From Hydrolagus colliei (lineage: Eukaryota): a DNA stretch of 64,000 nt. The position numbers and the translations under genes are program-made. Location: contig CM068748.1 in NCBI GenBank assembly GCA_035084275.1, positions 5,704,001 to 5,768,000 of the forward strand, given 5' to 3'. Shown piece after piece: positions 1 through 64,000 of this stretch. The notes under the pieces were generated by a model. It ran no database searches. It saw nothing but the letters and a program-made list of their open reading frames with translations, and had not been told where the DNA came from. Position 1 is the first letter of the stretch. Every line of letters starts with the position of its first letter.

Positions 1-1855
1 ATGGTGTAAACCTCTTTTTCAGCTTTAATCTCTCTTAAAAGCTGTGTAGATCTACATTTCCAACTGAGCTACAGTAGCTATGTGATGTAAGATAATCACA
101 GAAGAGAAGTTTCAAGCTGAGCTTTTGAATTACTTCTCAGTATGAATCAGGGCGGCTTTAACCCCCATTCAAAAAGTGGCGATTGTCTTTTCTCAAGCCT
201 TTCAACTTGCTTAAAAGCGTGTTTAGGGCTAAAACGTTTCTAGCTAGTAGTGTATACATAAACAGCACTGAAAGAAAGTGTTTTAAGGTAGATCAGTAGG
301 CTTTAATTCATTTTGTATTTACTGAGGCAGTTTTCCTTACAGATTCTGAATAAGATTCACAGCCTAAAAATGTTCTGCTTCCTGCTGGGTTTCTGCACAT
401 TGGTTCAGTTGAACTGTTCTCGCTATTTTTTTAAAACCTTTTCTTTAAAACTTCAGTATGTGTTTAAAGGACCACTAAAGTCGAGGATATGGGTCTGAAA
501 AATGCCCTGCAGTGGGATAGTTTGCTCTCTCACCTGCGGTCTTGCTGTGTTCTCGTTTAATTCTGGTTGCGGTGCTGGACACTTGTGCGCTTGGATGTGT
601 CAACCATTGAAACTTCCTGAAATTGTCCTGTGTATTCAGGTCTGAGTAGCCAGATTTCTAAAAGTGACAGTACTCTTCTGTTTGCCTTTTGAAATGTTCT
701 CTGGCCTAGTTCAACTGCAACATTTTTACATTACAACTGTGAAATCTTGGCATAAAGCAGCCCTTTGTTCCTGCCATTATTGTCTCACAAATATAGTCCA
801 TTGTCACATAGCTGAAGTTAATTTGATCAACATTGGGACATTTAACTTTTATGTCTAGTCAAAAGAGCTGTTTCATGCTCATTTTGCGTATTCTAAAGAA
901 ATGATTGCCAGAAAAACAATGTTACTATTAACAATTCAAAGCAATTAGTTTCCCAGGGAGAGGCTATGTGATGCACAGGCTACACACAACAATTCTTTGT
1001 CATTTTATAGATGCTCATCAGTCAACTGTCACCACATTTCAAAGACCCTCCAATCTAAATGTTTCCCTTTTGGCTTTTCCCAGAATGAGTAGCTGAATGA
1101 GGAAAGAAAAGCGGCTCAGTTTCTAGGCAAAGACACAGGCGGCCTTAAGGATCCTGCTTTCACCAGAGCATTTTGGGGGGACGATGATGTACATTTGATA
1201 GATTTTGGTTTCTCTCCCACTTAATTTTTGATTCTATGGTTGAAGAAAAATATTCTTCTTCCCTCCCTCCAACCCCCCCCGCACCCCACCCCCACCCCCA
1301 CCCCCCCGCCAAAAAAAAACAAATGGAATATCATACTATATTTTACTCAGGATCCAAAGACTGCAATGAACGAGAGAGAATTCTGAATCTCTAGATATCA
1401 CTGCAGCATGGTTGACTTCTCTATATGCAGAGGACACACAATAGGAATCCGTGGTCGATGGAAAATATCTGTCTGAATGAGGCTGACAAGAGCAACAGGC
1501 ACGAGTGAGTTATGAGGTCCGTGTCAGGAGTGGGTGTATTTCCACACTGTACCACACACGGTGGTGGTTGGGGGGTGGGTCGGGGGGTGGGGGGCTGGAC
1601 AAACAGGGGCAAGTCAACATGGGGGTGATCTCTCACACCTCCTAGCAAGTAGCTGCAAAATCTTATTGGAATAGAGCTGAGCCCAAGTGGTGTGCCTATC
1701 TATTGTGTCTGCAAGTCATGCACAGACTGTTGGAATGTCAGGAAGTGCAATGCTTTCACTCTGAGATTTGGTCAATCAGAATCTTGCATTGAAATCATTG
1801 TGAGCAAAATGAATTTGAACCTTGGAAGAATTAAACTCGGAAGCACCATCAAGTA

Positions 1856-2771
1856 CAGTAGAAGCCCGTTTATCTGTGACTCGATGCACCGGCGCTTCCA
1901 TATAACCGGCATGCCAAAAAAAAGTCCCCATTCGATAAACCAGAACTTATCCAATAATAAAATTGCTCATTTCAATCCATGACAGTTTGTGGGACACTGC
2001 TGTGCGCAATTGGCTGCCGCGATTCGCCCAGTCAATTCACTTTACAGTATATTCTGTGAAGTGCTTTGGGACGTCAATAAGATGTGAAAAGCGCGATATC
2101 AAATGCAAGGATTATTATTATTATTATCCAGAACAATAGAAGTGGAGCATTTGTAAATGCATAAATAATAACACAACAACAGAATACTACATTGGCACTC
2201 ACCGTCAAAACTACTCTCCTGTGCCTCCCACCCCCACTGGTTGCTGTGCTTGAAGTTGTGACACTGCAGTTGAGGTTTACAGTACAGCGACTCCCCCCAA
2301 AATGGAGCACGCCAAGCGGGTGAAAAAAATGGAGCGCGTATGACTTTAAAGTTATACTAGCGGCAAGCCGATAACACTGGCCGATAACCCACATTGTCGC
2401 GCTGGTGCAGTATTTTGGTTTGCTGCTAGTAGAGTCTAGAGCTTCGGCTTGCAGCTAGTAAAGTCGCGCGACTTTAAAATCTCGTTGCTGCCTTTTTCAC
2501 CCGCCTGCGCCCCCCATTCAAAAAAGAATTGCTGGACTGCAAATCCCAACCAGCGAAGGTGAGAAGTGCAAGAGAGCAGCCCCAACAACAAGCACCAACA
2601 CGACATTCTGTCACTATCTGCCATTACTTAGTCTGGTGTGTATGGTGTGTATTAAAAGAACTTTAATTTTTTTGTAGTGGGTTTTCAGCCGTGGGCCACC
2701 CAAATATCCGTCAGGCACTTTAACCGGCAATGGCCAGGTCTCACGGATGCTGGATAAACGGGCTTCTACTG
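1856..2771. mobile_element. Non-autonomous Tc1/mariner (pogo/Tigger-like) DNA transposon (MITE)
   Basis: Perfect 19-bp terminal inverted repeats CAGTAGAAGCCCGTTTATC (1856-1874 and 2753-2771), flanked by TA on both sides (1854-1855, 2772-2773); no transposase ORF. Confidence 0.85.
1954..2123 (+). mobile_element. 5'-truncated SINE 3' portion inserted in the MITE
   Basis: SINE 3' sequence (gggacactgctgtgcgcaattggc...gtgaaaagcgcgatatcaaatgcaagg(att)n); TTATCCA is duplicated at 1947-1953 and 2124-2130. Confidence 0.8.
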
Positions 2772-2834
2772 TAGTATGTAGGATGCATTGGTATGTTTGA
2801 ATGATGGGCATAGCATACTGTGAAATTGTACCCA

Positions 2835-3043
2835 ATAAGAATAAGAATAATTCTTGCATTTGATACGACACTTTTCACATTTTCGAGACGTTTCAAAGCT
2901 CTTCATAGAATACGCGGCAGCTAATTGTGCACAGCAATGTCCCATAAAAAATTATGGATTGAAATGATTATTATTGGGGGGGGTTTTCTTAAGGGATTAT
3001 TATCAGGCATGTGGAGTAAGGAAACTTGTGCAAGGTTTTGCCC
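2835..3043 (-). mobile_element. SINE fragment (tail and body, no tRNA head)
   Basis: Homologous to the full copy at 17510-17830. Confidence 0.75.
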
Positions 3044-3247
3044 TTAAAAGGATTAGAAGTAAATGTGAGTCAAGTATCTAAGGACAATGCACTTGTTGGT
3101 GAGCTTTGTGACTTTGCAACTCATTTGTGGTATTTGAATTGTTGATAAATGCAATGCTTTTAAATAAAAATATGTTTAAGTATTGATGCAAAAAATGCAG
3201 AAATATAGCATTTTCTGTCGGTGTCTGCCGCTGACATGGTCACCTTT

Positions 3248-3310
3248 GAAGCGCTCTGAGACACCCTCTGGCGTGGAGGGCGCTATACAGATCAAAGTTG
3301 TTATTGTTGG
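3248..3310 (+). mobile_element. LINE/SINE 3' tail fragment with (GTT)n end
   Basis: gcgctctgagac...gcgtggagggcgctata...aaagttgttattgttg; same family as the insert at 34012-34064. Confidence 0.55.
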
Positions 3311-5258
3311 TAATTATGCTCAATGTAATTTGTCGTTCTTGCTCTCAAAGGTAAGGAACCATAGGAGTGCGGTGTTGAGCGCTTCCCAATTTAGGTACCT
3401 ACCTAAATAGCTGCATAAAGAAAGCTCCAACCAGTTTGCTCCAACGTTTTGCATTATTTCCAACCTCAGAAAAGAATTCCCTGTGATGACACTTCATTTT
3501 GTCACATGAGTTAGCCTTGTGGCATTTCTGATATGACAAAATTGTGGGATGGTTTACTGCTTGGGGCCCCAATACTAATAACGAATTGCATTAAGATTGC
3601 CCAAGCTCATTCTTTCAGCCAGCAGAAAGACTTTATCTGGTTGGTAACATGTAATCATTTCCTTTCCCTATCTAGATTTTGTGTGCAAGAATACATTTTC
3701 ATTCACCGTTACAAATTCTTGCTTTATCGCCAGTCTGCTTTTGTATAGAGAGTTTAGGGCCGAATTTCTAAAATGAGATTGATGCTCTCTTTTGCTGGGA
3801 GGGAAAAATGTTTGTCTTGCGTGACCCAAATTGAGTCGTTTGTTCAAAAATAGTTCTCTCTCTTACTGGCTCAATAAACCTCATATTTAAATAAAATGCT
3901 TTTATAAGTCATTATTGCATTCCATGAAAAAGAAAATGTCTCAACAGCCAACGTGAATGTGTAACCCTTTGGAGAAGATTTCCATTTGCCAAGTGCATTG
4001 TTGCAGTTGGCAGTTGCTGGTTGAATATGCAGCGTTCAGCTGCTTGAAAAGTTCCATGAGTTGCAGCTATCGACAATTAAATATTGTCTTCTCGTGCAAG
4101 TAAACATCATTCCCGATTGGCCAGGAGTGACGTGATTTTATTCTGTTTTATTTAATTGAAAACCTCTTTAAACAGCCTTGGCCCCATTTAGTCCCAACGG
4201 CTAGTTTACAAAGAAGACCTGGCAGCAAGACAGACAACATTCAAATGGCACAAGAAATGCATTATCTGTGATTGGATTTCTAGTCATTTAAAAGAAAACG
4301 ATGGACCGCTTCATTAAAAGACCGAACTGAAGGGAGACGTTATATTTTAAAGGGAACAGAATTTCATAGCCGAGCGGCTTGAAATGCAAAGTTACAACTG
4401 CCACAGTTGTTTTGAGAATCATATGAGAACTGCAATCTGATGATTTATAGTGGAATTTAAAAGATTCATGTTATAGTAATCTGTCTGGAAGTTGTTCACT
4501 GGAGAACACGTTTTCTATGTTAAGTTTGCATTGCCAAGAAAAAATTGTGATTGCATTCCTTTTTTTTAGAGAATTATCTTCTAAAAAAAAATCTTACATT
4601 TTTTTTTAAAAAGCATACATAGAAGAAAAATAATCACCTATGCTTTTTATTTATCTTGTAGGGTGGCCCTAGTTGCAGTATAGGCGTTCTGTTTTCCTAT
4701 AATCCATGCATGGCTGAAATCCTGAGATGTTGTACATCATACTGTATGAAAAATGATGAATATGATGGAAAGCGCAGAAGAGATAACATATACATTATCT
4801 GACTAATGATTAAATAATTGTTGCAATTTATCACACAAACCAACAAACGTTGTACCCTGACTGCATTGATAACTAGGATTTGCTTGCTGGCGAAGCAGTA
4901 GAAATGTCTGAATTTTTTTTACTCCGAAGCCTAGGTTTAAGTGTGAACATGCCAGGTCACATTTTTTCTAGTTTCTGAGTGAGGCAATATTGAATATACT
5001 CAAAAAAAATGTTTTCAGGAAGGACAGAAAAGATTGTGGAAAAGAAGCAGAAACATATGGAAATGTTTCCCTGTCTAACCCCAAGATTGGGGTTATTTCC
5101 CATGCTACACTGAATTTGGAATTCAAGAGAAAAAGAAAGTGTTGGATATAGTATTTGTAACTCATTCATTACCCTTTAAGATGACAGTCTTAAACAAAAA
5201 GTTAGACATAGTATTTGTCCAGATGGACTTTGTACAGGGTTTTGAACATATTTATGCC

Positions 5259-6158
5259 ATAATAATAATAATCCTTGCAATTGATGTAGCGCCTTATCAC
5301 ATCTTTGTGATGTGTACTATCCCGCACCCGCCTCCGCGACCACATAACCCCCACCCTCGCCCGTCTCCACTGGCTCCCCATCCTCCAGAGGATCGAGTTC
5401 AAGATCCTCGTCCTCACCTACAAGGCCTTACACGGCCTTGCCCCGCCCTATTTAACCGATTTACTCTCCCCCTATAAGCCCACCCGGACCCTCCGTTCAG
5501 CTGGACTTGGCCTGCTCCAAGCCCCCCGCCCGAACCGCCCCACCATCGGAGGCCTGGCCTTCAGTTTCTCCGCTCCCACCCTGTGGAATTCCATCCCTCA
5601 ATCCCTCCGCCTTGTTTCCTCCCTTTCCTCTTTCAAGGCCGGTTTGAAGACTTTCATCTTCGACCGTGCCTTTTGTTCCCCCCCGAATTTTTCGACCTCC
5701 CCAACGTGTTTCACCCCTTCCCGAACACTCGCCTCCCAGCTCGGGTCACACGCCTCCTGTGCAGCACCTTGGGACGTCCTCCCGACGTGAAAGGTGCTTT
5801 ATAAGTTTAAGTTGTTGTTGTTGTCTCAAAGCTCTTCACAGAATTCACTGTAAAATGAAGTGAATATTTTGTGGGTGAAATGTGGCAGCCAATTGCACTC
5901 AGTGGTGTTCCAAATTATAACCAAATTATAAAAAAATTCCGTTTGTGTACTTTCGGAATGGATTATTGCTTCCGGAAAAGCGATCCGCCAAGCGACTTAG
6001 CGACCGTGTTCCTACTCACTGCTAGATAACAGAGGCGTGTGGAGTAAGAAAGCTTGCCTAACATCTTGCCCTGCCTGGCAATCAAACCCATTGATTGCTA
6101 TTGATTGCCAGGTCCTCTCGCTTGCGAGTCGCGTACTCCAACCACTGAAGTACAGGAC
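5259..6158 (-). mobile_element. tRNA-headed SINE (long variant) interrupted by an L2 fragment
   Basis: Tail at 5259-5313; the body resumes at about 5825 (ctcaaagctcttcacag); tRNA-like head at about 6090-6158. Confidence 0.8.
5314..5822 (+). mobile_element. L2-clade LINE, 5'-truncated 3' end (young)
   Basis: Open frame VLSRTRLRDHITPTLARLHWLPILQRIEFKILVLTYKALHGLAPPYLTDLLSPY...APTLWNSIPQSLR...FKAGLKTF is the typical L2 ORF2 C-terminus. It has a 3' hairpin and (GTT)n tail, and many CpGs are retained. Confidence 0.9.
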
Positions 6159-6159
6159 A

Positions 6160-6283
6160 TAAAGGGATTAAGGGATAAGACTGGTAGGTGGAGTTAAAAT
6201 AGAAGTTCAGCCATGATCTTATTGAATGTGGTGTCGGCTCGAGAGCCCAAATGGCCTACTCCTGCTCCTAATTATTATGTTCT
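6160..6283 (+). mobile_element. CR1-type LINE 3' end
   Basis: cagccatgatcttattgaatg...ggctcgag...aaatggcctactcctgctccta...tatgttct is the CR1 3' terminus typical of sharks (recognised from memory). Confidence 0.65.
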
Positions 6284-7339
6284 AGGACTCCACACTTCTA
6301 ATTATGCCCCGAATCCCTTGAAAATTCTCTTGAGAGAATGTTCAATCCCAGGGAGATCCCTACTTATTCTATTGAAATGGTGAAGTACAGAGTGAACCCA
6401 GGATTTAACCTGCAGCATTCTAGTTCCAAGTCCAGAGTTACCAGAAACAGGAAAGGAAAATAATCCTGATATCACTCCATTGTTGTCTTTCCTTCCTTTT
6501 TCTTTAAAAGCTCCGATATCCCTTTGCTGCAGAAATGTGCCATACCTTGCCGACTTCTTGACCTATATTTTGATATGCATAAAAATGAACAACCGTGATC
6601 CTCATTCCGTCATAGAATACACCATGTTGTGAAATACATTGGGACATCTCAAAAATATGATAATATATTAATTGGATCAAAAATTGGTTAAGGGGAATAA
6701 CATAATTTGAAAATATAAACAGGAGTAAAACTCAGAAAGCAAAGTATAATTTGATAGAACCTTAGATTAAAGATTAGACTGTGCTTTTTTTTAAGATACA
6801 TTCTCCTAGTCACACCAATTTCAGTGAAGCCACAAGCTCATTTTCCGTGTACATTTTCTGTATTCCCATTAACATAATATGGGTTATTTTGATTAGATTT
6901 ATAAATGTTTGCAAAAATGAAGCATATGAATGCTTTTGTCTGCTTTTTTGATGCACTAGAAAAGATGACAAACTGATTCCAATGAATATATTTTACTTCC
7001 ACCTATGTTTGGATGAACCCAATGATTTATGGTATGAAAGCACAGTAAAACTGTACTGGGCTCGGTGCATGGTGGATTTATATCCGAACTAATAATTGAA
7101 GTCATGGCTTGTTAATATAGTGGTACAAAACCACTGGCATCAAACACTGTTTTAGTCTAATTTCATATGGCAAATACGAACAGAAGTCTAGGGTTAATAG
7201 TTTGATGTTCAATCATAGCTTGTAAGATTCAAGGTGAAAAGTTGAAAATGCTGTAGTGAATCCTGGCTTTGCTTGAGCACCAGGGATAATAATCTTGCAA
7301 CAGCTAAGGTTTTCATGGTGTTGCAATTACACAATAACA

Positions 7340-8300
7340 GGATAGTTCTGATTGAAGAAGCCCTTTCAGCTCATTTGATCTAATCCTTACAAGTATACCA
7401 ACTAGCACGTAGCTTTATCTTAAATGAATCCAGTTATCTGGTCTCAGCTATGTGGTAACCTCTTCCAGCTATTGACTGCATCAACAGGGAAGGAAATCTT
7501 TTTCATGTCTATCCTAAATGTGCCCTTCACACCCCTGAATCTGTGCTGTCTTGTTTTATCAGATTTTCTAAATCCAGTTAAGTATTTTACAAATGGTTGT
7601 TTATATAGCAGTAAGTTTGAATCTGATTATTAGTCAATTTATTGGGGTGATACTCCCTTTTAAAAAAAAATAATTTAGTTACTCAATCCAGGACTGGTTA
7701 TAGGACGCTGCTGTGCGCAATTGGCTGCTGCATTTCACCAACAAAACATAGAGTCAATTTACTTTGCAATATGTTCTGTGAAGTGCTTTGAGACATCCCA
7801 ACAAAGTGAGAGGGCGCTATATCAAACACAAGCATCATTTATTATTATATAGTATGTTGCAGTTTTTTCTATAATTATATGAATTGGTCTTTTGTCAGCC
7901 TAGGTTCATGCACTTTCAATCTGTGAAACCTTAGCTGCTGTTCCTGATTCTACAGTTCCCCTGCATTGAGGTTTCCGGGGAATTAAACTACCTTGCATTG
8001 AGTCTGGAGTCATTACAGGAGAGGTAAACATTAGACCACCGAATCACTCCAGTTAATATCTTCTGATCTAGTTCTATTCATTCTAAGATTTTGCTGCTTT
8101 CCCTTTGGCTAGTTACCAACCCATATTCATGTCTTACCTTGATTGCCCTTCACATCAGTGTGTAAAGGAATTTCTCATGTGGTACTTTATCAAAGATCTT
8201 TTACAAGCTTACTTACACTCCATCACGGTTTCCTAATGACATTTCTAGATATCACCCATTGATACTGTGGCCACTTGCAGCCAATTGCATCAGCCCATTT
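7340..8300 (-). mobile_element. Degenerate CR1-like LINE fragment(s)
   Basis: Weak antisense resemblance to the CR1 ORF2 end and 3'UTR; interrupted by a SINE fragment; boundaries approximate. Confidence 0.35.
7690..7848 (+). mobile_element. SINE 3' fragment
   Basis: ggacgctgctgtgcgcaattggctgc...gagggcgctatatcaaacacaag and an A/T tail. Confidence 0.75.
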
Positions 8301-11300
8301 AGGATTAACAAACTCATTTTTGTTCATCAAACTTGGCCCTTCCTGGTCTCTATAGCTTAGTTCTATTCCATTTGCTGAGCATTGGGCATCCATCCTGGAT
8401 TTCTTCTATACTCTCAGCTCATGGGAGTAAATGCCAAAAAGATCTTTCAGCTTTTCACGGAAAAGGCAAGCAAACACATAATGTTCTTTTGGGCCCATTT
8501 TTGTCTACTTATGTAGTATTTTAGTTAAAGATTTTAAATCTTTAATACTGATTTAATGAAAATGAGGGAGATCATAATGTACTGGTAGAAATCTTCTGAG
8601 GTATAAAAGATTGCTGCAGTTCAACAAAAGATTGCTGTAGTTAAAATGAATCGGAATTTGTATTGAGGTCTGACCCACCAATCTCAAAACACACAAATAA
8701 ATGTGGTAATGTGCTGGATTGTTAAAATTGATGATGCTTCATATTATATAGAGTACTACATCTTGCAATAATCGACTGATAAAAGAACAGGGGTGAGGGG
8801 GTGGGTGGGATATGTGGCAGGTGGTGTGTAGTATCAAACATGAGATGTTTAAGTATTTAGCTAACTTGTCACTGTCCGTTTAATTAGTTTTTACCTTTGT
8901 TGCATGCTGCCTCCAGGGTACTTCATGCCCCCTGCTGGAAACTGTTTAAAAAATATTCTACAAATGGTATTTACTGATATTAAGGCAAACAGTCATCCTA
9001 ATCAGACATTAAAAAACACAAATGTTAATCTCTTTGTCCTGGTGATGTTCATACAGCAGTTGAATTTCCCTTATAATTTCATTAGAAGCACTCAATGGAA
9101 TTGCTCCCACTTCATGCATGTACATTGTATCGCAGCTACCATTGTAAGTTTTTTTTTACAAGATTCATATTCACAATGCTGCAAGGGTTGATAATATCGC
9201 CAACAAATATTAAACATTCCCAAAGCAGTGCTTTGCTCACTAAGTTGTGTGCGCAGAGTTGCTTCTGAAACATTGTTGATGTTGGATGCTCGTAAAGCTT
9301 TTTGATGCTTCCTAAATTTGCTTACGAGTTGCTTTGTATGTGTAGCTGAGGAAACTTCAACTTCAATCTGCCTTCCATCATCCTCCCAGCATTCTGGTGC
9401 ATTTGCTTAGCAAGTGAATGGTATCATTTTTTTTTAATGCTTGAAGAACATAAATGTAAAATACAGCGAGCAGATCTCTTCACACAACACTTTTGGAATG
9501 TATGAGCGAGATTCTCAATCCTGGTTTGACACTTTAACAGGCTCTGAGCAACCTTGAGCGCAGCCTGACTTTTCAAAATGAGGGGTTTAACTGTGTTACA
9601 GCAAAAGAAGACAGGTATTATTGGAACCCTTGTTCCTCCATTAAAGTGATATTACAATCTAGTTATCGTTCTCAGTTTGACAAGTGGTTGGATTAGCTGT
9701 CAGTCAACAATATACTTTATTCATCACATCATAGCAAAGTTGCTGTTTGCTGTAATCACTATTATTTGTGTGTGTAAAATGGTGTTGGTGATGGGGGTGG
9801 GGAGGTTGCAGAAATCTGGCCTGTAGTCAATGCACAAAGTTAGAATAACTTCTTAAGTACCAAGCATTACAAGTTCAGCTGCGACATAAAGTAACGTTAA
9901 CCGGATCAGCTATCTGCTTAAAACTTTCACATCGAGGTTTGATCAAAATATTTTGTGATTTCTACCAAAACATAGATGGAATAAAATGACTGTTATTGCT
10001 TTTGCTCCCAAGGCTGAATAATGACACTGAAAATGACCAGTGATCGGGATATTGCTATGTCACTAGGTGTTGATTGGCCGAGTGAATGATAAATCTTGTC
10101 AGTGCTGCCTTTTCAGCATTCAGCTTAACTGTCAAAAACTCGCCACTCAGATAACTGACAGAAGAGAAGCTATTTGTGTGACTGTATCTGTCATTCTCTC
10201 CTGTGTCCGGTAACCTTTCTGTGACCTTTATTGCTACTTCGCAGTGCTCCTAGTGACTCCTATTCTAGATTCTGCGCTTTGGGAGGTTACAAAGACTTTT
10301 ATTTCATATGGAAAGTATGTAAATTTGCCTTTTGTTTGAACATTCCAGGTTCGAGTGCTTTATAAAATTTTGTGACAGGTTTGACAAAACCCTCTCTTTT
10401 TAACAGCTTCATATTGCATTTGGAAATCTTTAATGGCAAATAGCACTTTGCCTAAAATCATACACGATAAGAATGGCTGGAAGAATGAAGTGTTCTCATC
10501 AGTGATAAATTATTCGCTGACCCCCAGAACGTCTCTTCCCAGGAAGCCTGAGGAATAGTCACCTCATTCAGTCTGCTTGACGAAGCTTATTTTTTAAATC
10601 TTTTCACTGCTGTCAGCTTGGGATGAATTGGCCAGGAGAAGCATGTTTATAGACTGTGTGAAGAACTTTGTCTTTGTGTGGGAATGTTGGTGACACTGTT
10701 ATGGTTTGCTTGAATGAACTGTGATGACGCGGCTAATAAGGCGTCCTGCTGGGTGTCACGGCAGGCAGTTCTCAGACCTCCCACCTAAACCCATTCAGCT
10801 CCAGCCACTGTGGCTAATTTTCTATCCCCAATTCTCTCCCCACAAAAAGCAAAGTCAACTTTCACAGGGAATGTGAGATAAGTACTTTAGGAAATAATCT
10901 TGTAAACAAAATGTTACCTTCTGACCTGCAGCTGATACCTTGACTTAGAACAATTGAATGATACAGGCTACCGTATTAGGCATGGCAATTAAATGAAAAG
11001 GCAACTGATCCTCCTCACAGAATAGCTGAGAAATGTTATGGCAAATCAGGGTACTGTCGGCCTCTTGTCATTTTACCGCTGTGCTGTCGGACAGGCCTGT
11101 TTTTGTCCTAGTTTTGACTTCTCACAAGCTTGTGGTAAGACCAGTATTGAAATGAGAGGAAACCATAAGGCTGTAAACTCTTCCATTATCCCAGCAGCAA
11201 GGGCTCTGGCTTTTGATAGATGGTCCTGGAGAATTCTTTCTAAATGATGTAGAGTTCATTATTTATTTTGCATAATAGAGATGCCAGGCCTGACTGTGGA

Positions 11301-11559
11301 CACCTACCTGCCTGAGGGCTCCTTTAAACTTTTCAGTCTCTCTTAAATTTGCATTCAAATTGGAATTTAACCACAGTAAACTGTTTCGGTTTGACTTTTT
11401 TTTGTTCTTATTAAAGCAAGGAATTTAAACATGGGAAAAGGACTGTGTGTATATTTAACCCACTGTCATGCCCTCTATGCCCACCAGCCATAAAACAGCC
11501 AGATATAAGATAAATGTTTTTAAAAAATCTTCAAAGAAGGTCTTTTTCTGGACTATTGC

Positions 11560-11852
11560 AGTTTGGCTGCCAAGAGCGACGAAGGATTATTTAATCTACT
11601 TTACCAGTGGCAACCCAGTAAACAAAAGAGCATGAGTCCAATCGGCAATGAAGTTCCAGTTGTTCTAAATTTGGGCACTTTGGGGAACAGAGCTGTAGTT
11701 ACAATGGGGTTAAGGCAGCCCAAACAAATTTCACTTAACATTCAGTTGGCAGAAAAGAGACTTTCAATCCCATTATTCTGGCCTGGATTTGTACTCCAGT
11801 CTCAGAAGTGAAAGGGGAGCATATTACAACCCACTGTCCAAACCCAGTTCCT
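11560..11852 (-). mobile_element. Ancient tRNA-headed SINE, LF-SINE-like
   Basis: The reverse complement reads ggaactggg...cagtggg...cctttcacttctgagactggagtacaaatccaggccag...gaaagtc...gtgaaat, resembling the LF-SINE 5' half from memory. Related pieces may lie at about 15895-16050 and 34540-34680. Confidence 0.4.
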
Positions 11853-12846
11853 CTATTTAAATACTATTATGAAGTGATTTTTAAACAAATTTAATTGTAG
11901 ATTTAAACGGGAGATTGTCGCTATCTTGCAGTGCACTTCAATCACCCACTAACTTCATTTATTCTTTTTGCTAAATAGTGACATTTTACAACGTATTGTG
12001 CTTACATAGAAAAACAAAAATGTATTTATGTTAAAGGTGAAGATGGCCATTAGAGTTCAAATATCATATCATAACTCTTTTTTCAAATAGGGATGCAATC
12101 CACAAATGCATATGCTGTTCTCCATCTAAAATATTGAAGCAATTTAGGAGTGAGAAACGGGATTTATATTTCCAATCATTCCTGGCAAGAGCTGAGGAGT
12201 TTTCTGTACATGTTCAGAGCTTTGTTCACTGTACTGAAATGCTTGATATTTTTTCAAAAAATATTATTAAAGAAATAAGATTGTGACATTAAAACAGTTT
12301 AAAAGTGGTCAGATGGGTGTCTAAGAAGCGGATTTTGTTAAAGTTTAAAAGTTTGTTTGGAATCAGCTAGAGTAAAATATTACAACCCACTCAATTATTT
12401 CTATTTAAGTACTATCATTAACAAATTCTTCAACAAATTTAATGGTAGATTCAATGCAAAGTGATTGTTGACTAAGTTCTTTTAAAAGGCAGATGAAACT
12501 GGTCTTTCATTTCCCATTTAGATCAGATGCCAATCTGAAGCTGTGATTTAATCTAAAACTTCCAGCAATTTATGGGAAACATATTTATCCTCAGCCCCTG
12601 ACCAACATATGATATGAATTGCAAACAAAATGAAGAATCACATTGGCTCTTCGTGCTGACTTGTGCCAATCTATTTTTTTAAGTAAAACAATTAAATCAA
12701 ATTTTTTTTTGTGGCGTTATCAGTAGGGTTAGTTGGCTCACTCCAATTCTCTATTGAATATGTTCTTGTCTCATTAATTTCCTTCAGGGGTGTTCAAATA
12801 GAAATGTATGCAATATTTCTCATCCATTTTCCTTTCCTTACTGCAG

Positions 12847-12931
12847 GATTACAGACCAACGATACGAGAAGGTGCCTCATTTCGTATTTGGTGACTTCAA
12901 CTTCAGGTTGGATTCTAAAGGTGTTATAGAG
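12847..12931 (+). CDS. INPP5A: INPP5A internal coding exon (85 nt), (R)ITDQRYEKVPHFVFGDFNFRLDSKGVIE
   Basis: Manual translation gives the 5-phosphatase motif GDFNFR and matches the remembered human INPP5A segment IIDQRFEKVSYFVFGDFNFRLDSKSVVE. Flanks are ctgcag| and |gtaagt. I found no earlier exon in 1-12846, so the upstream exons are presumably outside the window. Confidence 0.95.
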
Positions 12932-13899
12932 GTAAGTGTTAACTATGCATCTGCAATGAATCTGGTTGTCCAATGTCACTGGTAGAGTAAAACCTCAATA
13001 ATCCAAAATTCATCAACTCCCTAAAACCGGCAAGATTTCAACATACATAGTCAGATCTTTCCCGATGTTGGCAAATCTCTTGAAGCTAGGAACAGCTGCT
13101 TGTAGTTCCCGGTGTGGCCACACTGTCACCTGGTGCTGAAATTTTTTGCCTTCAGTACTGTGTTTTTACAGTACTGTACGGAATGTATTGGGGGCAAGGG
13201 TTCCTCAGCCATTTCTGGGTTGGAAAGAAAATATTTAGCTATTCCAAATTTTTTGAAGTGCTGGCCCCCAAACAAAACACTTCCCACAGAAGAACAATTG
13301 ATTTTCTAACAACACATCGATTAGAAACAATGTCTCTGTAACTGTGATTGGAATCTTGTTCCATTTGCATAGTATTCACTATGGATACGGTACAAGCTCA
13401 CAGAGGAGAAACATCACAGAAGGTGTAAAGTTATGCAATCAGAATAGATGTTTCTTACTTGAAAAATCAAACTGTTTGACGGGTACTACAAAACCAGTTA
13501 TACCATACTTGATATAACCACCGCACATGTCAGTTTTTGTTTCAAACAAACTTTTTTCATAAATGTTCCAGTGTTTTTGCTCTTTGCAATTTTCCATGGC
13601 ACAAACATGTTATGTACTGGAAAGCCTTCATTGGGATTCCTCATCTGTAACCAACCACAGTATAATACAATCCATGATAATGCTACTAAATCTAGAGAAG
13701 TAGAGAGCTGGATACTGGAAACATTTTAATAAATTCCATTGGACCAGAGAAGAGATAAAATTAAGATAAGTACAGGATGAGTTCCATATCCTAATAGCTT
13801 TTTTTTTGTATTCTTGAAAACAATCCCCCAAAAAAATCATCAACAGCTTGGCGATCCTTCTCTCAACTCTGGCCTCTAATTTCTTTATCCTTGTCTCTT

Positions 13900-14106
13900 C
13901 TTGCCTCTGCCTCGCTCCTTCCCTGGCCTCCTTCACATCCGCCTCAAGAACCTCCTGCTCGACGGTCCCGTTGGTCACCCTAAATCTCTCCCTTTCCCTC
14001 CATCCTCCCCATCCCCGACCCCAGCTTGGGTCTGAAACAATGACTGCCAGCGCCTTGGGACTTCCTCCTGATGTGAAAAGCGCTAAACAAGTGTAATTTT
14101 GTTGTT
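13900..14106 (+). mobile_element. L2 3' end (second subfamily)
   Basis: ORF2 end plus 3'UTR (cagcttgggtctgaaac...gcgccttgggacttcctcctgatgtgaaaagcgc...ttgttgtt); homologous to 18532-18675. Confidence 0.7.
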
Positions 14107-16140
14107 CTATTTTAGAAACTATTCTAGATTGAACACAACTGTTGTCATTTCTTCTCTGAACTTTCCTCTCATATCCCCCTAAGTTTAGACTGTACCACTG
14201 TCCAACACACTCTTCCTCCTCGTATCCTCATAATGTTCAAAACAATGTCTCCAATGCTCTTGGAAATCAAGACAGCAACTCCTTGCCTTTTGAGTCTTTC
14301 CTCCTCTTGCATTTTACAAGCCTTTAAAATTCAAGCTTGGTGTCACCTAACCACTGCTTCTTGATTTATCTCCTCTTGTCTCCCAACTCTTGTTTAACGT
14401 TGATAGTGAACTGCGCTATGGGCTTTGACCCTTCACCTGTGCTTTGACTAAAATATGACCATTTGGGCTGCTGTGTGTCAACTCCGCTCCCAACTCATCA
14501 TTGAGTCAAATAGAATGTTTCCTGAAATAAAATCTGTGTTTATGGCATGCTTGGATTTAAGCAACCTGGATATGGAAAGGATTCTTTACACACCACATCA
14601 AATTGATTATATTGCTTAATATTTATTACATCTGAGCAAACCAGTGCAGGGATTTAGAGGTTTAGTGTTGTATGTTTTGTCTCCTTGCTACATTTAAGGA
14701 CTGCAGAGCAAACATCACTTCATCGCTTTGTTGCCCTGAGCACCTAATCAGCACCAATTGCTGGAGCCACCACACTACTTGTAATTGGTGTTTCTTTGTC
14801 ACTACTTAGATAATGCAGATTTCAAGCTCATTATTCACATAATCACAGCCATCACAGCTGTGTTTATTCTGAAAGTGCATTGTTGCCAGTGCTGTTTATG
14901 CCCATTATAGTGGTGGTTAGAATGGGGATACAATTCATTTAAAAAGTCAGATGGAGAGAATGCTAGTTTGAAAGAAGCCCTATCTTACCCTGTGAACAAA
15001 AGGGAAATGCAGGACAATCCGGCAATAAAAGAGGAAATTTCTTAATGAGCGTGGGAGGGTAACCACCTCAGCTCGCTAAACGAATCAGCTAGCTCTTGTG
15101 CATCTATCAGACACACAGACTTACCCAAGGAAGAAATGTGAGGGCTCTCAAGGGTTTGGTGATCATAATAAAGGAACATTTAGTGGAATAAAACCTCTCA
15201 TCTCAAAACCTCTAACCTCAAAACCTCTAAACCTCAGATTGTACGGAATCTAGCCCATGCAATCAGAATATTGTAGATTATAAAAAGACATACATGGCCG
15301 AATAGTAAACTAATTCTTGGTAGACTGGGGGTGTAAAGTTATGAGAGTAAGTGGAAGAGAGAGAAATGTACAAATGAATATAGAGATTTATCAAACAAAT
15401 TTAACCAATTGTAAAAATAAATCTGGGTGGTTTTGAGCTGGGCCACTAGATGGAGCATCACGTGGTAGGTAGCAGATAACTTTATGTTGGGGCGCTGGGA
15501 TAGAGAGAACTTCAGAAGGAAATAATATGAATTTTCCCATTGTATTGAGGAAGCCTGCAGTCGGTAGATGTGAAAATGTAAACCAGGGTAAAGATAAACA
15601 TTTGTAATTGAAGGAAGGACACATAGGAGGAAGGGAGGCCTGAAAGCAGGAAAGAAAAGGTTGTAAAATGGAATACAATTGTTTATGGATTGTTGCGAAT
15701 AATTATGAATACTGCAGGTGAATTAATTTTCTCATAATTATATTTCATTCACAAAAATAGAAGGGCTGTAGATTTATATGAACTGTGGATGGCTGAATCC
15801 ATATTCTGCTCCAAAAGGAGATTTTTAAAACTAATTTGTTGAACCCTTGAGTCTAGTTATCTGCCTACCATATTTGTATTTTATAAATAATTTTACAGAG
15901 GACTTGGTGATACAATTAGACAATGAGCTGTTTACCCAATTCTGGCACTTATGTTTGAATCCACCCCATATTGATGGAGCAAACTCTCATCTTTATGTTG
16001 CTTAAATGTCTATGAGTTTAGAAAGTCTAAACCTGACTCTCCTCTAGTGCGATGATGGGGGAAAGCCACATTGTCAGAGATGGATCATTCAGAGTTGATG
16101 CCTGTTCATGTGGATATCAAAGATGCTGTTGGCACAACAC

Positions 16141-16492
16141 TAATAATAATAATAATAATAAATAATAATAATTCTTGCATTTGATATAGCACTATTCATG
16201 TCTTCTAGATGTCTCAAAGCGCTTTACAGAACATACTGTAAAGTGAATTGATTGTATAATTGTAGGCGAAACGCCAATTGCGCACAGCAGTGTCCCACAA
16301 ACAGTTGTGGATTGAAAATGATCAATTTATTATAAGTTTTTTCGTGGGGTGGGGGGGTTTTGGACGGATTATTATTAGGTGTGTGGAGGGAGTAAGGAAA
16401 CTTGCCCAAGGTTTCACCATGACCTGGCTGGATTCAAAACACAGGTCTCACGCTTGTAAGGAGAGTGCTCTAACTACTGAGCTACAGGACTC
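16141..16492 (-). mobile_element. Full-length tRNA-headed SINE (short variant)
   Basis: A-box and B-box head, body, hairpin tail and (TTA)n end. It abuts a Deu-domain fragment at about 16065-16135. Confidence 0.85.
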
Positions 16493-17509
16493 TACAAGGA
16501 GTCCTTGCATTTCAAATGGGAACTCCACTATCCTCACTCTCCTCTGAATATAATGCACCATTTGGCAGAAACAGGCCAAGCAATCTACTTCCAGAGCCAA
16601 CCAGTAAGAGGTGCACAAGACAATCCAAGAAGGCTTATCCTCCGGTTGCTCCTTTCATTGTGGGAAGTGTCAGACTTCCACTTTTTATGTCCCATTTATG
16701 TTGGTTTGACAGGGATCAGGATCATACTGTGGATGGGTGCACTGCCAACTCCTTTGTCCCTTTAAAATCAGCTCCATCCATTAAATATATTGTTGCCCAA
16801 TGAGTATCAGCCTCGCTTTTTCTTACTTAACGGAAAATATAATCTGGTAATTTCTGTGCTATAGTGCATGAAAATGTGTTTGATGAAGTGCTGCAATTTT
16901 TGCTGCTTTATTCTTTTGTTTTTATGCATCTATGTATGTGTTGCAGCTGAGACCAGGTTGTGACCTTTTTTCATAAATTTGAAAGCTCCCCACAGCTCAG
17001 TGTTTGCTTTTTGCTGTCATTTTGTTCTTTTAACATGTAGCAGTGCCCTTTCCCCCGTGCTGTCTAGGCAGATGTTGCTGATGATTGATTTGTTTGGCAT
17101 GAGGGAGGAGCTTCCTATGGAGCGGATGGGAGGGATTTGTTCTGTATTTTACCAATAGCTCTTAGATTAGTAGATGGGGTTGTACCTTCCTGAATGCTAC
17201 CTGAAGCTAATCTGCAATTTATGGTCTCCTGGAGAGAATGCACATTATCGCAGTCGCTTCTTTATACGGTTGCAAAATCATTCAGAACAAAAAGTACTCA
17301 TTGTAGTACATACATTCAAGGTCACCGATAATAACTTTCTTTTCTGGCAACAGACCATTTCCTGCTGCTGTGATGTGACGACAAATCACTGATCTGTACA
17401 TGAGTCCATCCCAACAGAAAGATAGCACAGCTAGCAACTCTACCTTTTTCACACTGCACAATTCTAGTTTTATATTTGAGGCTGGTGATGGTAGCAGAGC
17501 TTACAGTTG

Positions 17510-17830
17510 TAATAATAATAATAATAATCGTTGCATTTGATATAGCACTTTTCACATCTTATCAATGTTTCAAAGCACTTCACGGAATATACTGTAAAGT
17601 GAATTGACTGTATATTTGTGGGTGAAATACAGCCGCCAATTGCGCACAGCAGTGTCCCACAAGCAGTCGTGGTTTGAAATGACCAATTTTATTGTGGGTT
17701 TTTTGAGGGATTGTTATTAGATGTGTGGAATAAGGAAACTTGTCCAAGGTTTCGACCTGATCTGCCTGGATTCAAACACAGGTCTTATGCTTGTAAGGCA
17801 AGTGCTCTAACCACTGAGCTACAGGACTCC
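17510..17830 (-). mobile_element. Full-length tRNA-headed SINE (short variant)
   Basis: A box TAGCTCAGTGG (17821-17811), B box GTTTGAATCC (17777-17768), L2-like 3' hairpin and (ATT)n tail. Confidence 0.88.
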
Positions 17831-18531
17831 TCAATGTGAATTCAATGTGAATGTGAAGGAGCCACAATGTTGAATTCTAACACAGTAGTATTACCTAGGG
17901 TTTGGGGTGCAGATAATTGATCAGGACCCGAATCTTCAGATTACTGTAGTAATAAACTACAAGCAACTGTCCCCCTTTTCTTTTATAGTATACTGGGTTA
18001 TATCTGACAATTCATGTTTACGTGATGTTTGATTCTTGCTCCATATCTTTGGATGGACAAAGATTACAAGTGAGGTACAGATGATGAAGGCCCTTAATCT
18101 CATGCTTTCAAAATACTGTACCTACTCTTACACCTTCCCTTTACAGCAGCTCCTTGTTTCTTAAATGCGTCCTTCAAGCACTATTCCAGCTGTAGACCGT
18201 CCTCTCTGAAAGTTGCTCTTACCGAAATTTGCATTCTTTACACTTCATTCTCTATTTATACGACAAAGGTATTTGATTTTGGTCAGAGTTTAACTGACGA
18301 CTTCTTAGGTCAAATTCACAAGTCGTGCAACAAGTATGTGCCTTGCTTCAACTCTCCCCACTTCACAGCATCAGAAAGCTTTATAGGTAGGGAGAATAAC
18401 ACTTCACACTGAAAAGCAAAATGCCTTAGGATGTTAAGCACATCTCCAATGGGAACTTGCTTATTTCACCCCAAATAAGAAGAGCAAGGCTCTCCTCTAA
18501 GACTTGTTCATCTTAGAAGTAAACCATACAG

Positions 18532-18675
18532 AACAATAACAACAAAATTACATTTGTATAGCGCCTTTCATGTCAGGAAGATGTCCCAAGGTGCTGGGCA
18601 GTCAGTATTTCAGACCCAAGTTGTGGTCGGGATCAGGGAGGGTAGAGGGACGGGAGGGGAAGTGGGTTTGAATGT
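18532..18675 (-). mobile_element. L2 3' end (second subfamily)
   Basis: Antisense homolog of 13990-14106. Confidence 0.7.
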
Positions 18676-18729
18676 CAATAGTTCAGTTCATAGACTACAC
18701 TGAGTTTATCTTTTGAAGTGCAACAAATG

Positions 18730-19000
18730 GTTTCAGTACCTTGGGTTTACCAGAAGGGAAAATGCAGCAGTCCTGATTGCTATTCAGTGACTTGCTGGAA
18801 TGTATGCATGTTAGGTGATCGTGTGGTGACAGAATTTGACTCTGGTGGAGACTTTCTTATCCCCTCCTCCATTTAAATAGCCTTCTGGTACTCACTGTCT
18901 ATTCTCACACATGAATAAAAGCCTCTGAGGTAAGGTGCATGAGCGCGCCCAGTGCTTATGGAACCATATCCAAGCAGGAGTCAGCATTGTCAGGACCAAA
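18730..19000 (+). repeat. Ancient interspersed repeat, possibly MER131-like
   Basis: cctgattgctattcagtgac...aatagcc...actcactgtcta..ctcacacatgaa...tggaaccatatccaagcaggagtcagca recalls an old SINE-like repeat; related fragments may lie at about 32120-32260 and 47290-47370. The family name is from memory only. Confidence 0.35.
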
Positions 19001-20462
19001 GCAGGCAATGGTTTTATTGTTGATCACAGAGCTGCATAAACCTACCTCTAAATGAATAGTACTTAAAAAAAATCTCTTGAATGTTTTGAGTCAGCGTAAA
19101 TGCAGTAAGTAGTATGTACTGTTGCTACATTTAGTATGCCTAGCTTTCCCTCCCAAACCCTAACTGTTTTTTATTCAAATTGCTACATATTCAAAGCACC
19201 GGCCTTTTCATACAGCTTTCACTGAATCCGTGAACTGAAACAGCCACATTGTTTAGCTAGAATCCTTGTTTTGGAGAGTTTTAATGCCATGGCAAATGGC
19301 TGGAAAGAGAATTGAAAGCAGCTGAAATGGGTCTGCAGAGTATTAAAATGCCTGAAGTTGCTTGGGAGTTTTAAAATCCCATGTAACCTCAATACAAATA
19401 TATCTATTGTAATATATATGATTAAATGCTCAGTTTAAATAGTCCCATCAACAGGTAACTAAAATATTTATGCTTAACGGAGGACTTGTGTTAACTTCCT
19501 TAATAGTGAAATATAAACAAGAGTTATCCATAGCTTATTCCTTGTCTCAATTGTAGAATATATCCAGAGCAGGTGTCTTAATAAACACAGGCAGATTAAA
19601 GGGACGCTGTAGGAATATCACAGCTGCCAGTCCAGCTAATCTGCTGTGTTACAGTATACTGTAGTATGAAAATGCATCTACTATAAAGCATTGAACTGGG
19701 ATGAACAGACATTCTGTACTAATGATAAATTTGATAACCAATTGCAAATTTGGATGATTATATGGAGACGCAAAACTAAATATTCACAGAAAATGAGAAA
19801 GACTCATGAAAATCATACTACTGTATTTGGGACTGAGATGATCTCTTGAATTTCAAACTGCAGAGTAGCCCTTGATGATAAAATTCCTAAACAGACTGTG
19901 ACTTAAATGCAAAGCATGTTGGTAGGCAGCTCAATGGTATCATGGGAGTATTAAAGTGTCCTCTGTGTTTACCCCCACTAAAAGACATGTTTTAAAAATC
20001 ACAAATATAATTTCAAACAAAACTGCTTTGTAAAAGAGTAGATTCTTTTTAAGATCAAGAGGAATTTGCTAAATATCTCAAATTAATAATGATCTGAAAC
20101 TTTTGTATATTAAATTACACTGTCCCTCTTGCTTTTATGAAAATAACTTGTAAAACCTCTACATATAAGCAAATAAATATCAAAAGAACCTTTGCAGACT
20201 GCGTCATTACAGCGAAACACAGGGCAAAAGGCTGCAAGATTGCTTGAGGTCAAAGACCAAAATTAATAACATACTTGTCAGAACAAAAATAATATTCTCT
20301 AAATATATCTTAATATGGTTGAAAGATGAAAATCCTAAAACAACTTAGTTTATTTTGTTTAATTTAAAGTTGCTCAAGTCTTATCTGTAGATAATAGTTT
20401 GAGGTCACAGTTATTGGAGCTGATGCACTGTGTTCTATATAAAGTTTAGCGTGTTTTGTGTG

Positions 20463-20884
20463 TATAATAATAATAATCCTTGCATTTGATTTAGTGTCTT
20501 ATCATGTTGTTAAAAGGTTGCTTCACAGTGACGTCTTAATGATGTGATAAGCACTTAAGGATGTACTGCAAAGTGGTTTTAACTATGTGTTTTGGGGGCA
20601 AAACATGACAGCAGTTTCCACATAGCAATATCTCACAAACCGCTGTGAAGTGAATGGCCAATGTTTATTTGGGGGATTTGGTCCCCAGAGAAACTCCCTA
20701 CTCTTTTCGAATAGTACCATGGGATTTTAAATATCCACCTGAACCCTTGACTTTGGGTTAATGTTTCATCCGAAGGACAGCACCTCTGACAATGCAACAC
20801 CCCCCACCATTGCATTGGAGTGTCAGTTTGGTCCCTGACCCAGAGGTGAGAATGCTACCACTGGCTAGGCTGACACACAAGTCG
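20463..20884 (-). mobile_element. Deu-domain SINE (AmnSINE1/SacSINE1-type)
   Basis: The reverse complement contains the Deu-like block tgcattgtcagaggtgctgtccttcggatgaaacattaacc...ttcaggtggatat...atcccatggtactattcgaaaagagtagggagtt, followed by the shared 3' tail. Confidence 0.75.
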
Positions 20885-23800
20885 ATTTGGGGCTCATAAA
20901 CACCCCCAATCTCTTGTTGGAGGTGAGCATGGAATCCAAGATTTCCCTCAGAGCAATTTTCCCTTTTTATAAAAGGAACAACATTTAAAGAAAGTAAAAT
21001 AATTTATAATCGTGCACAAAGATGAGGGTGGGGATGATATAACGGTATTTTTACAGCGTTTTTCTAATTAACCATAACGGGAAAAGCAATTCAAACATGA
21101 ATTCCTTACTGTATGTGTGAGATGTTATCAGTTTTATTCATTCTCATCCAGATTGCACAGTGCATCTCCTGTTTAAACTGTAGTTACTGCCATGTTAATT
21201 GGAGAATTAGGCTAACTCACTTAGCCTATCAAGACTATGAATTTCAGTTGAATCCAGTCACAAGGAGTACAATATTCGGAATCCTGAAGATAGCGTTTTA
21301 ACTTGTTTGTGGCTGTGGCAACTGTGACATTTTTACAGGTGCAGGTTTGAGGGAGGGTCAGTCACCAGACCCGAGCCACTCTCACATTAGCAGAATAATT
21401 AATTAGGCCATACATAAAGAATTGACTTGAATTGACCTTTATTCACCAATTTCTTTTGAAAGTATACAAAAGGCACAGCCACGTGGACACTAATGGTGTC
21501 AGTGTGCTTTCTTGATGGTGGTCTTGCTTCGCACTGAAATACCAGTGATAATGGCTTATCTAGTGGCATCCTTGTGGATGGCCAGGCCAATGACAGTTCG
21601 TTTCCATCAAACCAACGGTCATAAAGCCTCTTTTCAGGTACAGAAGCCTACAGTTTTTGAACTGATGGCATAAAAATAATTTTCTTTGCTCCCAACTTTG
21701 CTTTATCCTCTCATCTCCTAAGATTTTTTTTTAAAGTAGAGCGCACAAGAAAAGCTTAGCCACAACTTTTCAAAAGAACAAGTTTGGACAGTAATATCGG
21801 AATGTGAGACTTCTAATGTTGAGGATTAATGCAACATACAGTTCGGAAAACCGACATCCAAGAGCTTTTCTGGACAGCTATCACTTACTTTCATTCTTTT
21901 TCCTGGAATTTTTTGACACTTTCAATTCCTCCCTGCCACTAACCTTGCTACTGGAAAGATTCATTGGAGGTTAATTAAATCCATCATCAAAACAACGAGA
22001 AGCCAATGAGGCATATAATCACTGAAATAGTAAATTAAATGATGCAATTGTTTTCCCTTCCATCATTTACTGGGAGGGCAGGGGCTGTGTTATCAATGCA
22101 GCTGACTGTATTGTTTCACAACTGGCGACAGGAGCCTCATGCCCCCCAGAGAATGTGGATGCATGTGGTCATAAACCAGGTTTTAATTTGTGCAAACAGA
22201 GGAGATTAAACTATATCAGCTCTAGGGTCCTACAAAGCTTCATTATGTGGAAAGATGACACTGTTAAAGAATAAAAGAGAGGTTATTCCCAGCTGGAATT
22301 AACAGCGCCGCCTATTTGAGATGTAAATTAATACAAACAGGGTAACTGAGTGGAACAGAAAAGCCAAGACTTTGATCTAATTTGCCAAAGCACTGAACAT
22401 AATTAAAACATACGCAGAATGAATGCAGTTATCTTGCATTTTTAATAGGCCATAGCATCATTAATGTAATTAATAATAACATGTTTAAAAGTAACTGCTG
22501 CTGTCAGTGTGAGCGTGCGTCTGAACAGAGGCAAGTGGCAGCTGTGGGTTTCAGCTGGCATGGTTTGACATAGAGAGACAGTGGTACCAGTAGCACTCGT
22601 CACTGATCGCAGAGCCTAGCGCTCACTGGATGCTGCCACACCTGCCATTCATCACAGAACTGACACTGATGATGATTGATGGCAGTTTGCAGCTTTTCAT
22701 GCCAGGGAATGGCTGTGACTTTTGCAGTGTCACCAGCTGTGCCTTGTTGCCAGGCTTTTTAAGATGAGGCTCGTTTCTCTGGAGGTTTATCTTAATCAGC
22801 CTGTCATATTCTCAAAATTAATTAAGACTTTATAAAAGGAGTCACTGAGCTAGCTCTATTTGAAATGTTCATCACGCAAAAATAAAAGAGGCAGGAAAGA
22901 CATCTTAAGCATGCAACCAGATTTTGTAGATGGCAGTGTTGGTTTGGACAGTGCTCTGCAGAGGTCCCGTTCCTTTATGTTGGGTTATAAGTACCAGCTG
23001 ACATTTTATGAACCCGATTACAGTATATCTCTGATCTGTATAGTAGCGAGCTATCCACTTTAATACTGCAGTGCTATCTCGTTGGATTTCTGTTGCTGTA
23101 AATGGAGCATGTTATTAACAGCAGCAGAAATGCCTAAACAGAAGTTTGGTTCAACAATGGCAGCACTCAGACACTCTGCTAACTTTATATAATCACATGC
23201 TAGTTATGCTGTTGATGATTATTTAGTGAAATACAGTTTTTTTCCCCCCATTTTTAAGACTAAAAACTTCTTTCTATTTTTAAAAATAAAGATAAAATTT
23301 ACCCACCAACATATTTGCACAGTTTAAAAGTATCTGCATTTCTATCTTTGGGTTTTAAAACTAAAAGCTAATGTTATGTAGCTCAAACAGTTCGATTGTC
23401 GGTTAGCAAAGGAGTACAAATTATTGCATGAAGTCAATCTATTTCTGGTCAAGTGCAATGAGTTGTGCTAATTGATCCTCTTTTAAAGAATAATGGTTAT
23501 TCAGAAGTTCTGTGTTGTTCTAATTGATTCTTCTGACAGTAACTGGAGCTCTGTGAAAATACTCAATCCCACTTCGGTTTCCTTGCTCTTCACAGATTTA
23601 TCTCCGACAATCATATTGCTTGTTCTGTTTTCATCATTAAAAATAATTGCTGGAATATCACTTCTCCCACAGCCAGAAAATGAACTCCTTTCATGTTGGT
23701 CGCACATCGGGTTTGACTAACATCTGTTTCCAGATGAAATCAGGCGGGCTCTGGCTGTATCCATCCTCGTAGCCCTCTTCTTATCCTACACCATTGTTCC

Positions 23801-26800
23801 CAATTTCATGCTATCAGAGAGGCCGCATGTTTTCCTCTGCAAAGTTGTCAGAGGCATAAAAGCCAAGGAGCAGGGTCACATTTAGAGGGATGGGCATGAA
23901 AAATTGGTAAAATGTATCGGAAGCCCACCCACTTGATGGTTGCTTAGAGCAGCTCAGATTCAGGTTGAACAATTCCACTTTTAAATTCATTTCTGGCCTC
24001 ACACCACAAAACTTTTTAAGCGTTAACCTCCTTGCTTCATTATAACGGCAGGCAAACCATGATTGATTTAGAACATCTTTATAGTGGTAGATTGAAAACT
24101 TACCAACAAACTGAAAAGCTTTTTTGCCCATTGTTTAAGCTTCTGTCATCCATTCTACTCGATTTTCTTTTCAAATCTGTTGACATTTTGTGGCTGTAAT
24201 GATTCCAAATTCATTTCTTTTTCAAGTTTAAAAACATTTATAGCAATATTGACGAGCCAATTGCAGCTGAAATAGTGACTGCACCTTTAAGAGAGAGAAA
24301 CAAAGTAAGGCAATAGTAGTTCTTTATTCGTGTTCAAGAATCCACACATTAATTAGATAGACAGTTTATGTCAAATTCTTAATACATGGAAAAACATTCA
24401 TCCCACAACAAAACCTCGCAGCTCAACAAACGTATGGGTCCATTGCTAAATCTATCCTATTTAATGAACGTATAGACTCATGCATTGCTGAGAAACTAAA
24501 GCAAGGGCACTACACATCATTAGAATTTTCCTTTTTGGAAGTAAAATTGAAGGAACAGCGCTCCTGAAAAAAAACCAGGGCTTTATCCTTTACTTCATGG
24601 ACATGTCATGCATTTTGTATGTTAAACAGTCTCATGGACATCTGTCATGATTGGTTTTAATCTGCTAGCTAAAAGTCTGGATTTAATCTTGCATTACACC
24701 TCTTTGTACTGCAGTCAGTAAATGACAGTACTGCCATGAAACAATGACTGTACTCATTCCATCCAATATGCCATGTGGTAGACCCTTTTTCTGGACCAGT
24801 TCTTTAGAAAGAATACAAAACAATGAAGCATCTGGTGGGCTTTTCCTGTTTCGAAGTTTTTTTTGTCAGTAATTCTACTCACCCAGGCCGCACATTTCTC
24901 CCTTGATGCTACTAACCGAGACAGGGTGTGTCAAGCTAGTGGTGAGAGGTCAGCAGGCCAAAGTGATGAATTTTTATGCTGCTGTTTCTTGTGTTTCTGC
25001 CCAGTCACAATTTTCTGCTTGCTGTGCTCGCTCTGAAAGGAATCACAGTGAGCAATTTGTCCTTCTGGGCAGGGAATTGGATGGCAGATGAGTTAAAAAG
25101 TGGATATCACATTGAACAAAAGAACACACAAATGTCTTCCTGTGGAGAAACAGAATACTGCTGTCAGAGCTTAACACAAGATGTACATTGGAGATTTGTG
25201 GTCCTCAGCCACACAGGATTGACAAATGAATTTAATGGCACCTTTTTAAATATTGAAAAGGAATTGCAATTCAACAGGTGGAGAGTACTTATGGGGGATG
25301 TGTTCCAGATGTTCAGCTCCACAAATAACAGCCCAGTGTTAATACGTCAACTTTACAAAATTATTTATTCATTGAAATTACTGCAGCTTGTGTGTGTATG
25401 AGTGGGTGGGTGGGAGTGGGGTTTGGGTGGGTGGGAGGGGTTGAGAGGGCGTGGGGGGTGTATCAGAGGTTTAGTAGTTAATTGCTTGTTTAAATGTGAA
25501 TCAACTAATTTTTCTTAAACCTAGACTACAGCATCTAAACAACATTTCCGTGAATGCCTAGAGATACGCTGGTGATTGTGAAGCCAGCCACTTGCCTTTG
25601 ATCACATGTGGGGTTTTAAGTTTTCAAGTGGTCACTCTTCAAGCTCTCTGCATTTCAATGCCTCCTTGAATGTTCTCGATTCCCTGATTAAACATATTCT
25701 AGAAATAAATGAAGTCAGCGTGACCAAATACACCGCACATATTTCTGGTTAAGTTAATTCCGTTGACATTCGCAGTCATACACCCTAAAGATTGAATATA
25801 AATAAAGAAGAAAGATATTTCTGCAGGGAGAATTCAAGTATACTTACTTTAAGATGATTTATGTTTTGTGGTCCTGCTAACAAATAGTGCGTCTATTTTC
25901 ATTGCAGCAGTAGTATTGCACTGCATGATTTATGAAAGAGAAGATGTTTTAAATTAAATTGATTCTATATAAATATAACTCTTGTACTTGAAATGTACTG
26001 ATAGCATAAATCAATATAGTATTCATATATTGGACAAAAACACAAAATGTAATTTTTTTTTCAGATGTTCATTTTTATGTATCAGAAGATACTTCAATGG
26101 AGTCCCTTTGCTCCAGTATATTTTAAATAGAGAAGCAATGAAATGCACTTGACATATTTTCAATAAATGTAATGAGACAGAGACGAAACCCAATTGTGAT
26201 AAAGAAATTGGAAACGGACACTAAAATCTTATGCGGACCTGATTTCTGCTGTATGGTATTTTCAAGTACTTTATGCAGATGATAAAAAGGATTTTTTTAA
26301 AATGGACACGGAGCTACTGTGAGATTATTGTAGATTTATTTATCTTGGAAGGCGTGAGAGGTATAGCTCATTTATCTGAGATTTTTGTTAATCAGTGAAG
26401 CGTTAAATCAGTTTGTTACTGGGGCAGTCTAGGTTCTCTGTACATGCTTTAAAATCATGACTATTGAACAGTGCCCACTCTGGGGTTGGTACAATGACTT
26501 TAGACGGTGACTCTGCCCTATCCTTTCCAGTCCTTTTTACCCATTCACTTAGGAGAAAGCAGCTTAGGCGCACTTAAGCGCATTAGCATTTGGATGCTTG
26601 GTCCATATTGACCCTTGATTGGAAAGTTTAAATGACTGAAAGATGGACCGATTTGTTAGGGATTTAGAAAGCTAGCAGGTTCTGCTTTGGTTTGTTCCGT
26701 ACTTGTTCTGATGTGGTGCAGCATTTAACGGCAACCAGGCTGATTTGTGACATAGGAGTCTAAAGGGCTCTTTGGTTTGATGTGATTAACTAATCTGTGC

Positions 26801-27934
26801 TTTGAATTTAAACGTTGAGCCAGAAGTGTTCAGTATGGGAACCAGCTCTTCTGTGGATTATGCCATTCAAAACAGTTTTCAAACACAGATGGTAAAATGT
26901 TGTGCTGATCAAAAGGGGAAGAAAAAAAGGGGGAATTATTTAGTTGAAGTGTTCAGTGGTGTGTGGCTGACATAAGCTGAGAATCAATTTAAAATACTAC
27001 AATTTTGAGAAATATTACACAACATTGATCTGATATTGATGTATTTTAATTGCTTCAGGACACACTTGGTGCTGTTTTTGATTTTGTTTATATGTTGTGG
27101 TTTATCAACTTGACAGTGCAATGAAGGAGTTGCCTGGCAGCACTGTAGGTAAAGGGAAAAATGTTTGTTTCTCATTCCCATTGTTTGGTCAGGAGTTAGC
27201 CGCAATTGACAACAATAATGTGTATATAAAGATCACCCAAAACTCTGTGCAATTCACATAGCCTCGTATGTTCATTCAGAGTGAATCAAACAACTTTAAA
27301 AATCACCCTATTTGCAACATTATCCCTCATAATTAACACTCGATTGCAGAAAACAGTTGAGAAAGCAGGTAGTGTTTAATATGTACATTCTTTCACGGTT
27401 AACGGATAGTTTTTTTTTAAAAGATGATTTATTTTTTATGATTAAGAGACATTAAAGTGCACTAAACTGCAGAGTAACACAAGTCACGGGGTGTACGTTC
27501 CATTGTATTCTCGTAGAAAGGATGATCAGTACAGTGCTACTGTTCTCAGTTTATTGTTGTTTCCAGAGCAGAAGCAACAAACCAGATTGCCTCAGTCGCC
27601 CAGAAGCCCGGCATAGAGGCCAGCAAAGTTGCTATGGTAGCCAGAGAACGATGCACAACCTTTACAACGTACACACACTAACTCCACCAGGACTGCCAGA
27701 TCCTTTCAATTTATACCCACTTGAATCAAACTGTAGGTAGTACAAGCCGAAAATAGACACAGTCCAGCAGGAGTCCAGAGGTACAGGGGCACCAAAAAAG
27801 TTGTGATACTTACCCTACTATCTAAAAAAAATATTTAAGACTCGTTAGGCATTGTAATGGTATCGGGACTTTTGGTCACCCTGTACAGTATATCTTAGCA
27901 AATAAATACAGAATTTTAGATAATAATGTATGTG

Positions 27935-28249
27935 AATAATAATAATAATAACCCTCGCATCTGTTATAGTGCTTTTCACATCTTCTAGAAAAGAGCTTCA
28001 CAGGATTATACTGTAAAGTCAATTGACTGCATGTTTGTGGGCAAAACACGGCAGCCAATTGCGTACAGCAGTGTCCCACAAACAGTCGTAGATAAATTTA
28101 AATAACCAATTTATAATTGGGTTTTTTGAGAGGATTATTATCAGGCATGTGGAGTAAGGAAACTTGCTCAAGGTTTCGCTCTGCCTAGAATCAAATCGAA
28201 GTCTCTTGCTCGTAAGGCGAATGCTCTAACCACTGAGCTACAAGACTCC
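27935..28249 (-). mobile_element. Full-length tRNA-headed SINE (short variant)
   Basis: Colinear with 17510-17830 from head to (ATT)n tail. Confidence 0.88.
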
Positions 28250-29074
28250 ACATTATGACTTATTACTTTTAGAATTTCAGTTGTCACTTGCGAGGAGAAT
28301 GAGAATAGTTTAATCTTATCGTCCAGTTGATTAAACTGTTGGCAAAAGTAACCATTGAGATTATAAACATTAATTCCAGAAGGTATTTGGTTGCTCTCCT
28401 CGCTTTCTTTGTCGATCAAGGACCTTACAAGAGTTCACAATTTGTTATCTTAGTAAAATGTGTGGCTGACAATGTATGACCACAGCTGTGTTTTTCTTTA
28501 TAAAATAGTGATTGATTAATTAGGCAGAATCACTGATAACAATGATCATATAGATCATTTGGGAAACAAAAACACTATACTAGTGCAGTAGCAGATGATC
28601 CTTTTTTAGATTGCCTTTACCTGACCTCAGAGTGCCAAATGTTCACAATCAGTACAGTTAAAGTGCCTATTCCTGTTTTTACTAAGTGCGAAAGTTGCTC
28701 AAAATACTTACTTTTTCAAGCTCTTGAAACTGGTGCGAAATGTTATCATATTTTTAACTATAAATCTTTTGCATTCTGACTGATTGTTTCAATGGAAAGG
28801 ATTATTTATACTGAATAAATCAGATCTTTAAATGAATGATTTTAATTCATCTGAAACATCATGATTACAATCATGATTGAGGTTTTTGCTGAATGTGTTT
28901 CAAAAAGCAATCGACATTGCATTGAAAAAAGAGTGAATTAACTTTATTCACATGCTTAATAAAATGGTTTATTTCCTTACGTTGGTTCATACCAAACATT
29001 GAAAATGTACTAGGAAGTCTATTTAATGTACTGCAGCCTCCTTAACTAAAGCATGTCTTTTTTTGTCTTTCTAG

Positions 29075-29170
29075 GCACTCTGTCCTTCAGCAAAAATAGA
29101 AACTATTCGATTACCAGAAACAAATCAAGTAAACAAGTTAATTTTCCGTGAATCAAATAACGATCGAAAG
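29075..29170 (+). CDS. INPP5A: INPP5A coding exon (96 nt), ALCPSAKIETIRLPETNQVNKLIFRESNNDRK
   Basis: Polypyrimidine tract then ctag|, and |gtatga; phase 0/0; similar to human TLCTKATMQTVRAADTNEVVKLIFRESDNDRK. Confidence 0.95.
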
Positions 29171-29268
29171 GTATGACTGTGTTCTGTAAACATGAAATGC
29201 ATTTGTGGTATGTCTTCATACCTATAAAGTGGAAATTGATTTCTGATTGACTTTTATCTTTACTTAAG

Positions 29269-29343
29269 GTGATGCTTCAACTAGAAAAGAAGCTTTTTGA
29301 TTATTTTAACCAAGATATTTTCCGACAGAACAATGGCGTGGAG
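29269..29343 (+). CDS. INPP5A: INPP5A coding exon (75 nt), VMLQLEKKLFDYFNQDIFRQNNGVE
   Basis: taag| and |gtgagt; follows a 98-nt intron; near-identical to human VMLQLEKKLFDYFNQEVFRDNNG. Confidence 0.95.
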
Positions 29344-32300
29344 GTGAGTCTTTCATTTGCCACGTGTAGAGCATGTTACAGCAAAGTTGGTTTACAAATG
29401 ATCATTATTAGGTTTGAAAACTTGTAAGCAGTAAAACAATGAACTACACTATTCTTGACTGTATCCTGTCTTATCCAAAACATCAACCCAGTGGTGACTT
29501 ATTAATGTGCTGTTTGTTGTTGTGTGTGTTGATAATTCAGCACAAACGCTAAACAAGAGATACATGTATTGCCGAATCCCATCTTTGTTTCATGAGTAAC
29601 CTCTTTTCTCTCTGCCTCTGGTCTGTAAAGGCATTATTTAAAAATAATTTGTTGTGGATGAATTTTTCAACCACATATAAAGGGAAAGTGAAAATAACCA
29701 TAAAAATATTAAGCCTTGCAATTAATATGGAGCCTTGTAACATTGTTGAGACATCTCACACTATGTGCTGTGACCATCGTATAAACAGAACTTATGATTT
29801 CTATCCCACATTGTATGCTCCCTAACGTACATTCTGGCATCCCCAAATTTTGGCTTTAACCAGCCTGCACCTAATACTTTTTGGAAAGTTTCAGTAGTTT
29901 GGTTTGAATGTCAGTATGACTATTTCTGTGGCTCCCAGCAGATTCAAAAAATAAAATAAATAATTCATCATTCCCTGATCTTGACCACATTAGAGGCTCC
30001 AATTCATAAGGTTTAATAGTGTTTATTTTGAATGCTGCCAAGCAATTTAAAAATGGTAAGTACAAACAAAGTAGTTCCAACCAGAGTTGCAAGGGGTCAT
30101 GATTACTGGTCAGCAGTTCACTGAGTAAACTTCACATGCAGGAAATGATGTTATTAGTGATCTGATGACCTGAAAATCAGACATTTTTTAAGCACACAAG
30201 AAGGCAACCGACAGTTTCAAGTGAACCGGACAAATTTCCGTGCGCATTTAAGTATATATTGGTAATTAAATATAGGGGACCACATCCCAAATATGCTAAA
30301 AGCGTGCCAAGGGTATACAAATAATGAAGCACATTATACCAGGGGTTTACTGTTATGTATTTACAGGAGTGCTTCTTGGAAGATTTATTTACCTTGTGAT
30401 TTTGAATTCACTTTGAGACATTGAATTTACCCTTGATTTACCCTTGATTAGTTTTATTCTAAACACTAAATCACTGCTACTAAACTGGACATGGTTCTAT
30501 GACGTCCTGTGCCTTTTTGGAGATATCTTACAAGGTCAATGGTGAACATACTGAATACCAGATACAAGCTGATTTTCTCATGTTGGAAGTTTATTAACCA
30601 GGCGGTAAGACCAAAAGAAGTTGAACTAGTTTCACACATCCAACCTCTCCAAGGGAAAAGTATTTCTGACCAGCAACGCATCTTTTAGCCTTATTTGACA
30701 ATACAGTATTAAGAAAGTGCACTTTTTAAATTTAGCATGGCAGAGAATATATTCTGAGATTTATAAAAGGATTTGAATCAGGGAAATCCTGAATGAGTCC
30801 CGACTCACTCCAGAATACAGTTCAGAAGTTGGAACAGTGATCAGCTTTCCATTTGAGTTCCAGAGGTTTTGGCCATGCCACATCCAGGATTCACTCTATA
30901 CAGACAGTGGTGTAATGGCTATGATGTGCCTCCCGATAACCAGTTCTGACACAGAAAAAATGGGGGTGTTAAGGCAGAGTAAAGCTGTATTTACTTGCAT
31001 TTACAAGTTGTCTCCCTCGAAAAGAACTCGTCTTAATCAAACATAATCAAAGTTAGTTTGAATGAAAATGCTGGTGTGTTTTATGATGGAATAGTTGAGT
31101 GCTTTAATTTACCCTATTCCAGTCTGAATCAAATGGCAACATTACTTTTGACTGTTAGAGTTAATGCAATTGTATTGTAATTATTGAGGTGTAACTGCTT
31201 AGTTTATTCCAGCAATGCAGTCTTTTACCACATATTAATACTCACTTCCTTCTCCAATTGCTTGGAATAAATTGCTTGGACTGATGCATCTCATAATTAA
31301 AAATGTTCACACCGTGAAATAGAGCACATTCAAGTTACTTTCAGCTGCATGAATCCCAGTGCTGTGAGGCTGAATCCACTTTCTCCCATGGCTATGAAGG
31401 AATGTTTAATGTGGTTGGATCGATATTCACGGTGGGGGGGTGGGAGTGGGGTGGTGGAAACAAAGCCAGCAATTGTGTAAAATATTCCAAGAAAATTGTT
31501 CAAAATTAGGACTTTGCCCTTTAGCCCAGGCTTGTGAATTAAGCAATGTGAACAGAGCAATGAGAAATTAGCAGGGAATTGCAAGGCCTTAATAAAAATG
31601 AGAAGCTTAGGTGACATAGGAAAGCATAAGAGCAAAGCGGGAATGCTTTTTTGTTAATTATCTAACCTCTCAGGTTATGTAATGGACATCAATTCCATTT
31701 CACTTGTATTTCTCAACGAATGCTGTTTTTCTTATTTGTTCAATTTGAAAATTACTGGTTATTTACTGGTAGGCAGAGCTCCCCTGGGTGAAAAGGACAT
31801 GTTGGGGAATGTAGAGTTCAGGCTTTGTGACATAGCCAAGTGGAAGTTTATTGATCGCATAACTGGTGTGCTGAATATTTTAGCTCGGTAAATGGATTCA
31901 GTAGGAGCTCTATAGAGAAACTCTTAAAATATTATCTAGCAATCAGTGCTTGGCCTTACCTACCCCTGAAATAACCTACCTTGTTAAGGAGTTGCTCTTG
32001 TAGGTGGCTTTTTTTTAATTGTCTTAACTGTTTTTAACTCAGCTCCCTCTTGTCCAATTATTGTCCCTCGTCGCTTTACACAAATTAGAAATATATTTTG
32101 TTGTTTGATATCTGAAGGGTAGTGCACTGGGCACTGCACTGGGTAGCAATATGTCATACCGACTAGTTAGTACACATGTTGCTTGCAGGGCTGGGCTGAG
32201 TTAGTTGATCTCAGTTGATATAGCATTTGTAGTGCTACAATTGGTCAACCCAACTTTCAGATATGACAAGAGTTTACAGGCTCTGGATTGAAGGGTAATT

Positions 32301-32399
32301 TTAGAGTAGCCACCTGGAAATATTTATTTATACAGAGGATAATTAATAGCCAACAAGTTACTTGGAAGGCTAAAGTCAGTAGCCAAGACTTATTCAAGA

Positions 32400-32705
32400 A
32401 TCATCTATTTAACATAAAGTAGGCTGTTTCCATTGGTTGTGAAGTTCATAACCTGGGGTCACAAATATAGGATAGTGACTAGGCAATCAAAAAGGGAATT
32501 TAGAAGGAATTACTTCACGCATGAGGGCAGTGAGTTTGTGGAAGTCACTGCTTGGAGTGGTGGTTGAATCAGATTGTATAGATCCATTCAAGGGGAAGGG
32601 TATTGGAGGGAGTAAAGAGGAATAGGTGGAGACTCATGTTGAGTATAAATACCGGAATGGACGGATTTGGTGAATTGCCTGTTTCCTCGCTGTATATTTA
32701 TAAAT
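32400..32705 (+). mobile_element. CR1 LINE ORF2 C-terminus and 3' end, degenerate
   Basis: Reads like LFPL...GHKYRI...EFRRNYFT..AVSLWKSL...VVES...FKGK across frameshifts, then a CR1-type 3' tail. Confidence 0.65.
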
Positions 32706-32934
32706 TTTGATAGTGTCATTGAAAGTAGGTATGGCTATTATTTGGGGTTGATGAGATCAAATGGGCCAAAGCATATTTATAAGTTCAATTGGCCCCAAAT
32801 AATTTTTAAAATAAGTTACATTTTCTGCTATGTAATGCTATTACTTTCTTTTTTAACTTCCGCAGTGACATAAGGCTAAACTATTCCCCCTACAATTGGG
32901 AGTCATATAAAACGCATATTTGTAAAGTCTGGGT

Positions 32935-34441
32935 TTTCATACCACGACTTCATCTCCCTTAACACCTCCGTACTCCTTCCCCCTACTTGGTCCTCCACTA
33001 TCACCTGGAAAGAAATCTCCCTCTCCCTTTCCGCTGCCCTGGAGTCATCTGAACTTCTGCCTCTCTGGCCTTCACAGACTCATCTACCCACTTTGCACTC
33101 TTTTTTTCCACAACTCCATCTCCATCTTTGATTCACTTGCCCTCCTTGCCTCCCAAACCGCTTCATACATCTTTCTCGCAATTCCCTCTTTGAACCCATC
33201 CAATCCAGCTGCCCACATTTCGTAAACAGTCCTGGTCAAAGTCTCTAATGACATTCTAAACATCTGCGATCAGGGCTCTTTCTGCCTCCTGGTCCACCTC
33301 GACCTCTCGGCCGCCTTCAACACTGTCGACCACTCCGTCCTCCTACACCGCCTCTCCTCTCAGCTCATTCTTCGCGGTTTGAATCTTACCTCTCCCACCA
33401 TCTCCACTTTGTCACCACTAATGATTTCTCCAACCCCTGCATTGTCACGTGTGGCATCCCCCAGGACTCTATCCTTGGCCCTCTCCTTTTTAACATCTAT
33501 TGTGCACCTCCTTGGTGACATCATCCACAGACATGGGTTCAACTTCCATATATATGCAGATGACCCCCAACACTATCTTTCTGCCTCCACCCTTGATTTC
33601 AGGACCACTGCTGCCCTGACAGACTGCCTCTCAGACATCACGTCCTGAATGACAGCCAACTTTCTGTAGTTGAATGTCAACAAGACTGAGGCCCTCCTGA
33701 TTGGCTCACGCCAACATGTCCGCACCTCAGGCATTAGCAGCATCAACTTCCATGGATGCACACTCCACCTCACGAAGCCAGTCAGGCACTGAGGTGTCTT
33801 GTTTAATCCTCAACTGTCTTTTCTCCCCCACATCCATGCCATGACCCACTCTGCCTTCTCTCACCTCTACAACATTACCTGACTCTGCCACTACCTCACC
33901 CCTCAGGCTGCTGAAACTCTCATCCATGCTTTCATCACATCCGGGCTCAATTATGCCAATGCTCCACTTGTCAGTCTCCCCAATTCCTCCCTCCATAGGC
34001 TGCAGATCAACAACAACAACAACAACTTTGCTTTATATAGCGCCCTCCACGCGGGACAGCGTCTCAGATCAACCATAACTCTGTACCCCGTGTCCTCTCC
34101 CGTACCAAGCTCTGCGACCGTATCATCCCCATCCTCACCCAACCCCACTGGCTTCCCATCACTAAGAGGATTCAATTCAAAATCCTGGTCCTCACCTTTA
34201 AAGCCCTCCATGGCCTTGCCCCACCTTACCTCTGCGACCTCTTAACCCCCTATCAACCCGTCCACTCCCTCCGCTTAGAGGGCTCTGGCCTGCTCCATGT
34301 CCGCCGACCCACCCACCCCACCATCGGTGGGCAAGCCTTCAGCTACTCTGCCCCCAACCTTTGGAATTCCATCCCTCAATCCCTCTGCCTCACTTGTCCT
34401 CCCAACGTGAAAGGTGCTGTACAAGTGTAATTTTGTTGTTG
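32935..34441 (+). mobile_element. L2 LINE fragment with decayed reverse transcriptase
   Basis: Motifs LVKVSNDIL, LDLSAAFNTVDH, GIPQDSILGPLLF, HIYADD and HWLP..RIQFKILVLTFKALHGLAPPYL, with stops and deletions; (GTT)n tail. Confidence 0.9.
34012..34064 (-). mobile_element. 53-bp extremely 5'-truncated retroelement tail with 9-bp TSD
   Basis: CAGATCAAC is duplicated at 34003-34011 and 34065-34073. The insert is agacgctgtcccgcgtggagggcgctatataaagcaaag(ttg)n on the minus strand. Confidence 0.8.
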
Positions 34442-36996
34442 TATTATAGATCTAAGTCACGCACATTATATTAGTGAAGAGCTAGCGTATACTAGAAAAG
34501 TGACTTTGGGGACGTTAGTAGATGACTGCGATATAAAGCTTCTGTGGGATGGAGAATGGTCAAATGGTCTAAAGACTCTTTTACCATGGGCGGTCACATT
34601 CATATCAAATCAGAGTTGATCCAAACTGAAGTGATATCTCAGCACTTACACTCACCTCTGCCCTGACATAATTCACATGCCAGATGATATCAAACATCAA
34701 CCCCTAACTCATGCACTGAGGTTTCCCTCAGGAGCAGCAAGTGAGCAGGGATTCAAAGCTAACTGTTTACACCACTCTGAATTTAATCACAATGAATCCC
34801 AACCGACTTTAAAGCTGCATCAGGAGGTGGGAGTTTTTATCTGAACAAATATCTGAGTAAATAAGTCTAGAGAATTTTCACCAAAGGTTATAATGTGAAA
34901 CATTTCCAAATTGAGAGTAAACATAGATTGCACTGTTGCATAAATGAGGTTAAAGTGCATGAGTGTCTCCTCTTGTTCTATCTTTGAATCAGCATAGTAA
35001 GAAATTTTCTGCAATGATTACATCAGGGAGGCTCAAAACAGCCAATTATTCCATAAGTGAGAAAGATGCACTTAAGACATTCCAAGAATAAAGCATTGTT
35101 TCAAGGAGTGATTATCTTTAAACATAATACCATGTCAACTTTTTCACTTTTTCACTTCATTTAATTGCATTGAGGAGTATTTAATGTTTTGTGCTCCCCA
35201 ATTATTCAGATGAATTTCTTTGCTTAGTTTGTAAGTACGCTGAAAAGCTATAGATTATATGCTTGAAATGAATACACTCATATTCTATCTTGTTTTCAAA
35301 ATATTTCTAAATCATAGTTTCCTATTCCTAATAAGAGTTTTAAAATATTTTATGGCCAAATCAAGCTTGGGATAAGAAAGTTAGATGGATAAATGACGTT
35401 TTCTTGATTGTATAGTGGAGTTGAAAGTGCCATTCTCAGAAAAGTAGTACCATTTCTGAGACATTGACATTGGAGAAAAACAACCTATGGGATGAACTCT
35501 TAACTACTTCAGGGATCCCCACGTGTGTCACAATTGCTTATGGGACCTTAGTCTGATCCAGGGTAACCTTGGCGTATGGTCTTGCTTGTCGGTGTGGTGT
35601 ACATGAAATTCTCTGCTGGAGATATAATTTACATCCCAAAATAGCACTAAATCTCTAGCTTTCCTGAGGAGCCCTTTGTCAACCTCATGCTTAGTGTTTG
35701 ATGTTGTTGTGCAAGTGGGAGTACTGTATAACTTTATGATTTTGCCTGATCTGATGTAAACCAAAAAATTGACTAATATCCTATTTTTGTGTTTGTTTAA
35801 GATGGCGTCTCTGCCCTGAAGTCAAATATTTTCTAAAGACTTTGACATTGAGTCAATGCATTCCGCAGGCTGCCTGTTTTCCGGCCTGTAAACCCAACGC
35901 TTCGTGTTTTAACATTCCCTGTGTTGCAGTAGAATTCATTATATTTGAATTCATTGCAATGCAAGAAGGTGTGCGACTTCGCCAGATCAACTTCATGAGA
36001 AAGATAAATGATTTAATGAGCCATTTGAGATAATCTAATCTTCATGGTCTAGTTATACACAGAGCGGTGTGATCACTAAAAACAAACTGCCCTTCTTCAG
36101 GATGAATGTTCTTATACCAAATTCCCTCCCCCACTCCAAAAAAAAATCTATTGCATCCTTCATCAACCACTAGTCTTGTACCAGGTTGACAGAAATTTAA
36201 TTCAAGTCAGCTCTTGAAAATAATTATTGTATTTTGAGAGCAGTAATCATTGGTTTGGACATGATTGAATGTGTCCATGCCTATTGACTTTTTCTATGAT
36301 TTATAGGTTTGTTTAGTCGATATTCCCATCTAAATTGTATAATTAATTATAAGTGTAGCTGTCAAGTCAGAGGATGGAATGCACTGATGAGTATTTGGGA
36401 AGATTAAATTTTCCTTTGCCATACAGATGTAGAATTGGGAATTTCACAGACCTGCTGCTGGATAGAGTTGTGTTCGCTGCCTGCTTATTTAGGCTCTGAC
36501 TTGCTGCATGTTGAAGTGCCATTGATTTTTGGGTTTTATCTGTGTGATGTCTCTCCAGTAACACTGGAATCTATTTGAACTGAACAATCACTGACAAACT
36601 TTCTTGTCAGTAAACTGCTTTGTCACTGTCCTCTTAGTCTCTCCCACACACAGTCCACTAAAGCACATTCTTAGCCTTGTATTACTTTTGATACATTCTT
36701 TATTAAGTGCACCATACACAAAATAGAACATGTTTTGTTACTGGAGGTGATTTGCAATTAATTGGAATTCACGTTGCTTTGCTTTTTAACTTCTTGATCC
36801 ATCACCTTCTAAATTTTGATGGTTTTCTCAGCAAGAACTATTGGAGTAACATTCTGTGAAGTTACATTCTAAAGAGGATGAAACCATAAAGTGCTAATTA
36901 GTACTGTATTGTACATATGCTATCTCTAATATTAAAGTTAATACTGTATATGTATGTGCATTTAAATATTATAACACCAGTTACATTTTAATATGC

Positions 36997-37240
36997 TAAT
37001 AATAATCCTTACATTTGAAATAGTGCTTACACATTAAGAAGTTATCTCAAATAATTCTCAGGATATATTGTAGAATGATTGTAATTTGTGGGATAACCTG
37101 GCCCCAATTTGTGCACAAAATATTCCACAAATAGCCATCAAGTGAATCAACAATTGTAATTGGGGATTGGTGGCAAGGATTCTAGGAGAAACTCTCTTCT
37201 CTTTTAAAATTAAATAGGAACTTTGACATCCACTTGAATA
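36997..37240 (-). mobile_element. Degenerate Deu-type SINE
   Basis: (TAA)n, then ccttacatttgaaatagtgc tail, ...aattgtgcacaa..., and gacatccacttgaa (Deu-like). Confidence 0.55.
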
Positions 37241-39620
37241 AGACTATTCAAAAATAAATGGGTGTTTTCTCCCAATGTCCTTGCCAACATTCCTAAAAAT
37301 GAATTGGTCTTGCTTGCTTGCATAAATGTCTATAGTATTCTCTTACTAAACAGTCAAGATACTTCACAGCAATTACCTGTGAAACACTTGGAAAACAACA
37401 TATCAATGTCATAAAACAAGATCTTTCTTTACAATAAGTAGCATGAGTTCCAAATTCTGGTACCTATGAGAACCAAGCGAGTGTTAATTTAAAACTAAGA
37501 GCTTTCAAATGAGGGTGGGTTGTGCTTTGGAATAGGTCATAAACATGCTAACAGACCCCAAAGGTTAAATTAATATTAGCACTGGCTTTCATATCTTTAT
37601 TTTACATTGACTTAACACGAATGGCATAATATTTTTAATTCAGTGTAGAATTGGTGTTATTTATGACCATTTCCAAAATGCTGATCACATTTTTTCTCTT
37701 CTTCCAAACATCATTTAACGTTTGCATCTGCAAAACCTCCAGTGAATGCTGCCAATGAGTGTGATAAATGCAAGTAGTATCACCTCTTGATCTGGCTCAC
37801 TGCAGATTTGGGCTTTGAATCCTGAAGAGTAATAGTTGCACTTTCACTGACTGTAGTGTGTTAAAGAATTCAGCGATTCAAGAAATAGTAGGAAACTTTG
37901 CAAATTCCTGTCATACGACCACAGGGAACTTTGTGTGGCTTGCATTCTTAATAGGAATATTTACTAATTCATAGATTATTTTATAATGTAAATGTGACAT
38001 TAATTTTTTTTTAAAAAGATTGTTGTTTATTTTCTGTCCTAAATATAATTTTTAGCTTCATCCCATTGAGGGAAACCTATGATGCAGTATCCCACTATAT
38101 CTGCATTCAATGACTCATTCATAATTCTTTAAATAAAAGATCTGATGAATGAGTGACTTTTCCAGACCTCAAAGGCACTCTGATGCCATCTTCAGTGATC
38201 TGTATGATCTGTAATGGCAAAGGTTTATAGGAGCCTATATCTGTAATATGAATGAACTCCAGCAGTATATTACTCCATTCATACCTTAGTTTGCTATTGA
38301 AAATTGGAGGTATTTAAGGTCAAAGTCAGTAGTGATTCATGACTAGTCACACATGTCATTTGTGTCATGAAGCCCACTTGTACATCAAACAGACAGAAAT
38401 GAGATTCTGTTCATTTTCCTATCAAGTAAATTCGAGGTGAAATCATGTTTGAATCGAAGGGCAAGTTATAAATGAGAATGTAAATTGGTTCGTTTTCAGC
38501 TAAATTTAAGCTGGACTTTTATTGCAAATTTGAAATCTAACCATAAAATAGGTGACACTGTGAATTGGATGAAGCTCTCCATGTTTGAGGCCATGGTGAG
38601 ACTGTTTGAGCGAGGCAATTTGGGTGTTTCCTGCTTCTGAATGAAAATGTGGGAAGAGGTGGTCATCTTTGCAGGTGCTTCAGGTGACTAGTTTCACATA
38701 GATAATTAATGTGTACAAGTAGCTGCTAATTTTGCATTTCAGGAATGATTTATGAGGTGGCATGGGATAGAGGGACATAATCTAATTTAGATCAGAACCT
38801 CTGCCACCCATACAATGATATCAACACAGCTGTGAGATGAGAGATGATTAATGGGCAGCCAAGTAAACATGCTGTAGTCATAAAAGGTGTTATTTTGATG
38901 ACATACTTGTCAGAACAGGAAATGGTACTTACAAAGAGTGATGGTCAGTAGCAAAAGAGATTATTTGAAGAATTTTGTAGGTGAATAAGTCCCTGTGCTA
39001 AAAACAAATATTGATGCAAAGAAATGCTACAAACAATTTGAATGCTCATTTGTTCCCAGACCAGGCAGTGCTCCTAAGATACCACCTCCCCCCCACCACC
39101 CACACATATAATGCACACATGCATGCACACATATAAATAGTTCTGTTTCTCCCTGAGTTTAAGGTAAGAACAGTCCTTTTCACTGGTTACTTCATGCACT
39201 GAGAGACATCAATTATAAAAGTTATACATATTCAATAGAAGGCCTGGTTTTAGTTGTGGCACCGAAGGGTTTAAGCAAAGCGCCACCATAATGGAGACAC
39301 TGAAATGAGGTAGTGCTTGCTTAGTCACTGCACACTTCACTTTCCTGACATTGCTCCTTCTAGACATTTAGGAGATGATTCTGTTAGAATATTCAATAAA
39401 ATTATTCATTTGAAAATCTAGCACATTCAGAAATTATCATAAAACTTGTGAAAAAATTTTCGAGCTACAGTTACTCAAGCATTTACTTTTACCTTTGCAG
39501 ATTTTGTTAAGTTAAATCAGGACAAACTACCCATTAAAATGTTGATAAATAAATCAATGAAATGCCATAACAGTGCGCAATCATTTTTTGTATTATGATT
39601 GACTTTAATTTCTTTTTCAG

Positions 39621-39694
39621 CTTTTAGAATTTGACAGGGAGATTTCCGTATTTAAAGACAAGCTGAGTGAACAAGAAATATCATTTCCACCCAG
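39621..39694 (+). CDS. INPP5A: INPP5A coding exon (74 nt), LLEFDREISVFKDKLSEQEISFPP(S)
   Basis: tttttcag| and |gtatga; ends in phase 2, matching the next exon; similar to human LLEFDKELSVFKDRLYELDISFPPS. Confidence 0.95.
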
Positions 39695-40939
39695 GTATGA
39701 CATCTCTAAGGATTCATTGTTCCTCTGAATGCAATTATTTGAAAGTGAGTTGTATTTGAAAGTGAGAAGGACTATGGTTTTCAACAGGCTATGTAAATGC
39801 CATGTGAACATGAGGCGACAAAAATGCATTCAACCTGTACCTCAAATTACAATTAACCTGTAATTCAAAATAAATTTTAAATGTTAATCCTATTGAGGAT
39901 TTCAGATGATATTAATTGAAGCAAGCTTTGCTTTCATAGTTTATTGAATCGCTTTATTGGAATGTCCCTGGATGACATTCACCAGGATATTAAACACAGG
40001 TAAAAACTAAAACTCTTGTTAACTGTCTCCTTTATAAAGGAATTTACAATTAAAACCAAAGGCATTAAAATGTGCAATCTGCAGCACATAAAGATGAGGA
40101 TTAGCTGTATCCCAATGTCCAAACAGTCCAGTGCAGGCATTTCCAGGATTTGCCCACAGTTGCAGTCAATCTGAAATGTGGCCATACCTCACTAAAGTAT
40201 ATATACATATATTTCCATTGATCACTTTATAATACAACTTAATTATTTTGCTTGTTTTTGCAATAAACTGATCAAGTAATGGGTTTTGCAGTATCATTTA
40301 CGAAGCTATTCAATATGAGGTTCAAGGATATTTTTCTTATGCTGGGATATAAATAACTGAGATCCCAGCATGACATGCTCATATGCTGTTTTCTATTAAA
40401 GTTTGTGGTAAACACCATCTGACTATGTTATCTTTAGATTTTCAAAGGTTACATTAGTGTGCCTCTTAAATACATGAAGTAAAAGCGTTTGCAATCTATT
40501 TTCTTTTAAACCTGGAAGCAATGTAAGGTTTTGCTCAGATTCACTGAGTGGATGCTCAACATTGAACTCGAAACAAGTAGATTCTATTTTTAACTGATGA
40601 AGTTTTGGAGAGCCTCAGTCTAGTCAAATGGAACAAAACATAGATGAAAGTTGCTGTTATGTGTTTTGCCCCCTTGCAAACCACTACAGTTGTTGTGCTA
40701 AGAGAAACCCAGGAGTAACCCTTCCAGTTTCCCATCTCCCTATGTTTGAACTGTTCAACTTTTTCTCTGTCACTCTTGATGAACTGTACACACGCTGTGA
40801 GGGGGTCAAAGCTGTATCCCACCACTGGGATGGTGGACCCTTATTGGTGATGTAATACAGCTCGGTACAAATCAGTGGTGTGTTCTTAAGCTCCTTTATT
40901 TGTAAATCCAAACTCTCAGAAATCCTCACTCCAAACCAC

Positions 40940-41060
40940 TCACATTGTCCCACAAAATGCAGTCAATTCACTTTACAGTATATCCTGTGAAGCACTTTGT
41001 GAGATGTGTCTAAGACATGATAAGGGCTATATGAAATACAAGGATTATTATTATTTATTA
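40940..41060 (+). mobile_element. SINE 3' fragment
   Basis: cagtcaattcactttacagtatatcctgtgaagc...atgaaatacaaggattattatt. Confidence 0.75.
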
Positions 41061-41974
41061 CTCTCCGTATCCTTTTGTACTTTGAGTCTTTCTTCTTATT
41101 GGGCCTTTGGTTAATTGTCCATTACTATAAAGGGAAGGAGCTCTGGAATTGTAACTATAGGGTTCTAGTTTGATACGACAAATCCCATTTCATGATCAGA
41201 GTGGAGTTAGTCCCATCAAACAAGATTGACTTTGAACTTGTAACCCCGAACCAACATATCTTGTTTGAACGCAAAGCATCATCCTGTCTCACTCCTATAG
41301 TCATGGTAAGTGAGTCCAAGTTCAATAGAATTTTAACACTTGTGAAATTACGTGGCTTTCTGTTAATTATAAAGATTTTGTTCCCCTCCTCATTACAATT
41401 GGCGTCAGACTGAAATCCTCCAAAATTGCCGATATGCAACTCATTGGTATTACACACCCATAGATTCATTAACTAATTAAATTACACCAGGAATCTTATT
41501 CTGGAAGCAGAGACTCCTTATGCGCAATATTGATTGATTCCGGTTATTTTTGATTGACAGTCAGTTGTATGAACTGATCGCAATCCTTTTCTCTTTCATT
41601 TTTACATTCCAAACTATAGTTGAGCGAACCTCAACCTTAACACATCAGGGTTGAAATGGAGAAAGTTACATTATCATGTCTTGTGTTTAGATTTAAAGAA
41701 TGCAATACAAGCTGTAAATTCATATTGCTTACGCTCAAGAAGTCATCCATCAGGTCAGGTGTGACAAGTCTGAACACTACACATACTTGTGCTGAATTTG
41801 GCTTTCCCATGTTAGTGGTCGTTCTGGAGCCAGAGAGGCATAACATGAAAATGATGGAGTGGTATGCTCTTGACTGGACATTTTCAAGCAACTTATGATG
41901 GCAAACTCATGTTAGAAAAAATGTGAATGAATTTCATAGAATCATAGTTCGCTGCAAACAGTTACACCTCCTTT

Positions 41975-42270
41975 TAATACAAGGTTACAAAGTAAATTCC
42001 AAACAGGGATTCACTCCATGTAGACCTTCCAATCCAATTTCCCACAATATTCCGTTGATGTGTTTATTTCTAAATCTATAACAACATTGAATCATTTTAG
42101 TTAACAAGCACTTGTCTAATTCTTTTTGAAACTCTTTGTAGTTTCTTGTTTCAATATCTGTGATAGTAAATTTTTCCCCCCATATTCGCATCATCCATCA
42201 CAAAACACTTTTCTCTTGCAGTTCCTACCTTTATTTTGTTCTCTTTATTTTGATAGTTTACCCTTGTGTT
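41975..42270 (-). mobile_element. Degenerate CR1 3' fragment
   Basis: The antisense ORF contains FQKELDKCL, similar to the CR1 ORF2 terminus FKxxLDxxL. Confidence 0.4.
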
Positions 42271-45200
42271 GATATTATCCTTCATAAAATTAAAGTCAAG
42301 CAGCATCTGAAGAATAACTGAAATTGCCCCAACATTGAGATTTGTTTGTAAAAATGTCAGGCTCTATAGGATGTGTTGGACCAGAATTTAACCAGAATTT
42401 AACAAGAACTGAGTCTAGTCATTGGTTTTCACACTGAAAGCCAATCAAAATATTTACCTGACACAAAATTAACTCTTTTTGGACTAATTATTATCTGGAC
42501 TAATCATTCTTTTGCCCTCGAAAAGAGCTCAAATTTTTTTTTCAAGCATGTTAAACTCATGTTGTGTGTTTGTGGTATATCTACTGTTTTGTGAGTGGAG
42601 GTGGTGAGGCAGGAGGAAAATGTTAAGGACAGGCACTAAATGTTAGCTAATGAAGTATTTGTCTTCCACAGTTCATAAAAGTAAATGATAATTTGTTAAG
42701 AGCCCTAGTTATATTATTTATGAAGCCATTAGGCATTGATTAAGTTTGAGATTGCTAAAGTGTACAGCAGAAGAATACACTGTAGTTGAGGCTATAGTGA
42801 TTAAATGAATGGCTCCTTTCCCACATCGAAGTGTTTGCCAAGTCTAGACAGCATCGATGGGAGAAGGGAATGATATACAGTTGTCTCTTCACCGTTTGCT
42901 GTTTAATAGTAGACCGAGACTAGGCTGAAGCCTGCCTCGGCAAGTTAGCATTCCTCCTAGATACTGCAGGTCTAGAAAGGCAGGTCAAAAAGTACTTGTC
43001 TTGAAATGTTTGAGAAGAAGTAACGCTTGTGAGATGAGATATGGTGGCAACAGACTGAATAGAAAGGATACACTGCTTAAAAAATATTGTTTAAAAAAAG
43101 GGATTCTGTCATGAGGTTACATTTAATAATGAGCTTTTTTTAAAAAAAAATTAGAAAAAGTTGGGATCAAGATATCACATTGTATTTTCAATCATAGAAA
43201 TTAGACGCAATAAATCAATTGGATTAATTATACCTGTCTTAGGTCCTGGCCTGGAACTGCACAATAATCATTATCACTGGTTAGAAACAACCACAAAATG
43301 GGAATATTCAATTCTTTGAGTGTGCCAAATTCACCTTCAATAAAAATTCCTCTTTTGTATAAAAAATTTGACTCTTTCAAGGACTTAGAAAATAAATATT
43401 TTGAGAGAACTCAGCATGGAGTGATTTGTATTCTTGTGACAGCTTTGGTTTGGGTACATTTCTGCATTACATGAATCATAAATCACACAGTACAATTCTA
43501 TGTACAATCAATTGCGTTGTAGTAATTTGTAAAATGTCATTATGCAAATTGTTTTACAATTAGACTGTTGTTTTTCATTACATTGGAAATAACTTATAGC
43601 CTATCAGAATATTGATTTGATGCTGGAAAATATTTGAAATTCTATACTGTATGTGCTTTAAGGATGGGTACTGATATATTAACATAAATTACATCTGAAG
43701 AATTATAACCCTTGCATTTCATATAGCACCTATATCATCACCTGTAACATCAGTATCAAAGTGCTTCACAAAGTTTCTATGAATTGTTAGTGAATGTGTA
43801 TTTTTTAGGTGCAGCAGTACAATACAAAGTCATTCGCTTAGCCAGGCACTTGCTATGAATCCTTTCAATTGGCATCACATCATACCAGCCTTTAGAATAA
43901 ACATTAAACTGAGGTATTCTCTGCCTATTTCCCTAGTGTTCCCCTGATAAAATTGGTCATTCACTTCATGGCTGTTTAATAGATATTGCTGTGTGCAAAT
44001 TGGGAACAATTGATAAATTTGCACACAAATACACAGTTGCTACACTTAATAGTTTAAAACAAATCCTGTGAAGCATTTTAAGATGGTTTGATTAAGTGTT
44101 ATATGAAATGCAAGGGAAATTTAGTCATGAGGTACAAATCTGTCGCGTTAAAAATTTGTCACATTACATAGTCTGGGCAGTCCTATCCACTGTATCATCA
44201 GTGAAGCTAGTAATTTTGAATATGTACTCAATCAGTAAACACAGAGCATATATACTCAATCAGTAAACACAGAGCAGTGCTAAATGAAGACTTCATAAAG
44301 TACAGCAAATGTATAAGTAATTTCCTTGTTGCTTCACGAACCGATTCATTATTTGTAATATTGACTCTGGAAGGTTGGAATGTGGCATTGTTTAAAGCTG
44401 AATCCCCTTCTCCCCCCCATCACTGCGCACACCCCATTGCAAAAGTTTGCATTCTGAAAAACGTTTCCGAATACTACTCGGGAGATATGAATCAGCGTGC
44501 TGCAGTGTCCTGCTCGTGTTTATCACTGTACTGGGGTTGCCGTGCAATATGCTGAGATATGTAAGATGTTCGTATCTACCAAGACATTCACAGGGTCCTT
44601 AACATTGCGGCCAGTTGAGTTCCTGTGGCTTTTTGTTTCCAGTGTCACATTTTATTTGTCCTTAGCAAATGGCTGCAAATGTGTTGAGGCAAAGTCAGGG
44701 AATATCACTGAAAGCTCCGAATGGTAAAGAGAGTATTTATTTTACACCTCCTCTGGCAAATAGAAATTAGTGTCACCTTTTAAGAGTTAACTTTTACAAT
44801 TCAGCTTTTTCATGCTATTTAGTGGCGGTATTCTCCACAGTCTTACAATAAAGAACACCTATCAGTTTAAATTACACTCTACACGGGGATTTTAGATGGC
44901 GAATGCATTGTTGGGAACCATTCTACATGATCTGATCTGCTCTGCAGCCTACGACTCAAGTAATATTTGCACTTCTTGTCTTTTGCTACTGCAACCCCCA
45001 TGAATTGCCTGATTGACCTCCTTTTCTTCTTAGACCTTTGACCTCATTGTTAGTTTGGTCACCATGGTGTTATTGTAACATTTGCAAGTAGCATCTGTTT
45101 AACACATTGTACTTCAACTGTAATGTTTGCCATCTTGATTTTTTTAAAAAGTTGCAAAACATCTCTGCTTAATTCAGGAAAAAGCTAGCAAAGGATCCGT

Positions 45201-46016
45201 GAGATCTCAGGCATTTTTGTTGCCAAATTTTATTCGAATGGTAATGCTTAAAGAGAAGGACTATTCTAACAACGATCGGTGACCTATTAACGAGCCAGAA
45301 ACCTTTCAAAAATGTAACATTTCAATTTGTAATAAAATCCAACAGCTTTTAGGCAAGAGTGATCAGATATAAAATGAGCTGAATCTAGTTCTGGAGCCTC
45401 ATAAATTGTTTCACGTAATTAATAACTGCTTATACTGTAGTTCATGTACATACCCTATCTTTATGTGTGTGTATTTATATATACTTGAAGCTAGAAAGCC
45501 AGAAAAATTACTGAGGCAAGTACTGTACTTTCTTTCAAGATTAGATGATATTTCAAGATTAGATGATATTTAGCTAAATTTTGGTCAACAACAACAATAA
45601 TAAAATTACATTTATAGAGTGCCTTTCACATCAAGAGGACATCCTAACTAACTGGTAGGTGCAAGTAACTATGTTAGCTAATTGCAAATTCCACTTTAGT
45701 TAACTGAGTCACTTTAATTGGCAAATTAGATCCTTTTTAACAACGTCACGTGGCAAGCACCAATGGACTGCCCAAGTTTGGTGATGTGTACTTATTATAG
45801 CTAAGGAGGGGTTTACTCTCCATTAAATTTAAGTATTCCTTTGACATACACAACAGGAAATAGTATCCTGTCCCCCAAAAGCTATAAGGCTGATGGTTTT
45901 CAAACATATTTCTAGAAAAGACTTAGTACAAATGTTGGTATACAGTTTCCCCTTTCTATTGCCACTCCCTATTGAATAAAATGACCATTTATTGAATCTA
46001 ATTACTTTTTTTTCAG

Positions 46017-46128
46017 TTACCCATACAGTGAGGACTCTAGTCAGGGAAAGCAGTATATGAACACAAGGTGTCCTTCTTGGTGCGATCGCATCCTTTTGTC
46101 ATACTCTGCAAAGGATCTTATTCACAAG
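46017..46128 (+). CDS. INPP5A: INPP5A coding exon (112 nt), (S)YPYSEDSSQGKQYMNTRCPSWCDRILLSYSAKDLIHK
   Basis: Contains the second 5-phosphatase signature P(S/A)WCDRIL; tttcag| and |gtgagt; phases are consistent. Confidence 0.96.
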
Positions 46129-47758
46129 GTGAGTGTGTAACCTCAATTTATTTATTCCATGCTGTATAAATAAAGTTATCATTTGATGACATTTCATGTC
46201 TTCTCAAAGCTCTTCACAGGAATGTTGCAAAGTATTACAATTAGAAATTTGTAGGTGAATGCGATGCATGTAGGTTTGTTTACGACAGTGGAGTTTTAAT
46301 CACTGAATTGTTCTGCAAGATAAAATGGCATGATTTCAGAAATCCATCTAATCCTGCACTTAACCTGCAGGACTTGATCATCATCATTCACAATTCAGCA
46401 ATTTTGGTCATATTTGGTCAAAATGAAAACTAAACAAATTACAGATACAAAAAAAATTGGATGAGGAAAAGATTGTGTCTCATTGCAAGCAAAGAAATCT
46501 TTGCCACCGGGAGAAGAGACAAAGATGTATTATTCGTTGAAGTTGGATTTAATCCATTTTTAGACTCTCGATTATACTCTGGCTCCAATTACATGTGGGA
46601 TTATGTGTATAGCACATAATCGAGGCTCCACTGTACCTTTGCCAACTCTGCACAGCAACAAAACAAATGGAGGAAAATCATTTGGTGAGATGTATGGACA
46701 AAGGACTAAGTTGTCCCAATACATCATCATTTTCAATGTATGCTGCCACTTGAGGTATGGAGTTTTTACTTCAATGAATATAAAAGCTTGTACCACTGAT
46801 ATTGGAAAAAAGACAAATAATTAACACGGGAAACTACGGCCTCATGAGTTTTACATCTGTTGTAGGGAATCTATTGGTGCATCCAAAATGATGAAACACC
46901 TGGAGAAATGTATAATTTCGGGAGGCATTCATCACAGTTTACGGAGAGGGAAATGATGCATTACACATAATTTGATTAATTTTGATTGAAAAAAAACAAA
47001 TGAAGGGTATGAACAATAGTCATTTTTATTATTTACACTGGGACTGGCTACATGAATCAAGATGATCTTTCCCAAGCCTTTAACTACTATGTTTCTGCCC
47101 TAAGACCTCTCTCGGCTTTGTCCGAAGTATGAGGGGACATGTGGCCTTCGAATTCAACTTCAATACTGTTTATTAAAACTTTCAATATTGATTTGTATTA
47201 GACATCCATTCACAAAAAGGTCAGGGGTCATGTGCACTTGGACGCTAATGTACTGCACCATGGATCATGTCAATGTTCTCCCCAATGATTCCCTGCAGAG
47301 TGAGTTTAAAATTTGAGCTCAGCGCTCCTGGGGATGGAATGAGGAAAATGACCTATTCTTATTCACAGACTGCAACCGTTTCCTTCCTCTTTGTTGGTGG
47401 TTTTCTCATGAATATATAAGCATGAAAAACTAAGCAGATTGATCACAACAGGAATTATCTATAGATCAAATCAGTCTGTACTAGTAGTACTGTATATGGA
47501 TCTTTTTTAAAAAATAGGACCAATTGTTTTAATCCCAGTTCTAATTAAATTCTAACACTTGTTGTCTTTTAGGACTTTTAGGATGATTTTATTTGGCTTG
47601 ATTCAAAACAGTTGTCAACAGAAAATAAATCATGATGTGTTCTTATCCACATAAAAGGAATCCATCTTGCTGGGTTTATTATAAGATATTTAAGTAGTCC
47701 TCCGATTGTGCTAAAGATCACATCATTTACACTGTAGGCATAATCTACTGCATGATAA

Positions 47759-47825
47759 CAACAACAACAACAACAACAACAACTTGCATTTATGTGGCGG
47801 CCATCAAGCAGAGTTGCGTCCCAGA
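47759..47825 (-). repeat. (CAA)n tail with a short retroelement 3' end
   Basis: (CAA)n followed by cttgcatttatgtggcg, an antisense LINE/SINE terminus; a similar tail lies at about 45588-45645. Confidence 0.55.
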
Positions 47826-49216
47826 AACAAATTTGGACATGGACCAATATTTCTAGAATTACATATTACAATTTTATTTTCTGATGATACACCCTCTTCG
47901 CTGTGTCCTTGATGCCCAGCAATATGGAAAGCATGTCACTGGTCTGTACACGTTTTAGTCTACCAATGGCCAGAAGGTAATGGCAACCAATAGCATAGTG
48001 GGAAGCAGGGTTTCCCTTTCTGTCTCTAGCACTCTTAGCAACAGAAGCAGAAACAAATGTCACCATTGCACACAATAGTCAGTATATCTGGAGACAGCAT
48101 CCTTGCCTCGTTTACATTTTAATGCCCCCACTAAAAGCAGTGTGTGCAATACAAACGTGCTAAACCTGATCCAATCCTCTCTCTCTCTCTCTCTCTCTTA
48201 CCCCTTCAGAATTTCCATATCCTCACTTCCGTCATCAGTCAATCTCAATCATAATTGTTTGTCACGGTTCCGCTTTTACCAAAACAGCACCATCTATCTG
48301 TCACACAGTCGGGTCACCAAAGCGTACATGAATCAGTGCCTCTATTGCCAAGTAACATAAGCAGCTATTCCATACACAACTGAAACATTAGAATTTTACA
48401 ATAAATCTAATAAGAATGGCTACAGCCTATGCCAGTTCGTTACCTTTAGGTAAATCTTCAGAGTAATTCTATATTTCCCATTGAAGATGTATAAAGAGGC
48501 ATCAATAACATTGTTGTGCTTCCTCTCTTGTTTTTTTCAAAAAAATATTGACATTGACGTTGTGCTGCCGACTTTCCTTCACTCAGCAAAAAGAACCTTT
48601 CTAACCTGTCATGAGCCTTCATCACTCCAGAATAGCACTAGCGCATTGTCATGGATTCAGTGACGCACTGACATCCATTCAGTGCCCCCTCAGTTTTTTT
48701 TTCTGGGAACATTAAATGGACAAGAATACTTAATGCCAGACTGAATTCTCAATTAACTCATTGAGTTATGGTTTATGTCAAGGTTTTAAAAAAACAAACT
48801 TCTTTTGTTGACTGTAAAATAGCACGGGGCAGATTTCGAATGTTGAATGCTGAGAAGTACAATTGAACTCAGTCCATGCATTTTTATCAGTCTTTAAAGT
48901 GGAATCTTTCAACCTTGTAATATATTTGGATTTGGTAAAGTGCTAGTGTACTCTGAAGAATTTGCACCAATTTGTCTTCCAAACCGTATTAGCGTTTGAA
49001 AGTTTGGATTGTCTGAATTGTATTTCATTGTGTTCAAACAAGCAATGCATTGAGAAATGATGTAGATGTCAGGCTGATAATTTAATTTCCATAAAAATGA
49101 CAAATGTGAGCCCACCACTAATCTGCTTTTGTATAGCTCAGCTAATTTATTTCTACTTTTCTCTTTTTTTTAGCTGGTAGAACTTTGTTGCCTTTAACTT
49201 GTTCTGTCTTTTCCTT

Positions 49217-49340
49217 ATAATAAGATAACCCTTGCATTTGATATAGTGTCTTATCACATCTTCTAGATGTCTCAAAGCGCTTCACAGGATATACTATAAA
49301 GTGAATTGACTGTATCTTTTGTGGGAGAAATATGCAGTCA
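49217..49340 (-). mobile_element. SINE 3' fragment
   Basis: cttgcatttgatatagtgtcttatcacatcttctagatgtctcaaagcgcttcacagg...; similar degenerate tails at about 43700-43800, 43950-44115, 46175-46260 and 50866-51010. Confidence 0.75.
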
Positions 49341-50652
49341 AACTTATCAGTGTTGAATTGGTCCTGCAGTCATCTCTTACTGCCCTGACCTTGCATAGTG
49401 CACCTTCCTGGTAAAAAAAACAAGGCAGGGAAAAGACAAACCATAAAACACCCTTTGAATTGTAATTCGGTTTTATTATTTTTTCACATTAATTTTTATT
49501 GCCTGTGGTGATTGCCTGGCTACTTAACACGAGCTAGATAGAGAGCTCACTGCAATTCAATGTGTGCGCTGGGATAGGTAGATAGAGGCCTAGCTAATGT
49601 GTGAATCGTTTCACATTAGCAAACGGCATGTTGAACACAATGCACCAGCCGTTACAGATTGTACAGACATGGAGCTGTAAACAGCCACTATGCAACATCA
49701 TCTATCATGCCATGGTCCGTTACCTCACCATCATGTTATTTTATGCTTCCTGAGCCCTAACATACCAAAGGTTGGTCACTGTTATGGAGCTGCATATCTG
49801 CTTGATAGCATGTGATAATGAATGCTCAGCGAAGTGTAGTTTTGTTTCTGCTTGTGTGCTACTGTAATTTGTTTATCTGTCTCAAGATTATGTATCTGAA
49901 AATCTACAATTTTATGCTGCTTTTGAAAATTATCATTTTGAATTTGATGAATGCACTTGAACTTCCGGGTATGACTGCATGATGATCTTGGAATATTGGA
50001 GAGTGTCCATGCATAAATATAAAAGGTTACATTTTTGATTGTAGGCAACAGTGCTTTAAAATAATGTGTCTGACCTTAAAGCAGCTCATTGCATTGAAAG
50101 ATAATTAGAAGGTTGTTGATTTCTGGTGTTTTATGGGTGCCTTTGCGTAATTTTCTAAAGTGTCCCATTAACTGTACATCACAAGCATGAAATAGAGTGT
50201 TTTTGACAAATGTTTTTTACAACGTTGGATTATTTTAAGGCAGTTTCTCCAGTTGAATTCTCTCCTCCATACCTTGTACTGTTTATCTCGATATTTTCTG
50301 TGTTTCCCAGTGGGGTGAGTCAAGAGAAGGAAACGCTCCCCTGTAATTGCAGCTAGACATTGTTGCTGTGTGCTCAGCTTGGTGTTGGCACAGAATTGGA
50401 TGAAATGTCAATTATTTTTTTAAATAGAGTCAAATCAAAGTTGATTATCAAACGTTATTGTTGGTTCAGAATTTTGCAAAATTTAAATGAGTGCAAAAAC
50501 AATTCTTCTTAAGGTGAATGTGATAAAGACAAGTATTGTAAAAAAAAGGGGGGGTGGGCAGCTGGATCTGATCTGAAGGCTGTGGGTTATAGACCATGAG
50601 AACAAACAATAAATCACAGCTGCACAATGGACCTGGATCCAAATTTGAACAT

Positions 50653-50830
50653 CTAGAATAGAATCATACAATGTTTACAGCACAGAAGGGGGCCATTCAG
50701 CCCTTTGTGTCTGTGCTGGTGTTATCTGCCTATTAAAGCTATGTCAATTCCCTGCTCTTTGTCCACATCCTTCAATACTATTTTTTCTGCAGTATTTATC
50801 CAATTCCCTTTTGAATTATGTTGTGGACTC
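50653..50830 (-). mobile_element. CR1 3' end
   Basis: tagaatcatacaatgtttacagcacagaagggggccattcagccc...tatccaattccc is an antisense CR1 terminus; a further piece lies at about 52090-52200. Confidence 0.6.
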
Positions 50831-51261
50831 AGCTTTGACATAAATTTGGGGGTGAAGTATTAATAGTCATAATAACACTCGTTGCATTTGATATAACACC
50901 TTATTACACACTTCACAGGATATACCGTAAAGTGAGTTGACTATGTATTTTGAGGGTGAAGTGTGGTGCACCACAATGTCCTAAAAATAAGCCATGGAGT
51001 GAGCGACCAATTTCCATTTCCAAGTGTCTGGTTATTTGAAGCCTCTGACATCACCCATTTGACTACAATCAATCCATTCAGAACACGATACCTATGCTCA
51101 GGAACAAAGGTATCAGAAATTCAAATGATACTAGATCAATGGATGCACTAATAAAGTAAACTGAGAAATTGTGCATGTTATTCAATGCATTAAATTCAAG
51201 TTTCACATGTTTAAGAAGGACAAATGTACATCATCAGTTGTAAGGCCCCATTCCCAAACTA

Positions 51262-51462
51262 TTCTAATAATCCCTCAAAAAAAACGATGATAAATTGGTT
51301 ACTTTAGTCCACAACTGTTTGTGGGACAATGCTGTGCTCAATTGGCTGACGAATTTCTCCCACAAATATACAGTCAATTCACTTTACACTATATTCTGTG
51401 AAGCGCTTTGAGATGTTTAGAAGATGTGAAAAGTGCTATATTAAATGCAAGGATTAGTATTC
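51262..51462 (+). mobile_element. SINE body and tail (no head)
   Basis: Colinear with the reverse complement of 17510-17720. Confidence 0.8.
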
Positions 51463-51467
51463 TTATA

Positions 51468-52002
51468 TTTGGGGGATTTGTTGGCCAGGATACTGGGGAC
51501 TTTGGTTTAATGTCTCATCCAGCAACTCCCAACAATGCAACACACCTTCAGCAGTGCAATGGAGTGTAGTTTAGACAATGTAATTCCAAATCTTGATGTG
51601 GGGCTTGAACTCACAACTTTCTTTCGGACCTACTCTCCCCCTACAAGCCCACCCGGACCCTCCACCATCGAAGGCCGGGCCTTCAGTTTTTCCGCTCCCA
51701 CCCTTTGGAACTCCATCCCCCAATCCCTCCGCCTTGTTTCCTCCCTTTCCTCTTTCAAGGCCGGTTTGAAGACTTTCCTTTTCGACCATGCCTTCTGTTC
51801 CCCCCTAATTCTTCGACCTCCCCTACGTTTCTTACCCCCTCCCGAATACTCCCCTCCCAGCTCGGGTCACACGCCTCCTGTGCAGAGCCTTGGGACGTCC
51901 TCCCAACGTGAAAGGCACTCTATAAGTGCAAGTAGTTGTTGTTGTTGTGTCTGACTTAGAATCAAATGTGCTACCACTTTGTCTGGCTGACACACAAGTT
52001 GA
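51468..52002 (-). mobile_element. Deu-type SINE interrupted by an L2 fragment
   Basis: Deu-like block at 51468-51620; the head resumes at about 51950 (tctgacttaga...ggctgacacacaagt) and matches the head at 20835-20884. Confidence 0.7.
51621..51948 (+). mobile_element. L2 3' end, same subfamily as 5314-5822, with an internal deletion of about 45 bp
   Basis: Highly similar to 5460-5822; (GTT)n tail. Confidence 0.88.
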
Positions 52003-53157
52003 ACAACTTTCTATGTGGAACAACAATCTAACTACCCCTCTTTTTCTTCTCCTGATAATTTTTAATTGATGCTCCATTGTTAATTGTTGCTAATCAGAAA
52101 AATTTGACTCTTGATTTATCCTATCAATACCACTCAGAATTTTGAAAAGCTCCATCTGATCCCCTTTAACTTGCTCTGTTGTAGTAAAAAAAATCCCAAT
52201 ATTTAAAAGCTTTTGGCCTTTTTGGAAACACCTCATGCTTAGTTATTAATTGGCTTGGGGGGCACTATAAAAGTGCAAATTGTTGTTTTTCTAGATGCTT
52301 CAGTTGGGTGTTCCATATACACATATTTTTCCTTTCTTCAACATTTGCATTGGTCTTCTTCATGCCATCCACCCCCACCCCCCATCCCCATCCACTCCCC
52401 AGTTCTGGTGCCCCTTTGTGGATGTGCCTTCAGCCAATCTTCCATCGTACTGAATTTGCTGCAAGACCTAACTTTTAGTCTGGGTATTTTCGCCTTCTGT
52501 TTAAACTGTTCATTTTCAAAGATAAGCATGCTGGGCATTTCTGTCTTAAATACCAGGGTGTGAATTTCAAAAATTGGATAGAGTACAAGCAGAACTAATA
52601 TCATCATGTTACAATGTTAACTTCTAAAAGTAGGTGGTATTTTTAGGAACATTACATGAATTTTGCAAGACTAACCTTTCTATTCTTGAATTATGTTTAT
52701 GAGACAATATGGCGTTGATGGCATAACACACATTCCCTCTATAGTTCCTCCCATTTGACAGCTGGAATAGGGGGAAAAACTGTCACATTACTGTCGCAGA
52801 AACACTGCTGCTGAGGGAAAATATTGACAGGAATATTAGTAAGAATAATATCTTTTTTTAAAAAGCCTGTGCTGAATCTACTTCAAAAATATCATGTAGA
52901 ATATTGATGCACACTAGTGATGTCGGTTTTCCACTGTTGATGTACAATAATAGAGTAATAATTGTTTCTTTCCAGAGATTTTGATAGTTTTGATAGGATA
53001 TTATGTTTTACGACGTTTGTAGGAGGATTAGTTTATTCATTCTCACTTACATTTTTATTACTCAGGTGAATGCGAATGTGCTATGAGGAGGGAAAGAGGA
53101 GTAAATATTGATTAGTTAGATCCACTTATTTTAATATAACAGAGACCACTATAAAGT

Positions 53158-53545
53158 TTCAGCCTGGTTTTGTTGGTAGCACTTTTAGTCAGAAGGTTGT
53201 GGATTTGGATTTTAACATTCTAGTCCAATGCTGGGGGAGTGCTACATTGTCAGAGATCATGTCCGTTGGACGAGGTGTTTAACCCAAGGTCTGTTTGTCT
53301 ATTCAGATAGACATCAAAGATCCCATAAGCCTATTTTAATATAGAAGGGAGTTTTGCCTAGAGTCCTGGTCAGAAATCTATGCAATAAAATTGGTCCTTT
53401 TCTTCAAAATTGTGAAATTTTGCTGTGCACAAATTGACTGCCACATTTACCTACAGGATGCACAATCACTTCACTTTACAGTAAATCCTTCGCTTTGACA
53501 AGTCTTCCCGATGTGAATGGTGCAATACCAAATCAAATGATTATC
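53158..53545 (+). mobile_element. Degenerate Deu-domain SINE
   Basis: ggtagcact...agtcagaaggttgtgg head, Deu block (gggagtgctacattgtcagag...aaagatcccat...) and the shared tail. Confidence 0.7.
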
Positions 53546-53815
53546 TTTGCTAACACACAAAATTACTTTTTTTTTAATTAAGTTTAGATCACTTTGAATA
53601 GTAGAAAGTAGTAGAATTTAAAACAATGATATGCAGCAAATAGAATCCCAACTTTAATATGGTACAACAATTAATTTAAATAACTCTTTTCAAATCTGGA
53701 ATTTTGTTGGAAAGTGTAGTGACTGTATATTTTGTAAAGATTGTAATGTATTTTGTAGAGATTGCATAAGCAATGAATAAGCCACTGCAGAAGTTAGAGC
53801 AAGGAAACCATTACA

Positions 53816-54205
53816 GGAAGTTCTGTAGTGTAGTAGTTAGCACACTCGTCTCTCAAGTGAGAGGACTTGGGTTCGATTCCTGCACAAGACGAAATGTTAG
53901 GCAAGGTTCCTTATTTTACACATCTCTGTTTACCTCGCAGTCAGTAGAAACACAGTTGTTAGTTGATTGGCAGGTCACTTTTCCAGGGATAATAATCCCT
54001 TCACAAGATAAATATACATAAATAATAATTTGCTCATTCAATCCACAATTGTTTGGTGGGACACTACTGTGCACAATTGGCAACACGTTTCGCCCACAAA
54101 GTATGCAGCCAATTCACTTTACTCTGTGAAGTGCTTTGATCCATCTAGAAACTGTGGTTAGGCACTATATCAAATGTAAGGATTATTGATATTATTAATA
54201 TTATT
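53816..54205 (+). mobile_element. Full-length tRNA-headed SINE (long variant)
   Basis: B box gggttcgattcc at about 53869-53880; extra central block shared with 5970-6035; hairpin tail and (ATT)n. Confidence 0.85.
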
Positions 54206-54530
54206 AATCCTAAAGATTTTTTTGTCTGCTATATATCATTTTGTATAATTGATGCTATGAAGGTTACTCCAGTTTAGGGTTGAGGGCATTTTATTTCCAC
54301 ATAGTGCATTATCCCAAGTGTACAAAAGCTGCAGCAAATTGTGTGTAGTTTGTGGCATTCTGCAGAGATCCACATAAAGGTTGGCCTTCCATCTCCTCTT
54401 GTTTGTTGAAACTCTTGTAGATTGCTTTCTCACTGGCACTAAATATTTGTCTTTGCAGCTGAGCAATTGTGAAGGGATCTTTATGTGAATAGCCACTCTG
54501 TCTGTAAAGAAAGTGATCTCTGTTTTACAG

Positions 54531-54599
54531 GCAGAAAATGATGAGAAGTCAGTTATCTATGACAACATGGGACCAAATGTTTGCATGGGGGACCACAAG
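54531..54599 (+). CDS. INPP5A: INPP5A coding exon (69 nt), AENDEKSVIYDNMGPNVCMGDHK
   Basis: ttttacag| and |gtaaag; carries the GDHK part of the GDHKPV motif. Confidence 0.95.
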
Positions 54600-56047
54600 G
54601 TAAAGAGTACTTTGTTGTTAAATTCAACAGTTTTTTGAATGCATTGAATGCTATTGTCTCTTTTTACTGGTAACATTACTGTATGGCATGTGGTGTAAAC
54701 TATTTTGGTTTCATCCATGATTTGTTCACCAAACGATATACACCTAAAGAATTCAAGATGTTGTTTATTTCGATGTTTTTCACTGAATAACTATAGAACT
54801 AAATTGAAATGATTGCTTGGAAGGCCCTTCAATAGGCACTGCTTTCCTGAAAATGGGGGTATACTGTCGACAGGGGTTCATAGTGAAAGATATGCGGAAT
54901 TTAAGAAGCAACAATAATCCCTATATCAGTTGTTTGAATAATTGGTGACAAAAAAATAATTTAGGTACAAGTATGTTTTGGATGCATTTTACAGATAGGT
55001 ATATTGAGTTCACATACAAATAAGACAAGTTGGAATATTGAATAAGTCTTGGCCCTACCTCTTTTAAACAAAGACAATAGCAAGATATGGATACCTGTTA
55101 ATGGAATCTTTTAGCAAATTTTTCTATAACTTTTGTTGAAAGACAGCCACCTGAATTACAGTGTGCCACAATAGAGCAGATATCTTTGCTCATAAAAAGG
55201 AATATAAAAATGACATGTAAATTTAATATATTTCCAACTGTGTACCAATATTTGAGATATTTATAGTAAAGACACTCTGTAAATGTAATGGTGTTGTTAT
55301 TGTTGTGATGCATTTTACTTAAATTAATCTTTATATTTTCTACATTTCATGTTAAAATAAAACTGTTATGCCCATCTCTGCATGTTTGTTTAGTATTTAG
55401 TGTTTATATTAATTTTATAAATATATGTCACCTGACTCAAACCATTGGATGAAACTGAGGTGTTACATTTGAAAGATTGGAGAAACTAGCATTTATAGCT
55501 CAATTATTGATCAGTGTTATCTGCCCACCTGGTAATTGGTAGCTTCTATGGCGAAGTCTGCAGCCACACAATTTTGCTTTCCTGTGCAGAACTAATGCAT
55601 TTGTAGTGAACAGCCACAAGGGGGGAAAATAGGAAAAAGTGAGTGAAAAAAACATCTTTAAGGGTTGTGCTGACAGATTTACAACTCTAAATATCAATAA
55701 ATATATAATATCCAACAAATTTATGTCAATACATACTTGTTCAGTACTGTTTTGGTAGTTATAAATGTGCGACATTTAGTTTGTGGACTAACGTTGGAAC
55801 TAAGTTCTAATGTCCCATTAACAAGATATGATGAACAGCAAAACCAAAATGTTCATGTGAGAACAACTTCTCCTAACTACTGTTTTGCACATTTTGAAAT
55901 GACAAGCATTTCAACCCATCATACAGGTTTGTTTAAATTGATTAAGAAGTAGTGTCAGTAAAAGATGCATGTGAAATTACTTTGTAGAATAGATCTTGTA
56001 TTTTAATAGTTATCACTGACCCAGCAATGTGTTTTATTTTTGTACAG

Positions 56048-56128
56048 CCTGTCTTCCTGTTCTTTCGAATAGCTGCTGGGGCAGGTAAACCTAATGCAAA
56101 TATGCGCAACTGTTGTGTGGTGCAGTGA
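56048..56128 (+). CDS. INPP5A: INPP5A last coding exon, PVFLFFRIAAGAGKPNANMRNCCVVQ* (CAAX box CVVQ)
   Basis: tgtacag| acceptor; TGA at 56126-56128; C-terminal CCVVQ as in mammalian INPP5A, whose CVVQ is farnesylated. The exon probably continues 7 nt to a gtaaat donor after 56135. Confidence 0.95.
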   Translation, partial: PVFLFFRIAAGAGKPNANMRNCCVVQ

Positions 56129-56274
56129 TGTGGTGGTAAATATTAATGTTTTCTTTTCTTTTACTATTCACCCATGTTCTTTTCAGTATTTAATTGACAT
56201 GTTAACACTCTTATATTTTTGTTAGTTTTATTACCTAACATGCTGTGTTGAATATTTTTGTGTGACAATCACAG

Positions 56275-57860
56275 GCAAAAGATGTCAAAGAAATGAGAAG
56301 ATCTTTCGAGAACCTGCCCTTTAGTCTATTTGAGGCAAGCGAACGAAAGGTGTGGGAGCAGGACAGGAGAACTTGCAAACATCCTTGTAATTCAACTGAT
56401 GTTGATACTGTATTTCTTAGTGCCGCATTTCAGACTGCTCATCATCCATTCTGCTTTGATGTCTGAAGTCTATACAAGACAACCATCTATACAAGACAGC
56501 CACACATACCTCACCATTTCATATGTTCCTGTGACACTTGAATTAAATGTGGGACAATTTTAAAACGTGTCACAGTTTTGTTGCCAAACGCTAAGAGTAG
56601 AATATACTACACATTTTAAATATCTCACATTTATAATTTTAACTGATACAGTGTCCCTATTCAATGTAAGAAACTGTTTCCTTATGTAAAACTCATGAAG
56701 TGCAATGCTGAAATTGTATATCTATACTGTACTAGAGAGTTTTTTGTACATTGGATTGTATAGGAGTGAAATTTCACTTTTAGTGATGGTTTTATTGATA
56801 TTTTCTTTACCTTTAAGATTTTTATTGTATGTCTGTGTTAGGCTAGCTAGGTATTTTCATGTTATATACTACATACTGCCACATTTTATCCGATTTCGAA
56901 TCACAAATTAGCTGCTCTCTTCATTTTTATATCTACTTAAAACAAACTAATTTATAATATAATCTTTCCAAAGCCCCTAAATGAAATTCCTTTCAGAAGG
57001 ACTGGCTGCTCATGGTCTGACATATCAACTTTTAGTTCCTATACCTAGCTGATTGAATATACAAAACTATATATTTTCTCACCCAAACTATACTATAGAT
57101 AGCTTTGACTGTCATTGTTGATGAAATATCTAATTTACTATAATCACCACACGTGAATAGCAGTCTCTGTCTGTGTTAAGTACTTCTATTGTAACTTATT
57201 CCTATGTGATGCCAAGTTTCAGAATGTGAAGTTTAATAGGATGGATATCTTATAAGATTTTTTTGTAAACTATTTCTGTCTATTTTTGTTACTGCATACA
57301 GTGCCAAGTATCTATGGACACATTATAATGGAGGATATTTCCTTCTGGTATTAGCTTGCTAATTGTGCTTTAATGGATTGTATATAAAGCCCTCAAACCT
57401 GAAGATGCAAATTGCAAATTTGGTAAAAATTGTATCACCTATATTTAATCTCCAGCCAGCGCTAATGTTGCAAATTTTACACGCTGCTTCTTACAGCATT
57501 AAAAGGTGATTAGATCTGAAGATGGAGAACACAGCCAATGCCTAAACGTTTCCTCTATCGATTTAATTTAGTACACTACAAAGTTCACAAGCTACTTGAT
57601 AGCAGTGGATTGATGCGTGTTTTCGTATAAATCACTACGGTTGGAAATGATTTTGTGTCTGCCAGCAGAATTTATGTGGCTGTGACCGTGAGATCATTCT
57701 CGTTTGTAGACAATAAAGAGTAAAACGCCAGTGTGCAGATAAACTGTACCAATGTGCCCAGTATCAAATAGCCGTACACTGTAAACTATTTTATTAAATC
57801 AGAGATTCAACTTATGTGACGTTTATGGGCCATAGAAATAAACTTCTTTGTTTCTCAAAC
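56275..57860 (+). other. INPP5A: INPP5A terminal exon: 3'UTR, and an alternative C-terminal coding segment at 56275-56324
   Basis: Branch-like cctaac at 56234-56239 and acag| acceptor at 56274. Repeat-free AT-rich sequence runs to AATAAA at 57712 and 57837. The 3' end is approximate. Confidence 0.7.
57837..57842 (+). terminator. Candidate INPP5A polyadenylation signal AATAAA (alternative at 57712-57717)
   Basis: Canonical hexamer followed by T/GT-rich sequence at the end of the UTR-like block. Confidence 0.55.
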
Positions 57861-58080
57861 AATTTCAAGAGACTCGAGCAACCTTTTTCCGACCTGTGTC
57901 TGTCTGACTGACTGTCTGATCCTACTTTGAAAACTCTTTAAGCTTCAGTCGAAAACTTTTTGTGTGTGTGTTTTTGGTGGGGAGGGGGGTTTAAAAAAAG
58001 AAGAAAACAAAAGAACATTTTACCCTCGACATGAATCAGCCAGCATTTTTCATCGGCGATCAGAAAATTAGGCAGCCTCA

Positions 58081-58115
58081 CACTCACTCACTCCTCACTC
58101 ACTCACTCACTCACT
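58081..58115. repeat. (TCAC)n microsatellite
   Basis: Directly visible. Confidence 0.85.
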
Positions 58116-58355
58116 GATCTACGTGTTTCAGCGGCTAATAAGTTTGATGGGGGGGAGAAAAGTACAGAGAAATTACTCCAAACTCCACCATCATCCAGTC
58201 AGAAGAAACTCAGTCTCCACAGCCCTAGAAGACACCAGATGACTGACTGACTGACTTGCCAGAGAGTTGCTCAGTGTAGTATCTGTTGCTTGTATTGTTT
58301 GAAGTGCCTTTCAATAAGAATTAAAAATTGTACTGTTTGAACGGGGATATTAATA

Positions 58356-58359
<4 letters not shown>

Positions 58360-58386
<27 letters not shown>
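58360..58386. repeat. (TG)n microsatellite
   Basis: Directly visible. Confidence 0.9.
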
Positions 58387-59843
58387 AGAAGATGTAGCTG
58401 TCGTTTTGCAATCAACGTTATTACCAAAATACTCCCCGCCCCCCAAATGAACTTTTGTTTTATTGTCCACGTCTAATTGATTATATGGTTAGCTGGTTAC
58501 ACTGATTTAAACCCGCATGGACCGTGTTTTAGTACATTCACAAAAAGAGACACCGCGTGAGATTGATTATGCGAATAAGTTGAAGAATAATTTGTTGATT
58601 GCAGTGAATGTCAGCACAAGGTAAACCCACTTTGCTCAGTGGTCGCTGTTTCAAGTTAAGTTCATTGCCTTTTGGTGGGGCCCACCTACTGGCGAGTTCA
58701 TCTTTCTTCAAAATCTAAAGGAAAAACACACACACACACAAATGTAGGACGAGACGATGCCGCTGGGGAACCCCTTGAATTATTCAGTCCTAAAATAACA
58801 GGAAGGTAGGGTGGAGAAATAAAACTTTGCGTTGCCCTTTTAAACACACATCATTTCTTAATAAGGTGTTGTCCAATTCAACTTGGAAAGTGAAGGCGCC
58901 GAAATCATTCGCTGGTAAAAAGGGGGGAGTCAGTGCGACATGTGGGAGAAACTTTTGAGTTGAAGGTGGTGAGTTACCTTACTGTGCAGGCTGCTTATAT
59001 ACAACCTGTCTACACTGCAGCTGTATATAAATAACCACAGGCCAGTGGACACGGTGCTGAGGGCACTTTACTCTGTTGGGTTTCAGGAAAGAAACACAGA
59101 ACCTGTAGCCGGGTGTTTCCATCAGCTGCCATTGGCATTAAACCCCACAGCCCAGTGGTTATCGTTCATCGAAATGTTCTTTTTCCTTCCTTCCTTCATT
59201 TCTTTTCACGAGCTGCTTCAGCTCACATGCTGGATGATTTCTCTTGGTTTGTGTGTGTGTATGTCTGTGTATGTCTGTGTGTGTGAGTGTTACCTTATTG
59301 TTATCGTGGCCATCATCTGATCAAACCTCCCAAATGTTTCTGTTTTGTTTTATTTTTATTGGAATAGACGATATTTCCATCGCATGCGATGGTAGGACGT
59401 GCTCTGAAAACGGTGTTTTGTAACTTTTCATTTCAAAAAACAAAGTTTGGACGCCGGCTGATTGATTCATTTCTATTCGCACAAATGCTTCATTGAAGCC
59501 GCCTGTACTTTCCACGTTGTTGGCAGTATAAATGAATAATATTTTGTTCCGGTGATTAATTGACTACAATCAGAAACAATTTATGGATCTGCTCCCTATT
59601 TGTCGAGATGAAAAAGATAGATCCTTCATCAACAATTAACAAGGCTGATTATTTTCTCTCCATTCATTTGAAATGTCACTGAATACACACATGTCGCGGG
59701 CACTCCATTTAAATATAATATAAAATCCTCGTGTGTGTATATATATATATGTTAAAAAGTTCTTTTAAAATGAATTATTGGAAGAACATAAAAATGAACT
59801 CATATCTACTGTATTACTAAAAAGTCTTAACTCGTTCTGGGAA

Positions 59844-59863
59844 TCTCTCTCTCTCTCTCTCTC
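59844..59863. repeat. (TC)n microsatellite
   Basis: Directly visible. Confidence 0.85.
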
Positions 59864-61729
59864 CTGGGTTGATTTAGCCGTGTCATTGTAACTGGCTTCT
59901 CAGGTCGCAGATATGTGAGGAATGTTTGTCTGGCGAGTAAAACATTGGTTGGTATGTTTTAGAGTGAAATTCTCTGCCACCGTTTGAATCACTCAATGGA
60001 TGTGAATCATTGAATTATCTGGACGCTCTGGACAAACCATAAGTAGATTCATCAAACACAATCAAACCAAACCAGCCATTAAAATATATTGCACACACGT
60101 ATAATATATTATACACAGTGACTGTAGGGCATCGAACCTTTAGACCACACGATAACAAACTGTCGATATTCTTGGGCAGACATTCTGGACCTGGCCAAGG
60201 CACATTGTATCTTCCTAAATTATTTCTTATTGACTGTGTTACAGTATAGTAGCACTAAATCGCTTTGCTTTTAATAACAGATTTAGTCCAACACAAAAAC
60301 GGCCCTAAACATCACGTTTTGAAATTTAATTGTAAGCCTAATTTAAAAAAATCTCAGCTCTACGGTTGCACGCGTATTGGAACTGCTAACATGTCGCTGG
60401 ATTTGGTCTTGGTTGAGGTATTATTATTTTTATTATTATTTAAAAAGCACATTTTAAACCAGTCGATTTGCACACATTTCTTGTTATTTGCGCTGTGTTG
60501 TCCTGCAGAACTCTCCAGTGAAGTTTTCGCTACAATAGGTGATTATTGCACTTCATTTCCAATCGGGAATACACGAGCCGAAACTTCCTTCATCCAAATT
60601 GAACATACCTCCACTTGAACTGGTCTGCTGGTTTTAGTTTAACTTGCTACAGCACCGCAACAAGTGTTCTGTAAAATCAGGTTTATCAATGTCTCGTTAA
60701 TATCCCAATTCGGATTAAATTAATATGAAGAGTAAATATCTTTGCAGTTTTATAATGATCTGATTGGTATCTTTACATACAGTTTATCTTCATTGTAGTG
60801 TAATGACCCGCTTTTTATCAAACTGTTGTAAATTACCGTGGGTAGTTGTGGGGTTGGATTGCTGATAAAGAGAGATCATCTTTCAACAGATTAAAAATCC
60901 AGAGTATCACTGAACCTCCTGTGTTCAAAATCTGGGTACTTGCAAAAACTTGACCGATTCTAAATGTCATATTGTGAAATAATTTATTGGTAATACAAAG
61001 GTCTTCCAATTTTTGTGGACGCAATCATATTTCCTTTAAACCTTCTTCATCAAAATGTCCAGAGATTCTTTGAGGTTTTATTGGCGCTGAACTCAAAACC
61101 TCCTCGAAAGAAATTTACCGTCATCACGGGATGGGATGGCATTGGAAGGTGGGGGGGAGTGGGTGGGGGGGGGGGGGGGGGGGGGGAGGAAGGGGAAGAG
61201 GGTATAATAGTTTTTTTTCTGAGTGTAAATACACCTACACCCCTCCTCCCGCCAAAAAAAACTTTACATTTAAAAATCTTACAACACAAACGTGCATCTC
61301 AAATATGTACAAACAGTTACAGTTTTAATCCGCAAGTTATACAAAAAAAAGGATGACATCTGATTGTTACTCCTTAGTTCATAACACTGAAAATCCTAAA
61401 CGGAGAGAGAGAGAGAGAGAGAAAATAATACTGGATTATGGAAACTGTGTGCGAACGACCTGCTCGTTCAGAAACGTTTCCTCTCTGTGTCAGATTCAAC
61501 CCAAGTTATTTTATACTGTATCATCGAGCTGTAAGATAATTCCATAACTTATTCTGTAAAAAATATATACATCTCACAAACATTCGGCTGTACAACACGT
61601 ATCACTTATTTCTGTGGAACATCGAGTTATTTTTTTAAAAAAATGTTTATACCCTGGTTAATTCAGCCATTGAAGCTCGATAATAATAATAATAATAATT
61701 ATTATAATAATAATAAAGAAAAAAGTTTG

Positions 61730-61984
61730 TCACAAAACGTCCGGGTTGTTACTGTGTGGGTCCAGGATGCTGAGGGAGTTGGTGGATTTGTGCCTTTTCA
61801 GTAATCGTGTGATTTTCTCGTCGTCTGAGTTTGGGTCCAAGGGTCTGTTATATTCATCTTCGTCCTCTTCGTTTTCCGACGTCTCCTTTAGTTTTTCCGT
61901 CTCGGAATCGTGTTTTTTCTTGGCTGTGGCCATTTCAGCCGCGTGTTTCTTCCTCCATTTGGTCCTTCTGTTCTGAAACCACAC
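61730..61984 (-). CDS. NKX6-2: NKX6-2 exon 3: homeodomain helix 3 and C-terminus, [84 protein letters not shown]
   Basis: caacag| acceptor before GTG; WFQNRR motif; NK6-specific [15 protein letters not shown] motif; lies tail-to-tail with INPP5A as NKX6-2 does in human. Confidence 0.93.
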
Positions 61985-62454
61985 CTGTTGCCAAGAGAGA
62001 AAAAAAACGTGTATCGCAAAGTAAGTGTACTGTCTATTGAATATATTTGTCCGGCTGTGATTAACATGGCAGTTCTAACCGCACTGAATGAAACACTGCC
62101 TTCCACCACCAACAACAAATAAAACAACAACAAGCCGGTTCTGCACTGTTGTGATGAAGAATGAGTCGCTGCAAATAAAACCAGGTTTGTGTTTGTCACT
62201 CTCTAACTCTCTGATGTTACAGATGCAAAAAGTAAACCAGGACGATTTCTGGGGTGGGGGTGAGGATGGGGGGGGGATTTATTTTTTTACGTTACAGTCT
62301 CTCAAAGCCCCCCCCCCCCCCCCCCCCCCCCCACACACACACAAACACACCCCATCCCCAAAGCGTTTGAGAGACTATAACATCCGACATATGAATGGTA
62401 ATACATTCCATATATCAAATTAAGGACATCTAATAATATTCATAATATTAACGG

Positions 62455-62525
62455 TGATAATCCTGGCATGTGATATAGCGCCTTATCACGTCTTCCAAGT
62501 CGTCTCACGCCGCTTCTTGTAGGGA
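62455..62525 (-). mobile_element. SINE tail fragment in NKX6-2 intron 2
   Basis: gataatcctggcatgtgatatagcgccttatcacgtcttcc...gtctca. Confidence 0.6.
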
Positions 62526-62836
62526 GAGCATTTCATGGGGCTTTTATACGTATATATATATAAGTATATATTATATATATATATAGTACTCTTTAGGGGA
62601 GAAAATTTAACAAACTCGCTGCAAAGGAACAAATCCCAGCAGTCTACCTGGGGCGCACTATTACATATGAAGGGAAGCAACAGACTTATAACACACAGAT
62701 ATATAACACAAAAGTGTCAAATTAGGAATTTAATATTTCTAGCACCCGAGGGGGGAATATACCTAAACAACAAATATAACCGGGCAGAAGAATGCAAATT
62801 CCGATGCAATACGCGTTCTTAAATTCAAAATAGTTA

Positions 62837-63036
62837 NNNNNNNNNNNNNNNNNNNNNNNNNNNNNNNNNNNNNNNNNNNNNNNNNNNNNNNNNNNNNNNN
62901 NNNNNNNNNNNNNNNNNNNNNNNNNNNNNNNNNNNNNNNNNNNNNNNNNNNNNNNNNNNNNNNNNNNNNNNNNNNNNNNNNNNNNNNNNNNNNNNNNNNN
63001 NNNNNNNNNNNNNNNNNNNNNNNNNNNNNNNNNNNN
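62837..63036. other. Assembly gap of 200 N inside NKX6-2; probably hides exon 2 (homeobox helices 1-2)
   Basis: Exactly 200 N. No sequence encoding RPTFSGQQIFALEK was found between exons 1 and 3. Confidence 0.9.
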
Positions 63037-63109
63037 TCCCCCACTCTCTATCCCTGCACAAAATAATTACAACATAGCGATTGATAGATTTTTTTTAGAT
63101 ATACAGTCT

Positions 63110-63112
<3 letters not shown>

Positions 63113-63142
<30 letters not shown>
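63113..63142. repeat. (TA)n microsatellite in NKX6-2 intron 1
   Basis: Directly visible. Confidence 0.9.
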
Positions 63143-63144
<2 letters not shown>

Positions 63145-63394
63145 TAAAACAACGGGGAGCGACGTTAGTTAGTTAGTGACTGAAAACCAAGGTGGGAGAA
63201 TTGGGGCTGGTAAATAGTCAAAGAGTAAAAAAAAAGCGTCCCTGTGTCCCCCCCTACCCCCCCCCCCCGACCCCCACTCCCCCCCCCCCCCCCGCCCCCC
63301 CCCACTCCCCCCACACACAAAAAAAAATAAAAGAAATACAACTCACGAGTTATTTGATTTAGTAAAAATAACAAGGTGGTCGGACAGCACGTAC

Positions 63395-63833
63395 TTGGAC
63401 AGGCGAGCCTGGGGTCTCTCCACGGGAACCCTGCATCATTCCCGGCCAAAAGATGGGAGGTCTGCCCGGCAGCTCGGCCAGGGGTTTGGGATACCTGGAG
63501 GCGGCGGCGGCGGCGGCGGCGGCGGCGGCCTGTCGGGTTAAAATACATCCCGGCCGAGCTGGCAAGTCCGTTGAGCCGAGGAGTCCGAGAGAGCAGATTG
63601 CCGGCGGTGATCGGTCGCCTAAGATGTCGCTAATCCCGTGCGGGGTTCCCAGTGGGAACTGTCCGTTCAGAGTGGCCAGAGAAGGGGCTTTGAAGGTGCC
63701 CTGCGAGCTCTGCAGAGAGTAAGGGAACAGGGACGTCCTTCATCTCGGTCATGTTGTGGAGCGCAGCCAGCGGCGTGCTGCTCAGGACGAAAGCACTTTG
63801 GCGATTAGTATCCATCTGCCCGACGGCTAACAT
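63395..63833 (-). CDS. NKX6-2: NKX6-2 exon 1, frameshifted in this sequence: [41 protein letters not shown]...[13 protein letters not shown]...[33 protein letters not shown]
   Basis: Stitching the three frames restores the NKX6-2 N-terminus, including the eh1/TN motif TPHGISDIL and PIFWPG. The phase-1 donor CCA A|gtacgt is at 63394. About six 1-nt indels must be assumed. Confidence 0.85.
63500..63529 (-). repeat. (GCC)10 coding repeat giving a 10-residue polyalanine tract in NKX6-2
   Basis: Perfect (GGC)10 on the plus strand, immediately before [10 protein letters not shown]. Confidence 0.85.
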
Positions 63834-64000
63834 TTGATCTGCTCATAGATGGATGGACGACGAACCCACCAGTTAAGGCAAAGAGATGCCGAGAGACCGT
63901 GGAAGTGGGTGGGGGGGGGGTGGGTTTGTGGTGGGGTGGGTAAGAGGAGGGAGGGGAGGGTTGGGGGGGGGGGGGGGGGGGGAGAAGGAGGTGGGGGGGG

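Follow-up and report, generated by a model that had tools for sequence, protein, structure and literature searches.

The INPP5A locus of Hydrolagus colliei raises the question of whether one splice donor lying inside a coding exon allows the same gene to make two enzymes with different C-termini, and if so, what the second C-terminus would serve. INPP5A has been described as the main enzyme ending IP3/Ca2+ signals and is needed by Purkinje cells (PMC7046734, PMC11848503). The human protein is farnesylated and palmitoylated at C408/C409, and a mutant without the CAAX cysteine (C409S) leaves the membranes, becomes nucleoplasmic, and damps Ca2+ oscillations more weakly (PMC12450637). The published accounts considered here treat INPP5A as one lipid-anchored protein.

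The INPP5A locus and its last exons

The stretch of DNA analysed here (the window) comprises 64,000 nucleotides, positions 5,704,001 to 5,768,000 of contig CM068748.1. It holds the 3' part of INPP5A, with seven coding exons in order as located by tblastn with a shark ortholog as query. Named orthologs match it at a single locus, and Callorhinchus milii proteins with the PF22669 domain share 95-98% identity with one of the upstream exons; a paralog or retrocopy of the last coding exon was considered and excluded, there being a single match in the genome (G000). For comparison, use was made of L001, a metagenome record with fish-like host DNA, in which 1 locus was obtained from 326 pattern matches, with both exons and the intron present. 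The features of the locus are as follows.

Near 12845, 29078, 29266, 39633 and 46015 (span 12845..46128, limits approximate), + strand: five upstream INPP5A exons, from tblastn with the shark ortholog
54529..54599 (start approximate), + strand: INPP5A exon ending GDHK and spliced to 56048, from tblastn, with the joint present in 4/4 RNA contig sets
56048..56135, + strand: penultimate exon, encoding PVFLFFRIAAGAGKPNANMRNCCVVQ, with TGA at 56126-56128 and 7 nt of UTR
56048..56084, + strand: shared part of the penultimate exon, encoding PVFLFFRIAAGA plus the first base of a split codon
56111..56125, + strand: CCVVQ, a predicted palmitoylation Cys followed by a CAAX box predicted to be farnesylated, from the sequence and from human C408/C409 (PMC12450637)
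56136..56274, + strand: last intron, 139 nt when counted from the distal donor and 190 nt from the proximal one, with a branch-like CTAAC at 56235 and an ACAG acceptor whose AG is at 56273-56274
56275..56324, + strand: beginning of the terminal exon, untranslated in the major form and, judging from the L001 codon-position test and orthologous tails, GKRCQRNEKIFREPAL plus TAG in the proximal form

The coordinates, the two donors, the acceptor and the in-frame proximal join that had been set out in the earlier note were all confirmed on the sequence. What that note called the last coding exon does carry both donors, but the transcript has one more exon after it. When the donor at 56084 is joined to the acceptor at 56274 the frame is kept, and a 16-residue tail, GKRCQRNEKIFREPAL, is read up to the TAG at 56322-56324. 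In the distal form CVVQ stands directly before the TGA, giving a CAAX box; the proximal form ends EPAL and has none, and Cys at -3 is found in 0/44 distinct 16-aa tails of this kind. The shared stretch 56048..56084 corresponds to the last beta strand of the phosphatase domain (strand E388-394) in the predicted model of a ray ortholog.

Three further observations concern the annotation of the region. The window contains an N run of 200 bases at 62837-63036. Where the GDHK exon should stand, the Callorhinchus milii model P0002 has intron sequence ahead of the penultimate exon, which is likely an error of the model. At 55268-55306, unrelated contigs from all four RNA runs match 30-40 nt of intron that likely belong to a repeat.

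Two competing splice donors

The two donors and the segment that separates them are these.

56082..56092, + strand: proximal (internal) donor, CAG followed by GTAAACCT, cut after 56084; strong on the exon side, identical in L001, and leading to the CAAX-less tail if used
56133..56147, + strand: distal donor, GTG followed by GTAAATATTAAT, cut after 56135, 7 nt beyond the stop; junction present in RNA, with the first 12 bases of the intron shared by L001
56085..56135, + strand: inter-donor segment of 51 nt, holding the CAAX tail codons, the TGA at 56126-56128 and the 7 nt of UTR

Both donors are identical in L001 and share one acceptor, as is expected of a conserved alternative 5' splice site. 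The predicted U1 duplex is stronger at the proximal donor (-8.3 kcal/mol) than at the distal donor (-5.3 kcal/mol), and when all 3635 GT sites of the window's + strand are ranked, the two fall in the best 1.5% and the best 8.8%, respectively. The segment between them is identical to L001 at 47/51 nt, and its 15 codons show 0 synonymous and 3 nonsynonymous changes; read from this alignment, its synonymous sites are frozen at the RNA level, apparently for splicing. Since the proximal donor pairs better with U1 and the distal donor is nevertheless the one seen in RNA, we infer that the frozen 51 nt carries elements that set the ratio of the two forms. An RNA structure masking the proximal donor was tried as an explanation and rejected, four folds all being weaker than shuffles (z +0.6 to +1.3).

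Left- and right-handed classes of 5' splice site have been described in relation to LUC7 (bioRxiv 10.1101/2022.12.07.519539). By a simple balance count, which is not the published score, the proximal donor (-2) matches on the exon side and the distal donor (+1) on the intron side, the latter being weakly right-handed. Three constitutive INPP5A donors in the window likewise score -2, and opposite control of the two competing donors by LUC7 paralogs is therefore a lead only.

In gene models of other vertebrates the same region is spliced in further ways. The position orthologous to 56084 is joined to other downstream sequence in sturgeon, bowfin, one frog and several mammal models (tails of 2-96 aa), which indicates that the donor can find more than one acceptor. 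Separately, 19 bird, turtle and crocodile models skip the penultimate exon, losing the last beta strand and reading the terminal exon in another frame for 24-71 aa; the corresponding frame (54599 to 56275) is open for 63 aa in the window, and its product is probably non-functional.

Evidence from RNA

Transcript evidence consists of contig assemblies from a related species, in 4 sets from 2 studies. These are 4 of ten runs guessed to be RNA among 15 listed, none of which is recorded as RNA. All four sets (4/4) splice 54599 to 56048 and leave that exon by the distal donor, and the proximal junction from 56084 is absent from 4/4 of these contig sets, a form of assembly that drops rare variants. 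For that reason the distal-only result shows the CAAX form to be the major one and no more. In one run (X3) a contig breaks at the 54599 donor, where depth drops from 1869 to 1620, suggesting a further path.

Coding constraint on the second tail

The earlier note had proposed that part of what would be taken for a 3'UTR exon is conditionally coding, and the comparison with L001 bears this out. Over 17 codons the second tail differs from L001 at 4, 2 and 14 sites in codon positions 1, 2 and 3 (Fisher p=1.2e-5, for one species pair), with 9 synonymous, 5 nonsynonymous and 3 identical codons (pS 1.0, pN 0.20). Each of the other two frames of the same stretch gives 0 synonymous and 14 nonsynonymous codons. 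Third-position differences in one frame alone argue for selection on the protein as opposed to a UTR element. The stop codon occupies the same position in L001 as a different triplet (TAG vs TGA), and nucleotide identity at the start of the terminal exon is 60%, falling to only 22% in the following 50 nt. An open frame by itself proves little, as one of 15 codons arises in 30% of shuffles; what is above chance, as the alignments are read, is the codon-position pattern against L001 together with the fixed length of the orthologous tails. An indirect codon test on the 19 exon-skip proteins of birds and reptiles leaned in this direction but was not significant (9 vs 5, p=0.21).

It could be argued that what is conserved at the head of the terminal exon is a UTR or splicing element, the annotated second forms being noise from a cryptic donor, because mis-spliced conserved nucleotides yield similar peptides, as the exon-skip frame of birds and reptiles does. 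The nucleotides, however, are conserved only to the 60% given above, with their differences at third positions of a single frame, and the exon-skip products vary in length whereas the second tail does not. This explanation is largely refuted and is considered very improbable. The second tail is almost certainly a selected coding isoform in vertebrates.

The second tail across vertebrates

A vertebrate set of 436 proteins was fetched, with at most 15 listed members per cluster, most of the tails being predicted gene models. The second tail is present in at least 103/436; 83/103 of these tails are 16 aa long, with 44 distinct 16-aa sequences. Another 218 proteins end in a CAAX box, and the remainder are without the exon, without the GDHK anchor, or have unrelated ends. 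Taxa with the second tail include sharks, rays, teleosts, lungfish (20 aa), frogs, salamanders, turtles, lizards, snakes, birds and mammals, and chosen same-gene pairs carry both endings in 13 vertebrates. In the bullfrog, 18 contigs hold the second form and 100 the CAAX form, and run assemblies (Logan) are among the sources for each. Across the 44 distinct tails Glu stands at -3 in 40 and Leu at 0 in 40. A palmitoylated Cys was considered as the purpose of the tail and is not favoured: Cys is found at position 4 in 33/44, but Tyr takes its place in all sharks and rays seen.

These comparisons uphold several earlier claims. The proposed two-donor switch with loss of the CAAX box in the proximal form is supported by the donors kept in L001 and by the same-gene pairs, and the internal GT and the tail frame, whose conservation the proposal called for, are respectively identical in L001 and under codon-level constraint. 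The mammalian alternative tail that the note mentioned exists in hamster, macaque, bats, whales and others, and as mouse isoform B (PMC7046734). The switch is at least as old as jawed vertebrates, as had been suggested, the tail being present from sharks to mammals, and the protostome pairs described below make a greater age likely. The GK said to mark the junction holds for the window but is not conserved in other fishes, with AK in several sharks, DK/DI in catfish and GN in pipefish.

In mammals the predicted second tail drifts in length and sequence. Overall lengths run from 15 to 40 aa: tails of 15-16 aa are found in macaque, lemur, bats, cats, ground squirrel, horse, hare, sheep and deer, and longer ones in hamster and cotton rat (24), goat (25), whales (36) and pig (40). 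Salmonid second tails stop at 11-12 aa. All human proteins retrieved (3/3) end in a CAAX box, 15/603 members of the main mammalian cluster having been listed, and no lamprey or hagfish protein was among the named results of the second-tail search. A divergent killifish INPP5A-like protein, P0478, has a 16-residue CAAX tail and is perhaps a paralog.

For the chimaera itself, the switch could be real elsewhere and vestigial here, with the proximal donor seldom chosen and the tail in decay like that of rodents, whales and salmonids. Consistent with decay are the distal junction found alone in the four contig sets of the relative, the Pro at -2 of the window tail, and the absence of the second tail from the 3 Callorhinchus milii proteins retrieved and of any chimaera from the 10 short fragments matching the tail. 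Against it, the window tail has the majority residue at 14/16 positions of the 44 distinct tails, with length and stop kept, and the proximal donor is intact and strong. The relative, moreover, has 0 changes from the window over 56277-56315 and ten over 56316-56363. Within its tail there is a nonsynonymous change at 56316 and a synonymous one at 56321, a further synonymous change at 56276 being deduced from the joint. Decay in this lineage is judged improbable, and the second tail is probably still used in chimaeras.

The terminal motif

The last residues of the second tail constitute one further feature.

56298..56321, + strand: C-terminal motif KIFREPAL, homolog of K-I-F-R-E-T-x-L / F-[RK]-E-T-x-V elsewhere in animals, in which Pro replaces the -2 Thr

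A class I PDZ ligand has the form X-S/T-X-hydrophobic (PMC7138185). The window tail has the hydrophobic C-terminus (Leu), and is not filed as a class I ligand because its EPAL end carries Pro at -2, although it would act in a similar way; the second tail of the related species would end EPTL and also fails at that position. Among the 44 distinct 16-aa tails, the class I motif is present in 24, from sharks, rays, amphibians, reptiles, birds, lemur, ground squirrel and horse, and fails in 20, which include all teleosts (EAPL), macaque (EPSL), bats (EPCL), cats (ETSP), sheep and hare. Where the -2 Thr has been lost, in the chimaera, in teleosts and in many mammals, the partner has likely changed or binding has weakened. 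In the ray form P0132, as modelled, pLDDT is <50 over residues 401-414 of the tail, which are predicted to be exposed and unstructured.

Invertebrate counterparts and the age of the switch

Distant homologs were taken from 50%-identity representatives (P0445-P0579, n=135), of which 101 have the anchor motif and 40 short tails were set aside. The 61 long-tailed homologs divide into 24 ending CAAX, 19 ending E-[ST]-x-hydrophobic and 18 ending otherwise, so that the E-[ST]-x-hydrophobic end makes up 19/37 of the long non-CAAX tails, against a background of 27/12100 internal positions. Val is the C-terminal residue in 15/19 of the motif-ending homologs, and the longer pattern [KR]-[IVLM]-[FY]-[KR]-E-[ST]-x-[VLI] is found in 10/19 of them and in 17/44 vertebrate tails. 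Of ten distant homologs whose source was looked up, five carry the motif, and they belong to a snail, a scorpion, a fly, a moth and a flatworm. As the distant homologs are related to one another, p-values for these sets merely exclude chance and do not stand for independent counts.

The point of divergence is shared as well. The same-gene pairs, 13 from vertebrates and 3 from protostomes, diverge 12-14 residues after GDHK, and the isoform pairs of snail, scorpion and moth split at, or one residue after, the vertebrate donor position. The snail and scorpion pairs each consist of a CAAX end and an F-R-E-T-x-V end; the long form of the moth has cysteines at its end and no canonical CAAX. Distant CAAX tails start with Gly followed by K, M, R, T, I, N or S in 25/26 cases, compared with 6/19 of the motif-ending tails and a background of 44%. 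The residues after Gly are chemically mixed and yet all have codons beginning with A, which fits read-through of G/GTA. On this protein evidence the same donor is, in our judgement, likely to operate in protostomes, and since the forms of snail and scorpion part at the residue where the vertebrate forms do, the switch probably goes back to early bilaterians and predates the vertebrates.

A wider proposal can be built on these pairs, namely that since the bilaterian ancestor one donor has decided whether the enzyme receives a lipid anchor or the address of a PDZ scaffold, so that IP3 is broken down broadly on membranes or within specific receptor-PLC complexes, with the scaffold form kept in flatworms, snails, arthropods, sharks, frogs and birds and eroding in mammals. 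This may well be so, and we regard the case for and against it as evenly balanced.

What the second form may do

The earlier note had seen the switch as one between a membrane-bound and a soluble enzyme. The loss of the CAAX box stands; the soluble half of the claim is probably incomplete, as the tail is selected and its terminal motif, shared with invertebrates, fits class I PDZ ligands. On the plain form of that claim the second product would be cytosolic or nucleoplasmic, and its tail merely short, soluble and stable, or a basic nuclear signal. Such a reading agrees with the gathering of the C409S mutant in the nucleoplasm (PMC12450637), with a cited title that names soluble and particulate brain 5-phosphatase, and with the survival of the frame in chimaeras, teleosts and the many mammals that have lost the -2 Thr. 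It does not, however, require Glu at -3 and Leu at 0 in nearly all of the vertebrate tails, nor a fixed tail length, nor an eight-residue terminal pattern common to snails and scorpions despite very different linker lengths, and it is considered unlikely. A scaffold address is judged likelier than plain solubility because constraint on the last eight residues persists in invertebrates after those different linkers. Binding of the PDZ type, still putative, is a reasonably probable ancestral role of the second tail.

The explanation favoured here, with moderate confidence and from sequence comparison, is that two conserved competing 5' splice sites encode two C-termini, and that the choice between them likely swaps a farnesyl/palmitoyl anchor (CCVVQ) for a disordered tail likely to bind a PDZ-type scaffold. 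Under this model, read-through past the proximal donor would give the major CAAX form, whose CCVVQ would be farnesylated and reversibly palmitoylated, bringing the enzyme to the plasma membrane and ER. Splicing at the proximal donor would give a minor form with the same catalytic domain and an unstructured tail, and elements in the frozen 51 nt would hold down this intrinsically stronger donor. Both forms would be expected to escape nonsense-mediated decay under the established 50-nt rule, since one stop precedes the last junction by 7 nt and the second lies in the last exon.

The second form in published work

The existence of the isoform is not new, as it is already in RefSeq. Mouse Inpp5a isoforms A, B and C have been given as 412, 422 and 420 aa, and RT-PCR with common primers yields products of 272 bp (A/C) and 221 bp (B), a difference of 51 nt (PMC7046734). 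Mouse isoform B (Supplementary Fig. 4 legend of PMC7046734) and the RefSeq 'isoform X1' models represent the same event as the one described here, being 51 nt shorter with another C-terminus, and the reverse primer of that study reads the rodent tail end SVSNSSS. The rodent tail differs in being a 24-aa extension without a PDZ-type end. Isoform B was undetected in mouse cerebellum and prefrontal cortex (PMC7046734). The reverse primer for the AAV 'isoform A' in the same study ends at the isoform B stop and overlaps the common RT-PCR primer. The idea that the AAV rescue used the CAAX-less form was dropped, since the primer is the same as the common primer and brain gave the longer product only; the primers alone do not fix the form that was cloned, which was likely the CAAX form plus some UTR.

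Farnesylation is unmentioned in the available text of PMC7046734, as are 'splice' and 'PDZ' in that of PMC12450637, and the main texts of PMC10965444 and PMC8113574, in their available portions, mention none of isoform, splicing, CAAX, farnesyl or PDZ. A CAAX-less or PDZ-type form of INPP5A was not found in the mostly open-access literature covered on the topic, and earlier notice, for example in the cloning papers of the 1990s, is possible. Within that coverage no account was met of selection acting on the second tail, of its terminal motif, or of an origin that probably lies with the bilaterians.

If the model is true, a second form addressed by its terminal motif would be a direct way to shape IP3 microdomains and could explain part of the soluble brain activity. 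GNAQ/GNA11-mutant melanoma depends on INPP5A, and a block of farnesylation has been proposed as a treatment (PMC7046734, PMC11848503); wherever it is made, the second form would be insensitive to farnesyltransferase inhibitors. The locus also offers an example of an exon that would pass for '3'UTR' and yet codes in one frame, next to a coding segment whose synonymous sites appear to be frozen by splicing.

Comparison with known systems

Alternative 3' ends that govern prenylation and location are known from ZAP-L/ZAP-S, OAS1, KRAS4A/4B, the CDC42 variants and lamin A/C. INPP5A differs from these in that the choice is made by one internal donor in the last coding exon, and in that the non-prenylated form has its own conserved terminal motif, apparently dating from before the protostome-deuterostome split. 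A class I PDZ ligand under splice control is known from the b forms of PMCA, and in SynGAP-alpha1 likewise, as described, a class I motif is displayed by a single C-terminal splice form and not by the others. In INPP5A the motif has been lost in several lineages, including that of the window, and, unlike in SynGAP-alpha1 and PMCA, the alternative to it is a lipid anchor, so that a single donor would choose between two targeting chemistries.
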